A DNA stretch of 64,000 bases from Thermoanaerobaculia bacterium. GTDB lineage: Bacteria; Acidobacteriota; Thermoanaerobaculia; UBA5066. Positions 1-64,000 of the stretch are shown here, one piece after another. The notes under the pieces are model-generated. The model saw only the letters and a list, made by a program, of their open reading frames with translations. It was not told the origin of the DNA and did no database searches. Position 1 is the stretch's first letter. Each line of letters opens with the position of its first letter. Position numbers and translations under genes: made by a program. Location of the stretch: positions 6,209 through 70,208 of the forward strand of contig JBBQRP010000003.1 in NCBI GenBank assembly GCA_038214715.1. Direction: 5' to 3'.

Positions 1-128
1 TTACGCGGGAGGCGGGGGACACTTCTTCTGAAGGGCCCGGCGCCGCGGCGTCACTTCCCCGAGGGACGGACTAAACTTCCGGCCGGACTCTTGCGTCTGA
101 CAGAGGGTTACCGGACTCGAGTCCCCAA

Positions 129-1415
129 GTGAGGAACATGATGCGCTTCATACCATCGGCTTTCCGCCCCCATGCGTTCGCCGCTCTTGCCGCCCTCTCT
201 CTCCTCCCGGGAACGTTGGCGGCGGACACGCCCGCGACGACGCAGTGGGTCGTCACCTCCGCGAAGGCCTCGGGCGGAGGAAACGATTACGTCACGTCGC
301 TGAGGATCGTCAACCCGAGCGCGACGGCCGCCCCCGTGGACTTGTACTTTCTGCCCGCGTCCTCTCTCGACGGATCGAACAACGCCCTCGGCGACAACAG
401 CGGCGCGCAGAAGGTGTCCGTGACCGTGCCTGCGAACCAGACGCTCGCCCTCGACGATGTTCTCGCCTCGAAGTTCGGAATGGCGGGAGCGGGAGGCATC
501 CGCGTCGAGGCCCCCGGCACCGATGCCGGCGGGCGACCGCTCGCCGTATGGGTACTCTCACAAACGCTCGTCGTGAACGCGAAGAGCGCAACGGGCGTCT
601 CCGGGACAAACGGCTTCGCGATCCCCTCCCAGAGCCAGGATCAGCTCCTCGCCGTCGGCGAGACGGCTTACGTGCCCTATATCTCGGGGTCTCCCACGAG
701 CACGAGCGGCTACCGGACGAACCTCTTTCTCCTCTCCGCGAACGGCACCGGAAACACGGTCGTCAACGTGACGCTCCGGAAGGCGGACGGCACGTCGGCC
801 GGGACGAAGACCCTCACCCTCGGCAAGTTCTCGCAGACGCAGATCAACGGCATCGCGAACTTCTTCGGCTACACGCCGGCCGCGAGCGACACGAACATGA
901 CCGCGCTCCTGACGGTCGTGAGCGGCGGACCCATCGCCACGGGCGCCTCCGTCATCGACAACGCGATCGGGTCCATCAGCTACTCGCCGCCCGTCAAGCT
1001 CCCCGTCGCGAACAATGGGGCTTACGGACTCGTCCTGAACGACGGCTACGGTTTCTCGGGGCGCGCCGAGGTCTTCGGAGGCGCGTTCGACTACTTCTCC
1101 GCCGGCGTGGTACTGCCAACGTGTGCCGGATCAGCGACGCTCTTCTTCGTACAGGGCATCGGAACCCCCGGCGCCGACCAGAACGCTACGTTCACGAAGA
1201 ACGCGGACGGCTCGACGTCCTTCGCTGGCACGATGAAGGATTCCTCGAACGCAACCGAGGCCACGTTCTCGGGCACGATCCTGACGAAATACGACGGCAC
1301 GATCTACGGCACGCTCACGTACACCCGCGGCTCGGCGCCCGCCGGAAACCCCTGTCCGGCGGCCACGGTGTCGTTTACTTACGCGGGCTCGAAGGGACAG
1401 GTCCTCCTGCCATGA
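129..1415 (+). CDS. Secreted hypothetical protein (428 aa) with signal peptide and two internally repeated Ser/Thr/Gly-rich beta-type modules
   Basis: GTG start. N-terminal hydrophobic signal (AALAALSLLPGTLAAD). Repeated motifs Y.T.L.IVNPS...V.V and Y.T.L.LLSANG...V.V. Stop overlaps the next start (ATGA). Confidence 0.6.
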   Translation: MRNMMRFIPSAFRPHAFAALAALSLLPGTLAADTPATTQWVVTSAKASGGGNDYVTSLRIVNPSATAAPVDLYFLPASSLDGSNNALGDNSGAQKVSVTVPANQTLALDDVLASKFGMAGAGGIRVEAPGTDAGGRPLAVWVLSQTLVVNAKSATGVSGTNGFAIPSQSQDQLLAVGETAYVPYISGSPTSTSGYRTNLFLLSANGTGNTVVNVTLRKADGTSAGTKTLTLGKFSQTQINGIANFFGYTPAASDTNMTALLTVVSGGPIATGASVIDNAIGSISYSPPVKLPVANNGAYGLVLNDGYGFSGRAEVFGGAFDYFSAGVVLPTCAGSATLFFVQGIGTPGADQNATFTKNADGSTSFAGTMKDSSNATEATFSGTILTKYDGTIYGTLTYTRGSAPAGNPCPAATVSFTYAGSKGQVLLP

Positions 1416-1807
1416 AAAAGCCGCCACTCCGCGCGCTCGAGGCTCTCACGGGGGCCGCGGCAATCGCCGCCGTCGTAATGATCGCCGCCTTCCCCGCCCG
1501 CGCCGCTGATCTCTACGGCAAGCCGCTGCGCGGACTGTCTCCCGTGGCCGTACGCGAGGTCGTGAAAGAGCCGGCACGCTTCTCGGCGAAGGCGGTGAGA
1601 GTCGAAGGATCGAACGCGGGGGCTGCCGGCAGCCCGGCGCTGAGGGATGGCGACGCCGTTCTCCCGATCGTCTCCGACGGCTCCTACACCCTCCCGGGCG
1701 ACCTCGCGGGAGGATTCCTCGCGGCAGAGGGCCGGACGCGGACCGGGGCTTCGGGAGCGGTCTTCGTGGCCACGGGGCTCGAAGTCCGCCGCGAGCCGTC
1801 CCGATGA
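1412..1807 (+). CDS. Small secreted protein (131 aa), possibly an OB-fold-like periplasmic protein
   Basis: ATG at 1412 overlaps the upstream stop (ATGA). Signal peptide MKKPPLRALEALTGAAAIAAVVMIAAFPARAADLYGK. Same frame as the tail of the 245..1807 track ORF. Confidence 0.5.
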   Translation: MKKPPLRALEALTGAAAIAAVVMIAAFPARAADLYGKPLRGLSPVAVREVVKEPARFSAKAVRVEGSNAGAAGSPALRDGDAVLPIVSDGSYTLPGDLAGGFLAAEGRTRTGASGAVFVATGLEVRREPSR

Positions 1808-2328
1808 AGCCCCAAAAACTCGGTGCCGCGGCGCTCGCCGGGGCCTTTCTCCTCGCGGGCGCCTGTCGTTCCCCCGAAGAGACCCGTTCCCTGAATTTCG
1901 ATCCTGAGACGACGACGGGGGCGCTCGGCGCGGGTTGGGACGGATTCGAGAAGACCGAGCTCGGCGACACGTTCGTCTGGGCGCACGGGCGCGAAGCGCA
2001 CGTGACGATCGTGAGCCGGGACGGCGGAGACAGGCTCGTGCGCTTTCGCTGCTGGCCGTTCGCCTTCGCGGGGGCACCGCCCCAGACGCTCACGCTCTAC
2101 GTCAACGACAAGAAGACCGAAACGCTCGCGCTCGGCGGCGAGGCCCGCGTGTATGCCGTCGCGATCCCCCGCTCGTTCTGGAAGAAGGGCGCGAACGATC
2201 TCAAGTTCGCCTTCGCCTACGCCGAGTCCCCGAAGGACCGCCTTCCCGGCGCGACGGACGAACGCACGCTTTCGGCGGCCTTCGACTGGCTCGAAGTCCT
2301 CCGCCCCCAGCCGGCCGCGAAAAAGTAG
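1804..2328 (+). CDS. Lipoprotein of unknown function (174 aa)
   Basis: Lipobox LLAGAC after a signal peptide. ATGA overlap with the upstream gene suggests a three-gene coupled operon. Confidence 0.55.
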   Translation: MKPQKLGAAALAGAFLLAGACRSPEETRSLNFDPETTTGALGAGWDGFEKTELGDTFVWAHGREAHVTIVSRDGGDRLVRFRCWPFAFAGAPPQTLTLYVNDKKTETLALGGEARVYAVAIPRSFWKKGANDLKFAFAYAESPKDRLPGATDERTLSAAFDWLEVLRPQPAAKK

Positions 2329-2355
2329 GGCCGGCCGGAGGCGTCGGGCGTCCGC

Positions 2356-3132
2356 TTACTTCTCGTCGACCGGAACCTGCGAGGAGACGAGATTCGGGAA
2401 GAGGGCCTTCATGAACCTGAAGACCTCCTGCGGCTTGGCGTTTTCGCCCTGCTCCCACGAGATGTCTCGGAAACGGTATTCCTCGCCCTTCGACTTCACG
2501 ACCCACTCGAAGCACTCGTTCCCGCCGGCCTTCTTGAGGCACGTGAGCTGCTGCTCCGTGATCTGCTTCGAGGTCAGGAGGACGTTCTTCTTCGCGTCCT
2601 TCGCGTCCGTCCAGCGGAGCGTGTCTTCCTTGTATTCGAGGACGCCGGGGTCCCAGCGGCTCTTGAAGAGGACTACGCCGCCGTTGCGCCGTGCGAGGCC
2701 TTCCCAGCGGGCCGTCGTGGCGGGAATGGGAGTCGGAGTCGGTGCCGGCGGAGACAGCGGGGCGGCGGCCGGCGCGACTCCCCCCGTTGACGTCGTCCCC
2801 GGCCCTCCGCCCGCGACCGCGCTCTTGCGATCCGTCACGGCCGAGATGAGGCTTTCGGGAAGGCCCGCGTTCCGGAGCTTGACGATGTCTTCCGCGGAGA
2901 GGTCCTTCGCGACGTCCGAGCCCGATATGTATTTCTTGAGAAAATCCTCCGACAGGTTCGCCTTCCAGAGCTTGATGAGGTTCTCGACGAGGGTCGGGGT
3001 CGGCGCGAGCGCCGGAATGGAAGTGGAATCCGCGGTCACCTCGGTCGGGGAAATCGGGGTCGGCGTGGGCTGCTGGCCGAGTAGCGGGCCGGAAACGAGC
3101 GCGGCCGCGAGCAATGCAATCGAGCACTTCAT
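2356..3132 (-). CDS. Secreted protein (258 aa) with Pro/Thr-rich linkers and a Cys-containing C-terminal domain; function unknown
   Basis: Internal ATG (MKCSIALLAAALVSGPLLGQQ) is preceded by GGAGGA. The upstream 98 codons of the track ORF are Arg-rich filler. PTPTP linkers are present. Confidence 0.55.
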   Translation of the reverse strand: MKCSIALLAAALVSGPLLGQQPTPTPISPTEVTADSTSIPALAPTPTLVENLIKLWKANLSEDFLKKYISGSDVAKDLSAEDIVKLRNAGLPESLISAVTDRKSAVAGGGPGTTSTGGVAPAAAPLSPPAPTPTPIPATTARWEGLARRNGGVVLFKSRWDPGVLEYKEDTLRWTDAKDAKKNVLLTSKQITEQQLTCLKKAGGNECFEWVVKSKGEEYRFRDISWEQGENAKPQEVFRFMKALFPNLVSSQVPVDEK

Positions 3133-3247
3133 GCGTTCCTCCAAAGTGGAGGGTCGTTCTCGGGGAGAACATTCCCTCTTTTCCTGATCATGGCACGAAC
3201 CGAGCGCGCATGAACCGACGGGAGGGCATCTCCCGTATCCTCCCCGG

Positions 3248-3946
3248 ATGTCTTTGTCCCGCCGCGGGCTCCTGGCCGCATCGTCTCTCGCCCTCCTCGT
3301 CCTCCTCGCGCCCTCCGCCCGGGGCGATGCGGACCCCTGGTCGGCCCGCGTGCGCGCGCTCTCGGACGTACCGCTCGCGACCTTCCAGGGGTCGGACTGC
3401 GTTTCGATCCGTGCGCCGCGTGCCATCGTCTGGAGACTTCTCGTCGCGCCCGAATACGCCGCAAAATGGTTCCTCGCGGCCTCGCCACGCCTGACCCCCC
3501 GGGGTGCCCACTACAAGAAGGGCCCGACCGCGGTCAAGGGCGACACACTCTCTCTCGAGGCGACGACCCCGGAAGGCCCGCGGCACATCGATCTCGCGGT
3601 GATCGTCTCCTCGCCTCCCGACATTCTCGCGTTCCTCGTGCGCTCGGACGCGGCGGAGCTTCTCGACAAGGGGATCGAGAAGCTCTCGTTCACGTTCGGG
3701 CTCGAAACGCTCCCGGACGGCATCACGGACCTCACCCTCGCCTCCCACTACGACTCGGACTCGCCGTTCGCCGCCATCCTGTCTCCGGGGGCGGCCCACC
3801 GGCAGCGGGAGCGCCGCAGGGCCATCCTCGAGATGGTGCGGCTTTTCTCCGAGGAGGTGGCGCGGCTCAAGGATCCACCGCTTCACGAGGTGCCGCTCGC
3901 GCCGCCCCCGCCGACCGTCTACAAGACGCTTCCTCCCCGCAAATGA
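3248..3946 (+). CDS. SRPBCC (polyketide-cyclase/Bet v1-like) family protein with signal peptide
   Basis: Signal peptide LLAASSLALLVLLAPSARGDADP. The motif APRAIVWRLLVAPEYAAKWF resembles the Polyketide_cyc2 N-terminus. Confidence 0.55.
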   Translation: MSLSRRGLLAASSLALLVLLAPSARGDADPWSARVRALSDVPLATFQGSDCVSIRAPRAIVWRLLVAPEYAAKWFLAASPRLTPRGAHYKKGPTAVKGDTLSLEATTPEGPRHIDLAVIVSSPPDILAFLVRSDAAELLDKGIEKLSFTFGLETLPDGITDLTLASHYDSDSPFAAILSPGAAHRQRERRRAILEMVRLFSEEVARLKDPPLHEVPLAPPPPTVYKTLPPRK

Positions 3947-3949
3947 AAA

Positions 3950-3982
3950 ACGGGAGCGCCGCGGCGCCCCCGTCGATGTCAC
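3950..3982. terminator. Candidate bidirectional intrinsic terminator between convergent genes
   Basis: aaaaa-CGGGAGCGCCG/CGGCGCCCCCG inverted repeat around a GCGCCGCGGCGC palindrome. The A-run on + is a U-run for the minus-strand transcript. Confidence 0.4.
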
Positions 3983-4013
3983 GCGCGGCTCGCGCGGGAA
4001 GACCCGCCGTCGA

Positions 4014-5078
4014 CTAGAGGATGACGCCCTTCAGGGGAACCTTCACGTCGGCCTTCGCCTTGTCCGTCGTCTTGATGAGGAGCTCTCCCTCGAAAACGCC
4101 CTTCTTGATCTTCTGGTCGACCGTGAGGACGACCTGCACGCGCGACTTGTCCACGGGGACGATCTCGGCCGAGATGCCCGGGACGTTCGTCTCGGCCTTC
4201 GTGACGGTGAACGTCGGCGCCTGCGCGTTGTTGTTCACGATCATCACGTTGCGCTTCACGGCGTCGCCCTTCGGGTCGAAGTTCCCGAAGTTGATCGAGA
4301 TCGGCGTGACGGAAACCGCGGGTTTCACGAAGCCCGAGAGCGGGATCTCGATTTCCGGCTGCCTCTTGACGCCGGTCGCGACCTTCACGTTGCCGCCGAG
4401 AATCCCCTCCGGCGCGTCGGCCGCCGCCGTCAGCGTGACCTTCCACTGGTTCGCATTTTTGTCCTTGAGAAGCTCCTTCTCGGGGACCTGCGAGAGCGTG
4501 GCCTTCAGGAACGTGTTCGGGGTCTCGACCTTCGACGGCTTGAACTCAGCCTCGTCCGACACGAGGATGACGTCCGACGACGCGGCCTCGCCCGAGAGGG
4601 CCGTGATCCGGAAGAACCCGTACGGGAGGGCCTCGACGAACGGTTTCACGGTCGCCGAAAGGAAGAGAGTCCTCTGCGGCGTCGACGGGTCGTCCGTCAT
4701 GAGGAGCGCCGTCTTCGAGATCGGGCCGGAGAAGTTCTTCGTGTCGACCGTGAGGGTGACCTTGCCCTCGGCCCCCGGCTTGATGACCCTGTCGAACTCC
4801 GGCACCGTGCAGCCGCAGGACGGCTTCACGTCCGTCACGTGGAGGTCGGACTTCCCGGTGTTCTTGAGCACGAACACGTGCTTGATGGGCTCGCCCTTCG
4901 GAACGGTGCCGACGTCTTTCCGATCTTCGACGACGACGAGCTTCGGTCCGGCCGCGGAGGCGGCGTCGGTGGCCTTGGCGGGAGCCTGCGCGACGGCCAT
5001 CGGCGCTCCGGCCGCGGCGAGGACCCCTGCCGCACCGAACGCGAGAACCTTCCGGAGAGAGAATTTCGGGAACATCAT
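4014..5078 (-). CDS. DUF1573 domain secreted protein (354 aa)
   Basis: Start MMFPKF is preceded by AGGAGG. Signal peptide present. The KPSCGCTVPEF motif is typical of DUF1573. The upstream 59 codons of the track ORF were rejected. Confidence 0.65.
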   Translation of the reverse strand: MMFPKFSLRKVLAFGAAGVLAAAGAPMAVAQAPAKATDAASAAGPKLVVVEDRKDVGTVPKGEPIKHVFVLKNTGKSDLHVTDVKPSCGCTVPEFDRVIKPGAEGKVTLTVDTKNFSGPISKTALLMTDDPSTPQRTLFLSATVKPFVEALPYGFFRITALSGEAASSDVILVSDEAEFKPSKVETPNTFLKATLSQVPEKELLKDKNANQWKVTLTAAADAPEGILGGNVKVATGVKRQPEIEIPLSGFVKPAVSVTPISINFGNFDPKGDAVKRNVMIVNNNAQAPTFTVTKAETNVPGISAEIVPVDKSRVQVVLTVDQKIKKGVFEGELLIKTTDKAKADVKVPLKGVIL

Positions 5079-5262
5079 CGGGAGAAGCCTCCTTGGGAAA
5101 CGGGCGGGAAGCCGCCCCTGTTCGAGATTGCGAGTATACGTGCGGCGAGCCCGGCGCGCCCCAAACAGCGCCGGCAAGGCACGCCGAAATGGCGTTTTCG
5201 GCGTTTCGGCGTCTCCTCGGAACCGAACATAGCAAATGCCGGGCCCAACGTGCATTCACCTA

Positions 5263-6066
5263 TCAGCTCTTCGACGGGTCCTCTGCGGCTTCCGCCTCGA
5301 CCGTCACGGCCAGGGCTCCCACTCGCTCGATCCGGACTTCCACGTTCTGCCCGGCCGAAAGAGGCCCGACCCCTTCGGGGGTACCCGTGAGGATGACGTC
5401 GAGTGGCTCGAGCGTCATCGCCGACGAGATCCACGCGACGACCGCGCCGACGTCGAAAATCATTTCGCTGGTCCGCGCGGACTGCTTCACGGCGCCGTCG
5501 ACCAGCGTCTCGAGAAGAAGGTCTTTCGGGTCAACGTCCGTCTCGAGCGCCGGCCCCAGGGGGCAGAACGTGTCGAAGCCTTTCGCGCGCCACCACTGTC
5601 CGTCGCACTTCTGGAGGTCGCGCGCCGAGACGTCGACGGCGCACGTCACGCCCGCGACGACCTCCCGCCACGCATCCTTGGGGACGTGGCGGGCGCGCCG
5701 GCCGATCACGAGCGCGAGCTCTCCTTCGTAGTCGACCCGCGCGCTCGCCCGGGGCAGGACGACGATTCCCCCGTGCGGGACGAGCGCCGAAGGCGCCTTC
5801 AGAAACACGAGCGGCTCCCTCGGAACCTCGTTGCCGAGTTCCTTCGCGTGCGCCGCGTAGTTCCGCCCGATTCCGAGGATCTTCGTCGGAACGGCCGGCG
5901 GCAGGATGTGCGCTCCGCGGCGGGGAAACGGCGGACCCGACCGCTCGACGTTTCCCTTCGCCTCCCACGGCGCTCGGGAGAGAGGGACGAGAGCGTCTCC
6001 CTCGGGGACGGCCCACGTGTCCCGGCCCTCGTGCCTCACCCTCAAGACTCTCACGCGTCCTCCCAT
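5263..6066 (-). CDS. Fumarylacetoacetate hydrolase (FAH) family protein
   Basis: The C-terminal 267 aa of track ORF 5263..6798 carry FAH motifs (YEGELALVIGRRAR...MIFDVGAVVAWISSAMTLEPLDVILTGTPEGVG). ATG at 6066 gives MGGRVRVLRV. The upstream part of the ORF is Arg-rich artefact. Confidence 0.8.
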   Translation of the reverse strand: MGGRVRVLRVRHEGRDTWAVPEGDALVPLSRAPWEAKGNVERSGPPFPRRGAHILPPAVPTKILGIGRNYAAHAKELGNEVPREPLVFLKAPSALVPHGGIVVLPRASARVDYEGELALVIGRRARHVPKDAWREVVAGVTCAVDVSARDLQKCDGQWWRAKGFDTFCPLGPALETDVDPKDLLLETLVDGAVKQSARTSEMIFDVGAVVAWISSAMTLEPLDVILTGTPEGVGPLSAGQNVEVRIERVGALAVTVEAEAAEDPSKS

Positions 6067-6968
6067 TCTTCGGGGTCGAGAGTTCCCTCGAAAACAACCC
6101 GCGCGTCGCCGCCGAGCGTCACGGCGCGCGCGACCTCGCCGTCGCGTTCGAATCCGATCTCGAGGGTCTGGCCCGAACGCGTCGCGACCGAGACAGGCGG
6201 CGCGGCCCTCCCGAGGGCGTTTGCCGCGACGGCGCACGCGACCGCCCCGGAGCCGCAGGCGAGGGTCTCGGTCTCGACACCGCGCTCGAAGGTTCGAATC
6301 GCGAGCCGCGAGCTCGAGAGCACTTTCACGAAGCTCGCGTTCGCGCCGTCCCTCATCGCAGGATGGTGGCGGTGAGGCGGGCCGAGGGCGCCGAGATCGA
6401 GCGCGTCGAGGTCCACGCCTTCCTTCACGAAGAGGACGAGGTGCGGGACCCCGACGAGGAGCGCGAGTGCGTCGCGCTCGAGTGTGAGCCCCGGCGGGTC
6501 GAGGCTCGGGACGGCGCGCCCGACCGCCACGGGCTCCGGCAAGGCGAGCGTGACGCGCCCTTCCGGCGAAATCCGCGCTCCCACCGCGCCCCAGCCCGTG
6601 AGGACGACGGTCTCCGGTCCCGCGAACCCCCGGAGAACCGCAAATCGCGCGGCGCAGCGCGTGCCATTGCCGCAGAAGCGGCCCACCGAGCCGTCGGCGT
6701 TCCGGTAGTCCGCCAGGACGCGTGACGCGGAATTCCCCGCCCGTTCCGGTGCCACGAAGAGAACGCCGTCCGCGCCGACGCCCGTGCCGCGCCGGCACAG
6801 CTTCCGGATCGCGGCGATCTCCCGCTCTCCGGCCTCGACGCGTTCCCCGAAAACGAGGAAGTCGTTTCCCGCGCCGCTCATCTTCGTGAACGAAAGAGGC
6901 AACGCGCCGAGAGGCGACGGGCGGGGTCCCGCACCGCGGGTAGTCGCCGGTCGGCCGGGACCTGTCAT
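6051..6968 (-). CDS. dapF: Diaminopimelate epimerase
   Basis: FTKMSGAGNDFLVF matches the DapF N-terminus (MQFSKMHGLGNDF), and the catalytic-Cys region LACGSGAVA is present. ATG at 6968 has a GAAGGGAG SD and an ATGA overlap with the upstream gene. Alternative starts are TTG 6902 and ATG 6881. Confidence 0.85.
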   Translation of the reverse strand: MTGPGRPATTRGAGPRPSPLGALPLSFTKMSGAGNDFLVFGERVEAGEREIAAIRKLCRRGTGVGADGVLFVAPERAGNSASRVLADYRNADGSVGRFCGNGTRCAARFAVLRGFAGPETVVLTGWGAVGARISPEGRVTLALPEPVAVGRAVPSLDPPGLTLERDALALLVGVPHLVLFVKEGVDLDALDLGALGPPHRHHPAMRDGANASFVKVLSSSRLAIRTFERGVETETLACGSGAVACAVAANALGRAAPPVSVATRSGQTLEIGFERDGEVARAVTLGGDARVVFEGTLDPEEWEDA

Positions 6969-8086
6969 TTTGCGGCTCCCTTCGGGCTCTCGTTTCCCGA
7001 CCGGTCGACGGCGGTCACGCCGTAGGCGCCCGCGGGATAAGGCGTACCGCCGGCGTCGAACGCCGACGCGTCGAAGTACACCGGGTCCGTGAGCCCGTCC
7101 GCGATCCGCCTCCACCCGCCGTCCCCGCGGCGGTAGACGCGGTAGAAGGCGAGGTCGGGGGCGAGACTCGGGGTCCACACGAGCCGCACTCCTCTTCCCT
7201 CGCGGAGGACGAGGACGCCCTCGGGTGCGCCGGGGGCGAAGACGTCCCGCGTGGAGACCGGAACCTCGTCCGCGGCCGGGCCGAGAATGAGCGGGAGCTC
7301 CGCGACCGGCGCGGCGCGAACGGTGTAGACGTAGCGGCGGTCCGGCGCCGCCGCAGCATCCACGAACGTCGTCGCGCCCACGGCCACGCCGAGCGGGCGG
7401 TCCTCGAATTCCTCGTCCGCGGCGTCCCGCCGGTAGACCGCGTAACCCGCGATCTTCGCGGGACGCGTGCCGTCGAGCATCGCGACGGGGGCGCGCCAGT
7501 CCAGGCACACGCGCCCCTCCTCGACCGTCGCGACGATCCCGAACGGGCGGTCCGGAGGGACGCGCGGAAAGAGCGCGACGAGCGGCGACAGCGCGGAGAC
7601 TTTCTTCCGGTCGCGCCGCGCGGTCACCCCGTATCTCAGGAACACGCGCCCGAGCCGCCCTTCACGGAAGAGCGGGACGAGCGGATCGCGCACGACGACG
7701 TCGGGACCGACCGTCGCGGCGTCGACCTCCCACCGGGCGAGCGTCTGGATCGGCTCGGCGCGGGCCCGGAAGCCCTTCTCCTCGCGTTCCCGCGCGACGG
7801 CCTCCGTCGGCATCGCCGGAGGCTTCTCGCCTTCGCGCGCACCGAGGAGCTCGCGGTAGACGGTCACGCCCGTGAGATTCGTGAGCGTTTCGCCCGCGTT
7901 CGTCCGCGACGGATAGGGAAAGCGTAGAACGACGTCGGACCCCTCCTGCGAGATGCGCACGGGCTCGACGCGCGCCGGAAGCACCTGGAGCGGCGGTTCG
8001 GGCGCGATCTTGCGCCCGCAGCCGGGGAGGAAAAGGGCGAGAGGAAGAAGGAAAAGCAGGATCGAAGAAATCGTCATCTTTCTCAC
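6965..8086 (-). CDS. Lipoprotein with three fibronectin type III-like repeats
   Basis: Lipobox LFLPGCG. Repeated L.W.P...Y.VYRR...YY.V.AVD.SGNES pattern typical of Fn3. Confidence 0.55.
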   Translation of the reverse strand: MRKMTISSILLFLLPLALFLPGCGRKIAPEPPLQVLPARVEPVRISQEGSDVVLRFPYPSRTNAGETLTNLTGVTVYRELLGAREGEKPPAMPTEAVAREREEKGFRARAEPIQTLARWEVDAATVGPDVVVRDPLVPLFREGRLGRVFLRYGVTARRDRKKVSALSPLVALFPRVPPDRPFGIVATVEEGRVCLDWRAPVAMLDGTRPAKIAGYAVYRRDAADEEFEDRPLGVAVGATTFVDAAAAPDRRYVYTVRAAPVAELPLILGPAADEVPVSTRDVFAPGAPEGVLVLREGRGVRLVWTPSLAPDLAFYRVYRRGDGGWRRIADGLTDPVYFDASAFDAGGTPYPAGAYGVTAVDRSGNESPKGAAK

Positions 8087-8105
8087 CGTCTCGCTCTTTT
8101 CCGCC

Positions 8106-9461
8106 CTAAAGAACGAAGCGCGAGAGATCGCGGTCCTTCACGAGGCTCGCGAGGGCGCGCTCGACGTAGGCCTTGTCGACGACGATGCGGGCGCCCGCCG
8201 CATCGGGACCCGCGAAGGAAATCTCCTCGAGGACGGTCTCCAGGATCGTGTGCAGCCGCCGCGCGCCGATGTTCTCGAGGTTGCGGTTCACCTCGGCCGC
8301 CGCGCGCGCGATTTCCGCGAGTCCGTCCTCCGCGAAGACCAGCTCGATCCCGTCCGCGGCGAGAAGGGCGGCGGACTGCTTCGGAAGGGCGTGCTCGGGC
8401 TCCGTGATGATGCGTAGAAAATCCTCGTCCGTGAGCGCGTCGAGGGCGACCCGGATCGGGAACCGGCCCTGGAGCTCCGGGATGAGGTCGGAAGGCTTCG
8501 CCATGTGGAAAGCCCCCGCCGCGATGAAGAGCACGTGGTCCGTCTTCACCACACCGTGCTTCGTCTTCACGGTCGTCCCCTCGACGAGCGGCAGAAGGTC
8601 CCGCTGGACGCCCTCGCGTGAAACGTCGGCGCCGCCGCGCGCGCCCTCCTTGCCCGCGATCTTGTCTATCTCGTCGAGGAAGACGATGCCCGTCTCCTCG
8701 GCACGGCGGACGGCCTCCTCGGGCACGGTGGCCTCGTCCGAGAGCGCGTCCGCTTCCCGCGTCACGAGGAGCGGGCGGGCCTCGGACACGGACAGCTTCA
8801 CCTTCTTCTTCTTCGGAGCGCCGAAGAGGTTCGGGAGCATGCCCGGGAGGTCGAACCCCATTTCCTCCACGCCCTGCGGCGTCATGACCGAGATCTGCGG
8901 CGTCCTTTCGTCCGTCACCTCGAACTCGACTTCTCGCGCCTCGTGCTTCCCCTCCCTCAGGTCGCGGCGGATTCGGTCGCGGCCATCGGAAACGCCGACT
9001 CCGGTGAGGCTCTCGGCCGCGCCGGCGGCGAGGGAGATCACGAGAAGCTCCACGAGCCTCTCCTCGGCCGCGGCAGCCGCGCGATCGGCCACGCGGGCGC
9101 GGCGCTCGTCCTTCACGAGCCGGACCGCCGCCTCGACGAGGTCGCGCGCGATCGAGTCGACGTCTCGCCCGACGTATCCGACCTCCGTGAACTTCGACGC
9201 CTCGACCTTCACGAAGGGAGCGTCCACGAGGCGGGCGAGGCGGCGCGCGATCTCCGTCTTGCCGACGCCAGTCGGGCCGATCATGAGAATGTTCTTCGGC
9301 ATCGTGTCGCGCTGCAGATCGGGAGGCAGGCGCTGGCGCCGCCACCGGTCGCGGAGCGCGATCGCGACCGCCCGCTTCGCCCTCGTCTGGCCAACGACGT
9401 GCCGGTCGAGCTCGGCCACGATCTTCCGCGGCGACAGGTCCTTCAGGAGATGGGGCGTCAC
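8106..9461 (-). CDS. hslU: ATP-dependent protease ATPase subunit HslU
   Basis: Walker [16 protein letters not shown]. Full-length similarity to HslU/ClpY. Confidence 0.95.
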
Positions 9462-10000
9462 GGCAGGGTTTCGACCCGGATCGCGTCGTTCGTGTAGATG
9501 TCGATGGTGGAGGCGATCCGGAGCGATTCCTTCACGATCGCCGCGGCGTCGAGCGCCGAGTGCCGGAGGAGCGCGTGGGCGGCGGCCGACGCGTACGGCC
9601 CACCGGACCCGACGGCGAGGACGCCTTCGTCGGGCGCGATGACGTCGCCCGTGCCCGAGAGGAGGAGAGACGTCTTCTCGTCCGCGACGACGAGGAGGGC
9701 TTCGAGCTGACGGAGCGTCTTCTCCGTACGCCAGTCGGTCGCGAGCTCGACGGCGGCGCGCTCGAGATGGCCGTGGAACTCCTCGAGCTTTCGCTCGAAC
9801 CGCGTGAAGAGCGTCACGGCGTCCGCGGTGGATCCCGCGAAGCCCGCGAGAACCCTTCCGCCCAGCAAGCGGCGCACCTTCGAGGCCCCGCTCTTCATGA
9901 TCGTCGTCCCCATCGTCACCTGGCCGTCCCCTCCGAGGGCGACGAGGCCGTCCTTCCTCACGCAGAGGATCGTCGTGTGCGTGAAGCGGGGACCGCCCAT
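9458..10000 (-). CDS. hslV: ATP-dependent protease subunit HslV
   Basis: [10 protein letters not shown]...GDGQVTMG...[10 protein letters not shown] matches HslV. ATG at 10000 gives an 8-residue N-terminal extension (MGGPRFTH) before the catalytic Thr-Thr. Stop overlaps hslU. Confidence 0.9.
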
Positions 10001-10019
10001 GAGAGGGAGTCTAAGCCCG

Positions 10020-10955
10020 TCAGTCCGGCTCCTCCGCGCGGGGGTGGCTCTTTCTGTAGACCTCGATGAGGCGCTCGGCGTCGAGGTGCGTATAGCGCTG
10101 CGTGGTCGAGAGGGAGGCGTGGCCGAGGAGCTCCTGGATGGAGCGCAGGTCAGCCCCGGCCGCGAGGAGATGCGTCGCGAAGGAGTGCCGGAGCGCGTGC
10201 GGGGACGCGTGGCGGGGCACCGCGGCCTCGAGGATCGCGCGGTCCAGCACGCGGCGCACGCTGCGGTCCGTGAGGCGCCCCGCTCGCGCATTCAGGAACA
10301 CGATCCCGGCGTCCCGCGTTGAAGGCTTGAACGCCGCCCGGGCCTTGAGCCAGGCCTTCAGGGCCGCCGCCGCGGGAATTCCGAACGGCACGACGCGCTC
10401 CTTGCGCCCCTTGCCGACGGTGCGCACCTGGCGCGCGGAGAGGTCCACGTCCTCGAGGCGGAGGCCGACGAGCTCGGACACGCGGAGCCCCGTCGCGTAG
10501 AGAACTTCGAGAAGGGCGTGATCCCGGAGCCCGAGCGCGCCTTCCCGGCCCTTCGTCTCGACGACGGCGGTCGCCTCGCTCACGGAGAGGGTCCGGGGCA
10601 GGGTCTTCTCGTGCCGTGGAGTCCCGACCGTCCGGGCCGGATTTCCGGCGACGCGCCCCTCGCGCTTCAGGAACGCGAAGAACGTCCTCAGGGCCGAGAG
10701 GTGGCGGCCCATCGACGTCTTCGAGACCCCCTCCGTGCGCAGGAAGGCGAGGTACGAGCGGATCGCGAGCGTGTCGACGTCGCCCGCGCGGAGCTCCGCG
10801 GGCGGCCGGTTCCAGAACACGGCAGACAGAAAGGCGGCAAAACGCGCGAGGTCCGCGCCATACGCGGCCCGCGTGTGCGGGGAGACGCGTCGCTCGTCGG
10901 CGAGATGGCCGTCGAACGCCGCGACGTCCGCGGCGAAATGCGCGCTTCTTACGAT
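10020..10955 (-). CDS. xerC: Tyrosine recombinase XerC/XerD family (chromosome dimer resolution)
   Basis: C-terminal catalytic motifs [16 protein letters not shown] and RYTHL. Conserved N-terminal core [26 protein letters not shown]. No canonical in-frame start lies between this core and the overlapping cytochrome c stop, so the 5' end is uncertain. Confidence 0.8.
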
Positions 10956-11293
10956 GGCTTCTTGACGAGACTCCGGACCTCGGCGGCGAGCGCCTTGATC
11001 TCGGGCTCGGTGAGCTTCTTTCCGAAGGCCGGCATCCCGTCGTGGCCCTTCGTGATCGACTTCACGATCCTGGCGTCGTCGACCGTGTCCTGCCACTTCG
11101 CGTTCGTGAGGTTCCGCGCCTTCTTCTTCCTGCCCTCTTCCGTCTGGCCCTTGCCGTCGTCTCCGTGGCACACCGAGCAGTGCGTCTGCCAGTTCTCGGA
11201 CCGCGCGTCTTCGGCCCGGACGGCGGGAGCGGGAAGGCACAGGAGCGCCGCGGCAAATCCCGGGAAGACGAGAGCAAGGATGTTCTTCTTCAC
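10949..11293 (-). CDS. Small class I c-type cytochrome (114 aa) with signal peptide
   Basis: CSVCH heme-binding motif. Signal peptide MKKNILALVFPGFAAALLCLPAPAVRA. Met ligand region KGHDGMPAF. GTG start. Confidence 0.7.
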   Translation of the reverse strand: MKKNILALVFPGFAAALLCLPAPAVRAEDARSENWQTHCSVCHGDDGKGQTEEGRKKKARNLTNAKWQDTVDDARIVKSITKGHDGMPAFGKKLTEPEIKALAAEVRSLVKKPS

Positions 11294-11320
11294 GCGGTTC
11301 CTCCCTTACGGCGGACGATT

Positions 11321-12697
11321 CTACGGGGTTTTGACGTCGCGATTCGAGGCGACCGGGGCCGGCAACGCCTCGTCGCGCCAGTGGACGACCGTCGCAAGGG
11401 CCCGGCGCACGATCTCCTGGCGGCGCTTCGCGCGGTCCCGGATCTTCGGGGAGCCCGGAACGTCTTCCTCCTCGATGAGGCCGAAGGTCACGTTCATCGG
11501 CGTGTACTCCTGCTCGCGCGGAAAGGACACGTGCTTGGCGAGGGAGCCGAGCGCGGTCGAGAACGGCAGCGGGACCGGGTCCCGGGACTCGAGGAGCTGC
11601 GCGAGCGTGATGCCGACCATGAGCCCGGTGGCGGCCGACTCGAGATAGCCCTCGACGCCCGTGAGCTGACCCGCGAAGAAGACGCGCGGATCTTTCTTCC
11701 AGCGTAGGAGCGCGTCGAGGTGCGCCGGGCCGTTGATGTACGTGTTGCGGTGCAGCATTCCGAAGCGGACGAATTCGGCCTTCTCGAGGCCCGGCAGCAT
11801 CCGGAAGATGCGCTTCTGCTCGCCCACCCGGAGCTTCGTCTGGAATCCCACGAGGTTGAAGTGCTCGCGGGCGAGATCGTCCTGGCGGAGCTGCACGACG
11901 GCGTAGGGCTCGCGGCCCGTCCGCGGGTCGGGGAGCCCGAACGGTTTCATCGGCCCGTGCCGAAGCGTCTCGATGCCGCGCTCGGCCATCGCCTCGACCG
12001 GGAGACACCCTTCGAAGTAGACAGCCTTCTCGAAGTCGTGAAACGCCACCTTCTCGCCGGCAAGAAGTTCGTTCACGAACGCTTCGTACTCCGGCCTCGA
12101 GAGCGGGACGTTCAGGTAGTCGTCCCCTCCGCCCTTGCCGTAGCGCGACAGGGCGTAGAGCTTCTCCGCGTCGAGCGACGCGAGCTCCACGATCGGCGCC
12201 ATCGCATCGTAGAAATAGAGGTATTTCTCCCCGAGGAGGGACAGGAGGGTCCTTTCGAGAGCGGGGGACGTGAGCGGGCCCGTTGCGACGACGACGTAGC
12301 CGTCGCCGCGGTCGGGCAGCTCCTCCGCCTCGGCCCTCACGAGCGTGAGGAGAGGCTCCGCGGCGAGGCGCCGCGTGACGGCCTCGGCGAAGACCGTCCG
12401 ATCAACGGCGAGCGCGTCGCCGGCCGGGACGGCGGCCTTCCGCGCTTCCTCGAGAATGAGGGACCCGATCGACTCCATCTCGCGCTTCAGGAGACCGACG
12501 GCGTTCTGCGGGTTGTCCGACCGGAAGGAGTTCGAGCAGACCATCTCGGCGAGGTGGTCCGTCGCGTGGGCGTCGGTGGTGCGCACGGGCCGCATCTCGA
12601 CGAGCGTGACGGGATGCCCGCGACGGAGCAATTGGTGCGCGCACTCGACCCCGGCGAAACCTCCGCCGATGATCGTCACCGAGGGAAGACCCGTCAT
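11321..12697 (-). CDS. trmFO: Methylenetetrahydrofolate--tRNA-(uracil-5-)-methyltransferase TrmFO (Gid)
   Basis: Near-collinear with B. subtilis Gid/TrmFO (VTIIGGGFAGVECAH, MRPV, VVQLRQDD, FFAGQLTGVEGYLESAA). Start chosen at MTGLPS by homology. The track ORF extends to 12739. Confidence 0.9.
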   Translation of the reverse strand: MTGLPSVTIIGGGFAGVECAHQLLRRGHPVTLVEMRPVRTTDAHATDHLAEMVCSNSFRSDNPQNAVGLLKREMESIGSLILEEARKAAVPAGDALAVDRTVFAEAVTRRLAAEPLLTLVRAEAEELPDRGDGYVVVATGPLTSPALERTLLSLLGEKYLYFYDAMAPIVELASLDAEKLYALSRYGKGGGDDYLNVPLSRPEYEAFVNELLAGEKVAFHDFEKAVYFEGCLPVEAMAERGIETLRHGPMKPFGLPDPRTGREPYAVVQLRQDDLAREHFNLVGFQTKLRVGEQKRIFRMLPGLEKAEFVRFGMLHRNTYINGPAHLDALLRWKKDPRVFFAGQLTGVEGYLESAATGLMVGITLAQLLESRDPVPLPFSTALGSLAKHVSFPREQEYTPMNVTFGLIEEEDVPGSPKIRDRAKRRQEIVRRALATVVHWRDEALPAPVASNRDVKTP

Positions 12698-12857
12698 ACG
12701 GGGATTCTGGGCCCCCGGAGGCTTCCCGTCGATGGGCACGCGCCTTGCGTCTTCGTCCCTCGCGACGAGGCGGCGCGTAAGAAGTTCCGATCAGCGGATC
12801 TTCCGGCGCCGTACGAGTTCATACCCGCCAGCAGCGGGCCGTTTCTGGAGGTGGTCG

Positions 12858-13277
12858 ATGAAGTCTATGGCGATGATCCGGACGAGTAAAAAAGGGTTCG
12901 CTTCTCTCTGCCTCGTTCTCGCCCTCGGAGCGGCGGCGGCGACGGGCGGGTGCGCTTCGGGCCCGAAGATCGCGGACAAGGAAGTGGGCGACGTCGAGCT
13001 CTCGATCCGTTCCGCCGAGAACGCGACAGCCACCCAGCACGCCAAGGAGCTGCTCGATCGGGCGCGAACCGCCCTGTCGGCCGCCCAGAGCGAGCGCGCC
13101 AAGGGCAACGCAGAGGCGGCCCGCGATCGGCTCGAAGAAGCCCGGTCCGCGGCCAACGCCGCCGAGAGCAAGGCCAGATCGGTGCAGGTTCTGGAGCAGG
13201 ACGCCACTCTCAAGCGCCAGATCGACGAGATCGATCGGCGGATCCGCGAGTTCAACGCCCAGGCGTCGCGGCGATAG
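12858..13277 (+). CDS. DUF4398-like helical lipoprotein (139 aa)
   Basis: ATG is preceded by GGAGGTGG. Lipobox LGAAAATGGCAS. Ala/Glu/Arg-rich helical sequence. The upstream part of the track ORF overlaps trmFO and was rejected. Confidence 0.6.
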   Translation: MKSMAMIRTSKKGFASLCLVLALGAAAATGGCASGPKIADKEVGDVELSIRSAENATATQHAKELLDRARTALSAAQSERAKGNAEAARDRLEEARSAANAAESKARSVQVLEQDATLKRQIDEIDRRIREFNAQASRR

Positions 13278-13287
13278 GAGCACGACC

Positions 13288-14466
13288 ATGAGGCACTCGA
13301 TTCTTTCTCTCCTCCGTTCCTCCCTCCTCGGGGCGGCCCCGATCGGCCTTCTGGCTCTCGCGGGGTGCGCAGGAACAAAGCCCGAGCCCCTCGAGCTCCG
13401 CGACGCGCGCCTCGCCATCCAGGACGCCCGGAGTGCGGGCGCTCAGGACGGGGCGCCCGACCTTCTCGCGGCCGCGCAGGCTCACCTGACGACCGCCGAG
13501 AACACCTTCAAGGCGTCGGGCGATGTCGACCACTCGGCTCATTACGCCCGGCTCGCCGAGATGGAGGCGCGCGACGCCCAGTACCGTGCGGTCGCGCGAA
13601 ACGCGCGGCTGTCGATCGAAGCCGCGACCAAGCGCCGTGCGGAGCTCGAGGTCGCGGTCCGCGACGCCGAGATCAAGGCCCTTGCCGCGCGCGCCCAGTC
13701 GGATTCCGAGAGGGCGCGGATCGAATCCGAGGGCCGGGCTCGCGCCGAGAGGGAGCGAATGGAAGCCGCGGGCCGCGCCCGCGACGCCGAGCAGCAGGCG
13801 GCGGACGAGCGCGTGCGGGCGCTGCAGGCGCAGCTCGACGCCGAGAGGCAGAAGACCGCCGAGCAGCAGCAGCAGGCGCAGGTGGAGTCCTTGAGGACAC
13901 AGCTCGAAGAGCAGAAGAAGGCCGCCGAAGCGACGCGCCGGACCGCCGCGGAACAGGTCGCGTCCGCCCGACAGGCGGCCGACGCCGAGCGCGCGCGTGC
14001 CGAAGAGGCCCGCCGCGACGCCGAGAATGCCGCGTCCTCCCGCGAGAAGGCCCAGTCCGAGCTTCTCGTCCGGCTCCAGGCAATCGAGCAGTCGGCCCGC
14101 GTCGAGGAGCGCGGGATCGTCCTCACGCTTCCCGGGAACATTTATTTCGACACGGGTCGTTCGGACGTGAAGGCAGGCGCCGCCGAGCGCATCGGCCGGA
14201 TCGCCGAAGCGCTCGCGGGGGCGAAGGAACGCAGGATCCTCGTCGAGGGACACACGGATTCGACCGGGAGCGTCGCGACGAACGAGAAGCTGTCGGGCCT
14301 GAGGGCCGGGGCCGTCAAGGCGATCCTCGTCGCCCGGGGAGTCTCGCCGGACCGCATCGAGACGCATGGCTACGCCGCCACGAAGCCTGTCGCGAGCAAC
14401 GCGACGTCCGCCGGACGCAGCCAGAACCGCCGCGTGGAAGTCGTCGTTCAGGGCGCCGCGCATTGA
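13288..14466 (+). CDS. OmpA-family peptidoglycan-binding lipoprotein with long coiled-coil region
   Basis: Lipobox LLALAGCAG. Long AERQ-rich coiled coil. C-terminal OmpA_C motifs (GHTDSTGS, NEKLSGLRAGAVKAIL, SQNRRVEVVV). Confidence 0.8.
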   Translation: MRHSILSLLRSSLLGAAPIGLLALAGCAGTKPEPLELRDARLAIQDARSAGAQDGAPDLLAAAQAHLTTAENTFKASGDVDHSAHYARLAEMEARDAQYRAVARNARLSIEAATKRRAELEVAVRDAEIKALAARAQSDSERARIESEGRARAERERMEAAGRARDAEQQAADERVRALQAQLDAERQKTAEQQQQAQVESLRTQLEEQKKAAEATRRTAAEQVASARQAADAERARAEEARRDAENAASSREKAQSELLVRLQAIEQSARVEERGIVLTLPGNIYFDTGRSDVKAGAAERIGRIAEALAGAKERRILVEGHTDSTGSVATNEKLSGLRAGAVKAILVARGVSPDRIETHGYAATKPVASNATSAGRSQNRRVEVVVQGAAH

Positions 14467-14537
14467 CGGGAATTCGTCCGTGACTTCAGGCGAGGCCGGC
14501 CCGGCTTTCGGGGAGCCCCGCCGCTAGACTCTTTCCC

Positions 14538-15242
14538 GTGACGTTCGAGGGCCACCTCTACGACAAGGGCTACTTCGAGGGCCTCCACAAGAGCCACTGG
14601 TTCACGAACCCGCCTCGCAAGTACGCGGAACGGAACCGCGACACGTTGCGCGTCGTCGCGCCCCGGCCGGAGGATCGCGTCCTCGAGCTCGGCTCGGCGC
14701 GCGGCGACGTCACGTTCTTCCTCGCCCGCCACGCGAAGGAGGTCGTCGGTCTCGACGCGTCCGCCGACGCGCTCGCGCTCGCCGAGCGCGCCCGCACGGA
14801 ACAGGGGATCGGGAACGTCTCGTTCGTGAAGGGCGACGTGGCGGACCTCTCGGAGTTCGGGGATTCCTCCTTCGATGCGGTCGCGGCGATCGACCTCGTC
14901 GAGCACGTCGACGACCCGACGCTCGTCGCGATGTTTCGCGAGACGCGAAGGGTTCTCAAAAGAGGCGGCCGGTTCGGGATCTACACGCCGGACCGGGCTC
15001 ATTACGTCGAACGCATGAAGGCTCACGATTTCGTCCTGAAGCAGTTTCCGCAGCACATCGCCGTGCGACGCAGGGGCGCCTACCGTGCGTTCCTTTCCGC
15101 GGCGGGGCTCGCGCTCGAGCTCGACGCGTGGTCCGTCTCGCCGTTTCCCGGCGTGCGCCTCGTCGAGCGCGCGCTCGCGCCGCTGCCGGTCGTCGGCGGG
15201 ACGTTCCGGTACCGCATCCTCATGAGGGCCGTGAAACCATGA
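14538..15242 (+). CDS. Class I SAM-dependent methyltransferase
   Basis: VLELGSARGD motif I. DLVEHVDDP. RGGRFGIYTP. Confidence 0.75.
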   Translation: MTFEGHLYDKGYFEGLHKSHWFTNPPRKYAERNRDTLRVVAPRPEDRVLELGSARGDVTFFLARHAKEVVGLDASADALALAERARTEQGIGNVSFVKGDVADLSEFGDSSFDAVAAIDLVEHVDDPTLVAMFRETRRVLKRGGRFGIYTPDRAHYVERMKAHDFVLKQFPQHIAVRRRGAYRAFLSAAGLALELDAWSVSPFPGVRLVERALAPLPVVGGTFRYRILMRAVKP

Positions 15243-15955
15243 CGGACGCGCCGGGAAAGTTCGCGCCGAACGCCGAGGTCTACGGCCGGGACTATTACGA
15301 GAGGATGTACCGGCCGAACTGGCTGCTTCGGAACCGCCGCAAGTACGAGGAGCGCGACGCGGCGCTCCTGCGCATCGTCAGGCCCGATCCGTCGGCTCGC
15401 GCCCTCGAGGTCGGCTCCGCCCGCGGCGACACGGCGTTCTTTCTCGCCCCGCGCTTCGCAGAGGTCGTCGGGATCGATGCGGCACCGGCGGCCGTCGAGA
15501 TCGCGCGAGGGGAGCAGGCGGCCCGGGGCATTCGAAACGTCCGCTTCGAGGAGGCCGACGCGAGAGACCTTTCGCGCGTGGCGTCCCGGCCTTTCGACGT
15601 CGTGCTTCTCGCCGACTTCGTCGAGCACGTCCTCGACGACGTCCTCGTCCCGTGCCTGGAGAGCGCGCACGCGGCGCTCCGGCCCGGGGGTGCCCTCGCA
15701 ATCTACACGCCGAACGCCGACCACTGGGCCGAGCGGATCAAGGCGGCCGTGCCGGGCCTTCAGCAGGAGGACCACATCGCCGTCAGGCCGGCCGCGCGCG
15801 TCGTGGCGCTCGTCGCGGCGGCGGGGTTCCGTGTGGACGACCTCTTCTTTTCCGCGAGCCCGTACCCCGTCCTCGGCGCCGTCGACCGCGTGCTCGGGAT
15901 GGTCGGCCTGTGCCGTTTCCGGACGTGTCTGAGGGCAGTACCGTCGCGCTCGTGA
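15239..15955 (+). CDS. Class I SAM-dependent methyltransferase (paralog of the upstream gene)
   Basis: ATGA overlap with the upstream gene. Same motif order as its neighbour (ALEVGSARGD, DFVEHVLDD, PGGALAIYTPN). Confidence 0.75.
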   Translation: MTDAPGKFAPNAEVYGRDYYERMYRPNWLLRNRRKYEERDAALLRIVRPDPSARALEVGSARGDTAFFLAPRFAEVVGIDAAPAAVEIARGEQAARGIRNVRFEEADARDLSRVASRPFDVVLLADFVEHVLDDVLVPCLESAHAALRPGGALAIYTPNADHWAERIKAAVPGLQQEDHIAVRPAARVVALVAAAGFRVDDLFFSASPYPVLGAVDRVLGMVGLCRFRTCLRAVPSRS

Positions 15956-15965
15956 GGGTCTCGCC

Positions 15966-16895
15966 ATGAGGGTTTCCTTCGTCACCTGCGACGTCTTCAC
16001 CGACCGCCCGTTCGCGGGCAACCCTCTCCTCGTAGTGCCGGACGCGGGCGGGATGACGACGGAACAGATGCAGCGGGTCGCGCGGGAGATCAACTACTCC
16101 GAGTCGACGTTCGTCCTCCCTTCGTCGAATCCCGCCTGCGCCTACCTCCAGAGGACGTTCGTCCCCGTGAAGGAAATCCCGTACGCGGGCCACCCGACGG
16201 TCGGGACCGCCTGCATGCTGGCCGCGATCGGGCGCCTCGAAACGGGCGCCGCAGACGGCGTATACCCCGTCACGATCGAGGTCGGCTTCGGCCCGCTCGC
16301 GCTCGAGCTCCTCAAGAAGGACGGGCGCGTCTCGCGGGTGCGGATGCAGCAGGGCCGGCCCGAATGGAAGGCGCCCGTGACGGGCGACGACGTGAAGGGG
16401 CAGATCGCGGCCGCGCTCGGGGTCCCGTTCGACGCGCTGCACCCCGACCTCCCGCCGCAGGCGGTGGGGACCGGCAACACGTTCCTCATGGTCCCGCTCC
16501 GCAGCCCGGCGGCCGTCTCCGCCGCGCTCGCCGACACGCGGCTGCTGAACCACGTCGAGAAGACGCTTTCGGTCCTCGGCCTCTTCTTCTTTTCGTTCGA
16601 CGAGGCCCCCGGCGGCTCCCGGATCCGGGCGCGCATGTTCGCGCCCGGAGCGGGGGTACCCGAGGATCCCGCGACGGGCTCGGCGGCGGGGCCGCTCGGC
16701 GTCTACCTCGCACTCCACGGCGCCGTGCCGGGCGGCGTCGCGGACGGCCGCGGCTCCTTCACAATCGACCAGGGTGTTGAGATGGGCCGGCCTTCCGAGC
16801 TCGCCGTGACGGTCCTCCTCGAGGGCGGCCGCCCGGCCGGCGTGCGCGTCGAGGGGAGCGCGGTCCTCATGATGCGCGGGGAGATCGACGTCTAG
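15966..16895 (+). CDS. PhzF-family isomerase/epimerase-like protein
   Basis: Similarity to PhzF/YddE across the whole length (FVTCDVFTDRPFAGNPLLVV, MFAPGAGVPEDPATGSAAGPLGVYL). Confidence 0.75.
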   Translation: MRVSFVTCDVFTDRPFAGNPLLVVPDAGGMTTEQMQRVAREINYSESTFVLPSSNPACAYLQRTFVPVKEIPYAGHPTVGTACMLAAIGRLETGAADGVYPVTIEVGFGPLALELLKKDGRVSRVRMQQGRPEWKAPVTGDDVKGQIAAALGVPFDALHPDLPPQAVGTGNTFLMVPLRSPAAVSAALADTRLLNHVEKTLSVLGLFFFSFDEAPGGSRIRARMFAPGAGVPEDPATGSAAGPLGVYLALHGAVPGGVADGRGSFTIDQGVEMGRPSELAVTVLLEGGRPAGVRVEGSAVLMMRGEIDV

Positions 16896-17312
16896 CTCGC
16901 CACCGCCTCCCGCTCACGCCGCCGGCCGGCGACGCCGGCCTTTACGCGACGGTGGACGACCTCCTCGCGTGGAGCCGCGCGATGGACGGAGGCGCGCTCG
17001 TCCCGAAAAACGAGGCCGCCGAGGTCTTCGCGCCCGGACTCGAGAACTACGGGTACGGCTGGTTCGTCGGCGAGGGCTGGAAGCGGCGCCGCTTCCGGCA
17101 CAGCGGCAGCCTGCCCGGATACACGTCGGATCTCGTGAAGTTCCCGGACGCGGGGATCACGCTCGTCTTTCTCTGCAATCTCGACCGCGCGCGTCTCTCG
17201 GCGATCGTGAGAGACGTCTCGGCCTGTCGGCGGAGCTGAAGGGCCGGTACACCGCGGGATTGATTCCGCTGTCGAAGACCCTCTTCTACTTTCCGCTGGG
17301 CGACGGGACGGT
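16896..17312 (+). pseudogene. 3' remnant of a beta-lactamase-family serine hydrolase gene (C-terminal fragment with frameshift)
   Basis: PAGDAGLYATVDDLLAWSRAM...YGYGWFV...HSGSLPGYTS...VFLCN matches the C-terminal third of class C beta-lactamase/PBP-like hydrolases. There is no N-terminal catalytic SxxK part. The frame shifts near 17225 into a DUF3471-like tail that runs into the topA 3' end. Confidence 0.5.
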
Positions 17313-20083
17313 CACGTTTTCTTTCGGCGAGGACGGGCGGGCGGCTTCGGTGAACGTGCGGTACTCCGCCGAGGACCACCGGGCGATCCGGACGCCGCCG
17401 GTGCCGCCGCCGCCTTCGGCGCCTTCGGTCCCCTCGGTCTCGCCGCCCCCTTCTTCGCGCCCTTGACCGGCGCGGGGATGCGCGCTTCGGCGATCGCGGC
17501 CTCGAGCGCCCCTTCGGGGATGCGCGTCGTGGGCTCGAAGGCGCCGAGGTCGCCCGCGGCGACGTCCAGCCCGCAACCCTCCGTCTCGCACACGTAGAAC
17601 GGCCCCGCCTTGCGGTCTCTCACGAGAAGGTACGGCGCCTGGCAGTTCGGGCACGTCTTCGGCACCGGCCGCGCCTTGAAGTTCTTCTCGCACGCCGGGT
17701 AGTTCGAGCAGCCGTAGAAGGGCCCGAAGCGCCCGCGCCGCACGAGGATGTCGCCCGTCGTGCACACCGGGCACTTGACGCCCGTGAGCGTCACGGGCTT
17801 CGGCGGCTTGAACCGGCAGGCGGGGTAGTTCGAGCAGGAAACGTAGTCGCCGAAGCGCCCGTGCCGCGTCACGAGCGCGTGGTCGCAGTTCGGGCACGTC
17901 TCGCCGGTCGGGACGTCCGGCTTCGCCTCAGCCTTGCCTCCCGCGACCTTCACGGGAACGGTGTTGCGGCAGACGGGGTAGGCCGTGCAGCCGAGGAACG
18001 CCGACGCGTTCCGCCCGGTGCGCAGCTTCATCGGGCTGCCGCATTCCTCGCACGTCTGGCCCTCGACGTCCGTCGCGTCGATCGGGTCTTCCTCCACCTC
18101 GGGGATGTCCTGGGTGAAGTCGCAGTTCGGATAGCCCGAGCACGCGATGAAGAGGCCGGCCTTGCCCATGCGAAGCTTCAGGGGGTCGCCGCTCTTCGGG
18201 CAGGTGTCGCCCGGGTCGTTCGTCAGCTTGAAGTCGATGAAGCGCGAGCGGACGTCCGCGAGGAGGAGGCCCGCCTTCACGGAGACCATCTTCTTGCGCG
18301 CCTTGTCACGGTCCTTGACGAACTTGCCGTCGAACTCGGCCAGCGCCTTGCGCCAGTCGAGCGTCCCCTCCTCGACCTCGTCGAGCTCGAGCTCCATTTT
18401 CGCGGTGTACTCGGTCTGGAAGAAGTCGTCGAACCCCTCGCGGATGAGATCCACGACGAGGCGGCCGAGCGGGGTCGGGGTGAAACGCCGGTCCTTCTTC
18501 CTCACGTACTCGCGGTCTTCGATCTTCCGCATGATCTCGGCGTACGTCGAAGGCCTTCCGATGCCGTTCTCCTCGAGGAACTTCACGAGAGAGGCCTCGT
18601 TGAAGCGCGGCGGGGGCTGGGTCTCGTGTCCCTCGGCATTGGCCGAGACGAGCTCGAGAGGGTCGCCCTCCACGAGAACCGGCAGGCGCACCTTCTCGCT
18701 GCCGCTCGCCTCGCCCCCTTCGTTGCCGTCGGCCGACTCACCCTCCGGCCCGGCCTTTTCCTTCTCCTCCGGCTCGGGCTCGGCTTCCTTCTCGTAGACC
18801 TTGAGCCAGCCCGGGTCCTTGAGGACCGTGCCCGAGGCGCGCAGGCCCGCCGTCACGCCGCCCTTCGCGGCCTCGATGTCGACGGAGGTCACCTCCGAGA
18901 TCGACGGGCTCATCTGGGAAGCGACGAACCGGTTCCAGACGAGCCGGTAGAGTTTCATTTCGTCGGACGCCAGGTAGCGCGCGACAGCCTCGGGCGGAAG
19001 ATCGAGAGACGTCGGGCGGATCGCCTCGTGTGCGTCCTGCGCGTCCTTCTTCTGCCGGAAGCGGCGCGCCTCCTCGGGGAGCGCCCGGGGGCCGTACGTC
19101 CGCGAGATGAAGTCGCGCACGGCGACGAGGGCCTCTTCGGCCGAGCGCGTCGAGTCGGTGCGCATGTATGTGATGAGGCCGATCGTGCCGCGCTCGCCGA
19201 TCGTCTTGCCCTCGTAGAGACGCTGGGCGATCTGCATCGTGCGGCGGACGCTGAACCCGATGCGCGCGGCGCCCTGCTGCAGCTTGGACGTCGTGAAGGG
19301 CGGCGGCGCACTCGCCTTGCGCTCCTTCGCCTCCACCTTCACGACCGAGATCGAGGCGCCCTCGACGTGGTTTCGGGCGGCTTCCGCCTGCTCGAGGGAC
19401 GCGAGACGCGGGTCCGTGCCGTCGAACCTCAGCTTCTCGCCCTTCCACTGGATGACGCGCGCGGGGAACGCCGCGTCTCCCTTCTTCAACGTCACGGGAA
19501 CGGAGAAGTAGGGAACGGCGACGAAGCGCTCCCGCTCGCTCTCGCGCTCCACGATGATGCGGAGCGTGACCGTCTGGACGCGCCCCGCCGAGAGGCCTCT
19601 CCAGAGCTTCGACCAGAGGAGGTCCGAGACCTCGTAGCCGACGAGGCGGTCGATGATGCGGCGGGCCTGCTGTGCGTTGACGCGGTCCTGGTCGATCACG
19701 CCCGGATGGGACACGGCGCGCGTCACCGCGGCCTTCGTGATCTCGTGGAACTCGGCGCGGTGGAACGTCGCCTTCGGCAGGTTAGGCTTCAGGATTTCCT
19801 GCAGGTGCCAGCAGATGGCCTCGCCCTCGCGGTCGGGGTCGGCGGCCAGGTAGATCGTGTCGGCGCCCCGGGCTGCTTTCTTCAGGTCCTGGACCGTACG
19901 CTCCTTGCCCGGCAGGATCTCGTAGGAGGGGGCGTACCCGTGCTCGCGGTCGACCGCGATGCCCTTCTTCTGGAGGTCGCGGACGTGCCCGTAACAGGCC
20001 ATGACGGTGAAGTCCTTTCCGAGGAACTTCCCGAGTGTCGCGGCCTTCGCGGGTGACTCGACGATGACAAGTGATTTCGCCAT
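17312..20083 (-). CDS. topA: DNA topoisomerase I with multiple C-terminal zinc-ribbon repeats
   Basis: MAKSLVIVESPAKA...ACYGHVRDL TOPRIM. Catalytic Tyr region. Four or more C4 zinc ribbons. Lys/Pro-rich tail. Confidence 0.95.
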   Translation of the reverse strand: MAKSLVIVESPAKAATLGKFLGKDFTVMACYGHVRDLQKKGIAVDREHGYAPSYEILPGKERTVQDLKKAARGADTIYLAADPDREGEAICWHLQEILKPNLPKATFHRAEFHEITKAAVTRAVSHPGVIDQDRVNAQQARRIIDRLVGYEVSDLLWSKLWRGLSAGRVQTVTLRIIVERESERERFVAVPYFSVPVTLKKGDAAFPARVIQWKGEKLRFDGTDPRLASLEQAEAARNHVEGASISVVKVEAKERKASAPPPFTTSKLQQGAARIGFSVRRTMQIAQRLYEGKTIGERGTIGLITYMRTDSTRSAEEALVAVRDFISRTYGPRALPEEARRFRQKKDAQDAHEAIRPTSLDLPPEAVARYLASDEMKLYRLVWNRFVASQMSPSISEVTSVDIEAAKGGVTAGLRASGTVLKDPGWLKVYEKEAEPEPEEKEKAGPEGESADGNEGGEASGSEKVRLPVLVEGDPLELVSANAEGHETQPPPRFNEASLVKFLEENGIGRPSTYAEIMRKIEDREYVRKKDRRFTPTPLGRLVVDLIREGFDDFFQTEYTAKMELELDEVEEGTLDWRKALAEFDGKFVKDRDKARKKMVSVKAGLLLADVRSRFIDFKLTNDPGDTCPKSGDPLKLRMGKAGLFIACSGYPNCDFTQDIPEVEEDPIDATDVEGQTCEECGSPMKLRTGRNASAFLGCTAYPVCRNTVPVKVAGGKAEAKPDVPTGETCPNCDHALVTRHGRFGDYVSCSNYPACRFKPPKPVTLTGVKCPVCTTGDILVRRGRFGPFYGCSNYPACEKNFKARPVPKTCPNCQAPYLLVRDRKAGPFYVCETEGCGLDVAAGDLGAFEPTTRIPEGALEAAIAEARIPAPVKGAKKGAARPRGPKAPKAAAAPAASGSPGGPRRSTARSPKPPARPRRKKT

Positions 20084-20110
20084 GAGCAGAGGGTCACGAT
20101 GCCACGTTTG

Positions 20111-21241
20111 TCAAGTCTTTGCCCGGGCCCTCGCGAAAAGAGCACCCGGCAGGACCGTCACGAGACCCTCCATCTCGAGGTGGACGAGGGCCGCGGAAAG
20201 ACGGGCCGCGTCGAGCCCCGTGGCCGCGAGGAGCGTCTCGGCGTCCTTCGCCTCCTCGGCGTCGAGCGAAGCGAAAAGAGCGCCGGCGTCCTTCGGAAGA
20301 TGGGCGGGAACGGTCGGCTCCTCGCGCTCCGGAATCGCCCGCCGGAGATGCCGGCGATCCTCTTCCGGCAGCTCCTCGAGGAGGTCGTCGGCGTGCCTCA
20401 CGAGGATCGCGCCATCCTTGAGGAGCGCGTTCGATCCGGCGGCTCCCGGCGAGAGAATCGAGCCCGGAACCGCCGCGACGTCGCGGCCGTACCCCGTCGC
20501 GCAACGCGCCGTGATGAGGGAGCCGCTCTTCTCCGCGGCTTCGACGACGCAGACGATGCGCGAGAGGCCCGCGATGATGCGGTTCCGAACGGGAAAGTTC
20601 CAGGGCTCAGGTTCCGTTCCCATCGGAAACTCCGAGACCGCGGCCCCCGCCAAGAGCAACGCCGCGAGCAGATCCTTCTGCTCCGGCGGGTAACAGACGT
20701 CGACGCCGCAGCCGAGGACGGCGACGGTCCGTCCGCCCGCGTCGAGCGCGGCGCGGTGGGCCGCGGCGTCGATGCCGCGGGCGAACCCCGACACGACGGT
20801 CACGCCGGCCTCGGCGAGAGAGGCCGCGAGCGACCGAGCGGCGTCGAGACCCGCCCGAGACGCCCGGCGGGCTCCGACGACCGCGATCGCCGGGCCCTCG
20901 GGAAAGGGAAGACCGCGCGCGAAGAGGACTGGCGGGGGATCGTGAATCTCGCGGAGAAGCGCGGGGTAGCCAGTGTCCGTCAGGAAGACGACGCGCGTCC
21001 CGGACTCTTCGAGCCGCCGCGCGTCGTCACGAAGCCCCGGGTCTTCGCCGTCTTCGAGCAGAGGCTCGACGACCGCGCGGTCTTCGCCGGCGAGCCGGGC
21101 GGCCTCTTCCGGGGACAGTGCACGGACAGCGGCGGGCGACCCGGCCGAAAGAAGGAGCGCTCGGAGGGCGCGGGCGGCCCGGCCGCGCCCCTTTCGGGCC
21201 CAGAGGAGTCCTGTAAGGGCATCGTTCAGCGCGCTGCTCAA
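20111..21241 (-). CDS. dprA: DNA processing protein DprA (Smf)
   Basis: Rossmann-like DprA core (VVSGFARGIDAAAHRAALDAGGRTVAVLGCGVD...FPVRNRIIAGLS). TTG start is preceded by GAGGGG. The upstream 228 codons of the track ORF are artefact. Confidence 0.85.
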   Translation of the reverse strand: MSSALNDALTGLLWARKGRGRAARALRALLLSAGSPAAVRALSPEEAARLAGEDRAVVEPLLEDGEDPGLRDDARRLEESGTRVVFLTDTGYPALLREIHDPPPVLFARGLPFPEGPAIAVVGARRASRAGLDAARSLAASLAEAGVTVVSGFARGIDAAAHRAALDAGGRTVAVLGCGVDVCYPPEQKDLLAALLLAGAAVSEFPMGTEPEPWNFPVRNRIIAGLSRIVCVVEAAEKSGSLITARCATGYGRDVAAVPGSILSPGAAGSNALLKDGAILVRHADDLLEELPEEDRRHLRRAIPEREEPTVPAHLPKDAGALFASLDAEEAKDAETLLAATGLDAARLSAALVHLEMEGLVTVLPGALFARARAKT

Positions 21242-21289
21242 GCGGCACCCCTCTTGCTCAGGCCAAAGACCTTGAAACCGGTGTCTATA

Positions 21290-21904
21290 ATGCCCGACCT
21301 CTTCGTGACGTGCCGCCGTCGACCCACCGCCGCGACGCTCGTGGCTCTCGCCGCCGCGGGATCGATCGCGTGTTCGTCGAGCTCGTCGCGGAACGCCGTC
21401 ACGTGGAAGGCCGAGAACGCCTACGGAAGCCAGATGGCCCGAAAGGGGTTCTGGCGGGAGGCACTCTTCCGCTACGAGAAGGCCGCGGCGCTGCACCCCG
21501 ACAACCCGGAGGTTCAGAACAACCTCGGCGTCGCATACGAGAGCGTAGGGGAGACTTCGCGCGCCCTCGCGGCCTACAAGAAGGCGCTCGAACTCGCGCC
21601 GCAGGACTCGAAGATCAAGCGCAACTACGCGCGATTCGCCGAGTACTACACGTCGGTGCAGCGCGCGTCTTCCCTGCCCGCTCCGTCGAGCTCCAGCCCC
21701 GCGATGCGTCCGTCGCCGGCGCCCGGAGCCGAATCGGGCGGCAAGCCGGGCTCCGCAGAACCTCCGCTCCTCCCGCCGGCCGTCGGCAAGGTTCCCGCGG
21801 ATTCGTCGCCCGGCTCTCCGGTTCCCGCGCCCGCGCAGAATCCGCCGTCCGCGCCGCCGGCGCCCACGCCGGGACCGGCCCCGGCGCCGCCCGGTGGCCG
21901 ATGA
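21290..21904 (+). CDS. TPR-repeat lipoprotein with Pro/Ser/Ala-rich C-terminal tail
   Basis: Lipobox AAAGSIACSS. TPR units (ALFRYEKAAALHPDNPEVQNNLGVAYESVGETSRALAAYKKALELAP). Low-complexity PAPAP tail. Confidence 0.6.
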   Translation: MPDLFVTCRRRPTAATLVALAAAGSIACSSSSSRNAVTWKAENAYGSQMARKGFWREALFRYEKAAALHPDNPEVQNNLGVAYESVGETSRALAAYKKALELAPQDSKIKRNYARFAEYYTSVQRASSLPAPSSSSPAMRPSPAPGAESGGKPGSAEPPLLPPAVGKVPADSSPGSPVPAPAQNPPSAPPAPTPGPAPAPPGGR

Positions 21905-21927
21905 GGGAACGAGGGGCGGCGACACGC

Positions 21928-22626
21928 ATGAGACGCTTCGCCTCGTCCGCGCTGGGCCTGTCGCTCGTCCTTTCGTTCGCCTGTACGGGAGGCCCGAAGG
22001 AGGTCAAGCTCCGGCTTCCGCTTCGCCCGAAGCTGGCCGTCACCGGACGCGAGCGTCTCTCGCTGGCGCCGTTCCTCGTCGCCTCGAAGCTCTCGGACAA
22101 GAAAGACGCGCCGCGATACAAGGATCTGGATCTCGATGCGGAATTCCGTCGCTACCTGGGCAAGCAGCTCGGCAAGCGCACGAAAATGACGATCGTGACG
22201 ATGCCCGCCGACGTGAGGCTTCCGTCGCAGAACCTCAAGGACGTCGGCGAGGCCGCGGAGTTCTGGCGCGGGGTGGGGGCGCGGACGGGCGCCGACATCC
22301 TCCTGACAGGCGTCGTCGACTTCCGGGTGGAAAACAAGTCCGGCTACCGGGCCGAGGAATACCGGAGCCCGATCGACAACCGGATTTACTACCGGCAGGT
22401 ACTCGTGGAATCGACGGGTTTCACGTTCGACGTGACGGTCGTCGCGCTCGACGGTCACACCGGGCTGAAGCTCTTCCAGGAGAACTTCCGCGACACGAAG
22501 GAGAAGAACCGGAGGGCCACGGACGAGCTCGTGGGCCTCTTCGAGAACCTTTTCTCCCTCGAGAACCAGCTGCTCGGCCTCTTCGTGGTGCGCGAGCGGG
22601 AGGCGAACCGGTATGTCTTCGACTAG
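21928..22626 (+). CDS. Lipoprotein of unknown function (232 aa)
   Basis: ATG MRRFASSALGLSLVLSFACTGG with a lipobox. The upstream 206 codons of the track ORF are Arg-rich artefact. Confidence 0.5.
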   Translation: MRRFASSALGLSLVLSFACTGGPKEVKLRLPLRPKLAVTGRERLSLAPFLVASKLSDKKDAPRYKDLDLDAEFRRYLGKQLGKRTKMTIVTMPADVRLPSQNLKDVGEAAEFWRGVGARTGADILLTGVVDFRVENKSGYRAEEYRSPIDNRIYYRQVLVESTGFTFDVTVVALDGHTGLKLFQENFRDTKEKNRRATDELVGLFENLFSLENQLLGLFVVREREANRYVFD

Positions 22627-25477
22627 GGCGTTTCTCGCCGCGTCCGCCGCCCTCGCACTCGCGGTCTTCGTCGCGCCCGAGGCGCGATCCGCCGGACAGA
22701 ACAAGATCGTCTACGACAAGTTCGACTGGCAGATCTACCAGTCGACCCACTTCGACATGTACCACTACTCGCGCGAGCGCCAGACGCTCCAGAAAGTCGT
22801 GTCGATGGCGGAGTCGGCCTACGACGAGCTCTCGCGCCGCCTGAACTACCAGATCCCGAAGCGCATCCCGATCATCTATTACGCGACGCACGCGGAGTTC
22901 GAGCAGAACAACATCGAGCTCAACTTCATCCCCGAGGGCGTTGGCGCGTTCGCCGAGCCCGCCCGGAACAGGATGGTCCTGCCGATCGACCTGCCGGACG
23001 AGAAGCTTCAGTCGCTCATCCAGCACGAGCTCACGCACGTCTTCCAGTACGAGATCCTGTTCGGCGGAAGGCTCGGCCGCGCCCTCTCGGCGAACGTCCC
23101 GACCTGGGTGGTGGAGGGCATGGCGTCCTACTTCGGAAACGACGAGGACGACAAGGACCGCATGTACCTGAGGGACGCTGTCAACCAGGACCTCATCCCG
23201 CCGATCACGAAGGTCAACATCGAGGGCTACCCCGCGTACCGCTACGGCCACGCGGTCTACGACTTCATGGAAGCGGAGTGGGGCAAGGACGCCGTCCGCG
23301 ACTTCGTCTTCGAGTACCGCTCGTTCCTCGGGCGCGACGTCGCGGTCGCGCTCCGGCGCGCATTCGAGATCCAGCCGGATGACTTCGACCTCAAGTTCCG
23401 GCGGTACCTGAGGCGCAAGTACCTCCCGCTCCTCGCGATGAAAGGCGAGGCGAGCGAGTACGGCGAGCGCTTCCGCGTCGGGCCCTACGGCCGCGAGTCG
23501 TTCGAGATCGGCGCCGCGCCGTCCCCCTCCGGCGAGTTCGTCGCCACCCTCACGACCGTGAAGGGCGATGTCGACATCGCGCTCCTCTCGGTGAAGGACC
23601 GCAAACTCTACAAGAACCTTTCCGCCGGCCACACGACGAAGTACGAGTACATCGTCGGCCAGTACCTCACGGCGGGCCCCGAGAGCGGCCGCGACCTCTC
23701 GTTCGCACCGGACGGCGACCGCATCGCGGCCTTCGGCCGGCAGGAGCGCGGCCGCAAGCTGCTCATCTTCTCGGCGCGCGGCGGCGGGCTCCTCGAGCGC
23801 ATTTCCGTGGCACCGGACGTCCCGCTCTCACCCTCCTGGTCTCCGGACGGGAACGCGATCGTCTTCTCCGGCATCGAGGGAAACAGCCGCGACATCTTCC
23901 TCCTCGACATGAAGTCGCACGCCGTGAGGAACCTCACGAACGACGTCGAGTTCGACGAGGCGCCCGTCTTCTCGCCGGACGGGAAATGGATCTACCACTC
24001 CAAGATCGTCGGCGGCTTCTCGAAGATCGTGCGTTTCCCGCTCAGCGACCCGTCCAAGAACGAGCAGGTAACATGGGGCGACAGCAACGACGAGGACCCG
24101 GCCTTCTCGCCGGACGGCAAGCGTCTCTACTACGCGTCGTCCCGCGGCGGCATCTTCAACATCTACGGCCAGGATCTCGCGACGGGCGAGATCGTGCAGT
24201 ACACCGACGTCATCGGAGGAGCGTTCGGACCCGCCGCGTTCACGGGTCCCGACGGGCAGGAAAAGGTCGTCTTCTCCGGCTTCCAAGGCCTTCGCTTCCA
24301 GGTCTACGTGGCGGACGCGAAAAAACCCTTCAGGAAGCTCGACGAGCGCGCGCTTCCGCCCGCGCCCGTCAAGACCGGCGGCACGGCCGGCTTCGTACCC
24401 GCGGTGGAGGTCGCCGTCGACCCCGAGAAACTTTCGCGGCCGAAGTTCAAGCTGTTCCTCGACAACGCACAGGTGCTCGCCGGCATCAATTCGGACCAGA
24501 CGTTCGTCTCGCAGATCGTCCTCTCGTTCTCGGACTACCTCGGCGATCACCGCTCGTTCTTCCAGTTCGACTCCGTCTCGACGTTCTCGAACTTCCGAAT
24601 CGGCTACTTCAACATCGCGAACCGCTTCCAGTGGGGCCTTCAGCTCTACGACGACCGCCAGTACTTCTACGGATACAACTACGAGACCGGCGATTTCACG
24701 CGCGACCAGCGCATCTCGCGCGACACGGGCCTCTCGCTGTCGGGCTACTATCCGATCTCGAGGTACACGCGCCTCGAGGGGAACATCGGCTTTCTGAGCC
24801 GCTCGCTCGACGTGCCCTACTCGATCTCGAACCTCGACGGAACGCAGTCCGTCTTCTACGATCCCAGGTCGGACAACGTGCCGACGGCCGGAGTCGGCTT
24901 CTCGTACGACACGACCCGTTACGCGAGCTTCGGCCCTTACGGGGGGAAGCGGCTCGACCTGAACGTCCAATACACGCCGTCCTTCAAGGCTGGCGAGACC
25001 ACGCTCTCGATCGACTCGTTCGTCGACGCCCGCCTCTACGTTCCGCTCTCCCGGCGGGTACTCATCGCGATGCGCGGGTTCGGCGGCTATTCGCGGGGCT
25101 CGGCGCCGACGGTCTTCTACTTCGGCGGCCTCGACACGCTACGGGGCTTCGACTACCGGAGCATTATCGGGAACAACGTCTTCTACGTGAACACGGAGCT
25201 CCGGTTCCCGCTCATCGACGTCCTCTCGACGCCGGTCCTGCAGTTCGGCGGCATTCGCGGCCGGATCTTCCTCGACGTGGGCGGCGCCTGGCTCAAAGAC
25301 CAGGCGTTCCAGTTCTGGCAGGACGGCCGCCTGAAGGACGGCCACGCCTCCTTCGGCGGCGGATTCACGGCGTACTTCCTCGGCCTCCCCTGGAACGTGG
25401 ACACCGCCAAGCAGTGGGACTTCCGCACGTCCCTGTCCGACTGGCAGACCACGTTCTACGTCGGGGCGACCTTTTAG
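22613..25477 (+). CDS. Secreted multidomain outer-membrane protein: N-terminal HExxH metallopeptidase (Peptidase_MA-like), PD40/TolB-type beta-propeller, C-terminal Omp85 (bacterial surface antigen) beta-barrel
   Basis: Signal peptide. HELTHVFQYE...WVVEGMASYFG zinc-peptidase motif. Repeated SPDG/FSPDGK PD40 motifs. C-terminal region with alternating aromatic beta strands (LRFPL, GGIRGRIFLDVGGAW), ending in a C-terminal Phe. Confidence 0.8.
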   Translation: MSSTRAFLAASAALALAVFVAPEARSAGQNKIVYDKFDWQIYQSTHFDMYHYSRERQTLQKVVSMAESAYDELSRRLNYQIPKRIPIIYYATHAEFEQNNIELNFIPEGVGAFAEPARNRMVLPIDLPDEKLQSLIQHELTHVFQYEILFGGRLGRALSANVPTWVVEGMASYFGNDEDDKDRMYLRDAVNQDLIPPITKVNIEGYPAYRYGHAVYDFMEAEWGKDAVRDFVFEYRSFLGRDVAVALRRAFEIQPDDFDLKFRRYLRRKYLPLLAMKGEASEYGERFRVGPYGRESFEIGAAPSPSGEFVATLTTVKGDVDIALLSVKDRKLYKNLSAGHTTKYEYIVGQYLTAGPESGRDLSFAPDGDRIAAFGRQERGRKLLIFSARGGGLLERISVAPDVPLSPSWSPDGNAIVFSGIEGNSRDIFLLDMKSHAVRNLTNDVEFDEAPVFSPDGKWIYHSKIVGGFSKIVRFPLSDPSKNEQVTWGDSNDEDPAFSPDGKRLYYASSRGGIFNIYGQDLATGEIVQYTDVIGGAFGPAAFTGPDGQEKVVFSGFQGLRFQVYVADAKKPFRKLDERALPPAPVKTGGTAGFVPAVEVAVDPEKLSRPKFKLFLDNAQVLAGINSDQTFVSQIVLSFSDYLGDHRSFFQFDSVSTFSNFRIGYFNIANRFQWGLQLYDDRQYFYGYNYETGDFTRDQRISRDTGLSLSGYYPISRYTRLEGNIGFLSRSLDVPYSISNLDGTQSVFYDPRSDNVPTAGVGFSYDTTRYASFGPYGGKRLDLNVQYTPSFKAGETTLSIDSFVDARLYVPLSRRVLIAMRGFGGYSRGSAPTVFYFGGLDTLRGFDYRSIIGNNVFYVNTELRFPLIDVLSTPVLQFGGIRGRIFLDVGGAWLKDQAFQFWQDGRLKDGHASFGGGFTAYFLGLPWNVDTAKQWDFRTSLSDWQTTFYVGATF

Positions 25478-25478
25478 C

Positions 25479-25501
25479 GGGGAACCCCATGGGGGTTCCC
25501 C
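25479..25501. repeat. Perfect inverted repeat GGGGAACCCC-ATG-GGGGTTCCCC (10-bp stem) directly after the stop codon of the Omp85-fusion gene
   Basis: Seen directly 2 nt after TAG 25475-25477. No U-tract follows. Confidence 0.7.
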
Positions 25502-25636
25502 GGACCCCTCCACGATCTCGCTTCCCTCGCACGGGGTTCCCCGGATCCCTCCACGATCTCGCTTCCCTCGCACGGGGTTCCCCGGACCCCTCCACGATCT
25601 CGCTTCCCTCGCGGGGTTTCCCCGACCCCTCCACCC
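25492..25636. repeat. 41-bp direct tandem repeat, about 3.5 copies (GGGGTTCCCCGGACCCCTCCACGATCTCGCTTCCCTCGCAC)
   Basis: Copies begin at 25492, 25533, 25574 and 25613 (the last degenerate and partial), with 1-2 substitutions between copies. Intergenic, contiguous, no spacers. Confidence 0.85.
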
Positions 25637-25646
25637 CTGCGCGATT

Positions 25647-26465
25647 GTGAGGAAGGTCACCTGGAGACCGTCTCCGGGTCCGCGGGCTCATAATCCCCTC
25701 CCCGTGCGCGTTCGCGTCCTCGGAGCCCATGGCGGCTCCTCGCCGTCCCATCGTCAGACGTCGTTCCTCGTGAACGGAACACTCTGTGTGGACGCGGGTG
25801 CGGTCACGGACGCACTCTCTCTCGCCGAACAGTCGATGGTCCGCTCGGTCCTCGTGACACACGCGCACATGGACCACGTGGCCTCACTCCCGTTCCTCGT
25901 CGAGAACATCTTCGGCGGCACCGCCCCGCCCCTCGAGATCGTCGCACCCGAAGAGGTGCTTGCCGCCCTGAAGAAACATCTCTTCAACGACGCGCTCTGG
26001 CCCGACTTCTCGCGCCTTCCGAGCGACGCCGTGCCCGCGGTCACGTTCCGTCCGGTTCCGATCGGCAAGCCGTTCACCGTGTCGGGATTGACCGCGACGG
26101 CGTTCCCCGTCTCCCACGTCGTTCCGACGTTCGGATACATCCTCGAAGACAAGGGCGGGAGCATCGTCTTTTCGGGCGACACCGGCCCGACGGATGCGCT
26201 GTGGGCCGCCGCGCGCGCGCGAAAGGACGTGAAGGGCGTCTTCGCGGAGTGCTCGTTTCCGAACTCCATGCAGCATCTCGCGGACGTCTCGAAACACCTC
26301 ACGCCGGCGAGCCTGAAAATGGAGATCGCGAAATTCCCGCCGGGAGCGCCGATCCACCTGTACCACATGAAGCCCCCGACCCTCGAAAAGCTGAAGGCCG
26401 ACGTGCTCGCGCTCTCGAACCCGCGCGTCACGATCCTGAAGGACGGGGACGAGCTGACGTTCTAG
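25647..26465 (+). CDS. MBL-fold metallo-hydrolase, class II 3',5'-cyclic-nucleotide phosphodiesterase-like
   Basis: VLVTHAHMDHVASLPFLV resembles the class II PDE signature HxHLDH..G/S. The downstream FSGDTG block is present. GTG start at 25647; an alternative GTG is at 25704. Confidence 0.6.
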   Translation: MRKVTWRPSPGPRAHNPLPVRVRVLGAHGGSSPSHRQTSFLVNGTLCVDAGAVTDALSLAEQSMVRSVLVTHAHMDHVASLPFLVENIFGGTAPPLEIVAPEEVLAALKKHLFNDALWPDFSRLPSDAVPAVTFRPVPIGKPFTVSGLTATAFPVSHVVPTFGYILEDKGGSIVFSGDTGPTDALWAAARARKDVKGVFAECSFPNSMQHLADVSKHLTPASLKMEIAKFPPGAPIHLYHMKPPTLEKLKADVLALSNPRVTILKDGDELTF

Positions 26466-27631
26466 CCCGTCTCCTTGGCCGTTCCGGGTTCTCCGCGCGG
26501 CGGCCTCTCCCCTTCCGAGAGGGCGAAGATCTCCGACACCAGATGGAAGACGAGCGTTTTTCGCACGGCCTCGCCCGGCCCTTCGGGGGGGACGTCGGCG
26601 AGAGTCGCGCGAATCGTGACACGGGAGCCTCCGGCCGCCTCCTCGACCTCTTCTTCGCGATCCGTCACGAGGAGAAGACGCCGGGCCTCTCCCGCCAGCC
26701 GCTCGCGGGCGACCCCCGGGGAAGCGGCGCTGACGTGCCGGACCGTCAGGGAAGCGGGCCGCGGGGCGTCCGCCGCGGGAGAAAGGGGCAGATCGACACC
26801 CTCGAGCTCGAGCGCGAAGAGTTTCTCGAGCGCGGCGCGGTGTGAGCCCGCGAGCGGATACTCGAGCCTGCTCCAGGCGTCGAGGATCGTCATGCGGCCG
26901 GCCCGCCAGAAGAGAACGCGGTCGTCGAGGACGCGAAGGGCGAATGGTTCCCGGTCGCCTTCCGCGACGGGGGATGACGGGGCGCCAGACGACGGTCCGC
27001 GAACTTCTTCGAGGGGTAGGCGGTCGTGCGGCGGATTCGGAAGGAGCCGGAGAAGCTCCGTGACCTCGCCGCGCGCGTCGCATTCCACGCACTCGGCGCC
27101 GTCGTCTTGGGCGATCCTCACGCTCAGGGTTCCGAAGCCCGTCGGAATCTCCTTCGACGGCGTGTCAAGGCGGAGGAGCACGGGCAGCGGGAATCCCGCA
27201 TCCGCGAGGATGCGCTGCCCTTCGATCGAGGCTACGACAGCACGGTGCGCCATCGAACGGTGCGCCATGGAAAGGTGCGCCACGCCCCCGGGACCCTTCG
27301 AAGAAAGGTCACCCGCCCACGGCCTCGAGCAAGAAGAATCCCGGAGTTCGCAAGTGAATCCGAGCGACGTCGCGAGCCAGGAAAAGGCGGCCGCGCGCTC
27401 TCTCCCCGTCAATCCACGCTCCTCTCCGGGCCACGCCGCGGCAAACGCCTCCGCGTCGAAGAGTCGGGCGTTGCCTGCCGGCCGCGTGAGCGTCTCGCTC
27501 GCCACCCGCCGCTGGAAGCGCAGGAAGAGATCCTCGAAGAAGCGGGAATCGGGCGGGCGGCCCTCGAGACCGAACGCCTCGAGCCATGCCTTGGCCGCCG
27601 AGGACGTCAGGGCGCCCCCGGGGCGCGTCAA
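26462..27631 (-). CDS. Arylamine N-acetyltransferase (NAT) family protein
   Basis: NAT-like N-terminus (FFEDLFLRFQRRVASETL), Cys region (GFTCELRD) and H...ADAGF triad region. TTG start overlaps the upstream stop (TTGA). The track ORF extends to 27679. Confidence 0.55.
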   Translation of the reverse strand: MTRPGGALTSSAAKAWLEAFGLEGRPPDSRFFEDLFLRFQRRVASETLTRPAGNARLFDAEAFAAAWPGEERGLTGRERAAAFSWLATSLGFTCELRDSSCSRPWAGDLSSKGPGGVAHLSMAHRSMAHRAVVASIEGQRILADAGFPLPVLLRLDTPSKEIPTGFGTLSVRIAQDDGAECVECDARGEVTELLRLLPNPPHDRLPLEEVRGPSSGAPSSPVAEGDREPFALRVLDDRVLFWRAGRMTILDAWSRLEYPLAGSHRAALEKLFALELEGVDLPLSPAADAPRPASLTVRHVSAASPGVARERLAGEARRLLLVTDREEEVEEAAGGSRVTIRATLADVPPEGPGEAVRKTLVFHLVSEIFALSEGERPPRGEPGTAKETG

Positions 27632-28428
27632 TGCGCGAGGGCGCGCGCGAGGCCCCGCTGGCCGAGCTCGGAGAACCACGAGTCGACGAATGCCTTACGC
27701 GCATCGGGCTGCACGTCCATCGCGCGGTCGTACGCGGAGCCCCTGAGGTCCCGCTTGATCGCCGCGTAGACCTCGCTGGACGCGCCCGCGAGCTGCTGTG
27801 CGAAGGCGATCGCGGCCTCGAGGAGCTCCCCGGGAGGAACGATCCGGTCGATCGCGCCGAGCGTATGCGCCTCCTCGAAGGGCATCGTCTCGCCGAGGAG
27901 CGCCCAGCGCGTGAGGGCCTGCTCGCCAACGGTGGTGCGCATGGCCTCGACGTAATGCCGGGGGACGTGGATTCCGAGCCGGACCTCGGGCAGGCCGATC
28001 GTGCCTGGCCCCGCCGCCGCGAGACGAAAGTCCGCCGTCGCGGCGAGGAGGGCGCCCCCCGCGACCGCGTGGCCCGTGAGCGCCGCCACGAGCGGCTTGC
28101 CGAGGAGGAAGAGGTCGAAGAAGAGCGCGTCGAACACGCGCGTGAAGCGGCCGAAGTCCTCGGGGCTCGCGTGGGCGAGCGTCCTGAGGTCGAATCCGCC
28201 GCAGAAGATCTTCGGGGAGCGCGACGTCAGGACGACTCCGCGGACCGCGGGGTCGTCCTGCGCGGCCAGGGCGGCCTCGTGCAGCGCCGCCGAAAATCCG
28301 GTCGAGAGCGCGTTCGCCTTGCCGCGGCCGAGAGCGAGGATCCGGATCCCCCCCCGATCCTCCACGAGGAGGTCTTTCGGGGCGTCCATAGTCACGGCGT
28401 TAGCGGAGTTCGAGACGTTCGAGCTCAT
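27628..28428 (-). CDS. Enoyl-CoA hydratase/isomerase (crotonase) family protein
   Basis: Crotonase fold motifs (FCGGFDL, GHAVAGGALLAATADFRLAA, IGLPEVRLGI). Confidence 0.85.
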   Translation of the reverse strand: MSSNVSNSANAVTMDAPKDLLVEDRGGIRILALGRGKANALSTGFSAALHEAALAAQDDPAVRGVVLTSRSPKIFCGGFDLRTLAHASPEDFGRFTRVFDALFFDLFLLGKPLVAALTGHAVAGGALLAATADFRLAAAGPGTIGLPEVRLGIHVPRHYVEAMRTTVGEQALTRWALLGETMPFEEAHTLGAIDRIVPPGELLEAAIAFAQQLAGASSEVYAAIKRDLRGSAYDRAMDVQPDARKAFVDSWFSELGQRGLARALAH

Positions 28429-28441
28429 GCGGGCAATTTTC

Positions 28442-29020
28442 TCACGCGGAGCGCCTTCCCGAGAGAAACAGCCGGAGCACGCGGAGGTCGCGGGTCAGCT
28501 CGGGATGGAACGTCGCGGCCGTCACGTTGCCCTTCTTCACGAGGACGGGAGAGCCGTCCCGGCGCGCGAGCACGTCGACGCCGGAGCCGGTCGCGATTAT
28601 TCTGGGAGCGCGGATGAAGACGGCTTCCAGCGGCTCGTCGCCTAGTGCGGCCTCGTCGAGATCGGTCAGCCGCACGACGGTCGACTCGAGCTGGCGGCCG
28701 TAGGCGTTCCTCACGATCGTGATCGGAAGGAGGCCGAGGCCCCTGGACGACGGTCCCTCGACGTCCTCCGCGAGGAGGATCGCGCCCGCGCACGTGCCGA
28801 GGACGGGATCGCCGCGGCGCGCGAGATCGCCGATCGCGTCCTCGATCCCCGTTCCCCCCATGAGGAGGCGCAGCGCGGTCGATTCGCCCCCGGGGATGAC
28901 GAGCCCCGTCGACGCGAGAATCTCGTCGCGCGAGCGCACCTCGCGCGCGGCGACGCCAGCGCTCTCGAGCGCCTTCTTGTGCGCCGCGAAGTCGCCCTGA
29001 AGGGCGAGGACGCCGATCAC
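28442..29020 (-). CDS. pdxT: Pyridoxal 5'-phosphate synthase glutaminase subunit PdxT
   Basis: MIGVLALQGDF...LVIPGGESTA...GTCAG...HPE matches PdxT. Confidence 0.9.
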   Translation of the reverse strand: MIGVLALQGDFAAHKKALESAGVAAREVRSRDEILASTGLVIPGGESTALRLLMGGTGIEDAIGDLARRGDPVLGTCAGAILLAEDVEGPSSRGLGLLPITIVRNAYGRQLESTVVRLTDLDEAALGDEPLEAVFIRAPRIIATGSGVDVLARRDGSPVLVKKGNVTAATFHPELTRDLRVLRLFLSGRRSA

Positions 29021-29024
29021 GAGG

Positions 29025-29942
29025 TCACCAGCCGCGGGTCTGGAGAAGCTCGCTCTCGGCGATCTTCGAGGCCTCGATGCCCTTCATGCCCTCGGCGAGA
29101 CCCTCCGACGCTTTCGCGATGCGCGCGGGATCCTGAAAGTGAGTCGTCGCCTCCACGATCGCTCGCGCGCGCTTGGCGGGATCCTGGGACTTGAAGATTC
29201 CAGAGCCCACGAAGACGGCCTCGGCTCCGAGCATCCGGCAGAGCGCGGCGTCCGCGGGCGTCGCGATGCCCCCGGCGGCGAAGTTCGGGACCGGAAGGCG
29301 GCCGTTCTCGGCGACCCAGACGACGAGGTCGAACGGCGCGCCGAGGTTCTTCGCGGCGGTCATCCATTCGTCCCGCGTGAGAAGCGTCAGCGCCTTGATC
29401 TGTCGCGTGACCTCTCGGAGGTGCCGGACGGCGTGGACGATGTCCCCGGTGCCCGCCTCCCCCTTCGTGCGGATCATCGCGGCGCCCTCGCCGATCCGCC
29501 GCAGCGCCTCGCCGAGGTTCCGGCAGCCGCACACGAACGGAACCTTGAAGTCGTGCTTGTAGACGTGATTCTCCTCGTCCGCCGGCGTCAGGACCTCGGA
29601 CTCGTCGATGAAGTCGACATCGAGCGCCTCGAGCACGCGCGCCTCGGCGAGGTGCCCGATGCGGCACTTGGCCATCACGGGAATCGACACGGCGGCCTCG
29701 ATCTCGCGGATCTTCGAGACGGGCGACATGCGCGCGACGCCGCCGTCCCTCCGGATGTCCGAGGGCACGCGCTCGAGCGCCATGACCGCGACGGCGCCCG
29801 CGTCCTCCGCGATCTTCGCCTGATCGGCGTCGACGACGTCCATGATGACGCCGCCCTTGAGCATTTCGGCGAGCCCGACCTTGACGCGGAACGCGTCCGT
29901 CGTGAACGGGGAGGAGAATTCGAGGTCGTTTTTCGTCGTCAT
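29025..29942 (-). CDS. pdxS: Pyridoxal 5'-phosphate synthase lyase subunit PdxS
   Basis: GGVIMDVV...[13 protein letters not shown]...[15 protein letters not shown] matches PdxS. Confidence 0.95.
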
Positions 29943-29988
29943 GTGACAGCCCTTTCGGGGATTCGAAATCCCCTCCGAGAATCGGATT

Positions 29989-31503
29989 TCAGATCTGGAT
30001 CAATGCGGCCTCGGCCGCGTCCCGGGTCTCGCGCACCGGGGCCTTCCGCCGCCGCGCGGCCTGCCGCGACAGGTCCCGCGCCGCCGCTCCGACGATCTCG
30101 AGCGCCTTCTCGAGGTCCGCGGCCGATCCGCGCGCGACGGAGATCCGGATCGCGGCGACGTCCGTCTGGTCCGGCTGGAAGTCGGCGCCCGCGGAGACGA
30201 GAACACCCTTCTCGCGCGCGAGGGCGGCGAGCGCCCGCCCGGACACGCCCGGCGGCAGCTCCGTCCAGAGGACGTAGCCTCCCTGCGGCTTTTCGACCCG
30301 CGTCCCGATCGGGAAGCGGTTCAGGATCGTCCGGTGCGCGAGGGCGAGGCGGTTCTTCAGCCGGGCCCGCATCCTCACGAGGTGCCGTTCATAGTCGCCC
30401 TGGACGAGAAAGAGGTTCACGGCCGCCTGCAGGACGGGCGGCGACGTGAGCTCGCCGACGCGCTTGAGCGCCGCGAGGCGATGCACGAACTCCTTCGGTC
30501 CCGAGATCCAACCGACCCTTACGCCCGGGAAGAGCGCCTTCGAGATCGTGCCGAGATGCACGACGTGCCCGGGTGCGAGCGCGGCGAAGGGACGCGGCAG
30601 CTCGCCCTCGACGAGGAGGTCCGCGTCGAACGCGTCCTCGACGAGCAGGACGCCCGCCTTCGCCGCGAGCTGCGCGATCCCGGCCCTCCTCTCCGGGGAC
30701 GAAAGGAGTCCCGTCGGGTTCTGGAAGTCGGGGATCGTGTAAACGAATTTCGGCTTCTCGAAGAGCGCGCGCTCGAGCGCGGCGGGGACGAGGCCCTCGG
30801 CGTCGAGCGGCACGCCGAGGAGCCTCGCGCGGTGGGCGCGGAAGAGAGAGAGAGCGCCCGCGTAGGACGGCGTCTCCACGGCGACCGCGTCTCCCGGATC
30901 GACGAGGGCGCGCGTGATGAGGTCGAGGCCCTGCTGCGCGCCGTTCACGATGAGGAGCGCGTCGGGGTCGGCCGGGATCCCGCGCTTCGCGAGCCGCTGC
31001 GCGAGCGTTTCCCGGAGCGGCCGGTAGCCGAACGGCGAGCCGTACGCGAGCAGGGACCCGTCGCGCGCGACCTCCGCGAGGAGGGCCGCGAACGCCGCGG
31101 CGGGGAAGTCCTTTTCGTCAGGCGCGAGACGCGACAGGTCGTACGGAACGAGGACCGGCTCGACGGCGGGCGGTTCGGCGAGGATCCTCGTGAGGAGCGA
31201 CGACGCGATCCGGTCCCACGCGGGAGCGGGCCCGAGGACCGGGCCCGCACTCGAGCGGCGCGCGACGCGCGTGCCGCCGCCCTTGTTCGTCTCGACCCAC
31301 CCCTCGCGCTTCAGTATCTGCAGCGCCTGGTGAACGGTCGCGCGATTCACCTCGAGGGCGCGCGCGAGGTCCCGCGAAGCGGGCAGCCGTTCCCCCTCGA
31401 GGTGCCTCCCGCGCCGGATGTCCCGGATGATCGCGTCCGCGATCGTGCGGTAGAGCGGAACCCGGGGCGCCGGGATCGTGAATTCTGCGGCGTTCGTCGC
31501 CAT
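29989..31503 (-). CDS. pdxR: MocR-type GntR regulator with fold-type-I aminotransferase domain, probable PdxR
   Basis: N-terminal GntR winged-HTH domain ([22 protein letters not shown]). Aminotransferase-like domain with the [14 protein letters not shown] Lys motif. Located immediately upstream of pdxS-pdxT. Confidence 0.8.
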
Positions 31504-31613
31504 GCGGCGAATATGTATCTTGGACTAGACCAACGTCAACTCTGACTCGAAGCGCGGCCAACCAACGCGCCGACCGCCCCGACCGCCCCGAGCACCAGCC
31601 GCGCCCGCGACGG

Positions 31614-31896
31614 CTATTCGCCGTGGGAGAGGAGCGTCGCATAGGCGCGCTCCATCGCCTCGGCATAGAGGAGGTCCCACTCACGCGACCCCTCCACGAC
31701 CCTTCGCGCCTTCGCGAGAAGCTTCTTCTTCGTCTCGGCCTGGAGGCGCTCGTTTTCCTTGTCCCACTGGAGCAGCGCCTGGAGGACGTGGTTCCGGGTG
31801 AATTCGCGCTCGCCGGCGAGCGAAACGCCCGGAGTTTTCTGAAGCCGCTCCATCATGCGGTGGGAGATGTCGACGGCGCGCTCGCGCGAGATCACA
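31614..31896 (-). CDS. Small alpha-helical hypothetical protein (about 94 aa)
   Basis: GTG start lies 8 nt after the transaldolase stop. The N-terminal 100+ codons of the track ORF overlap the transaldolase gene and were rejected. Confidence 0.35.
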
Positions 31897-31902
31897 GAAG
31901 TC

Positions 31903-32556
31903 TCAATGGATTCTCCGCGGTCCGTCCGACGGCGTCGCCCGGAGCGCGGCGACGCCGCGCGCCGTGAGCGGGTGATCGAACAGGCGGTCCAGCACGGCGA
32001 ACGGGAGCGTCGCGACGTCCGCGCCGAGGGCGGCGGCGTCGAGAACGTGGATCGGATTCTGGATTCCCTGTACCGAGATCTGCGTTTCGAGTCCGTAATT
32101 GTCGAAAACCCGCACGATCGACTCGACCACGTCCATCCCGATCTGCCCGGCGTCGTCGAGCTCGCCGACCGACGGGGAGACGTAGGCGCTTCCCGAGCGC
32201 GCCGCAAGGAGCGCCTGCGTCGCCGTGAAGACGAGACCCACGTCCGTCGCGATCTGCTCGTCGCCGAGAAGGCGGACGACCCGGAGGCCCTCGCGCGTCA
32301 TCGGGACGCGCAGCACGACGTTCTTGCCGTGCTTGTGGAGCTCGCGGGCCTCCTTGTACATCGCCTTCGGATCCCCGGCGGCGAGCGTCGCGACGACGGG
32401 GCCGTCGCCAACCTGCGCGAGGTCGGCGAGGACTCTCCGGGCATCGCGGCCCTTCATCTCCGCGGACTCCGGCCGGAGGAGGATGCCGTCGAGGAGGCCC
32501 CACTCGCGGACCCTACGGGCCTCTTCAGGGTCTGCGGTGTCGAGGAAGAAACGCAT
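31903..32556 (-). CDS. Fructose-6-phosphate aldolase / short transaldolase (TalC/Fsa family)
   Basis: MRFFLDTADPEE N-terminus. Lys-containing TIM-barrel motifs (VVLRVPMT, FTATQAL). Confidence 0.85.
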   Translation of the reverse strand: MRFFLDTADPEEARRVREWGLLDGILLRPESAEMKGRDARRVLADLAQVGDGPVVATLAAGDPKAMYKEARELHKHGKNVVLRVPMTREGLRVVRLLGDEQIATDVGLVFTATQALLAARSGSAYVSPSVGELDDAGQIGMDVVESIVRVFDNYGLETQISVQGIQNPIHVLDAAALGADVATLPFAVLDRLFDHPLTARGVAALRATPSDGPRRIH

Positions 32557-32569
32557 TGGACGGCGGAGT

Positions 32570-35167
32570 CTACTCGCCTGCTCCGAGAGGAGGCGGCGCG
32601 TCCGCCTCGGGCTCCTCGTCCCGGTCCCCGAGCTTCGCGAGCTTGGCCACGGCCACGACGCGGTCTCCCTCCGAAAGGTCGATGAGCTTGACGCCCATCG
32701 CGGCTCGCCCCGTCTCGCGCACGTCCGCGACCGCGAGACGGATGAGGATTCCCTGTTCGGTGATGACGAGGAGATGGTCGGTCCCGGTGACGGACGAAAT
32801 GCCGACGACCGGCCCGTTCTTCTCGCTCACGCGCACGTTGATGACGCCGGACCCTCCCCGCGTCTGGTGCCGGTACTCGGCGACGTCGGTCCTCTTGCCG
32901 TAACCTTTCTCCGTGACCGCGAGGAGCGTACCGGTCTCCTCGACGAGGTCCATCTCGACGACGACGTCGTCGCCCTTGAGCGCGATCCCTTTCACGCCCG
33001 TGGTGTCCCGTCCCATCGCGCGCGTATCCGTCTCGGAGAACTTGATTCCCATCCCGAGTCGCGTTCCGAGGAACACCTGCCGTGTGCCGTCCGTGATCTG
33101 CGCCGAGAGAAGCTCGTCGCCCTCCTCGAGCTTGATCGCGATGATGCCCTTCTCGCGCGGGTTTCCGTAGGCCGAAAGAACCGTCTTCTTCACGAGGCCG
33201 CGCTTCGTCGCGAAGAGGAGAAAGCGGTCGTCGGGGAACGTTCGCGTCGTCGCCATCGCGGCCATCCGCTCGCCGTCCTCGAGCGCGAGGAGGTTCACGA
33301 GAGCCTTGCCGCGCGTCGCCGGTCCGCCCGAAGGCACGTCGTAGAGCTTCACCCAATGGACGCGACCCTTGTTCGTGAAAGCGAGGAGGAAGTCGTGCGT
33401 CGACCCGACGAAGAGGTGCTCGACGACGTCCTCTTCCTTCGTCTGCGCTCCCATGCGGCCCTTGCCGCCGCGCTTCTGGGCCCGGTAGACGGAGAGCGGA
33501 GTCGTCTTCGCGTAGCCTCCCCGGCTGATCGTCAGGACGACCTCTTCCTCGGCGATGAGGTCCTCGGCGAGGAGTTCGTTCGGCTGGGCCACGATCTCCG
33601 TCCGGCGCGGCCGCCCGAACGTGTCCTTGATCGTCGTCAGCTCGCCTCGGATGATCTCCGTGACGCGCTCGCTCCGCGCGAGGATGTCCTTGAGGTCCGC
33701 GATCGCCGTCAGGACCTCGGTGAACTCGGCCACGATCTTGTCGCGCTCGAGCCCCGTGAGGCGCTGGAGGCGCATGTCGAGGATCGCCTGCGCCTGGATG
33801 GTGTCCAGGCGGAGAAGGCCGTCGTTCGTCCGCGCGGAAGCGGACACGTCGAGGGACGTAACCGAGAGGAACGTCTCGAGCGCGGCCTTTTCGACGGTGA
33901 TTTCCTGCGTGAGGCGGGTCCGCGCTTCCTCGGGATCCTTGCTCCCCCTCACGATCGCGATGACGCGGTCGAGGTTGAAGAGCGCGATCGCGAGGCCGAG
34001 AAGGAGATGCGCGCGTTCCTCCGCTTTCCGGAGGTCGAAGATCGTGCGGCGCACGACAACCTGCCGGCGGTGGTCGAGGAAGTGGCGGAAGAGCTCCTTG
34101 AGGGGTAGGACGCGGGGCTGCCCGTCCACGATCGCGAGCGCGTTGATCCCGAAGGAGGACTGGAGCGGCGTCGCGGACAGGAGCTGGTTGAGGACGACCT
34201 GCGCGATCGCGTCGCGCTTGACGTCCACGACCATGCGCATGCCGTCGCGGTCGGATTCGTCGCGGATCGCGGAGATGCCGTCGATCTTCTTGTCGTTGAC
34301 GAGACCCGCGATCTGCTCGATGAGCCGGGCCTTGTTGACCTGGAAGGGCAGCTCCGTCACGACGATCGACTCGCGGTCGCCCTTCTTGTTCTTTTCGATC
34401 TCGGCGCGCCCACGGACCTGCAGGATGCCGCGGCCCGTCTTGTACGCGTCGACGATGCCCTGTCGACCGAGGATGATGCCGCCCGTCGGGAAGTCGGGGC
34501 CCGGCATGACCTCGACCAGGCGGGCGAGCTCGGCGTTCGGATCGTCGAGCAGGACGATCGCGGCGGCACAGGCCTCCGCGAGATTGTGGGGCGCGATCTT
34601 CGTGGCCATGCCGACGGCGATGCCCTCGGCGCCGTTCACGATGAGATTCGGGAATTTCGCGGGGAGGACGGCGGGCTCCTGAAGCGAGCCGTCGTAGGTG
34701 AGGTTCCAGTCGACGGTTTCCTTGTCGATGTCGTCGCCGAGCATCTCCTCGGCGAGGCGCGTGAGCCGGATCTCGGTGTACCGCATCGCGGCGGCCGAGT
34801 CGCCGTCGACGGACCCGAAGTTCCCCTGCCCGTCGACGAGCGGCTCGGACATCGAGAAGTCCTGCGCCATCCTCACGATCGTGTCGTAGATCGCGGCGTC
34901 GCCATGCGGGTGGTACTTGCCCATGATGTCGCCCACGAGGCGGGCCGACTTCTTGTAGGGCCGGTTGTGCCGGTTCGACTGCTCCCACATTCCGAAGAGC
35001 ACGCGCCGGTGGACGGGCTTGAGCCCGTCGCGCACGTCTGGAAGCGCGCGCCCCACGATGACGGACATCGCGTAGTCGAGATAGCTCCGCCGGATCTCCT
35101 CTTCGATGGAGACCGGGATCCTCTCCGTCGGGTCGATCGTGGGCGGCTTTTCGGGTTTGTCGGTCAC
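32570..35167 (-). CDS. gyrA: DNA gyrase subunit A
   Basis: Full-length GyrA (catalytic Tyr region, GyrA-box-containing beta-pinwheel C-terminal domain). GTG start with AGGAA SD. Adjacent to gyrB. Confidence 0.95.
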
Positions 35168-35232
35168 GTCAGTTCCTGTGTGGCGCGGAGGAGGCCCAGG
35201 GGAAACCCGGCCTCGGGTTCCCGCGGTTCATG

Positions 35233-38909
<3,677 letters not shown>

Positions 38910-38917
38910 GCGGCCGA

Positions 38918-40042
38918 CTACATCCTCATCGGCATCACGACGTAGAGGTAGCTGCGGATGCCGCCCAGTGGCTCTGCCGGGCGACCCTGGCACTGCGCCT
39001 GCTCGTCCTTCACGAAGAGGTGAACATCTTTCGTCTCAGCGGCCTCGAGAAACTGCTCGAGGTAGCGCGCGTTGAGGCGGAGGGTGACGGCCGCGCTGTC
39101 GTATGCGATGGCGATTTCCTGGGACCCGTCTCCGACCTCCTGGCTCTCGGACGAAACGACGAGCGCGTCCTTCTGAAAGGCGAGGCTCACCGCCTTCATG
39201 CGATCGCCCGAGAGAAGCGCGATACGCCGCACGGCGCCGAGAAGTTCTTCGCGTGGGACGACGGCCTTCTTGTCGTTTTCCTTGCTGATGACCTTCTCGT
39301 AGTCGGGGAAGCGCCGCTCGTCGAGTTTCGAAAAGAGCCTGCGGCTGCCGACGGAGAAGCCGATGTGGTTCGTCCCGCGCATGATCGTGACGGGCGCGTC
39401 GTCCGCCGCGTCCAGCTTTCCGAGCTCGTCGAGAATCTTTTTCGAGACGAGCACGGGCTCGAACCCGGCCTCCGCCTTCGCCCCCTCGACCTCGACGAGG
39501 GCCAGGCGGTGCCCGTCCGTCGCGACCATCTCGACGGTCCCACCCTTCGTCTTGAGAAGCGCTCCCTGAAGCTGGAGGCGCATCTCCTCCGTGGAGACGG
39601 CGAACCGGACCTTGTCCACCATTCTGCGGAGGGCCCCGAACGACAGTGTCAGTGTCGGACCGCCGGCCGGCTCGGGCCGGGTCGGATAATCCCCGGCCGG
39701 AAGTCCGTTCAGCCGGATCCGGAGCTTCGGTTCCTTGCACTCGAGGGAGACGTGATTGTTCTCGAGCACCTTGAGCCTGATCTCCGCATTCGGCGGAAGC
39801 TCGCGCACGACGTCATAGAGCCGCCGGGCCGGCGCCGTGACCGCTCCCGAACTCTTGAGCGTGACCGGCGCGATTTCAGACACGAGGGTCGTGTCCAGGT
39901 CCGTCGCCGTCAACGTGAGTGCGCCGCTCTTGCCCTCGAGCAGAACATTCGTGAGGATTTGATGCGTCGTTCTCTTCTCGACGACGCCCTGAATCAGGCT
40001 CAGTTCACGAGCCAGGATCGAGGCCGGAAGTGTCAGCTCCAC
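38918..40042 (-). CDS. dnaN: DNA polymerase III beta sliding clamp
   Basis: Three-domain beta-clamp similarity. GTG start with AAGGAG SD. Confidence 0.95.
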   Translation of the reverse strand: MELTLPASILARELSLIQGVVEKRTTHQILTNVLLEGKSGALTLTATDLDTTLVSEIAPVTLKSSGAVTAPARRLYDVVRELPPNAEIRLKVLENNHVSLECKEPKLRIRLNGLPAGDYPTRPEPAGGPTLTLSFGALRRMVDKVRFAVSTEEMRLQLQGALLKTKGGTVEMVATDGHRLALVEVEGAKAEAGFEPVLVSKKILDELGKLDAADDAPVTIMRGTNHIGFSVGSRRLFSKLDERRFPDYEKVISKENDKKAVVPREELLGAVRRIALLSGDRMKAVSLAFQKDALVVSSESQEVGDGSQEIAIAYDSAAVTLRLNARYLEQFLEAAETKDVHLFVKDEQAQCQGRPAEPLGGIRSYLYVVMPMRM

Positions 40043-40286
40043 GACTTCTCCTTACATCTTGAATCTTATCATTTACAGGTACTCAAAAGGAGCAGAAGTA
40101 GTAGGCAGGTACCAAAAGTGCAATCGCTGATAAATATCTCAAAAACAACCCTTTATGACTCTCGCTGGTCTGTGGAACTCTTTCCGCTGCCCTGTGTATA
40201 CAAAGACCGACAGAACACTCCGGGGGGACTTTTGCTCGTGTCTCCTGCGGGGTTTTCCGGAGGGCACGGAAAAGGGGTGGAAAAGG
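40043..40286. other. Candidate oriC: AT-rich unwinding element plus degenerate DnaA boxes between dnaA and dnaN
   Basis: Positions 40055-40160 are about 38% GC in a 70% GC genome. TGTGGAACT, TGTGTATAC and GGTGGAAAA are each within 2 mismatches of TGTGGATAA. Confidence 0.5.
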
Positions 40287-41621
40287 TCATCGAAACTGGG
40301 CGAGAAAGCCCGCCAAAAGGCGGTCCAGCTCCGGATCTTCCTCTCTCAGGGCGGCGATTTTTCGGATGGCGTGGAGGGCGGTCGTGTGGTGCTTGTCGGA
40401 GAAGAGCCGCCCGATCTCAGGGAGTGAAAGGCCGGTCGCTTCCTTGAGGACGTACATCGTCACCTGCCGCGCGTACACGATCGGACCCCTCTTCGTGCGC
40501 GCCCGGAGCTCGGCGGGCTTGAGACCGTAGTGCGCCCCCACGAGCTTGAGGATCTCAGCGGGGGACGTCGCGTGCTCCTCCGCCCGGAAGACGTCCTTCA
40601 ACGCTTCCCGGCCGAGATCGAGGGAGATCGCCTCGCCTTTCAGGGAGGCGAAGGCGACGACCCTGTTGAAATACCCTTCGAGCTCGCGAATGGACGACTT
40701 GATCTTCCCCGCGAGGAAGAAGGCCACGTCGTCCTCGAGGACAACCTGGTTTGCCTCGGCCTTCTGCCTCAGAATCGCGACCTTCGTCTCGAAGTCGGGG
40801 AGCTGGATGTCGACGATGAGCCCGCCCTCGAACCGGCTCTTGAGCCGATCCGTGAGGCCCGGAATCTCGCGGGGGGGGACGTCGGACGAGAAGACGATCT
40901 GGTTGCCCTCGTCGTAGAGCGCGTTGAATGTGTGGAAGAGCTCGTTCTCCGACGCTTCCTTCCCGACGACGAACTGCACGTCGTCGAGGAGCAGGAGGTC
41001 TGCGGCGCGGAATCGCTGGCGAAGGCTCTCCATCTTGTTGAAGCGCACGCCGAGAACGACCTCGTTCACGAAGTTTTCGGAGGTCAGGTAGATGACCTTC
41101 TCGCCGGGCCGGCGGGAGAGGCGGCGGTGTCCGATCGCCTGCATGAGGTGGGTCTTGCCGAGGCCCGTCCCGCCGCAGACGAACAGCGGGTTGTACTGCC
41201 GCGAGGTCTGGTCCGCCACGCGCAGCGCCGCCGCGTGCGCGAGGCGGTTGGACTCGCCCGTCACGAAGTGTTCGAAGGTGTAGGCCGGATTCAGCCCACC
41301 CACGCGCCGCCGGGGCTCGGCGGGCACCTTCTGCGGGTGGATCGCGGAGCGGTATTCGCCGTCGGCGCCGAAACGGATCTCCCGGGTACCGGCTCCCGCG
41401 AGGCGGGCAGCCTCGGCAATCTGGACGGCGTAGGCCTCGGGGATGTAGTCGACGAAAAGCGGCGTTCTCACCTGGACGAAGATGGCCTCCGGTGTCTCCG
41501 ATTTCTGCCGCGAATCGCGGAACCAGGAATCGAACTCACGCTCGTCCACGCGCGTCTTCAGGTGCTCGAGAATCTTCGCCCAGGTCGACGTCTTTTCCAC
41601 AGGATCTCCACCGCTGTGCAT
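40287..41621 (-). CDS. dnaA: Chromosomal replication initiator DnaA
   Basis: AAA+ Walker A GGTGLGKTHL. C-terminal DnaA-box-binding HTH (GRLFSDKHHTTALHAIRKI). ATG at 41621; an alternative GTG at 41600 has a GGAGA SD. Confidence 0.95.
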   Translation of the reverse strand: MHSGGDPVEKTSTWAKILEHLKTRVDEREFDSWFRDSRQKSETPEAIFVQVRTPLFVDYIPEAYAVQIAEAARLAGAGTREIRFGADGEYRSAIHPQKVPAEPRRRVGGLNPAYTFEHFVTGESNRLAHAAALRVADQTSRQYNPLFVCGGTGLGKTHLMQAIGHRRLSRRPGEKVIYLTSENFVNEVVLGVRFNKMESLRQRFRAADLLLLDDVQFVVGKEASENELFHTFNALYDEGNQIVFSSDVPPREIPGLTDRLKSRFEGGLIVDIQLPDFETKVAILRQKAEANQVVLEDDVAFFLAGKIKSSIRELEGYFNRVVAFASLKGEAISLDLGREALKDVFRAEEHATSPAEILKLVGAHYGLKPAELRARTKRGPIVYARQVTMYVLKEATGLSLPEIGRLFSDKHHTTALHAIRKIAALREEDPELDRLLAGFLAQFR

Positions 41622-41708
41622 ATCGGTTTGCGGCGTCGGGGAGGGGGATGGTACCAGCGCCCGGCCGGGCCGGCCAGAGGGAGAAGAGGGAGCGGGAGCA
41701 GCCACGCG

Positions 41709-41745
41709 GTTGACAGGAAGCGCAGGACCCCCGAGAATCCTCGTC
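41709..41745 (+). promoter_or_regulatory. Candidate sigma70-like promoter for rpmH (TTGACA - 17 bp - GAGAAT)
   Basis: TTGACAggaagcgcaggacccccGAGAAT lies about 25 nt upstream of the rpmH ATG. Confidence 0.35.
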
Positions 41746-41767
41746 CCCTTCGGAGGGTTTCTTCACC

Positions 41768-41911
41768 ATGTCCAAGACCAAACGCACCTTTCAGCCCAAC
41801 AACCGTCACCGGAGCAGAACCCACGGGTTCCTGATCCGGATGAGAACCAAGGCGGGCCGCGCCGTCCTGGCCCGGCGGCGGGCGAAAGGGCGCAAGCGCA
41901 TCTCCGCCTGA
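41768..41911 (+). CDS. rpmH: 50S ribosomal protein L34
   Basis: [47 protein letters not shown]. Not in the ORF track because it is only 47 aa. Position upstream of rnpA is canonical. Confidence 0.9.
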
Positions 41912-41963
41912 GCGGAGGCGCCACCGGACTGGCCGCCCTCGCCGCGGCCTCCCGGCCGGGTCC

Positions 41964-42371
41964 ATGCACGCACGGGTCAGCACCGCGTCCGCTCCGCCGG
42001 GGGGTGAGGCCCTCCCGCGGGAGCGTCGCATCGGCGCCCGCCGGGATTTCCTCGCGGCTTACGAGAAGGGCGCCAGGCTGCACGGGCGGCTCGTCGTGGT
42101 CTTCGCGCTCCCGCGGCACGAGGGAGGCCTACGGCTCGGCGTCACCGCGACGCGGAAGTCGGGAGGCGCCGTCCTCAGAAACCGCGCGAAGCGGCGCCTG
42201 CGCGAGATCTTCCGGCGCTGGCGCGCGACCGCCGGCGGCCAGGCGATCGACCTCGTGGTGAACGTTTCCGCGCGCGCGACCCGCGCGCCGTTTCGCGTCC
42301 TCGACGCGGAAGTCACGGGCCTCCTTTCGCGAGCGGCCGAAGGCGTCGCGCGAGCGGCCGGCCCGAGATGA
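41964..42371 (+). CDS. rnpA: Ribonuclease P protein component
   Basis: [13 protein letters not shown]...[27 protein letters not shown] motif. The start may be a few codons downstream. Confidence 0.85.
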
Positions 42372-42604
42372 GCTCGACGCTGGACACTCCGGCGCCCGCC
42401 CGCGTCGTCGCGGGACTTTTCGGCGCCTACAAAAAATTCGTCTCGCCCCTGCTGCCGCCCGCCTGCCGCTTCACGCCCACGTGTTCGGAGTACGCGCGCG
42501 AGGCCGTCACGCGCCACGGCGTTTCACGCGGCCTCGCGCTCGCCGTGCGGCGGCTCGCGCGCTGCCATCCGTTCCATTCGGGCGGCAACGACCCCGTTCC
42601 CTGA
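42368..42604 (+). CDS. yidD: Membrane protein insertion efficiency factor YidD
   Basis: [24 protein letters not shown]...[14 protein letters not shown]. Confidence 0.85.
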
Positions 42605-42621
42605 TCGTCAGAGGAGAGCCC

Positions 42622-44340
42622 TTGGAAACCAAGCGTCTCGTGATCGCCTTCGCCTTGTCGGCCGCCGTCCTGATCGGCTGGACGATCGTTTTCCCGCCCC
42701 CGAAGCAGCCGCAGCCGGTGGTACGACCCGCGGCCGCGGCGGGCACTTCCGCGGGCGCTCCGGCGACGGGTGTGCCCGCCACGGCGGCCACGGCGTCCAC
42801 CGCGCCGGCGGCCTCGAGCGCTTCGCCGGCGTCCGCTCCGAAGAGCGGGACCGCGCCGGCCGCGCCTCGCGTGAACGTGCCGCCGATCGAGGCCGCGACG
42901 GAGACGACGGTCGAAGTGCGGAGCCCGCTCTACACCGCACGCCTCTCGAACGAGGGCGGGGTCCTCAAGTCGTTCGTCCTGACGCAGCATCGCGACGGGG
43001 CGGGGAAGGCCCTCGACCTCGTGCGCCAGGGGGCGCCGTTTCCGGGCGCCACGCTCGCGCTCGATCCCGCGGACGCGTTCCTCGCGCGGGCCGCGAAGGC
43101 ACGGTTCGCCGTCGAAAAGGAGAGCGGGAACGGCGTCACGACCGTCCGCTTCCGGTATCGCGAGGCGAACGGGGACGGGCTGACGCGCGTCTACGTCTTC
43201 CGCGACTCGTACGTCGTCGCCGTGAAAGTCGAGCGCGAAGGCGCTCCCGGCCCCGTCGGCCTCGTCCTCGGACCCGGCCTCGGCAACCCCTCCGCAGGCG
43301 AGCTCGCGAGCCGCTACACGAAGCCCGGCGCGACGATCACGCTGAACGCGTCGTCGTCGGTCGACCGCAAGGCGAAGGACGGGCTCAAGCAAGCGGAAGC
43401 CAGGGGCACGGGGCTCGTCGCCGCGGGCCTCGAGGACAACTACTTCCTCACGGCGTTCCTGCCTTCGGGGAGTGCCGCGGTGACGCTTCGGCCGGTGACG
43501 CTCGGGGGCGGCCAGTCCGCGGAGGGCACGAAAACCGCGGCCCCGGACGCCGAGAGCGAGGTCGTGCTGTCGGGTACGGGCGCGCTCCAGACGGACGTAT
43601 TCCTCGGTCCGAAAGAGCTCGCCGTTCTCGAGAAGACGCGACCCGGGATGGACAAGCTCATCGACTACGGGTGGTACGCGATCCTCGTGAAGCCGCTCCT
43701 GTGGGGACTCAAGGCAATCCACCGGGTCGTCGGGAACTGGGGCGTCGCGATCCTCCTCATCACGGTCGTCATCAAAGTTCTCCTCTACCCGCTCACGCAC
43801 AAGCAGCTCGTCTCGATGAAGAAGATGAGCGTCCTGCAGCCGAAGGTCGAGACGATCCGCGCGAAGTGGTCCGGGAAGATCAAGCAGGACGCTTCGGCGC
43901 GCGTGAAGATGAACGAGGAGATGATGGCGCTCTACAAGCAGGAGGGCGTCAACCCGGCGGGCGGCTGCCTGCCGCTCCTCCTGCAGATGCCCATCCTCGT
44001 GGCGTTCTACAACCTCCTCGCGCACTCGATCGAGCTTCGCCACGCGCCGTTCATGCTCTGGATCACGGACCTTTCCGCGAAGGACCCGTACTACGTCACC
44101 CCGATCCTCATGACCGCCACGATGTGGCTCCAGCAGCAGATGACGCCGACGGGCGGAGACCCCGCGATGCGAAAAGTCCAGAACGTCATGCCGCTCGTGA
44201 TGGGGTTCCTCTTCAAGGACGTCCCGTCGGGCCTCGTCCTCTACTGGCTCATGCAGAACATCCTCACGATCGGCCAGCAGCTGCTCCTCAACAGGTTCAC
44301 GGACCTCGGCCCCGCCTCGATGAAGCCGAAGGCCGCCTGA
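42622..44340 (+). CDS. yidC: Membrane protein insertase YidC
   Basis: TTG start (METKRLV) is preceded by GAGGAG. N-terminal TM segment, periplasmic domain, C-terminal 60Kd_IMP core (GGCLPLLLQMPIL, LYWLMQNILTIGQQ). Confidence 0.9.
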   Translation: METKRLVIAFALSAAVLIGWTIVFPPPKQPQPVVRPAAAAGTSAGAPATGVPATAATASTAPAASSASPASAPKSGTAPAAPRVNVPPIEAATETTVEVRSPLYTARLSNEGGVLKSFVLTQHRDGAGKALDLVRQGAPFPGATLALDPADAFLARAAKARFAVEKESGNGVTTVRFRYREANGDGLTRVYVFRDSYVVAVKVEREGAPGPVGLVLGPGLGNPSAGELASRYTKPGATITLNASSSVDRKAKDGLKQAEARGTGLVAAGLEDNYFLTAFLPSGSAAVTLRPVTLGGGQSAEGTKTAAPDAESEVVLSGTGALQTDVFLGPKELAVLEKTRPGMDKLIDYGWYAILVKPLLWGLKAIHRVVGNWGVAILLITVVIKVLLYPLTHKQLVSMKKMSVLQPKVETIRAKWSGKIKQDASARVKMNEEMMALYKQEGVNPAGGCLPLLLQMPILVAFYNLLAHSIELRHAPFMLWITDLSAKDPYYVTPILMTATMWLQQQMTPTGGDPAMRKVQNVMPLVMGFLFKDVPSGLVLYWLMQNILTIGQQLLLNRFTDLGPASMKPKAA

Positions 44341-44365
44341 ACCCGGGCGGGGACGGGTCTCCCCT

Positions 44366-45754
44366 GTGGCGCGCCTCGTGGCGGATCCCGACCGCGGGGG
44401 AGACGTGGTCGTCGCCCCCGCGACGCCCCCGGGAGCTTCCGCGCTCGCGATCGTGAGGCTGACCGGGCCCTCGGGCGAGACGAGAAAAGTCGCGCGGCGG
44501 ATTGCGCGGCAGCTTCCTCAGAACCCGCGTCCGCGCGAGGCGGTGCTCCACATCCTCGTCGGAGAAGACGGGCGGCCTCTGGATCGCGCGCTCGTGCTTT
44601 TTTTCGAGGCGCCGCACTCCGCGACCGGCGAGGAGGTCGTCGAGTTTTTCTGTCACGGATCCCCCGCTATCGTCGCGGGCCTGCTCGCCGCGGCGCGCGC
44701 CGCGGGCGCGCGGCCGGCCGTGCGGGGTGAGTTCACGCGGCGTGCGCTCGCGAACGGGAAGGTGGACCTCGCGGAAGCCGAGGGGATCGCGGCCCTCGCG
44801 GCGGCGGAGAGCCGGGGCGAGGCCCGCCGCGCGCTCTCGCTCGTCGACGGGGTGCTGTCCCGACGTGTCTGCGCGGTGCGCGAGGCGGTTCTCGACGCCC
44901 TTGCCGCACTCGAGGCCGGACTCGACTTCGCCGAGGACGTGCCCGCCGGGGACCTCGCCGCGGCACGGGAGGCGCTCCTCGCGGCCGCGGAGGAATCGGA
45001 GAGTCTCGCGGCGGTGGCGGCGCGCGGCGGAGAGCGCGACAGGCGGAAGACGGCCGTGATTCTCGGGAAGCCGAACGCCGGGAAGTCCACGCTCTTCAAC
45101 GCGCTCGTCGGGCGGGACCGCGCCATCGTGACGGCGGTTCCGGGGACTACGCGCGACGCGATCGAAGAGACGTGCGCGCTCGGCGACGAGACCGTTCGGC
45201 TCGTCGACACGGCGGGTCTCCGCGCGACCGGGGACGAAGTCGAGAGGATCGGCGTCGCGGTCGCCGAAAGAGCGGGCGCGAGCGCCGACCTCGTCCTCTA
45301 CGCGATCGACACCGCGCGAGGGACGTCCGAAGAGGACAGGGAATTTCTGAGAAAGGGAAGAGGGGCGGGGATTCTCGTCGTGAAGACAAAGGGTGATCTC
45401 GTTGGCGCCCAGGCCGCGTCGCCCGCGGCTGCCGAAGCGTCGCCTCCCATGGAACTCTCCGTGTCCGCCCTCACCGGCGCCGGACTCGAGGCGCTGCGTG
45501 CGGAGATGGCGTTGCGTCTCTCGCCGGTCGAGGCCGACGGCGCGTTTCTCGTTCTCGAGCGGCACCGCGCGGCGCTGGCCGACGGCGCGGCGCGTCTTCG
45601 CGAGGCGGCCGACCTCGCCGGCGCGCCGGGAGAGCCCGAGCTCGTCGCCGCGCGCGTGCGCGAGGCGCTGACCGCGCTCTCGGCGATCACGGGCGAGACG
45701 GCGACCGAGGACCTTCTCGACCGCATCTTTTCCACGTTCTGCATAGGCAAGTAG
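44366..45754 (+). CDS. mnmE: tRNA modification GTPase MnmE
   Basis: G domain GKPNAGKSTLFNAL, DTAGLR and C-terminal CIGK. Confidence 0.95.
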   Translation: MARLVADPDRGGDVVVAPATPPGASALAIVRLTGPSGETRKVARRIARQLPQNPRPREAVLHILVGEDGRPLDRALVLFFEAPHSATGEEVVEFFCHGSPAIVAGLLAAARAAGARPAVRGEFTRRALANGKVDLAEAEGIAALAAAESRGEARRALSLVDGVLSRRVCAVREAVLDALAALEAGLDFAEDVPAGDLAAAREALLAAAEESESLAAVAARGGERDRRKTAVILGKPNAGKSTLFNALVGRDRAIVTAVPGTTRDAIEETCALGDETVRLVDTAGLRATGDEVERIGVAVAERAGASADLVLYAIDTARGTSEEDREFLRKGRGAGILVVKTKGDLVGAQAASPAAAEASPPMELSVSALTGAGLEALRAEMALRLSPVEADGAFLVLERHRAALADGAARLREAADLAGAPGEPELVAARVREALTALSAITGETATEDLLDRIFSTFCIGK

Positions 45755-45755
45755 A

Positions 45756-47684
45756 GTGGCGGGGATGGAACCGCGCTGGGACGTCGTCGTCGTGGGAGGC
45801 GGGCACGCCGGCGCCGAGGCCGCGCTCTCGTCCGCGCGGCTCGGGAAGAGAACGCTGCTCCTGACGCGCGACCGCGCGACGGTGGGACGTATGAGCTGCA
45901 ACCCGGCGATCGGCGGCCTCGCGAAGGGCCAGGTCGTGCGCGAGATCGACGCGCTCGGCGGCGCGATGGCCCTCGCGGCCGACCGCACGGCGATCCAGTT
46001 CAAGGTCCTGAACGGTTCGCGCGGAAGCGCCGTGCGCGGCCCGAGGTGCCAATCTGACAAAGCACTTTATGCCGCAGAGGTCTCGCGCACGCTCGACGCG
46101 ACGGAGAGGGTGACGGTCGCCGAGGGTACGGCCGCGGGGTTTCTCGTGCGGAGCGGGCGGCTCGCGGGGCTCACGCTGGAGGACGGCTCGACGGTCTCCT
46201 GCGGCGCCGCCGTCGTGACGACGGGGACGTTTCTGCGCGGGCTCGTGCACGTCGGGGACTCGCGCCGGGACGCCGGCCGCTGGAACGAGGCGCCGGCCCT
46301 CGCGCTGTCGCACGCCCTCGAGGGGCTGGGCCTCCGGCTCGGGCGCATGAAGACGGGTACGCCCCCGCGGGTCCGCGCGGGCACGGTGGACTTCGCGAAG
46401 ATGGCTCTCGCGCCCGGCGACGAACGGCCCGTCGCGTTCTCGTTCCGGTCGCGCGGCGAGGACTTTCCCCGCCAGCGGCAGGTGGACTGCTGGCTCACGC
46501 ACACGGACGAGGCGGTCCACGACCTGATCCGCGAGAGCCTTCCTCTCTCGCCCCTCTACTCGGGGAGGATCACGGGACGCGGCCCGCGCTACTGCCCGTC
46601 GATCGAGGACAAGGTGGTCCGTTTCAAGGACCGGCCGCGCCACCAGATCTTCGTCGAGCCCGAGGGATTGACGACGGACTGGCTGTACCTCAACGGCCTC
46701 TCGATGTCGCTGCCGGAGAGTATCCAGGAGGCGATCGTGAGGAGGATCCGCGGACTCGAGCGCGCGGAAATCCTGAGGCCCGCCTACGCCGTGGAATACG
46801 ACATGGTCTTCCCGGAGCAGCTCGACGCGTCGCTCGAGACGCGGGCGCTCAAGGGACTTTTTCTTGCGGGGCAGATCAACGGCACGTCCGGCTACGAGGA
46901 AGCCGCGGGGCAGGGTCTCGTCGCGGGCGCGAATGCGGCACGGTCCGTCGACGGAAAGGCGCCGCTGCGCCTCGGGCGACACGAGGCGTACATCGGCGTC
47001 ATGCTCGACGACCTCGTGACGCTCGGCCTCGACGAGCCCTATCGCCTGCTGACCTCCCGCGCCGAGCACCGGCTCCTCCTCGGCGCCGACAGCGCGTACG
47101 CGCGGCTCACGGGGATCGCGCTCGAAACGGGACTCGTGGAAGAGCGGGACGCCGCCCCGATCCTCGAGGCCGAGGCGCGAGTCTCGCGCGCGGGGGCCGC
47201 CCTGGCCGCGGCGCGCGTCCTTCCCGACCGCGCGACGAAGGCGCAGCTCGAGGAGCACGGGGTGGGCCTCGTGGAGGAAACCACGCTCGCGGGTCTTCTG
47301 CGGCGGCCCGAAATCGCGTTCGAGACTATCGAGACGCTTCTGGAGGGGAGGCTCGACGCCGAGTCCGCGGAAGACGTTGCGATGCTCAGCGCCGAGGAGC
47401 GGGAGCGTCTCGTCTCGGACGTCCGGTACCAGGGCTTCATCGCGAGAGAAAAGGATGCCGTGGCTCGCGTCGCAAGGTCGTTCGAGCGCACCTTTCCGGA
47501 GGGTTTCGTCTTCGCGGGGCTCCCGGGTCTCTCCAGAGAAGCGGTCGAGAGACTCGAGCGGCACCGCCCGCGGACGCTCGGCCAGGCCTCGCGGCTCCCG
47601 GGCGTCACGCCCGCCGCCGTCACGCTTCTCCTCGCGCGCCTCGTCGCGGCCGCACGCGGATCGGGCCGCGGGGTCGCCGCGTGA
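45756..47684 (+). CDS. mnmG: tRNA uridine 5-carboxymethylaminomethyl modification enzyme MnmG (GidA)
   Basis: FAD-binding VVVVGGGHAGAEAA. Full-length GidA similarity. Confidence 0.95.
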   Translation: MAGMEPRWDVVVVGGGHAGAEAALSSARLGKRTLLLTRDRATVGRMSCNPAIGGLAKGQVVREIDALGGAMALAADRTAIQFKVLNGSRGSAVRGPRCQSDKALYAAEVSRTLDATERVTVAEGTAAGFLVRSGRLAGLTLEDGSTVSCGAAVVTTGTFLRGLVHVGDSRRDAGRWNEAPALALSHALEGLGLRLGRMKTGTPPRVRAGTVDFAKMALAPGDERPVAFSFRSRGEDFPRQRQVDCWLTHTDEAVHDLIRESLPLSPLYSGRITGRGPRYCPSIEDKVVRFKDRPRHQIFVEPEGLTTDWLYLNGLSMSLPESIQEAIVRRIRGLERAEILRPAYAVEYDMVFPEQLDASLETRALKGLFLAGQINGTSGYEEAAGQGLVAGANAARSVDGKAPLRLGRHEAYIGVMLDDLVTLGLDEPYRLLTSRAEHRLLLGADSAYARLTGIALETGLVEERDAAPILEAEARVSRAGAALAAARVLPDRATKAQLEEHGVGLVEETTLAGLLRRPEIAFETIETLLEGRLDAESAEDVAMLSAEERERLVSDVRYQGFIAREKDAVARVARSFERTFPEGFVFAGLPGLSREAVERLERHRPRTLGQASRLPGVTPAAVTLLLARLVAAARGSGRGVAA

Positions 47685-48346
47685 GCGGTCCGGCGCGGCT
47701 CCTCGAGGAGGAAGTGCGCGGCCTCCTCTTTCGCGTTCCCGCTGGGGAGCGCGGGAGGGTGGAGTCGGCCGCCGCGAGGCTCGCGGCGTTCCTCGCGATC
47801 CTCCTCGAGAAGAATGCCGAGATGAATCTCGTGTCGACGCGCTCCGCGGACCCTCGTGTCCTCGTTGAATCGCATCTCCTCGACTCCCTGCTGGGTCTCT
47901 CCCTCCTGCCCCCGCCGCGCGGAAGCGCGATCCGCCTCCTCGACGTCGGCTCGGGCGGGGGCTTCCCCGCGATTCCGCTCCTTCTCGTACGGCCCGATCT
48001 CGAGGGCACGCTCGTGGAGTCCTCGCGCAAGAAGGCGGCCTACCTCGAGGACGTGATCGTGCGCCTCGCGTTGACCGCGCGCACGGTGAACGCTAGATTC
48101 CCCGACTCCTTCCCGATGCGTGGAGCCACGCGGTACGACGTGTTGACGACCCGCGCCGTGGGCTCGGCCGGGGCCCTCGTGCGCGCCGCCCGGCCCGTGC
48201 TCGCGCCCGGCGCGCGCGCTCTCCTCTGGACGACGCGGCCGCTCGCGGGAGATGCGGTGGCAAAAAGCCGAGCAGGGGGGCACGTGTTCCACCCGAGCCC
48301 CGGAGCCGAGGTCCGCGGCGTCCTTTCCCTCGAGTGTTCCACGTGA
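47681..48346 (+). CDS. rsmG: 16S rRNA (guanine527-N7)-methyltransferase RsmG (GidB)
   Basis: GTGA overlap with mnmG. LLDVGSGGGFPAIPL SAM motif. Confidence 0.9.
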   Translation: MSGPARLLEEEVRGLLFRVPAGERGRVESAAARLAAFLAILLEKNAEMNLVSTRSADPRVLVESHLLDSLLGLSLLPPPRGSAIRLLDVGSGGGFPAIPLLLVRPDLEGTLVESSRKKAAYLEDVIVRLALTARTVNARFPDSFPMRGATRYDVLTTRAVGSAGALVRAARPVLAPGARALLWTTRPLAGDAVAKSRAGGHVFHPSPGAEVRGVLSLECST

Positions 48347-49125
48347 AACATTCCGGAAAGCCCGCGCGCGTCCTCGCGATCGCGAACCAGAAGGGCGGAG
48401 TTGGAAAGACGACGACGGCGATCAGCCTCGCGGCCGCGCTCGCCGTCCTCGAGCGTCCGGTCCTGCTCGTGGATTTCGATCCGCAGGGAAACGCGACCTC
48501 CGGGCTCGGCGTCGACAAGGCCGCGCTGTCCGCCACCGTGTACGACTGGATCGGCGGAGGTGCTGCGTTCGACGACGTTGCCCGCGGCACCGATCTTCCG
48601 CACCTGACGCTTGCGCCGGCGAACCGGGAGCTCGTCGGCGCGGAAGTCGAGCTCGTGAACCAGGACCGGCGCGAACACCGGCTCGCGGAGAAAATCGCGC
48701 CGCTCCGGGATCGATTCGAGTACATCCTCATCGACTGCCCGCCCTCGCTGTCCCTGCTGACCGTGAACGCGCTCGTCGCCGCGGACGGCGTTCTCGTCCC
48801 GATCCAGTGCGAGTACTTCGCGCTCGAGGGCGTGACCGAGCTTCTCGCGACGATCGAGCGCGTGAAAGAGAGCCTGAACCCCGGCCTTGCCCTCGCCGGC
48901 GTCGTCGCCACGATGTGGGACGAGAGGACGAACCTGTCGCGGCAGGTTCTCGAGGAGATCCGGAAGCATTTCGGGAAGGTGGTCTTCGGGAACGTCGTAC
49001 CGCGAAGCGTGCGGCTCGGCGAGGCGCCTTCCTTCGGCAAGCCCATCCTTCTCTACGACGTCAAATCGAAGGGAGCGGAGGCGTACCTCGGCATCGCGCG
49101 GGAGCTTCTCCGGCGCGACGCCTGA
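48334..49125 (+). CDS. parA: Chromosome partitioning ATPase ParA (Soj)
   Basis: Deviant Walker A ANQKGGVGKTTT. Full-length ParA similarity. Confidence 0.9.
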   Translation: MFHVKHSGKPARVLAIANQKGGVGKTTTAISLAAALAVLERPVLLVDFDPQGNATSGLGVDKAALSATVYDWIGGGAAFDDVARGTDLPHLTLAPANRELVGAEVELVNQDRREHRLAEKIAPLRDRFEYILIDCPPSLSLLTVNALVAADGVLVPIQCEYFALEGVTELLATIERVKESLNPGLALAGVVATMWDERTNLSRQVLEEIRKHFGKVVFGNVVPRSVRLGEAPSFGKPILLYDVKSKGAEAYLGIARELLRRDA

Positions 49126-49183
49126 GACGGCGGCCGCCACCCGTCCGACGGCGCTTGCCGGGACGGCTGCTAGGATCGTCACG

Positions 49184-50050
49184 GTGACGGCGACGCGAAA
49201 AACCGCTCTCGGGAAGGGACTCTCGGCGCTCATTCCTTCTGCGCGGGCGGAAGGCGCGGGCCCGGGCACGAGGACGGTGAGCCTCGACCTGCTCGACGCG
49301 AACAAGAGACAGCCGCGCCGCCGATTCGAGGACGCGGGCCTCGAGGAGCTCTCGAAGTCGATCCGCCGGACGGGGATCCTCCAGCCGGTTCTCGTCACGA
49401 ACGAAGGCGGACGCTTTCGCATCGTGGCGGGGGAGCGCCGCGTCCGGGCGGCGCGCCTCGCGGGCCTCTCGGAAGTTCCCGTCATCGTGCGTGAGGGCGT
49501 TACGGACCGCGACCAGCTCCTCTTCGCGCTCGTCGAGAACGTGCAGAGACAGGATCTGACGGCGCTCGAAGAGGCGGAGGCGTACCGCCACCTGAAGGAC
49601 GACTTCTCCCTGACGCAGGAGGACGTCGCCGAGCGTGTCGGCAAGGATCGCACGACGGTCGCGAACGCGCTCCGGCTTCTCAAGCTCCCCGCCGCGGTTC
49701 GGGCCGCGCTCGAGGAAGGCGCGCTCACGGCGGGACATGCGCGCGCCCTGCTTGCGCTGCCGTCCGCGGGGGACCAGGAACAGCTCGCGAAAGAAGTCGT
49801 GCGGCGAGGGCTCTCGGTGAGGGCCACCGAGGCGCGCGTTCTCGACTTTCAGAAGGGGTCCGCGAAGAGAAAAAAGAAGACCCGTTCGATCGACGCCGAC
49901 ACACGCGACGCGGAGCTCCGTCTCGCGCGCGCGCTCGGCACGCGCGTCGAGATCGTGCGGAAGCGGCGGGGCGGCGAGGTGCGGATCGCGTTCTTCTCGG
50001 AGGACGAGCTGATCGGCCTCTTCGAGAGGCTTTCGGGGGGCGCGGGATGA
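49184..50050 (+). CDS. parB: Chromosome partitioning protein ParB (Spo0J)
   Basis: GTG start (MTATRKTALGKGLSALIP) is preceded by AGGA. ParB box GERRVRAARLAG and HTH region. The upstream 99 codons of the track ORF were rejected. Confidence 0.85.
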   Translation: MTATRKTALGKGLSALIPSARAEGAGPGTRTVSLDLLDANKRQPRRRFEDAGLEELSKSIRRTGILQPVLVTNEGGRFRIVAGERRVRAARLAGLSEVPVIVREGVTDRDQLLFALVENVQRQDLTALEEAEAYRHLKDDFSLTQEDVAERVGKDRTTVANALRLLKLPAAVRAALEEGALTAGHARALLALPSAGDQEQLAKEVVRRGLSVRATEARVLDFQKGSAKRKKKTRSIDADTRDAELRLARALGTRVEIVRKRRGGEVRIAFFSEDELIGLFERLSGGAG

Positions 50051-50424
50051 GCGACCGGAAAGGCAGCGGAGCGCTGAACGGGTTCCTCGATCGCGGCGCG
50101 AGGCTCGAGGGCACGCTTTCCTTCGACGACGTCTTCCGGATCGACGGGCACTTCAAGGGCACGGTCACGGCGGATGCGGAGCTCGTGGTCGGGGATGGCG
50201 GCGTCGTCGAGGGCGAGGTCCGCGTGTCGCGCCTCGCGGTCTCGGGCACGATCAAGGGAAGCATTTTCGCGAAGGAGCGCGTCGAGCTGCACGCGGGGGC
50301 CCGCGTCTTCGCCGACGTCCACACTCCGACGCTCGTCGTCGAGGAGGGCGCGGTCATTCAGGGGCCCGTCGACAGCGGTCCGCCGCGGCCCCCCGAGACC
50401 GCGGTGCGCCCCTCGTCTTCATGA
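50047..50424 (+). CDS. Bactofilin (DUF583 polymer-forming cytoskeletal protein)
   Basis: ATGA overlap with the parB stop. Repetitive beta-helix pattern (GHFKGTVTADAELVVGDGGVVEGEVRVSRLAVSGTIKGSIFAKERVELHAGARV). Confidence 0.8.
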   Translation: MSDRKGSGALNGFLDRGARLEGTLSFDDVFRIDGHFKGTVTADAELVVGDGGVVEGEVRVSRLAVSGTIKGSIFAKERVELHAGARVFADVHTPTLVVEEGAVIQGPVDSGPPRPPETAVRPSSS

Positions 50425-51137
50425 CGAGGGAGCCCTCCTGCTGTCTCTCCCCCGCCTCTTTCCACTTCGGGAAACACTGTTCCCGTGAGCGCATGGGCGA
50501 CGGTCGTCGCGGCGCCCGACGGGAAGCCCGCGGCGAGCACGAGCTCGGCCCGAACTTGGTCCCCGGCGAGGAGCGGCGCGACGTCCACGGCGGTCTCGAG
50601 CGTGTGGGCGGGCGCGGCGTCCGCGAGGTTCAGGGGGCACGCCGGATGGACGACCTCCTCCCGCTCCTTCCACGCGAGACCGTAGGTCCGGCAGGTGACC
50701 GGGCGCGACTCGTAAACCGCGCAGCGGCCGCCGGGCAGCTCCAGGAGCGGACACGCCAGGTTCCCCACGGAGGCGAAGAACTCGCCGTCCTGTTCCTCCG
50801 AGCGGTCCGGGTCCAGGATTCCGGCGGCGGGATCGCCCGGAAAAAAACGTGCTCCGAAGGCGACGAGCTTCTCCGCGCGCAAAAGAACGCTTTTTTTCCG
50901 CGCGTCGGGAAGCCGCGAAACGGCCTCTCGGAGGACGAGAGCCTCGGGAAACGAGACTTCGAACGATCCGATGCAGCACCCGAAGCAGCCCTCCCGGCAA
51001 AGGACGTCGCCGGGGCGCGCGGCGAGGGCAGCTCGTTTCCACTCCGAATCCGCGGACGAAATACTTTTATTTAATCGACCGACCAAGTCGCTGTTTTCAG
51101 AATGGTTCCCGTCCACGCGCAACATCTTGCGCCGCAC
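50358..51137 (-). CDS. YkgJ/UPF0153 family protein with CxxCxxCC zinc/iron-chelating motif
   Basis: The CREGCFGCC motif is typical of PF03692. Further Cys pairs. Start uncertain. Convergent 3' overlap of about 66 nt with the bactofilin gene. Confidence 0.6.
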   Translation of the reverse strand: MRRKMLRVDGNHSENSDLVGRLNKSISSADSEWKRAALAARPGDVLCREGCFGCCIGSFEVSFPEALVLREAVSRLPDARKKSVLLRAEKLVAFGARFFPGDPAAGILDPDRSEEQDGEFFASVGNLACPLLELPGGRCAVYESRPVTCRTYGLAWKEREEVVHPACPLNLADAAPAHTLETAVDVAPLLAGDQVRAELVLAAGFPSGAATTVAHALTGTVFPEVERGGGETAGGLPRHEDEGRTAVSGGRGGPLSTGP

Positions 51138-51292
51138 CGGCCTTCGAGGGGAGGAACGTTTGGGATTTCCGGGTTTGACCGGTCGCCCCCGCTGTGAGAT
51201 AACGCCGCGGCCTGCGCGTATCCCTGTTCCACGGCGTCTTCCCGGTGTCTGGGCGTCCGGTTTCGGGGCCGCGGAGGTAACGCCGAGGGCGC

Positions 51293-51721
51293 ATGCAGCT
51301 ACCCGACCTCTCTCTGCTCCTCGTCATGGTGATTTTCTGGGCGACCTACGTCGTCCTGAGAGTTTTCGTGCTCAAGCCGCTCGGCGGAATCCTCGCGGAG
51401 CGCGAAAGCACGATCGAGGGCGCCACGTCGGCGCTTTCTCTCGCCCTCGAAAACGAGAAGGAAACTCTCGCGGGGATCGACCGACGCCTGACGGACGCCC
51501 GCCGCGAGGCGCTGGCCGCGCGGCACATGGCCCGGGCGGACGCGAATGCGCAGAGGCAGGCGATGCTCGACGAGGCCCGCGCGAAGGCGCGCGCCGCCGC
51601 GGCGGACGCGCAGGCGAAGCTCGACGGGGAAGTCGGCGCCGCCCGCGTCGAGCTCGCGAAGAACGCCCGCGCGACCGCGGCCGACATCGCGTCCCTCGCG
51701 CTCGGCCGGAGAATCGCGTGA
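51293..51721 (+). CDS. atpF2: F0F1 ATP synthase subunit b' (second b-type subunit)
   Basis: Single N-terminal TM helix followed by an Ala/Arg/Glu-rich coiled coil. First gene of the atp cluster. Confidence 0.75.
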   Translation: MQLPDLSLLLVMVIFWATYVVLRVFVLKPLGGILAERESTIEGATSALSLALENEKETLAGIDRRLTDARREALAARHMARADANAQRQAMLDEARAKARAAAADAQAKLDGEVGAARVELAKNARATAADIASLALGRRIA

Positions 51722-52266
51722 GCCCCGTTGCTCTCGTTTTCCTTCTTTTCGAGGAAGGGCACGAGGCCGCGCGTGGTTTTCTCGGGATCCCGAGCCTCGC
51801 CTGGCAGGTTCTCAATCTCGCGTGCTTTCTCGCGCTTCTCTGGTTCCTGCTGAAAAAGCCCGCGACCACGTTCTTCGGCGACCGCAGGAAAGGCGTCGCG
51901 GTCGCGCTCGCGAAGGCCGACGAGGACCGGCGCCGCGCCGAGGCGCTCGCGGGCGAGCTCGCGTCGCGTCTTGCGTCGATCGAAACAGAGCTCGCGAACC
52001 TCAAGTCCGCCGCCCGGCACGATGCGGAACAGGAGCACGCGGCGCTCCTCGAGAAGAGCCGCGCCGATGCGGACGCCCTCCTCGTCCGCACCCGGGCCGA
52101 CCTCGACAACCGCGTGCGTTCCGCCCGCGCCGAGCTCACGGCGTACGCCGGAGACCTGTCCGTCGAGATCGCACGCGAGATGCTGAAGAAGAACATCACC
52201 GCGGGAGACGAGAAGAGGCTGCTCGACGAAGGCATCGCGAACCTCGGCGGCGCGGCGAAGGCCTGA
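51718..52266 (+). CDS. atpF: F0F1 ATP synthase subunit b
   Basis: GTG start overlaps the b' stop (GTGA). TM helix plus long helical stalk. Confidence 0.75.
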   Translation: MSPVALVFLLFEEGHEAARGFLGIPSLAWQVLNLACFLALLWFLLKKPATTFFGDRRKGVAVALAKADEDRRRAEALAGELASRLASIETELANLKSAARHDAEQEHAALLEKSRADADALLVRTRADLDNRVRSARAELTAYAGDLSVEIAREMLKKNITAGDEKRLLDEGIANLGGAAKA

Positions 52267-52277
52267 GGCGGAAACGA

Positions 52278-52817
52278 ATGAGTGCAAAGTTCACGCGCCC
52301 GTACGTCGACGCGTTTTTCGCGGTCGCGAAGGACCCACTCTCGGAGCTCGCGGCCCTCGAGCAGTTCCGGACCGCGTATGACGAGGCGCCGGCACTCGAG
52401 AAGGTGCTGTCGAACCCCGGCCTCGAACGGAAGAAGAGGCATATCTTGCTCTCCGCCGTCGCGGCGCGCGTGGGCGTTCCGGAACTCGCCGGACGCCTCC
52501 TGGCCATCCTCCTCGACAATGGGCGGCTCCCCGCGCTTGGCGAGCTTCTCGCGGCGATCCGCGCGCAGCTGGACCGCGACACGAGCGCCATCGAGGCGCG
52601 TGTCGTCACGGCGCAGCCGGCCGACGCCGCGGTTCTCGAAGCGCTTCGCGCCCTGGTGGCCGCCCGGACGAAGAAGACCGTCCGGCTGGTGGCCGCCGTC
52701 GACCCCGCGCTGCTCGGAGGCTTCGTCGTCTCCGTCGGCAGCACGCGGCTCGACGCTTCGCTCTCCCGACGCCTCGAAAAAGCTCGTGCGGCCCTGCACG
52801 CACTTGCCCCGGCCTGA
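52278..52817 (+). CDS. atpH: F0F1 ATP synthase subunit delta (OSCP)
   Basis: ATG MSAKFTRPYVDAFF is preceded by GAGG. OSCP-like sequence. The track ORF 51546..52817 upstream part was rejected. Confidence 0.85.
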   Translation: MSAKFTRPYVDAFFAVAKDPLSELAALEQFRTAYDEAPALEKVLSNPGLERKKRHILLSAVAARVGVPELAGRLLAILLDNGRLPALGELLAAIRAQLDRDTSAIEARVVTAQPADAAVLEALRALVAARTKKTVRLVAAVDPALLGGFVVSVGSTRLDASLSRRLEKARAALHALAPA

Positions 52818-52841
52818 CCAGACGGAGAAAGAAGCACGAAC

Positions 52842-54377
52842 ATGGCGGAAATCAGCGCACAGGAAATCACCCAGCTCATCAAGGCCCAGCTCCAGGGCGT
52901 CACGCAGGGCGTGGACGTCGACGAGGTGGGCACGGTCGTGTCCGTCGGAGACGGCATCGCGCTCGTCTACGGCCTCGACAAGGTCATGGCGGGCGAGCTC
53001 GTCGAGTTTCCGAACGGCGTTTACGGCCTTGCGCTGAACCTCGAAGAGGGCCACGTCGGCTGCGTGCTCATGGGCGACACGAGCCTCGTCAAGGAAGGGG
53101 ACACGGTCAAGCGCACGAAGCGGATCATCTCCGTTCCCGTCGGGGAGGCCCTCGTGGGCCGAGTCGTGAACCCGCTCGGCCAGCCGCTCGACGGGAAGGG
53201 GCCGATCGCCGCGAAGGAGCTCTATCCGGTCGAGCGTCTCGCCCCCGGCGTGGTCGACCGCATGCCCGTGAAGGAATCCATGCAGACGGGCATCAAGGCG
53301 ATCGACGCGATGATCCCGATCGGCCGCGGCCAGCGCGAGCTCATCATCGGGGACCGCCAGACGGGGAAGACGGCGATCGCGCTCGACGCGATCATCAACC
53401 AGAAGGGCAAGGGCGTCTTCTGCGTCTACGTCGCGATCGGCCAGAAAAACTCGACCGTCGCTCAGGTCGTCCAGACGCTCGAGGCGTACGGCGCGATGGA
53501 GCACACGATCGTGGTCGCCGCGTCCGCGGCCGACCCGGCCCCGCTCCAGTACATCGCGGCGTACGCCGGTTGCGCGATGGGCGAGTACTTCATGTACAAC
53601 GGCAAGCACGCGCTCGTCGTCTACGACGATCTCAGCAAGCAGGCGGCGTCCTACCGGGAGGTCTCGCTCCTCCTGCGCCGGCCGCCGGGCCGTGAAGCGT
53701 ACCCCGGCGACGTCTTCTATCTCCACAGCCGGCTTCTCGAGAGGGCCTCGAAGCTGAACAAGGAGAAGGGCGGCGGCTCGCTTACCGCGCTTCCGATCAT
53801 CGAGACGCAGGCGGGCGACGTTTCGGCCTACATCCCGACGAATGTCATCTCGATCACGGACGGACAGATCTTCCTCGAGTCCGACCTCTTCTTCTCGGGC
53901 CAGCGCCCGGCGGTCAACGTCGGCATCTCGGTGTCGCGCGTCGGCGGCTCGGCCCAGATCAAAGTCATGCGCGCGATCTCCGGCACGCTCCGCCTCGATC
54001 TCGCGCAGTACCGGGAGCTCGCGGCGTTCGCGCAGTTCGGCTCGGACCTCGACAAAACGACGCAGGCTCAGCTCAACCGGGGCCGCCGCCTCGTCGAGAT
54101 CCTGAAACAGAACCAGTACGTTCCGATGGACGTCGCGCTCCAGATCGCCTCGGTCTTCGCGGGCACGAAGGGCCACCTCGACGAGCTGCGCGTCGACGCC
54201 GTGCTTCCCTTCGAAACTGCGCTCCACGACTACCTCACGAACCAGAACCAGCCGCTCCTCCAGGAGATCCGCGACGCCGCGAAACTCACGAAGGAGATCG
54301 AGGCCGCGCTCACGGCGGCGGTCGTGGAGGCGAAAAAAGTCTTCCTCTCGTCGACCCCCGAGGCGAAGCAGACCTAG
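52842..54377 (+). CDS. atpA: F0F1 ATP synthase subunit alpha
   Basis: Walker A GDRQTGKT. Full-length similarity. Confidence 0.97.
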
Positions 54378-54408
54378 TGCCCGGAGCGGGACAGGCGCGC
54401 GAGAACTG

Positions 54409-55296
54409 ATGGCAAACCTCATCGACATCCGGCGGCGGATCCGGAGCGTGAAGAACACGCAGCAGATCACGAAGGCGGTCAAGATGGTCGCCGCCTCGAA
54501 GCTGCGGCGTTCGCAGGACAAAGCGATCGCGACGCGCCCCTACGCGACGACGCTCGAGGCGATGCTGCGCTCCGTCGCCTCGCGTGTGGCGCCGCGCGAG
54601 GATGGCGCCCCGCTGCATCCGCTCCTCGCGGTGCGCGACGAGAAGAACGTGGTCCTCGTCGTCGTGTCGGGCGACAAGGGCCTCGCCGGCGGGTTCAACA
54701 CGAACGTGAACCGCGCGGCCGCGGCGTTCCTGAAAGAGGCACCGGTCCGCGGCGTCGCGCACCTGAGCGTCGTCGCGCTCGGGAAGAAGTCGAACGACTT
54801 CTGGCGGCGGCGGCCCGTCGAGATCCTGAAGGCGCAGGCGGGCCTCGCGCAGATCGGCGCCGCTCCGGCCGCGGAGATCGCCCGCATCCTCGCGGCCCGG
54901 TTCGTGGCGGGGGAAACGGACGCGGTCTACGTCGTCTCGAACGAGTTCAAGAGCGCGATCTCCCAGGTCGTCAGGACGAGGCGTCTCCTCCCCGTCGAGC
55001 TCGAGAACGCGTCGGATCCGTCGAAGTCGAACGGCGGCGTCGACTACCTCTACGAGCCGTCGCCCGAGGAGATCCTCGGGACGCTCCTCCCGCGGTTCCT
55101 CGAGTTCCAGATGTACCGCGTGATCCTCGAGTCGCAGGCGGCGTTCTTCGCGGCGCAGATGACGGCGATGGACAGCGCGACGAAGAACGCCGGGGACATG
55201 ATCGACTCCCTGACCCTCACCTACAACCGCGCGCGCCAGGCGCGCATTACGAAAGAGCTCATCGAGATCGTCTCGGGCGCGGCGGCACTGGAATGA
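54409..55296 (+). CDS. atpG: F0F1 ATP synthase subunit gamma
   Basis: MANLIDIRRRIRSVKNTQQITKAVKMVAASKL N-terminus. Confidence 0.95.
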   Translation: MANLIDIRRRIRSVKNTQQITKAVKMVAASKLRRSQDKAIATRPYATTLEAMLRSVASRVAPREDGAPLHPLLAVRDEKNVVLVVVSGDKGLAGGFNTNVNRAAAAFLKEAPVRGVAHLSVVALGKKSNDFWRRRPVEILKAQAGLAQIGAAPAAEIARILAARFVAGETDAVYVVSNEFKSAISQVVRTRRLLPVELENASDPSKSNGGVDYLYEPSPEEILGTLLPRFLEFQMYRVILESQAAFFAAQMTAMDSATKNAGDMIDSLTLTYNRARQARITKELIEIVSGAAALE

Positions 55297-56775
<1,479 letters not shown>

Positions 56776-56776
56776 G

Positions 56777-57184
56777 TTGGACGGTCGCCTGACGCTGACG
56801 GTCGTCACGCCCGAGAAGGCGGTTCTCCAGCGTATTTTGTGCGACGAAGTGGCCGTGCCGTGTCTGAAGGGCGAAATCGGCGTCCTGCCGGGCCACACGC
56901 CGCTCATCGCGCTCCTCGGAATCGGCGTCGTCGCGTATCGCGACGGAGCTCGCCGCGAGGCGGTCGCGGTGCGCGGCGGATTCGTGGAGATCGCGGGCGA
57001 CGCCGTGCGCGTGCTGGCGGACGACGCCGTGGCGCCGCAGGCGATCGACCGCGCGGCTGCCGTGACCGAGAAGCGTGAGGCCGAGGGCCGGCGCGACCGC
57101 GCGGCCGGCGACGAGGAGCTGGACGCGGCCGACGCGGACGCGCGGTTCGCGGACGCCCGGCTCGCCGTGGCGCGGCCGGCCTGA
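56777..57184 (+). CDS. atpC: F0F1 ATP synthase subunit epsilon
   Basis: TTG start. LTLTVVTPEK...VPCLKGEIGVLPGHTPL. Confidence 0.9.
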   Translation: MDGRLTLTVVTPEKAVLQRILCDEVAVPCLKGEIGVLPGHTPLIALLGIGVVAYRDGARREAVAVRGGFVEIAGDAVRVLADDAVAPQAIDRAAAVTEKREAEGRRDRAAGDEELDAADADARFADARLAVARPA

Positions 57185-57327
57185 GCGGGCAGGCGAGGCG
57201 AGGCCCGCACATGTTGTCACCGCATGGGGCCGGAAGCCCCGGCATGGGGCTTGCGATGTACATGGTCAGGTCCGGTGGGTGCCGAAAGGGCGCGCCGGAT
57301 CGACACCACACCTCCTGCCTCCTACCA

Positions 57328-57358
57328 GGGCTCCGCACCGCGGAGCCCTCTTTTTTTT
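57328..57358 (+). terminator. Rho-independent terminator of the atp operon
   Basis: GGGCTCCGC-acc-GCGGAGCCC perfect 9-bp stem followed by TCTTTTTTTT. Confidence 0.8.
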
Positions 57359-57404
57359 CGCCTTCGCCCCCTGCCGTCAGTTCACGGAAAGCCTCCAGGC
57401 AGCG

Positions 57405-58208
57405 ATGACCGTCGACCGCGACCCGTGGTACGCGGAGTGGTTCGGAGAGGAATACCTCGCCCTCTATCCCGAGCGCGACGACCGGGAGGCGCGGCAGCAA
57501 GCGGCGTTCGTGCGAGTCCTGCTCGCGCCGTACGCGAAGCTGGGCCGCATGAGGTTTCTCGACCTCGCGTGCGGGACGGGGAGGCACGCGGTCGCCCTGC
57601 ACGACGGCGTCGGGAGCGTCGTGGGCCTCGACCTGTCGGCGCGTCTCCTCTTCCAGGGCGGTCGGCGTCTGGGCCCGGCCCGCCCGTTCTGGGTTCGCGC
57701 GGACATGAGGGAGCTTCCGTTTCGCGCGGGCACGTTCGGGGCGGTCGTGAACTTCTTCACGTCGTTCGGGTACTTCGAGGACCTCGCCGACGACGCGCGC
57801 GTCGTCCGCGAAGTAGCGCGCCTCCTTGCACCGGGGGGCGCGTTCCTCTCGGACGTCTTCAACGCCGAGCGCGTCATCGGGACCCTCGCCGTGCGGGAAG
57901 AAAAGACCGTCGCGGGGGAGCGGGTGAGCATCCGGCGACGGTACGATCCGGTGAGCCGGCGTGTGGAGAAGGAGATCGAGATGGGCTCGGGCGAGGACAA
58001 GCGCGTTTTCAGAGAGTGCGTGCGCGCCTACACGGAGCACGAGCTGAGGACGCTCCATAGGGCGGCTGGGCTGACCGTCCGTGCCGCGTACGGGAGCTTC
58101 GACGGCGCCACGTTCGACCGCGGGAAGTCGCCGCGACTGATCCTCCTCGCGACGAAGACAATGGGGCGGCCTTCGGCGAGAGTGGGCGGTGACGAGGTGA
58201 CGAGGTGA
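57405..58208 (+). CDS. Class I SAM-dependent methyltransferase, first gene of the bsh operon (candidate bacillithiol N-methyltransferase)
   Basis: FLDLACGTGRHA motif I and GGAFLSDVFN. Stop overlaps the bshC GTG start (GTGA) within a duplicated CGAGGTGA octamer. Confidence 0.7.
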   Translation: MTVDRDPWYAEWFGEEYLALYPERDDREARQQAAFVRVLLAPYAKLGRMRFLDLACGTGRHAVALHDGVGSVVGLDLSARLLFQGGRRLGPARPFWVRADMRELPFRAGTFGAVVNFFTSFGYFEDLADDARVVREVARLLAPGGAFLSDVFNAERVIGTLAVREEKTVAGERVSIRRRYDPVSRRVEKEIEMGSGEDKRVFRECVRAYTEHELRTLHRAAGLTVRAAYGSFDGATFDRGKSPRLILLATKTMGRPSARVGGDEVTR

Positions 58209-59785
58209 CGGCGATCCCGCCGGGCCGCGTCCCGGGTATTCCCGCACTCGCGCTCGGTCTCGCGACGGGCGTCCCGGAAGTGCGCGCGTTCCTCCCGGAC
58301 ACGCCGGATCTCGCGACGATCGCGAATCGCGCGCGGGGCGTGCGGGCCGCGTTCCACCCCCACGCGAGCGTCGGCGGGGACGATCCGCGGCTCGCGGCGC
58401 TCGCGCGCGGCGAGGCGGCTGCCGTCCTCACGGGCCAGCAGGCCGGCCTGTTCGGTGGACCCGTTCTCACGATCGTGAAGGCCCTCGCCGCGGAGAAGCT
58501 CGCCGCGGACCTCCGCGCGGGCGGCGCCGACGCGGACCCGGCGTTCTGGTGCGCGTCCGAGGACCACGATCTCGTCGAGGTGACACGCCTCGTCCTGCCG
58601 ACCCACGACGGCCCGAAGGACTTCGGTCCTGAACCCGGTGCGCTCGCGGAGAACCGGCGCCCCGTCGGGCGGCTTCCGATCGGTGTGGACGGCGCGGCGC
58701 TTGCCGCCGCGGCCGCCGCGGGTCTCACCCAGCCTCCGGACGACGAGGCGCGCGAGGCCCTTACGAAAGCGCACATCGAAACGACGTTTTTCGAGGCTTT
58801 CCGGACGACGCTCACGTGGCTCCTCGCGGACGGGGGTCACACGGCGATGCCCGTCGTCGATGCCGCGAGCGGGTCGGACAAGCCGGTGCTCGTTCCTCTC
58901 GCGTCGCGAATCGTGCGGGAGCGCGCGGACGTCAAACGGCTCCTCGGGGAGCGGGGGGCCGCGCTCGAGGCGGCGGGCCATCCGCTCCAGGTCACGTCCG
59001 ACGTCGCCGCGCTGCCCCTGTTCGTCCGCGTCGGCGAGGAGAGGCTCCTCCTCCACGAATCGGGCGCCAGGATCGCGCTCAAGGGGCGCGAGGGTTCCTT
59101 CTCCGCGGACGAGGTCGTGGCGCGTTTCGAAGCCGGCGAATGGCTGCCGTCCTTCTCCGCGCTCACCCGCCCGCTCGCGGCGTCGACGCTCTTCCCCGTC
59201 GCCGCGACGATCCTTGGCCCCTCGGAGATCGCGTACTGGGCCCAGAGCTGGCCGCTTTTCGCATGGGCCGGAATCGTTCCTCCCGTGATCGTTCCGCGCC
59301 CGCTCGTGGCGCTCCTCACGCCCTCGTCGCGCAAGGGCCTCGAGAAGCTTTCGCTGCGGCTCGAAGACGTTCTCGACGGGCCCGAGTCCATGCTGAGGAA
59401 GATCGGAGCCGGGCAGGCAGGGGCGCTCCTCTCCCGCGTCCACGCGGCCGGAACCGACGCGATCCGCGAGCTCCTCTCGCTCAAGCCGGCGCTCCTCGCG
59501 GTGGACCCCGGGCTGGAAAAGGCCGTCGAGGCGACGCGTGAGAAGACGTCGTTCGCGTTCGAGAAGCTGGCGGAAAAGACGGCGAGCGCGGCGGGGCGCG
59601 CGGACGAGCACGCCGCCGCGAAGGTCGCCCGCCTTGCGGACGAGATTCTTCCCCTCGGAAAGCTCGCCGAGCGCGTGTATTCGGCGCTTCCCTACGCCCT
59701 CCGTTTCGGGCGCTCCGCCCTCGTCGGAACCCTGCGCCGGGATCTCAAGTGGAACGTAGCGGGGCTGCAGGTGATCGAGCTGTGA
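58205..59785 (+). CDS. bshC: Bacillithiol biosynthesis cysteine-adding enzyme BshC
   Basis: TGQQAGLFGGPVLTIVKAL and PAFWCASEDHDLVEV match the conserved BshC (YllA) motifs GGQQAGLLTGPLYTIHKI and FWVAGEDHDLDE. About 526 aa. Confidence 0.8.
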   Translation: MTAIPPGRVPGIPALALGLATGVPEVRAFLPDTPDLATIANRARGVRAAFHPHASVGGDDPRLAALARGEAAAVLTGQQAGLFGGPVLTIVKALAAEKLAADLRAGGADADPAFWCASEDHDLVEVTRLVLPTHDGPKDFGPEPGALAENRRPVGRLPIGVDGAALAAAAAAGLTQPPDDEAREALTKAHIETTFFEAFRTTLTWLLADGGHTAMPVVDAASGSDKPVLVPLASRIVRERADVKRLLGERGAALEAAGHPLQVTSDVAALPLFVRVGEERLLLHESGARIALKGREGSFSADEVVARFEAGEWLPSFSALTRPLAASTLFPVAATILGPSEIAYWAQSWPLFAWAGIVPPVIVPRPLVALLTPSSRKGLEKLSLRLEDVLDGPESMLRKIGAGQAGALLSRVHAAGTDAIRELLSLKPALLAVDPGLEKAVEATREKTSFAFEKLAEKTASAAGRADEHAAAKVARLADEILPLGKLAERVYSALPYALRFGRSALVGTLRRDLKWNVAGLQVIEL

Positions 59786-60552
59786 CGGCAGACGCCGGGG
59801 CGACGGCGCATCTCGACGACGCGGCGCCCGTCGAGGTCCTCGCCTTCTCACCGCATCCCGACGACGTCGAGCTTGGCTGCGGCGGAACGCTCGCCGCTTT
59901 CGCGGGGCGGGGCTCGAGCTTCGGCATCGTCGATCTCACGCGCGGGGAGATGGGAACGCGAGGCACACCCGAGATTCGCCGCGCCGAAGCCGTGGAGGCC
60001 GCGCGGATCCTGGGGGCGCGTTTTCGCGTGAACCTGGACCTTGGGGACGGCGACCTCAGGACGGACCGGGCCGCGCAGCGGCTCGTCGTCGACGTCGTGC
60101 GCCGCGCGCGGCCGCGGTTCGTCTTCGCGCCGCTCGTCCTCGACCGCCATCCGGACCACGTTCGCGCGAGCCGGCTCGTCTCCGACGCGTCCTGGTACGC
60201 CGGGCTACGGAAGCTCGAGACCGGCCTGCCGCCGCATCGCCCGGATCAGGTCGTCTTTTACGCCGCGTACGTCTTTGCGTCCCCGACGTTCCTCGTCGAC
60301 GTCTCCGCGTCGTTCGCGGCGAAGATGGCGGCGCTGCGCGCCTATCGGAGCCAGTTCCACGACGAAAACTCGAAAGAGCCCGAGACGTATGTCTCGTCGA
60401 GCGGTTTCTTCGAAGGCATCGAAGCGCGCGCGCGCGCGCTCGGGAGGATCGCGAACGTGGAGTACGCCGAGGGCTTCGTCTCGAACGTGCCGCCGATGCT
60501 GGCGGATCCCGTCGCGGCATTCCTCGGCTACGAGGGGGGGAAGCGACCGTGA
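59782..60552 (+). CDS. bshB: PIG-L/LmbE family deacetylase, probable BshB
   Basis: GTG start overlaps the bshC stop (GTGA). AFSPHPDDVELGCGG zinc-binding motif and HPDH. The track ORF starts 11 codons earlier at 59749. Confidence 0.8.
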   Translation: MTADAGATAHLDDAAPVEVLAFSPHPDDVELGCGGTLAAFAGRGSSFGIVDLTRGEMGTRGTPEIRRAEAVEAARILGARFRVNLDLGDGDLRTDRAAQRLVVDVVRRARPRFVFAPLVLDRHPDHVRASRLVSDASWYAGLRKLETGLPPHRPDQVVFYAAYVFASPTFLVDVSASFAAKMAALRAYRSQFHDENSKEPETYVSSSGFFEGIEARARALGRIANVEYAEGFVSNVPPMLADPVAAFLGYEGGKRP

Positions 60553-61670
60553 AGATCGGCATCACGTGCTACCCGACGTTCGGGGGGTCCGGCGTCGTCG
60601 CGACGGAGCTCGGGCACGAGCTTGCGCGCCGCGGGCACGACGTCCACTTCATCACCTACGCGATGCCCTCGCGTCTGAACGTCTTCGCCGAGCGCGTCAC
60701 GTATCACGAAGTGTCCGTGCCGTCCTACCCGCTCTTCCAGTACGCGCCGTACGACCTCGCCCTCGCGACGCGCATGGGCGACGTCGCGACGCACGTTGGG
60801 CTCGACCTCATCCACGTCCACTACGCGCTCCCGCACGCGATCTCGGCTCACCTCGCGCGCGAGATGCTCGCCCCGAGGCGCCTCGGCCTCGTGACGACGC
60901 TGCACGGAACGGACGTGACGATCGTCGGGCAGGATCGGTCCTACCTTCCCATCACGCGCTTCGGAATCGAGAAGTCCGACGCCGTGACCGCGGTCTCCGA
61001 GCACCTCAGGCGCGTCACGCTCGACGTGTTTTCTCCGAAGCGCGAGGTCGAGGTCATTCCGAATTTCATCGATCCCATGCGCTGGACCCCGGAATCGGCC
61101 AATCTCGCCTGCCGCCTCGTGCCCGCGGGGCGGAGGGTCCTGCTGCACGTCTCGAACTTCCGGCCTGTCAAGCGTGTCCTCGACGTCGTCGAGATCTTCG
61201 ACCGGCTGCGCCAGCGCATTCCCGCGACGCTCGTGATGATCGGCGACGGCCCGGACCGCCCGGCCGCGGAGGCGCTGTGTCGCGAGAAGGGAATCGCGTC
61301 CTCCGTGTCCTTTCTCGGGAACATGCCGGCCCTCGAGGCCGTGATGCCTGCGGCCGACCTCTATCTCCTGCCGTCGAACTCGGAGTCGTTCGGTCTGTCG
61401 GCCCTCGAGGCCCAGGCGTGTGGCGTCCCGGTTCTCGGCTACGCGGCGGGCGGACTTCCGGAGGTGGTCGCCCACGGCGTCACGGGTTTCCTTCGCGAGG
61501 TGGGCGACGTCGGAGGCCTCGCCGAGGACGGGGCCTCCCTCCTTCTGGACCCGGCGCGCTACGACGCCATGGCGCTGGCGTCTCGGGAGCGCGCGATCCG
61601 GCTCTTCGACGCGGACGCGATCGTCTCGCGCTACGTCGCCCTGTACGAGCGCGTTCTCGCCGCGGCTTGA
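60549..61670 (+). CDS. bshA: GT4 glycosyltransferase, N-acetyl-alpha-D-glucosaminyl L-malate synthase BshA
   Basis: MKIGITCYPTFGGSGVVATELG...HVHYALPHAI...LHGTDVT...HVSNFRPVKRV...ESFGLSALEAQACGVPV is near-collinear with B. subtilis BshA. ATGA overlap with bshB. Confidence 0.9.
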   Translation: MKIGITCYPTFGGSGVVATELGHELARRGHDVHFITYAMPSRLNVFAERVTYHEVSVPSYPLFQYAPYDLALATRMGDVATHVGLDLIHVHYALPHAISAHLAREMLAPRRLGLVTTLHGTDVTIVGQDRSYLPITRFGIEKSDAVTAVSEHLRRVTLDVFSPKREVEVIPNFIDPMRWTPESANLACRLVPAGRRVLLHVSNFRPVKRVLDVVEIFDRLRQRIPATLVMIGDGPDRPAAEALCREKGIASSVSFLGNMPALEAVMPAADLYLLPSNSESFGLSALEAQACGVPVLGYAAGGLPEVVAHGVTGFLREVGDVGGLAEDGASLLLDPARYDAMALASRERAIRLFDADAIVSRYVALYERVLAAA

Positions 61671-62626
61671 CGGGCCACCGACGCGCAGCGCGCGAGATCG
61701 GCCCCGGTCGCACCCCATTCGGCCGCTCTGCGGAACTCGCCGAGGAGGGTCGTGCCGAAGATGCCGGGATCGTCGGTGGACAGAGTGACGCGGACGTTCG
61801 CGCGAAGCATGCGGAGGAGCGGGTGTTCCGCGCCACGCTGGACCGCGCCCGTCGCGAAGTTCGAGGTCGGGCACACGTCGCAGACGACGCCGAGGCGCGC
61901 GAGCGTCCGGAGAAGAGCCGGATCCTCGGCGGCCCGGATTCCGTGGGCGATGCGCTCCGGCCGGAGGAAGCGGAGGACGTCCGCGACGGATTCGGGCCCC
62001 GCCCACTCTCCCGCGTGTGCGACGGGAAGGAGGCCGGCCCTTACGCCGCGCCGGTAGACGTCCCGGAAGTCGCGCGCGGAAAACGCCGTCTCGTCTCCGC
62101 CGAGGCCGAAGCCGACGACGCGCGGCCAGGGACGCGCGGCGTGGAGGCCGAGGACCCGCTCGGCGGAGGACGGTCCCCAGTGCCGTACGAAGTCGAGAAG
62201 AACGCCCACCCTCCCTCCGGTCCTCGACTCGTGAGAGAGGAACACGCGCTCCAGGGCCTCGCGCACGTCGAACCAGTCGAGGCCGATCTTCTCGATGACG
62301 GCCGGCGACACGTAGACCTCGGCCCAGCGCACGTTCTCCCGCGCGAGGCGAAGGACGAGGCCTCGGGCGAGAAGCGCGTAGTCGGCGGGGCTCCGGAGCT
62401 CGCGGCAGACGTCCCGATAGAAACCGAAGAACGTTTCGGCCGATCCGAGGAGAGCGCGGCGCGCGCGCACGGAAGCCAGATCGGGGAAGATGGGCTGGGG
62501 ACGGCGGCACGAGAGGCGGACGAGAGTCGCCGGCGGGAGGGATCCTTCGAGGTGCAGGTGGAGCTCGGATTTCGGCGCGGACGCGAAGCGATGAAGGAAG
62601 GCCTGGGCGTCTCGTCGCGGGGTCAC
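61631..62626 (-). CDS. add: Adenosine deaminase family protein
   Basis: SELHLHLEGS metal-binding signature, HAGE and STDDP motifs. GTG start at 62626 chosen by alignment to the ADA N-terminus. The track ORF extends 54 codons further upstream. Confidence 0.75.
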   Translation of the reverse strand: MTPRRDAQAFLHRFASAPKSELHLHLEGSLPPATLVRLSCRRPQPIFPDLASVRARRALLGSAETFFGFYRDVCRELRSPADYALLARGLVLRLARENVRWAEVYVSPAVIEKIGLDWFDVREALERVFLSHESRTGGRVGVLLDFVRHWGPSSAERVLGLHAARPWPRVVGFGLGGDETAFSARDFRDVYRRGVRAGLLPVAHAGEWAGPESVADVLRFLRPERIAHGIRAAEDPALLRTLARLGVVCDVCPTSNFATGAVQRGAEHPLLRMLRANVRVTLSTDDPGIFGTTLLGEFRRAAEWGATGADLARCASVARQAAARTRSYRAT

Positions 62627-63082
62627 GGAGGCGCATCGTACGAGAGGCCGTTCGAAACCGGGCCGGTTCCTCTCGGGACCCCGCCGCGCGAGAGGCTCTG
62701 GCTGCGCGTCGCCGCCTTCGGGCTGGACCTCGCCCTCGTGGCGGGGGTTCCCCTCCTTCTCGCGTCGGGGATCGTGGCCCTCGTCCACGCGCTCTCTCGT
62801 GCGCCGGCAGGTCTCGACGCGGGTTTCCGTGCCGCCCAGGCGGTCGCCGTGGTTCTCTTCCTCGCAAGGGACATGGATGGGGGCAGCCCGGGAAAGCGTC
62901 TTTTCGGACTGCGCGTGATCCGGAGCGGAGGCGGGAGAGCGGGATTCTCACAGTCGGTGATCCGGAATGTTCTCTGGCTCGTCCCCGGATGGAATCTCAT
63001 TGAGTGCGCGTCACTTATTAGTCGAAAAGACGGCCGGAGACCCGGCGACAGGCTCGCGGGAACGGCCCTCGTAGAGGCCTGA
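62591..63082 (+). CDS. RDD family membrane protein
   Basis: C-terminal 160 aa of track ORF 60041..63082. RLWLRVAAFGLDLAL TM segment. GKRLFGLRV and RRPGDRLAGTALV RDD motifs. ATG at 62591 would overlap the divergent add start by about 36 nt, so the start is uncertain. Confidence 0.45.
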   Translation: MKEGLGVSSRGHGGASYERPFETGPVPLGTPPRERLWLRVAAFGLDLALVAGVPLLLASGIVALVHALSRAPAGLDAGFRAAQAVAVVLFLARDMDGGSPGKRLFGLRVIRSGGGRAGFSQSVIRNVLWLVPGWNLIECASLISRKDGRRPGDRLAGTALVEA

Positions 63083-63134
63083 GGCGCGCGCGCCCGAAAC
63101 TTTCCCCGGTGGTTCGCCGTTCTCTTTATGCAGG

Positions 63135-64000
63135 GAGTCTGAAATGTTCGAGAGCCGTTCCGCGATTTCACAGGAAAACAACCGGCGCAAGGGCTCGACG
63201 CGCGTCGCCCGGGCTTCCCTTGCCGCCCTCGCCCTGGCACTTCTCGGCACCTCGGCGATCCGAGCCGACGACCCGACGCAGGAACGCTTCGAGAAAAAAT
63301 ACGACCTCGCGGGCATCCGGAAGGTCCGCGTTCAGAACGTGAACGGCGTCATCCAGATCGAATCCGGCGGGGATCAGCTCCAGGTCGTCGCCGTCAAGAA
63401 GGTAAAGTCCTCCTCGGACGCGAATCTCCTCAAGGAGACCGAAATCCGCGTCACGAAGAACGGGAGCACGATCGAAGTGGAGACGGTGCTGCCGAAGCGC
63501 GGACGGTTCTTCCAGTGGGCCTTCTTCGGCCGGAGCACGTCCGCGGACGTGGCGTACCAGATCACCCTGCCGCCGGGCGTCGCCCTCGAGGCCGAGACGG
63601 TCAATGGGCGCCTCTCGGCCGCGAACCGTTCCGGTGACCTCGTGCTCTCGACGGTCAACGGAGGAGTCCGCGTGGACGCGCAGAATGGGCCCCTGAAGGT
63701 GAACACGGTGAACGGCTCCGTCGAAGTGACCTTTGCCGGCCCGATGCGCCAGGCGAGCCTCGAAACCGTCAATGGGTCCGTCACGGTCTCGTGTGCGCGG
63801 GAGTCCTCCGTCCGCTGCACGCTCCAGACGACGAACGGCCGCATCCAGTCCCAGTTCCCGGAAGTCACGGTCGAGGGCAAGTGGGGTCCGAAAGAAGCCC
63901 GAGGCGCGATCAACGGCGGGCGGGAGAGCCTCGCGGTCGAGACCGTCAACGGCGACGTGAGGCTCTACGTGGCCGAAGCGGCCGTCGCGCCTGGCGTCCA
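63135..64000 (+). CDS. DUF4097-type (putative adhesin, repeated VNG beta-strand) secreted protein, 3'-truncated by the window end
   Basis: ATG is preceded by AGGGAG. Signal peptide ARASLAALALALLGTSAIRADD. Repeats TVNGRLS, TVNGGVRV, TVNGSVEV, TVNGSVTV, TTNGRIQ, TVNGDVRL. No stop before 64000. Absent from the ORF track. Confidence 0.6.

Follow-up and report, generated by a model that had tools for sequence, protein, structure and literature searches.

We analysed a 64,000-nucleotide stretch of a Thermoanaerobaculia genome (contig JBBQRP010000003.1; hereafter, the window) that encompasses a three-gene unit encoding a large Omp85-type protein and two smaller exported proteins. The main open reading frame (ORF) of this unit (22613..25477; like all features described below, on the plus strand) starts with ATG and encodes 954 aa plus the stop, without an internal stop codon and with a coding-like codon bias (GC3 0.91, GC2 0.45). 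More than 100 cluster representatives, 925–1170 aa in size and 27–53% identical to the 954-aa protein, are colinear with it over the full length, which, together with the intact ORF, confirms that this is a single gene. The ORF is preceded by a gene for a small TPR lipoprotein (21290..21904; 204 aa, lipobox GSIAC), identified from its translation and TPR Pfam matches, and by a gene for a 241-aa exported protein, here denoted lipoX (21901..22626), which in this genome has the lipobox LSFAC. The ATG of lipoX overlaps the stop codon of the TPR gene by 4 nt (ATGA) and the end of lipoX, with its stop codon, extends 14 nt into the main ORF, so that the main ORF is the last gene of a translationally coupled three-gene unit. 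The original prediction described the protein as flanked by two lipoprotein genes; in fact, both are located upstream, on the same strand, and the 3' neighbour encodes an MBL-fold hydrolase. The locus is a housekeeping region adjoining oriC.

The 954-aa protein consists of a signal peptide, a gluzincin domain, a PD40 propeller, a linker lacking a POTRA domain and an Omp85 barrel. The combination of an MA-clan peptidase, a PD40 propeller and an Omp85-type barrel had been proposed on the basis of short motifs (HELTH, WVVEG, SPDG-type repeats and a C-terminal Phe), all of which are found in the protein, and this composition was borne out by homologue profiles and structure. Searching Pfam with the query alone supported only one of the three parts: PF07676 (PD40) was detected in three stretches, above the Pfam cut-off (1.8e-21), whereas PF13485 (Peptidase_MA_2) stayed at 17.3 bits, below its cut-off of 32.4, and PF01103 (Omp85) gave no match at E<=1. 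Among 50 diverse full-length homologues, PD40 was recognized in 49, Peptidase_MA_2 in 32 (best E 5e-18) and PF01103 in 30 (best E 4.7e-23). Thus, the peptidase and the barrel, both weak in the HMM scores of the query itself, are settled by the homologues and the structure. The Sec signal peptide, read from the sequence (aa 1–27, 22613..22693), would be cleaved between VAPEARSA and GQNK and contains no Cys, so the 954-aa protein is not a lipoprotein. At the mature N-terminus, the residues of G28-x-N30-K31 vary little or not at all in the homologue alignments. The AF2 model of the full-length protein has a pTM of 0.42 and therefore gives no information on how the domains are placed with respect to the barrel.

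The gluzincin catalytic domain (clan MA, Peptidase_MA_2 type; aa 28–292, 22694..23488) was delineated using AF2, Foldseek and profiles, and its AF2 model, when predicted by itself, has a pLDDT of 87 and a pTM of 0.85. Foldseek searches with this model matched almost only gluzincin peptidases of families M1, M9 and M61 (IRAP, ERAP2, PepN, LTA4H, collagenase G, F3 and M61), upholding the proposal that the HExxH region has a peptidase fold. Profile comparison with the PDB retrieved the M1 aminopeptidase 3cia (2.9e-5) and ColG (6e-5), and the alignment to 3cia and 7z5u spans both the HExxH and the WxxEG motifs. As a sequence family, the domain belongs to Pfam Peptidase_MA_2, not to M1 or M9; PF13485 matches 22 of 24 diverse N-terminal domains, and PF01433 matches one of the 24, at 0.007. 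With the M1 aminopeptidases and M9 collagenases (clan MA(E) gluzincins, including the tricorn-interacting factor F3), it shares the thermolysin-like fold, HExxH, the Glu of WxxEG and a conserved Tyr, but in contrast to the M1 enzymes, which have an N-terminal beta-domain and a C-terminal helical domain, the catalytic domain of about 265 aa stands alone, and the M1 exopeptidase motif GxMEN is replaced by GAFAE (111–115).

The zinc-binding and catalytic motif HELTH (aa 138–142, 23024..23038), which includes H138, E139 and H142, is invariant in four alignments, and HExxH is retained in 108 of 109 full-length representatives. The WVVEG motif (aa 165–169, 23105..23119) aligns with WLNEG and WFDEG of M1 and M9 structures in the profile comparison and contributes the predicted third zinc ligand, E168; both E168 and G169 are invariant. 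The candidate transition-state-stabilising residue is Y209 (23237..23239), also invariant, which aligns with the Tyr of GVPYVKG in 3cia and which we take to be the counterpart of the catalytic Tyr383 of LTA4H. All five residues (H138, E139, H142, E168 and Y209) are invariant in homologues down to 25% identity; judging from this complete and strictly conserved set, the peptidase would be expected to be active.

The peptidase domain is followed by a six-bladed, TolB-like PD40 beta-propeller (aa 293–580, 23489..24352), with five S/A-P-D/S-G motifs at aa 304, 365, 410, 454 and 499 and a sixth, GPDG, discerned by eye in the translation near aa 545. The closest match of the propeller is TolB, with a score of 92.8 for the NCBIfam TolB equivalog vs a cut-off of 343, and the profile aligns at its propeller portion only (profile positions 168–355). 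TolB differs in having its own N-terminal alpha/beta domain, which is missing in the 954-aa protein; furthermore, the latter is membrane-embedded and is encoded outside any tol-pal operon. Between the propeller and the barrel lies a low-confidence linker of 34 residues (aa 581–614, 24353..24454; pLDDT below 50 at 589–612), too short to accommodate a POTRA domain. No POTRA match was found with Pfam in the query or among the families listed for the 50 full-length homologues, in agreement with the original prediction that this domain is absent; in this respect, the protein departs from the classical definition of the Omp85 superfamily.

The C-terminal region (aa 615–954, 24455..25474) is an Omp85-type beta-barrel, for which the AF2 model reproduced the anticipated 16 strands, with BamA and TamA as the best matches; it ends in GATF, with the terminal Phe. 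The hallmark Omp85 L6 motif, (V/I/L)RG(F/Y), is represented by LRGF (aa 843–846, 25139..25150), located in a 26-residue loop (829–854) between strands 11 and 12. In the homologue alignments, G839 is invariant and R844 is at least 90% conserved, and the L6 motif is present in most of the distant representatives. For the query itself, the barrel profiles remained below their cut-offs: ShlB scored 22.1 vs 22.7, and the NCBIfam models Omp85_fam (3.5e-8) and BamA TIGR03303 (5e-8; score 31.7 vs 297, barrel end only) were both aligned at their C-terminal ends. BamA and TamA also differ in carrying POTRA domains (five in BamA) and longer extracellular loops.

The original prediction considered a protease-propeller module attached to an Omp85 barrel to be an arrangement that had not been described, but this architecture is already on record. 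Heinz & Lithgow 2014 (Front Microbiol 5:370, PMC4104836) delineated a "WD40-like Omp85" subfamily, represented in scattered phyla, that combines PF07676 repeats with a PF01103 barrel and, similarly to their Metallo and noNterm subfamilies, lacks POTRA. Their Table S2 lists the architectures of this subfamily, and Table S3 gives, for each member, matches to a BamA/TamA barrel, to TolB and to a "best aminopeptidase hit" (1z5h, 4kxd, 4fgm or 3qnf, at confidence 98.7–99.4), the last of these recording an M1-like domain at the extreme N-terminus. The main text treats the propeller alone, likening the protein to a "BamA-BamB fusion", and the paper names neither the conserved catalytic residues nor the two upstream partner genes. 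Hanson et al. 2024 cited these Omp85 subfamilies as known but uncharacterised. The 954-aa protein, with PD40 repeats preceding an Omp85 barrel, no POTRA and an aminopeptidase-like N-terminus, shows no architectural difference from the WD40-like subfamily, although no Thermoanaerobaculia sequences were identified in the 2014 set. From the identical architecture and the spread of homologues across phyla, we infer that it is homologous to the members described there (e.g., D0MEQ5, H1XQ58 and A9FGN9). The family comprises 1110 representatives at E<=1e-30 in several phyla, colinear homologues number in the hundreds, and homologues bear NCBI names such as "BamA/TamA family outer membrane protein" or "peptidase MA family metallohydrolase".

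Of 84 related loci, 78–81 carry the three-gene set, with the TPR lipoprotein orthologue directly upstream in 78 and lipoX in 81; the genes around it differ from locus to locus (an MBL hydrolase in 55 loci and topA in 47). The set recurs, among unrelated flanking genes, in Poribacteria and in one further distant genome (L090), where the Omp85 homologues are only 26–30% identical to the query. The TPR lipoprotein orthologues found upstream in the Poribacteria locus (L086) and in L090 are 35–40% identical across phyla (E 1e-17 to 1e-20); in both loci, lipoX has the same position and size, and across phyla its sequence is only weakly similar (33% over 96 aa; E 1e-4, from a search of a small database). 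The TPR lipoprotein contains about two TPR motifs at aa 40–120 followed by a Pro/Ser/Ala-rich tail, and its NCBIfam matches (PilW, Tgl) reflect no more than generic TPR similarity. Among the lipoX orthologues, Pfam searches recognized FlgT_M in 12 of 13 (best 9e-8) and, weakly, LptE in 6 of 13. A lipobox-like Cys is found in only 12 of 81 lipoX orthologues; in most lineages, this protein of about 235 aa has an ordinary signal peptide. The earlier suggestion that the neighbouring genes could encode partners gains support from their conservation and translational coupling with the main ORF. The unit is absent from 6 of the 9 homologues examined outside the near-relative set, so the partners are not universally required. 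In two Ignavibacteriales-like genomes, both from one clade, the homologue is located two genes downstream of tamB, with RNase R between them.

The orientation of the protein is central to its interpretation. In the predicted barrel, loops L3, L4, L6 and L7 are long (15, 19, 26 and 17 residues), whereas the turns on the side where strand 1 starts have 2–11 residues, an asymmetry that would place the N-terminus of strand 1 in the periplasm. The L6 loop, which carries the conserved LRGF, normally fills the Omp85 lumen, as established for BamA and FhaC. Surface-exposed lipoproteins occur in some phyla, so lipoprotein partners alone are not proof of a periplasmic site. The original prediction likened the protein to type Vd autotransporters, but in PlpD, the type Vd archetype, the N-terminal domain was shown in 2024 to stay in the periplasm, and it was argued that passing a globular domain, once folded, through a closed Omp85 barrel would be energetically unfavourable (PMC11116518). 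The query shows no Pfam match to patatin or POTRA, the type Vd hallmarks, and its N-terminal 580 residues make up a pair of compact globular domains, unlike a beta-helix that folds slowly. PlpD and the 954-aa protein each have an N-terminal enzyme fused to an Omp85 barrel of 16 strands, with the enzyme probably tethered on the periplasmic side and not secreted; PlpD, however, is a homodimeric patatin lipase with one POTRA, rather than a zinc peptidase with a propeller and no POTRA. Together with the loop lengths and the mostly plain signal peptide of lipoX, this comparison runs counter to the autotransporter reading, and the most likely orientation of the protein is toward the periplasm, without self-secretion.

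It is, therefore, unlikely that the barrel exports its own peptidase-propeller module as a surface protease that digests proteins outside the cell for nutrition or is released. Such self-translocation would be in keeping with the covalent fusion of an enzyme to an Omp85 barrel without POTRA, with a linker that could in principle span the pore, and with many of the carrier lineages probably being protein degraders. However, PlpD, the sole precedent, retains its N-terminal domain in the periplasm, strand 1 appears to start on the periplasmic side, L6 would occupy the lumen, and the propeller and alpha/beta domain are unlike beta-helical passengers; lipoX is mostly a plain signal-peptide protein, and the genomic setting is not that of a secretion or virulence locus. 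Somewhat less doubtful, but still not probable, is a working Omp85 machine, akin to BamA, TamA or TpsB, that inserts or translocates client proteins which the peptidase matures or clears, with the propeller, the TPR lipoprotein and lipoX replacing POTRA and the Bam lipoproteins. The affinity of the barrel to BamA and TamA, the retained L6 motif and terminal aromatic residue, the fusion analogy drawn by Heinz & Lithgow (PMC4104836), a TPR partner reminiscent of BamD and pilotins, and the proximity to tamB all speak for such a machine. Nevertheless, POTRA is absent, no conserved client gene adjoins the homologues in the loci examined, the similarity of the TPR protein, with its few repeats, is generic, and the tamB association is confined to a single clade and interrupted by RNase R; given how strictly the full catalytic site is conserved, proteolysis would be the core function, not an accessory one.

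The same conservation, including the nearly universal HExxH, is the pattern expected of an active enzyme and makes it very unlikely that the peptidase domain only binds, with the protein serving as a non-catalytic scaffold, a structural link in the outer membrane like TolB-Pal. The similarity of the propeller to TolB would fit such a link, but the equivalog score is far under its cut-off. The FlgT_M/LptE type of fold also fits the TolB N-terminal domain, so lipoX and the propeller, two separate gene products, could mimic the whole of TolB. We consider it quite improbable that the three-gene unit is a hitherto unrecognised outer-membrane proteolytic machine in which the barrel, more than a passive anchor, engages misassembled or unwanted outer membrane proteins through its lateral seam and feeds them to the peptidase (a "reverse BAM") or passes peptides across the membrane.

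The reading that we favour, and hold to be somewhat more likely than not, is that the 954-aa protein, a member of the WD40-like Omp85 family, belongs to an outer-membrane-anchored periplasmic peptidase complex. As we infer its orientation, complex formation and physiological substrate, the protein would be exported via Sec, and its 16-strand BamA/TamA-type barrel would insert into the outer membrane and serve mainly as an anchor there. The linker would then tether a periplasm-facing module in which the M1/M9-like gluzincin peptidase is packed beside the six-bladed propeller. In tricorn protease and S9 peptidases, PD40 propellers are substrate-binding or gating platforms, and, by analogy, this is the most likely role of the propeller here. 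The TPR lipoprotein, lipoX and the barrel protein probably form one complex tethered to the outer membrane, whose likely task is to turn over envelope proteins or peptides, or to control their quality, on the inner side of that membrane. A functional analogy is offered by BepA, an M48 metalloprotease with TPR that acts at the BAM complex, where a periplasmic zinc protease and TPR are likewise brought to an Omp85 protein for envelope quality control; BepA, however, belongs to an unrelated peptidase family and is a separate soluble protein without a barrel fusion.

This locus adds no new class of secretion system. Published work lists the Omp85 subfamilies without POTRA among the targets still open to study, and the finding that PlpD is a periplasmic enzyme of lipid homeostasis draws attention to what other fusions of enzymes to Omp85 barrels do. 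To this picture, the present analysis adds a clear statement of the complete, strictly conserved peptidase site and an argument from topology that the protein is oriented toward the periplasm. It also adds two conserved, translationally coupled partner genes, found in Thermoanaerobaculia, a Poribacteria genome and L090, which could guide co-purification and genetics in this family.

The target gene is an intact ORF at 22613-25477 on the plus strand, with an ATG start and a 954-residue translation, and its coding frame is marked by a GC3 of 0.91 against a GC2 of 0.45 in a window of 69% GC. The motifs quoted in the original prediction were all found in the protein, namely, HELTH at residues 138-142, WVVEG at 165-169, five S/A-P-D/S-G propeller motifs at 304-499, LRGF at 843-846 and a C-terminal Phe; a sixth propeller motif, GPDG, was recognized by eye in the translation near residue 545. 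The protein starts with an ordinary Sec signal peptide lacking a lipobox, and there is no cysteine anywhere in the 954-aa sequence. For the query alone, PD40 was the sole Pfam family above threshold (1.8e-21), with Peptidase_MA_2 reaching 17.3 bits (cut-off, 32.4), ShlB 22.1 (cut-off, 22.7) and PF01103 not reported. The NCBIfam matches to the TolB propeller (2e-26), Omp85_fam (3.5e-8) and BamA (5e-8) each covered the expected part of the protein, all below the family cut-offs. Taken by themselves, these scores are only suggestive of a peptidase and a barrel; the weak domain assignments were settled by homologues and structure prediction.

An identical copy of the protein is present in an NCBI assembly, and hundreds of colinear homologues of 945-1000 aa, with 53-93% identity, are found in Acidobacteriota metagenome-assembled genomes (Thermoanaerobaculia, Holophagales). 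Exhaustive searching of cluster representatives yielded 1110 proteins at E<=1e-30, and more than 100 of the best 150 representatives aligned end to end at 27-53% identity. Because the homologues are colinear at full length, a frameshift or two-gene artefact can be ruled out, and the ORF is a single gene. Among 109 full-length representatives, HExxH is kept at about position 130-160 in all but one (108/109), and nearly all terminate in Phe, Tyr or Trp. Pfam searches with 50 diverse members detected PD40 in 49, Peptidase_MA_2 in 32 (best 5e-18) and Omp85 (PF01103) in 30 (best 5e-23), with no POTRA family among the matches. The N-terminal domain alone retrieved almost solely fragments from the protein's own family. 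One homologue cluster at 90% identity (that of P0349) mixes members of about 945 aa with Gemmatimonadota proteins of about 290 aa named 'diaminopimelate epimerase', which points either to an artefact of the clustering or, in some assemblies, to adjacent genes having been called as a fusion.

AlphaFold2 modelling of the full protein, with 40 close homologues, produced a confident six-bladed propeller (residues 298-579) and a 16-strand barrel (615-953), for which Foldseek returned TolB (5e-13) and BamA barrels (7e-12); the C-terminus does model as the Omp85 barrel originally proposed. The two domains are joined by a low-confidence linker that, at only 34 residues, is too short for a cryptic POTRA domain. 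The full-length model has a pTM of 0.42, which gives no reliable inter-domain geometry, and in this run residues 1-160 remained below pLDDT 50. A second run, with the N-terminal domain alone and 71 diverse sequences, reached pLDDT 87 and pTM 0.85, and the structural neighbours of the resulting model were almost exclusively gluzincins (IRAP, ERAP2, PepN, LTA4H, tricorn-interacting factor F3, collagenase G and M61); the HExxH region does have a peptidase fold. A profile of 24 diverse N-terminal domains matched the M1 cold-active aminopeptidase 3cia (2.9e-5) and the collagenase ColG (6e-5); both alignments span HExxH and the Glu of WxxEG, and that with 3cia also includes the Tyr in 'GVPYVKG'. No alignment, even at about 25% identity, showed any variation at H138, E139, H142, E168 and Y209, nor at R120 and D188. 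The identities of the peptidase, propeller and barrel are thus now well supported, and the conservation of the full gluzincin catalytic set is one of three modest additions made by this analysis.

The arrangement itself is not new, contrary to the original prediction. Heinz and Lithgow (2014; PMC4104836) split the Omp85/TpsB superfamily into ten subfamilies, one of which, 'WD40-like', combines PF07676 repeats with a PF01103 barrel and lacks POTRA. In their Table S3, each member examined has a BamA or TamA barrel match at 99.7-100 and a TolB match at 99.9-100, along with a 'best aminopeptidase hit' at 98.7-99.4 to 1z5h (tricorn-interacting factor F3), 4kxd, 4fgm or 3qnf; the accessions include H1XQ58, D0MEQ5, D5CSQ4, J1SNQ0, A9FGN9, B4UC98 and E8WN57. 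Species on the 2014 list include Rhodothermus marinus, Anaeromyxobacter dehalogenans and Sorangium cellulosum, with Thermoanaerobaculum being a closer relative. A catalogue entry for the three-part arrangement has thus existed since 2014. The 'Metallo' subfamily of the same paper is defined by PF00149 and is unrelated. Hanson et al. (2024; PMC11116518) mention the metalloprotease, WD40-like and patatin-like subfamilies, describing them as conserved and as yet uncharacterised. Literature searches for later work on the WD40-like subfamily returned just the 2014 paper and passing citations, and no experimental study of any family member was found. Homologues carry NCBI names such as 'BamA/TamA family outer membrane protein', 'peptidase MA family metallohydrolase' and 'PD40 domain-containing protein'. 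The target protein is a new Thermoanaerobaculia member of a known, widespread Omp85 subfamily.

The window encompasses the chromosomal origin region, with gyrA (32570-35227), gyrB (35233-38439), dnaN (38918-40051) and dnaA (40287-41762) on the minus strand, yidC (42262-44340) and mnmG (45747-47684) on the plus strand, and genes for the alpha and beta subunits of ATP synthase (origin region, 32570-47684 and 52818-56775). The Omp85 gene therefore lies among core housekeeping genes, with dnaA about 15 kb away. Locally, topA and dprA, on the minus strand, are followed on the plus strand by a TPR lipoprotein gene (21290-21904), the gene for an exported 241-aa protein that we label lipoX (21901-22626), the target gene and an MBL-fold hydrolase (25647-26465); beyond these come a gene with no assigned function, enoyl-CoA hydratase, pdxT, pdxS and a GntR/MocR regulator on the minus strand. 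The start codon of lipoX shares the sequence ATGA with the stop codon of the TPR gene, the end of lipoX in turn overlaps the start of the target gene by 14 nt, and a homologous locus has the same overlaps. From this order and these overlaps, both 'lipoprotein' genes are upstream of and translationally coupled with the target gene, rather than flanking it as first described.

The possibility that a 601-aa ORF at 20099-21904 (+) encodes one large TPR protein was rejected: the TPR lipoprotein gene takes up no more than the final 204 codons, the remainder being an over-extension that overlaps dprA on the opposite strand. In homologous loci, the minus strand carries a dprA of about 340-370 aa and the plus strand a short gene for the TPR lipoprotein, from about 21290 in window terms, and the overlapping ORFs at 20099-21904 (+, 601 aa) and 20111-21925 (-, 604 aa) are high-GC artefacts. 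The MBL hydrolase has Pfam matches of the class-II cAMP phosphodiesterase/Anti-Pycsar Apyc1-like type.

A genome scan with 12 closer sequences, from which 80 loci were kept, all from Acidobacteriota, with other phyla sampled singly, showed how widely the neighbours are retained. Of 84 related loci, 78 have the TPR gene, 81 have lipoX and 47 have topA; the few that lack a TPR or lipoX match include contigs that end close to the target gene. The MBL gene is found in 55 of the 84, where it adjoins the Omp85 gene, and is missing from a whole subclade. Nine loci were examined outside this clade. A Poribacteria genome keeps the trio between unrelated genes (a 153-aa TPR protein, followed by a 235-aa protein whose gene overlaps the start of the target homologue), a second distant genome has it with TPR and lipoX-position proteins of 111 and 226 aa, a third locus carries a TPR-like gene upstream and, directly downstream, a gene for a 248-aa lipoprotein, and the other six lack the partners. 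For the TPR proteins, homology between phyla is clear (35-40% identity, 1e-17 to 1e-20), and for lipoX the similarity is only weak (33% over 96 residues, E 1e-4). Trio-bearing distant homologues are 25-30% identical to the query and partnerless ones are equally distant; hence, the association is old or has been lost repeatedly. The recurrence of two coupled partner genes in distant phyla is the second addition.

No curated family matched lipoX above threshold. Its orthologues match Pfam FlgT_M in 12 of 13 cases (best 9e-8) and, weakly, LptE in 6 of 13, and its profile reaches FlgT structures at 0.012. In this lineage lipoX is a lipoprotein with a Cys lipobox, but only 12 of 81 orthologues have a lipobox-like Cys, the others carrying ordinary signal peptides; judging from these sequences, most lineages would have lipoX, the likely partner, as a soluble protein of the periplasm. 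The mature N-terminus after the cleavage site is strongly conserved among orthologues (loci L005-L084) as (E/Q)VKL(K/R)LPL(K/R)PKL. The TPR lipoprotein (21290-21904) ends here in a Pro/Ser/Ala-rich low-complexity tail of about 80 residues (about 125-204) that is missing from the 111-153-aa homologues of other lineages.

Several distant loci have other neighbours. In two Ignavibacteriales-like genomes (L085, 1-8129; L092, 1-6192), tamB (about 1500 aa, AsmA/TamB_N) and RNase R precede homologues that are 54% identical to each other, an order that may reflect lineage synteny or hint at a partnership with TamB. In a Zixibacteria genome (L087, 3626-4891) and a related genome (L091, 1730-2989), aroA (EPSP synthase) immediately precedes the homologue; these two loci have no TPR or lipoX partners, and their homologues are 46% identical. 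At L093, a 310-aa protein with PQQ_2-type beta-propeller matches (5994-6926, -) is encoded directly downstream of the homologue on the opposite strand; BamB is a member of that Pfam family.

The original prediction raised the possibility of a type Vd-like autotransporter, with PlpD as its model, and we consider a surface-exposed or self-secreted protease improbable. The patatin domain of PlpD stays periplasmic, ATP-free transport of a folded globular domain across a closed Omp85 barrel has been argued to be highly unfavourable, and genuine passengers are beta-helices that fold slowly and are secreted while the barrel assembles (Hanson et al. 2024; PMC11116518), whereas the tethered module here comprises 580 residues of compact propeller and alpha/beta peptidase. 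In the predicted barrel, the loops after strands 5, 7, 11 and 13 have 15, 19, 26 and 17 residues, and the alternate connections 2-11. As LRGF sits in the loop after strand 11, this loop corresponds to L6, and its placement together with the loop and turn lengths indicates the canonical Omp85 orientation, in which strand 1 would begin on the periplasmic side, where the tethered module would hence also lie. This argument for a periplasmic orientation, drawn from the model, is our third addition.

Another reading is a working BamA/TamA-like machine in which the accessory domains stand in for POTRA, an idea encouraged by the TPR lipoprotein, by the similarity of the barrel and by the proximity of tamB in the two Ignavibacteriales-like genomes; given the absence of POTRA and of any conserved client gene, we regard it as unlikely. 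A non-catalytic TolB-like scaffold is contradicted by the invariant catalytic set and appears very improbable.

The PlpD precedent, the loop lengths, the compact module and the lipoX signal peptides favour a component of an outer-membrane-anchored, periplasm-facing peptidase complex. The propeller would act as a substrate platform or gate, as propellers do in tricorn and S9 peptidases. Such a complex would probably turn over proteins or peptides of the envelope or control their quality, with BepA at BAM as the functional comparison.
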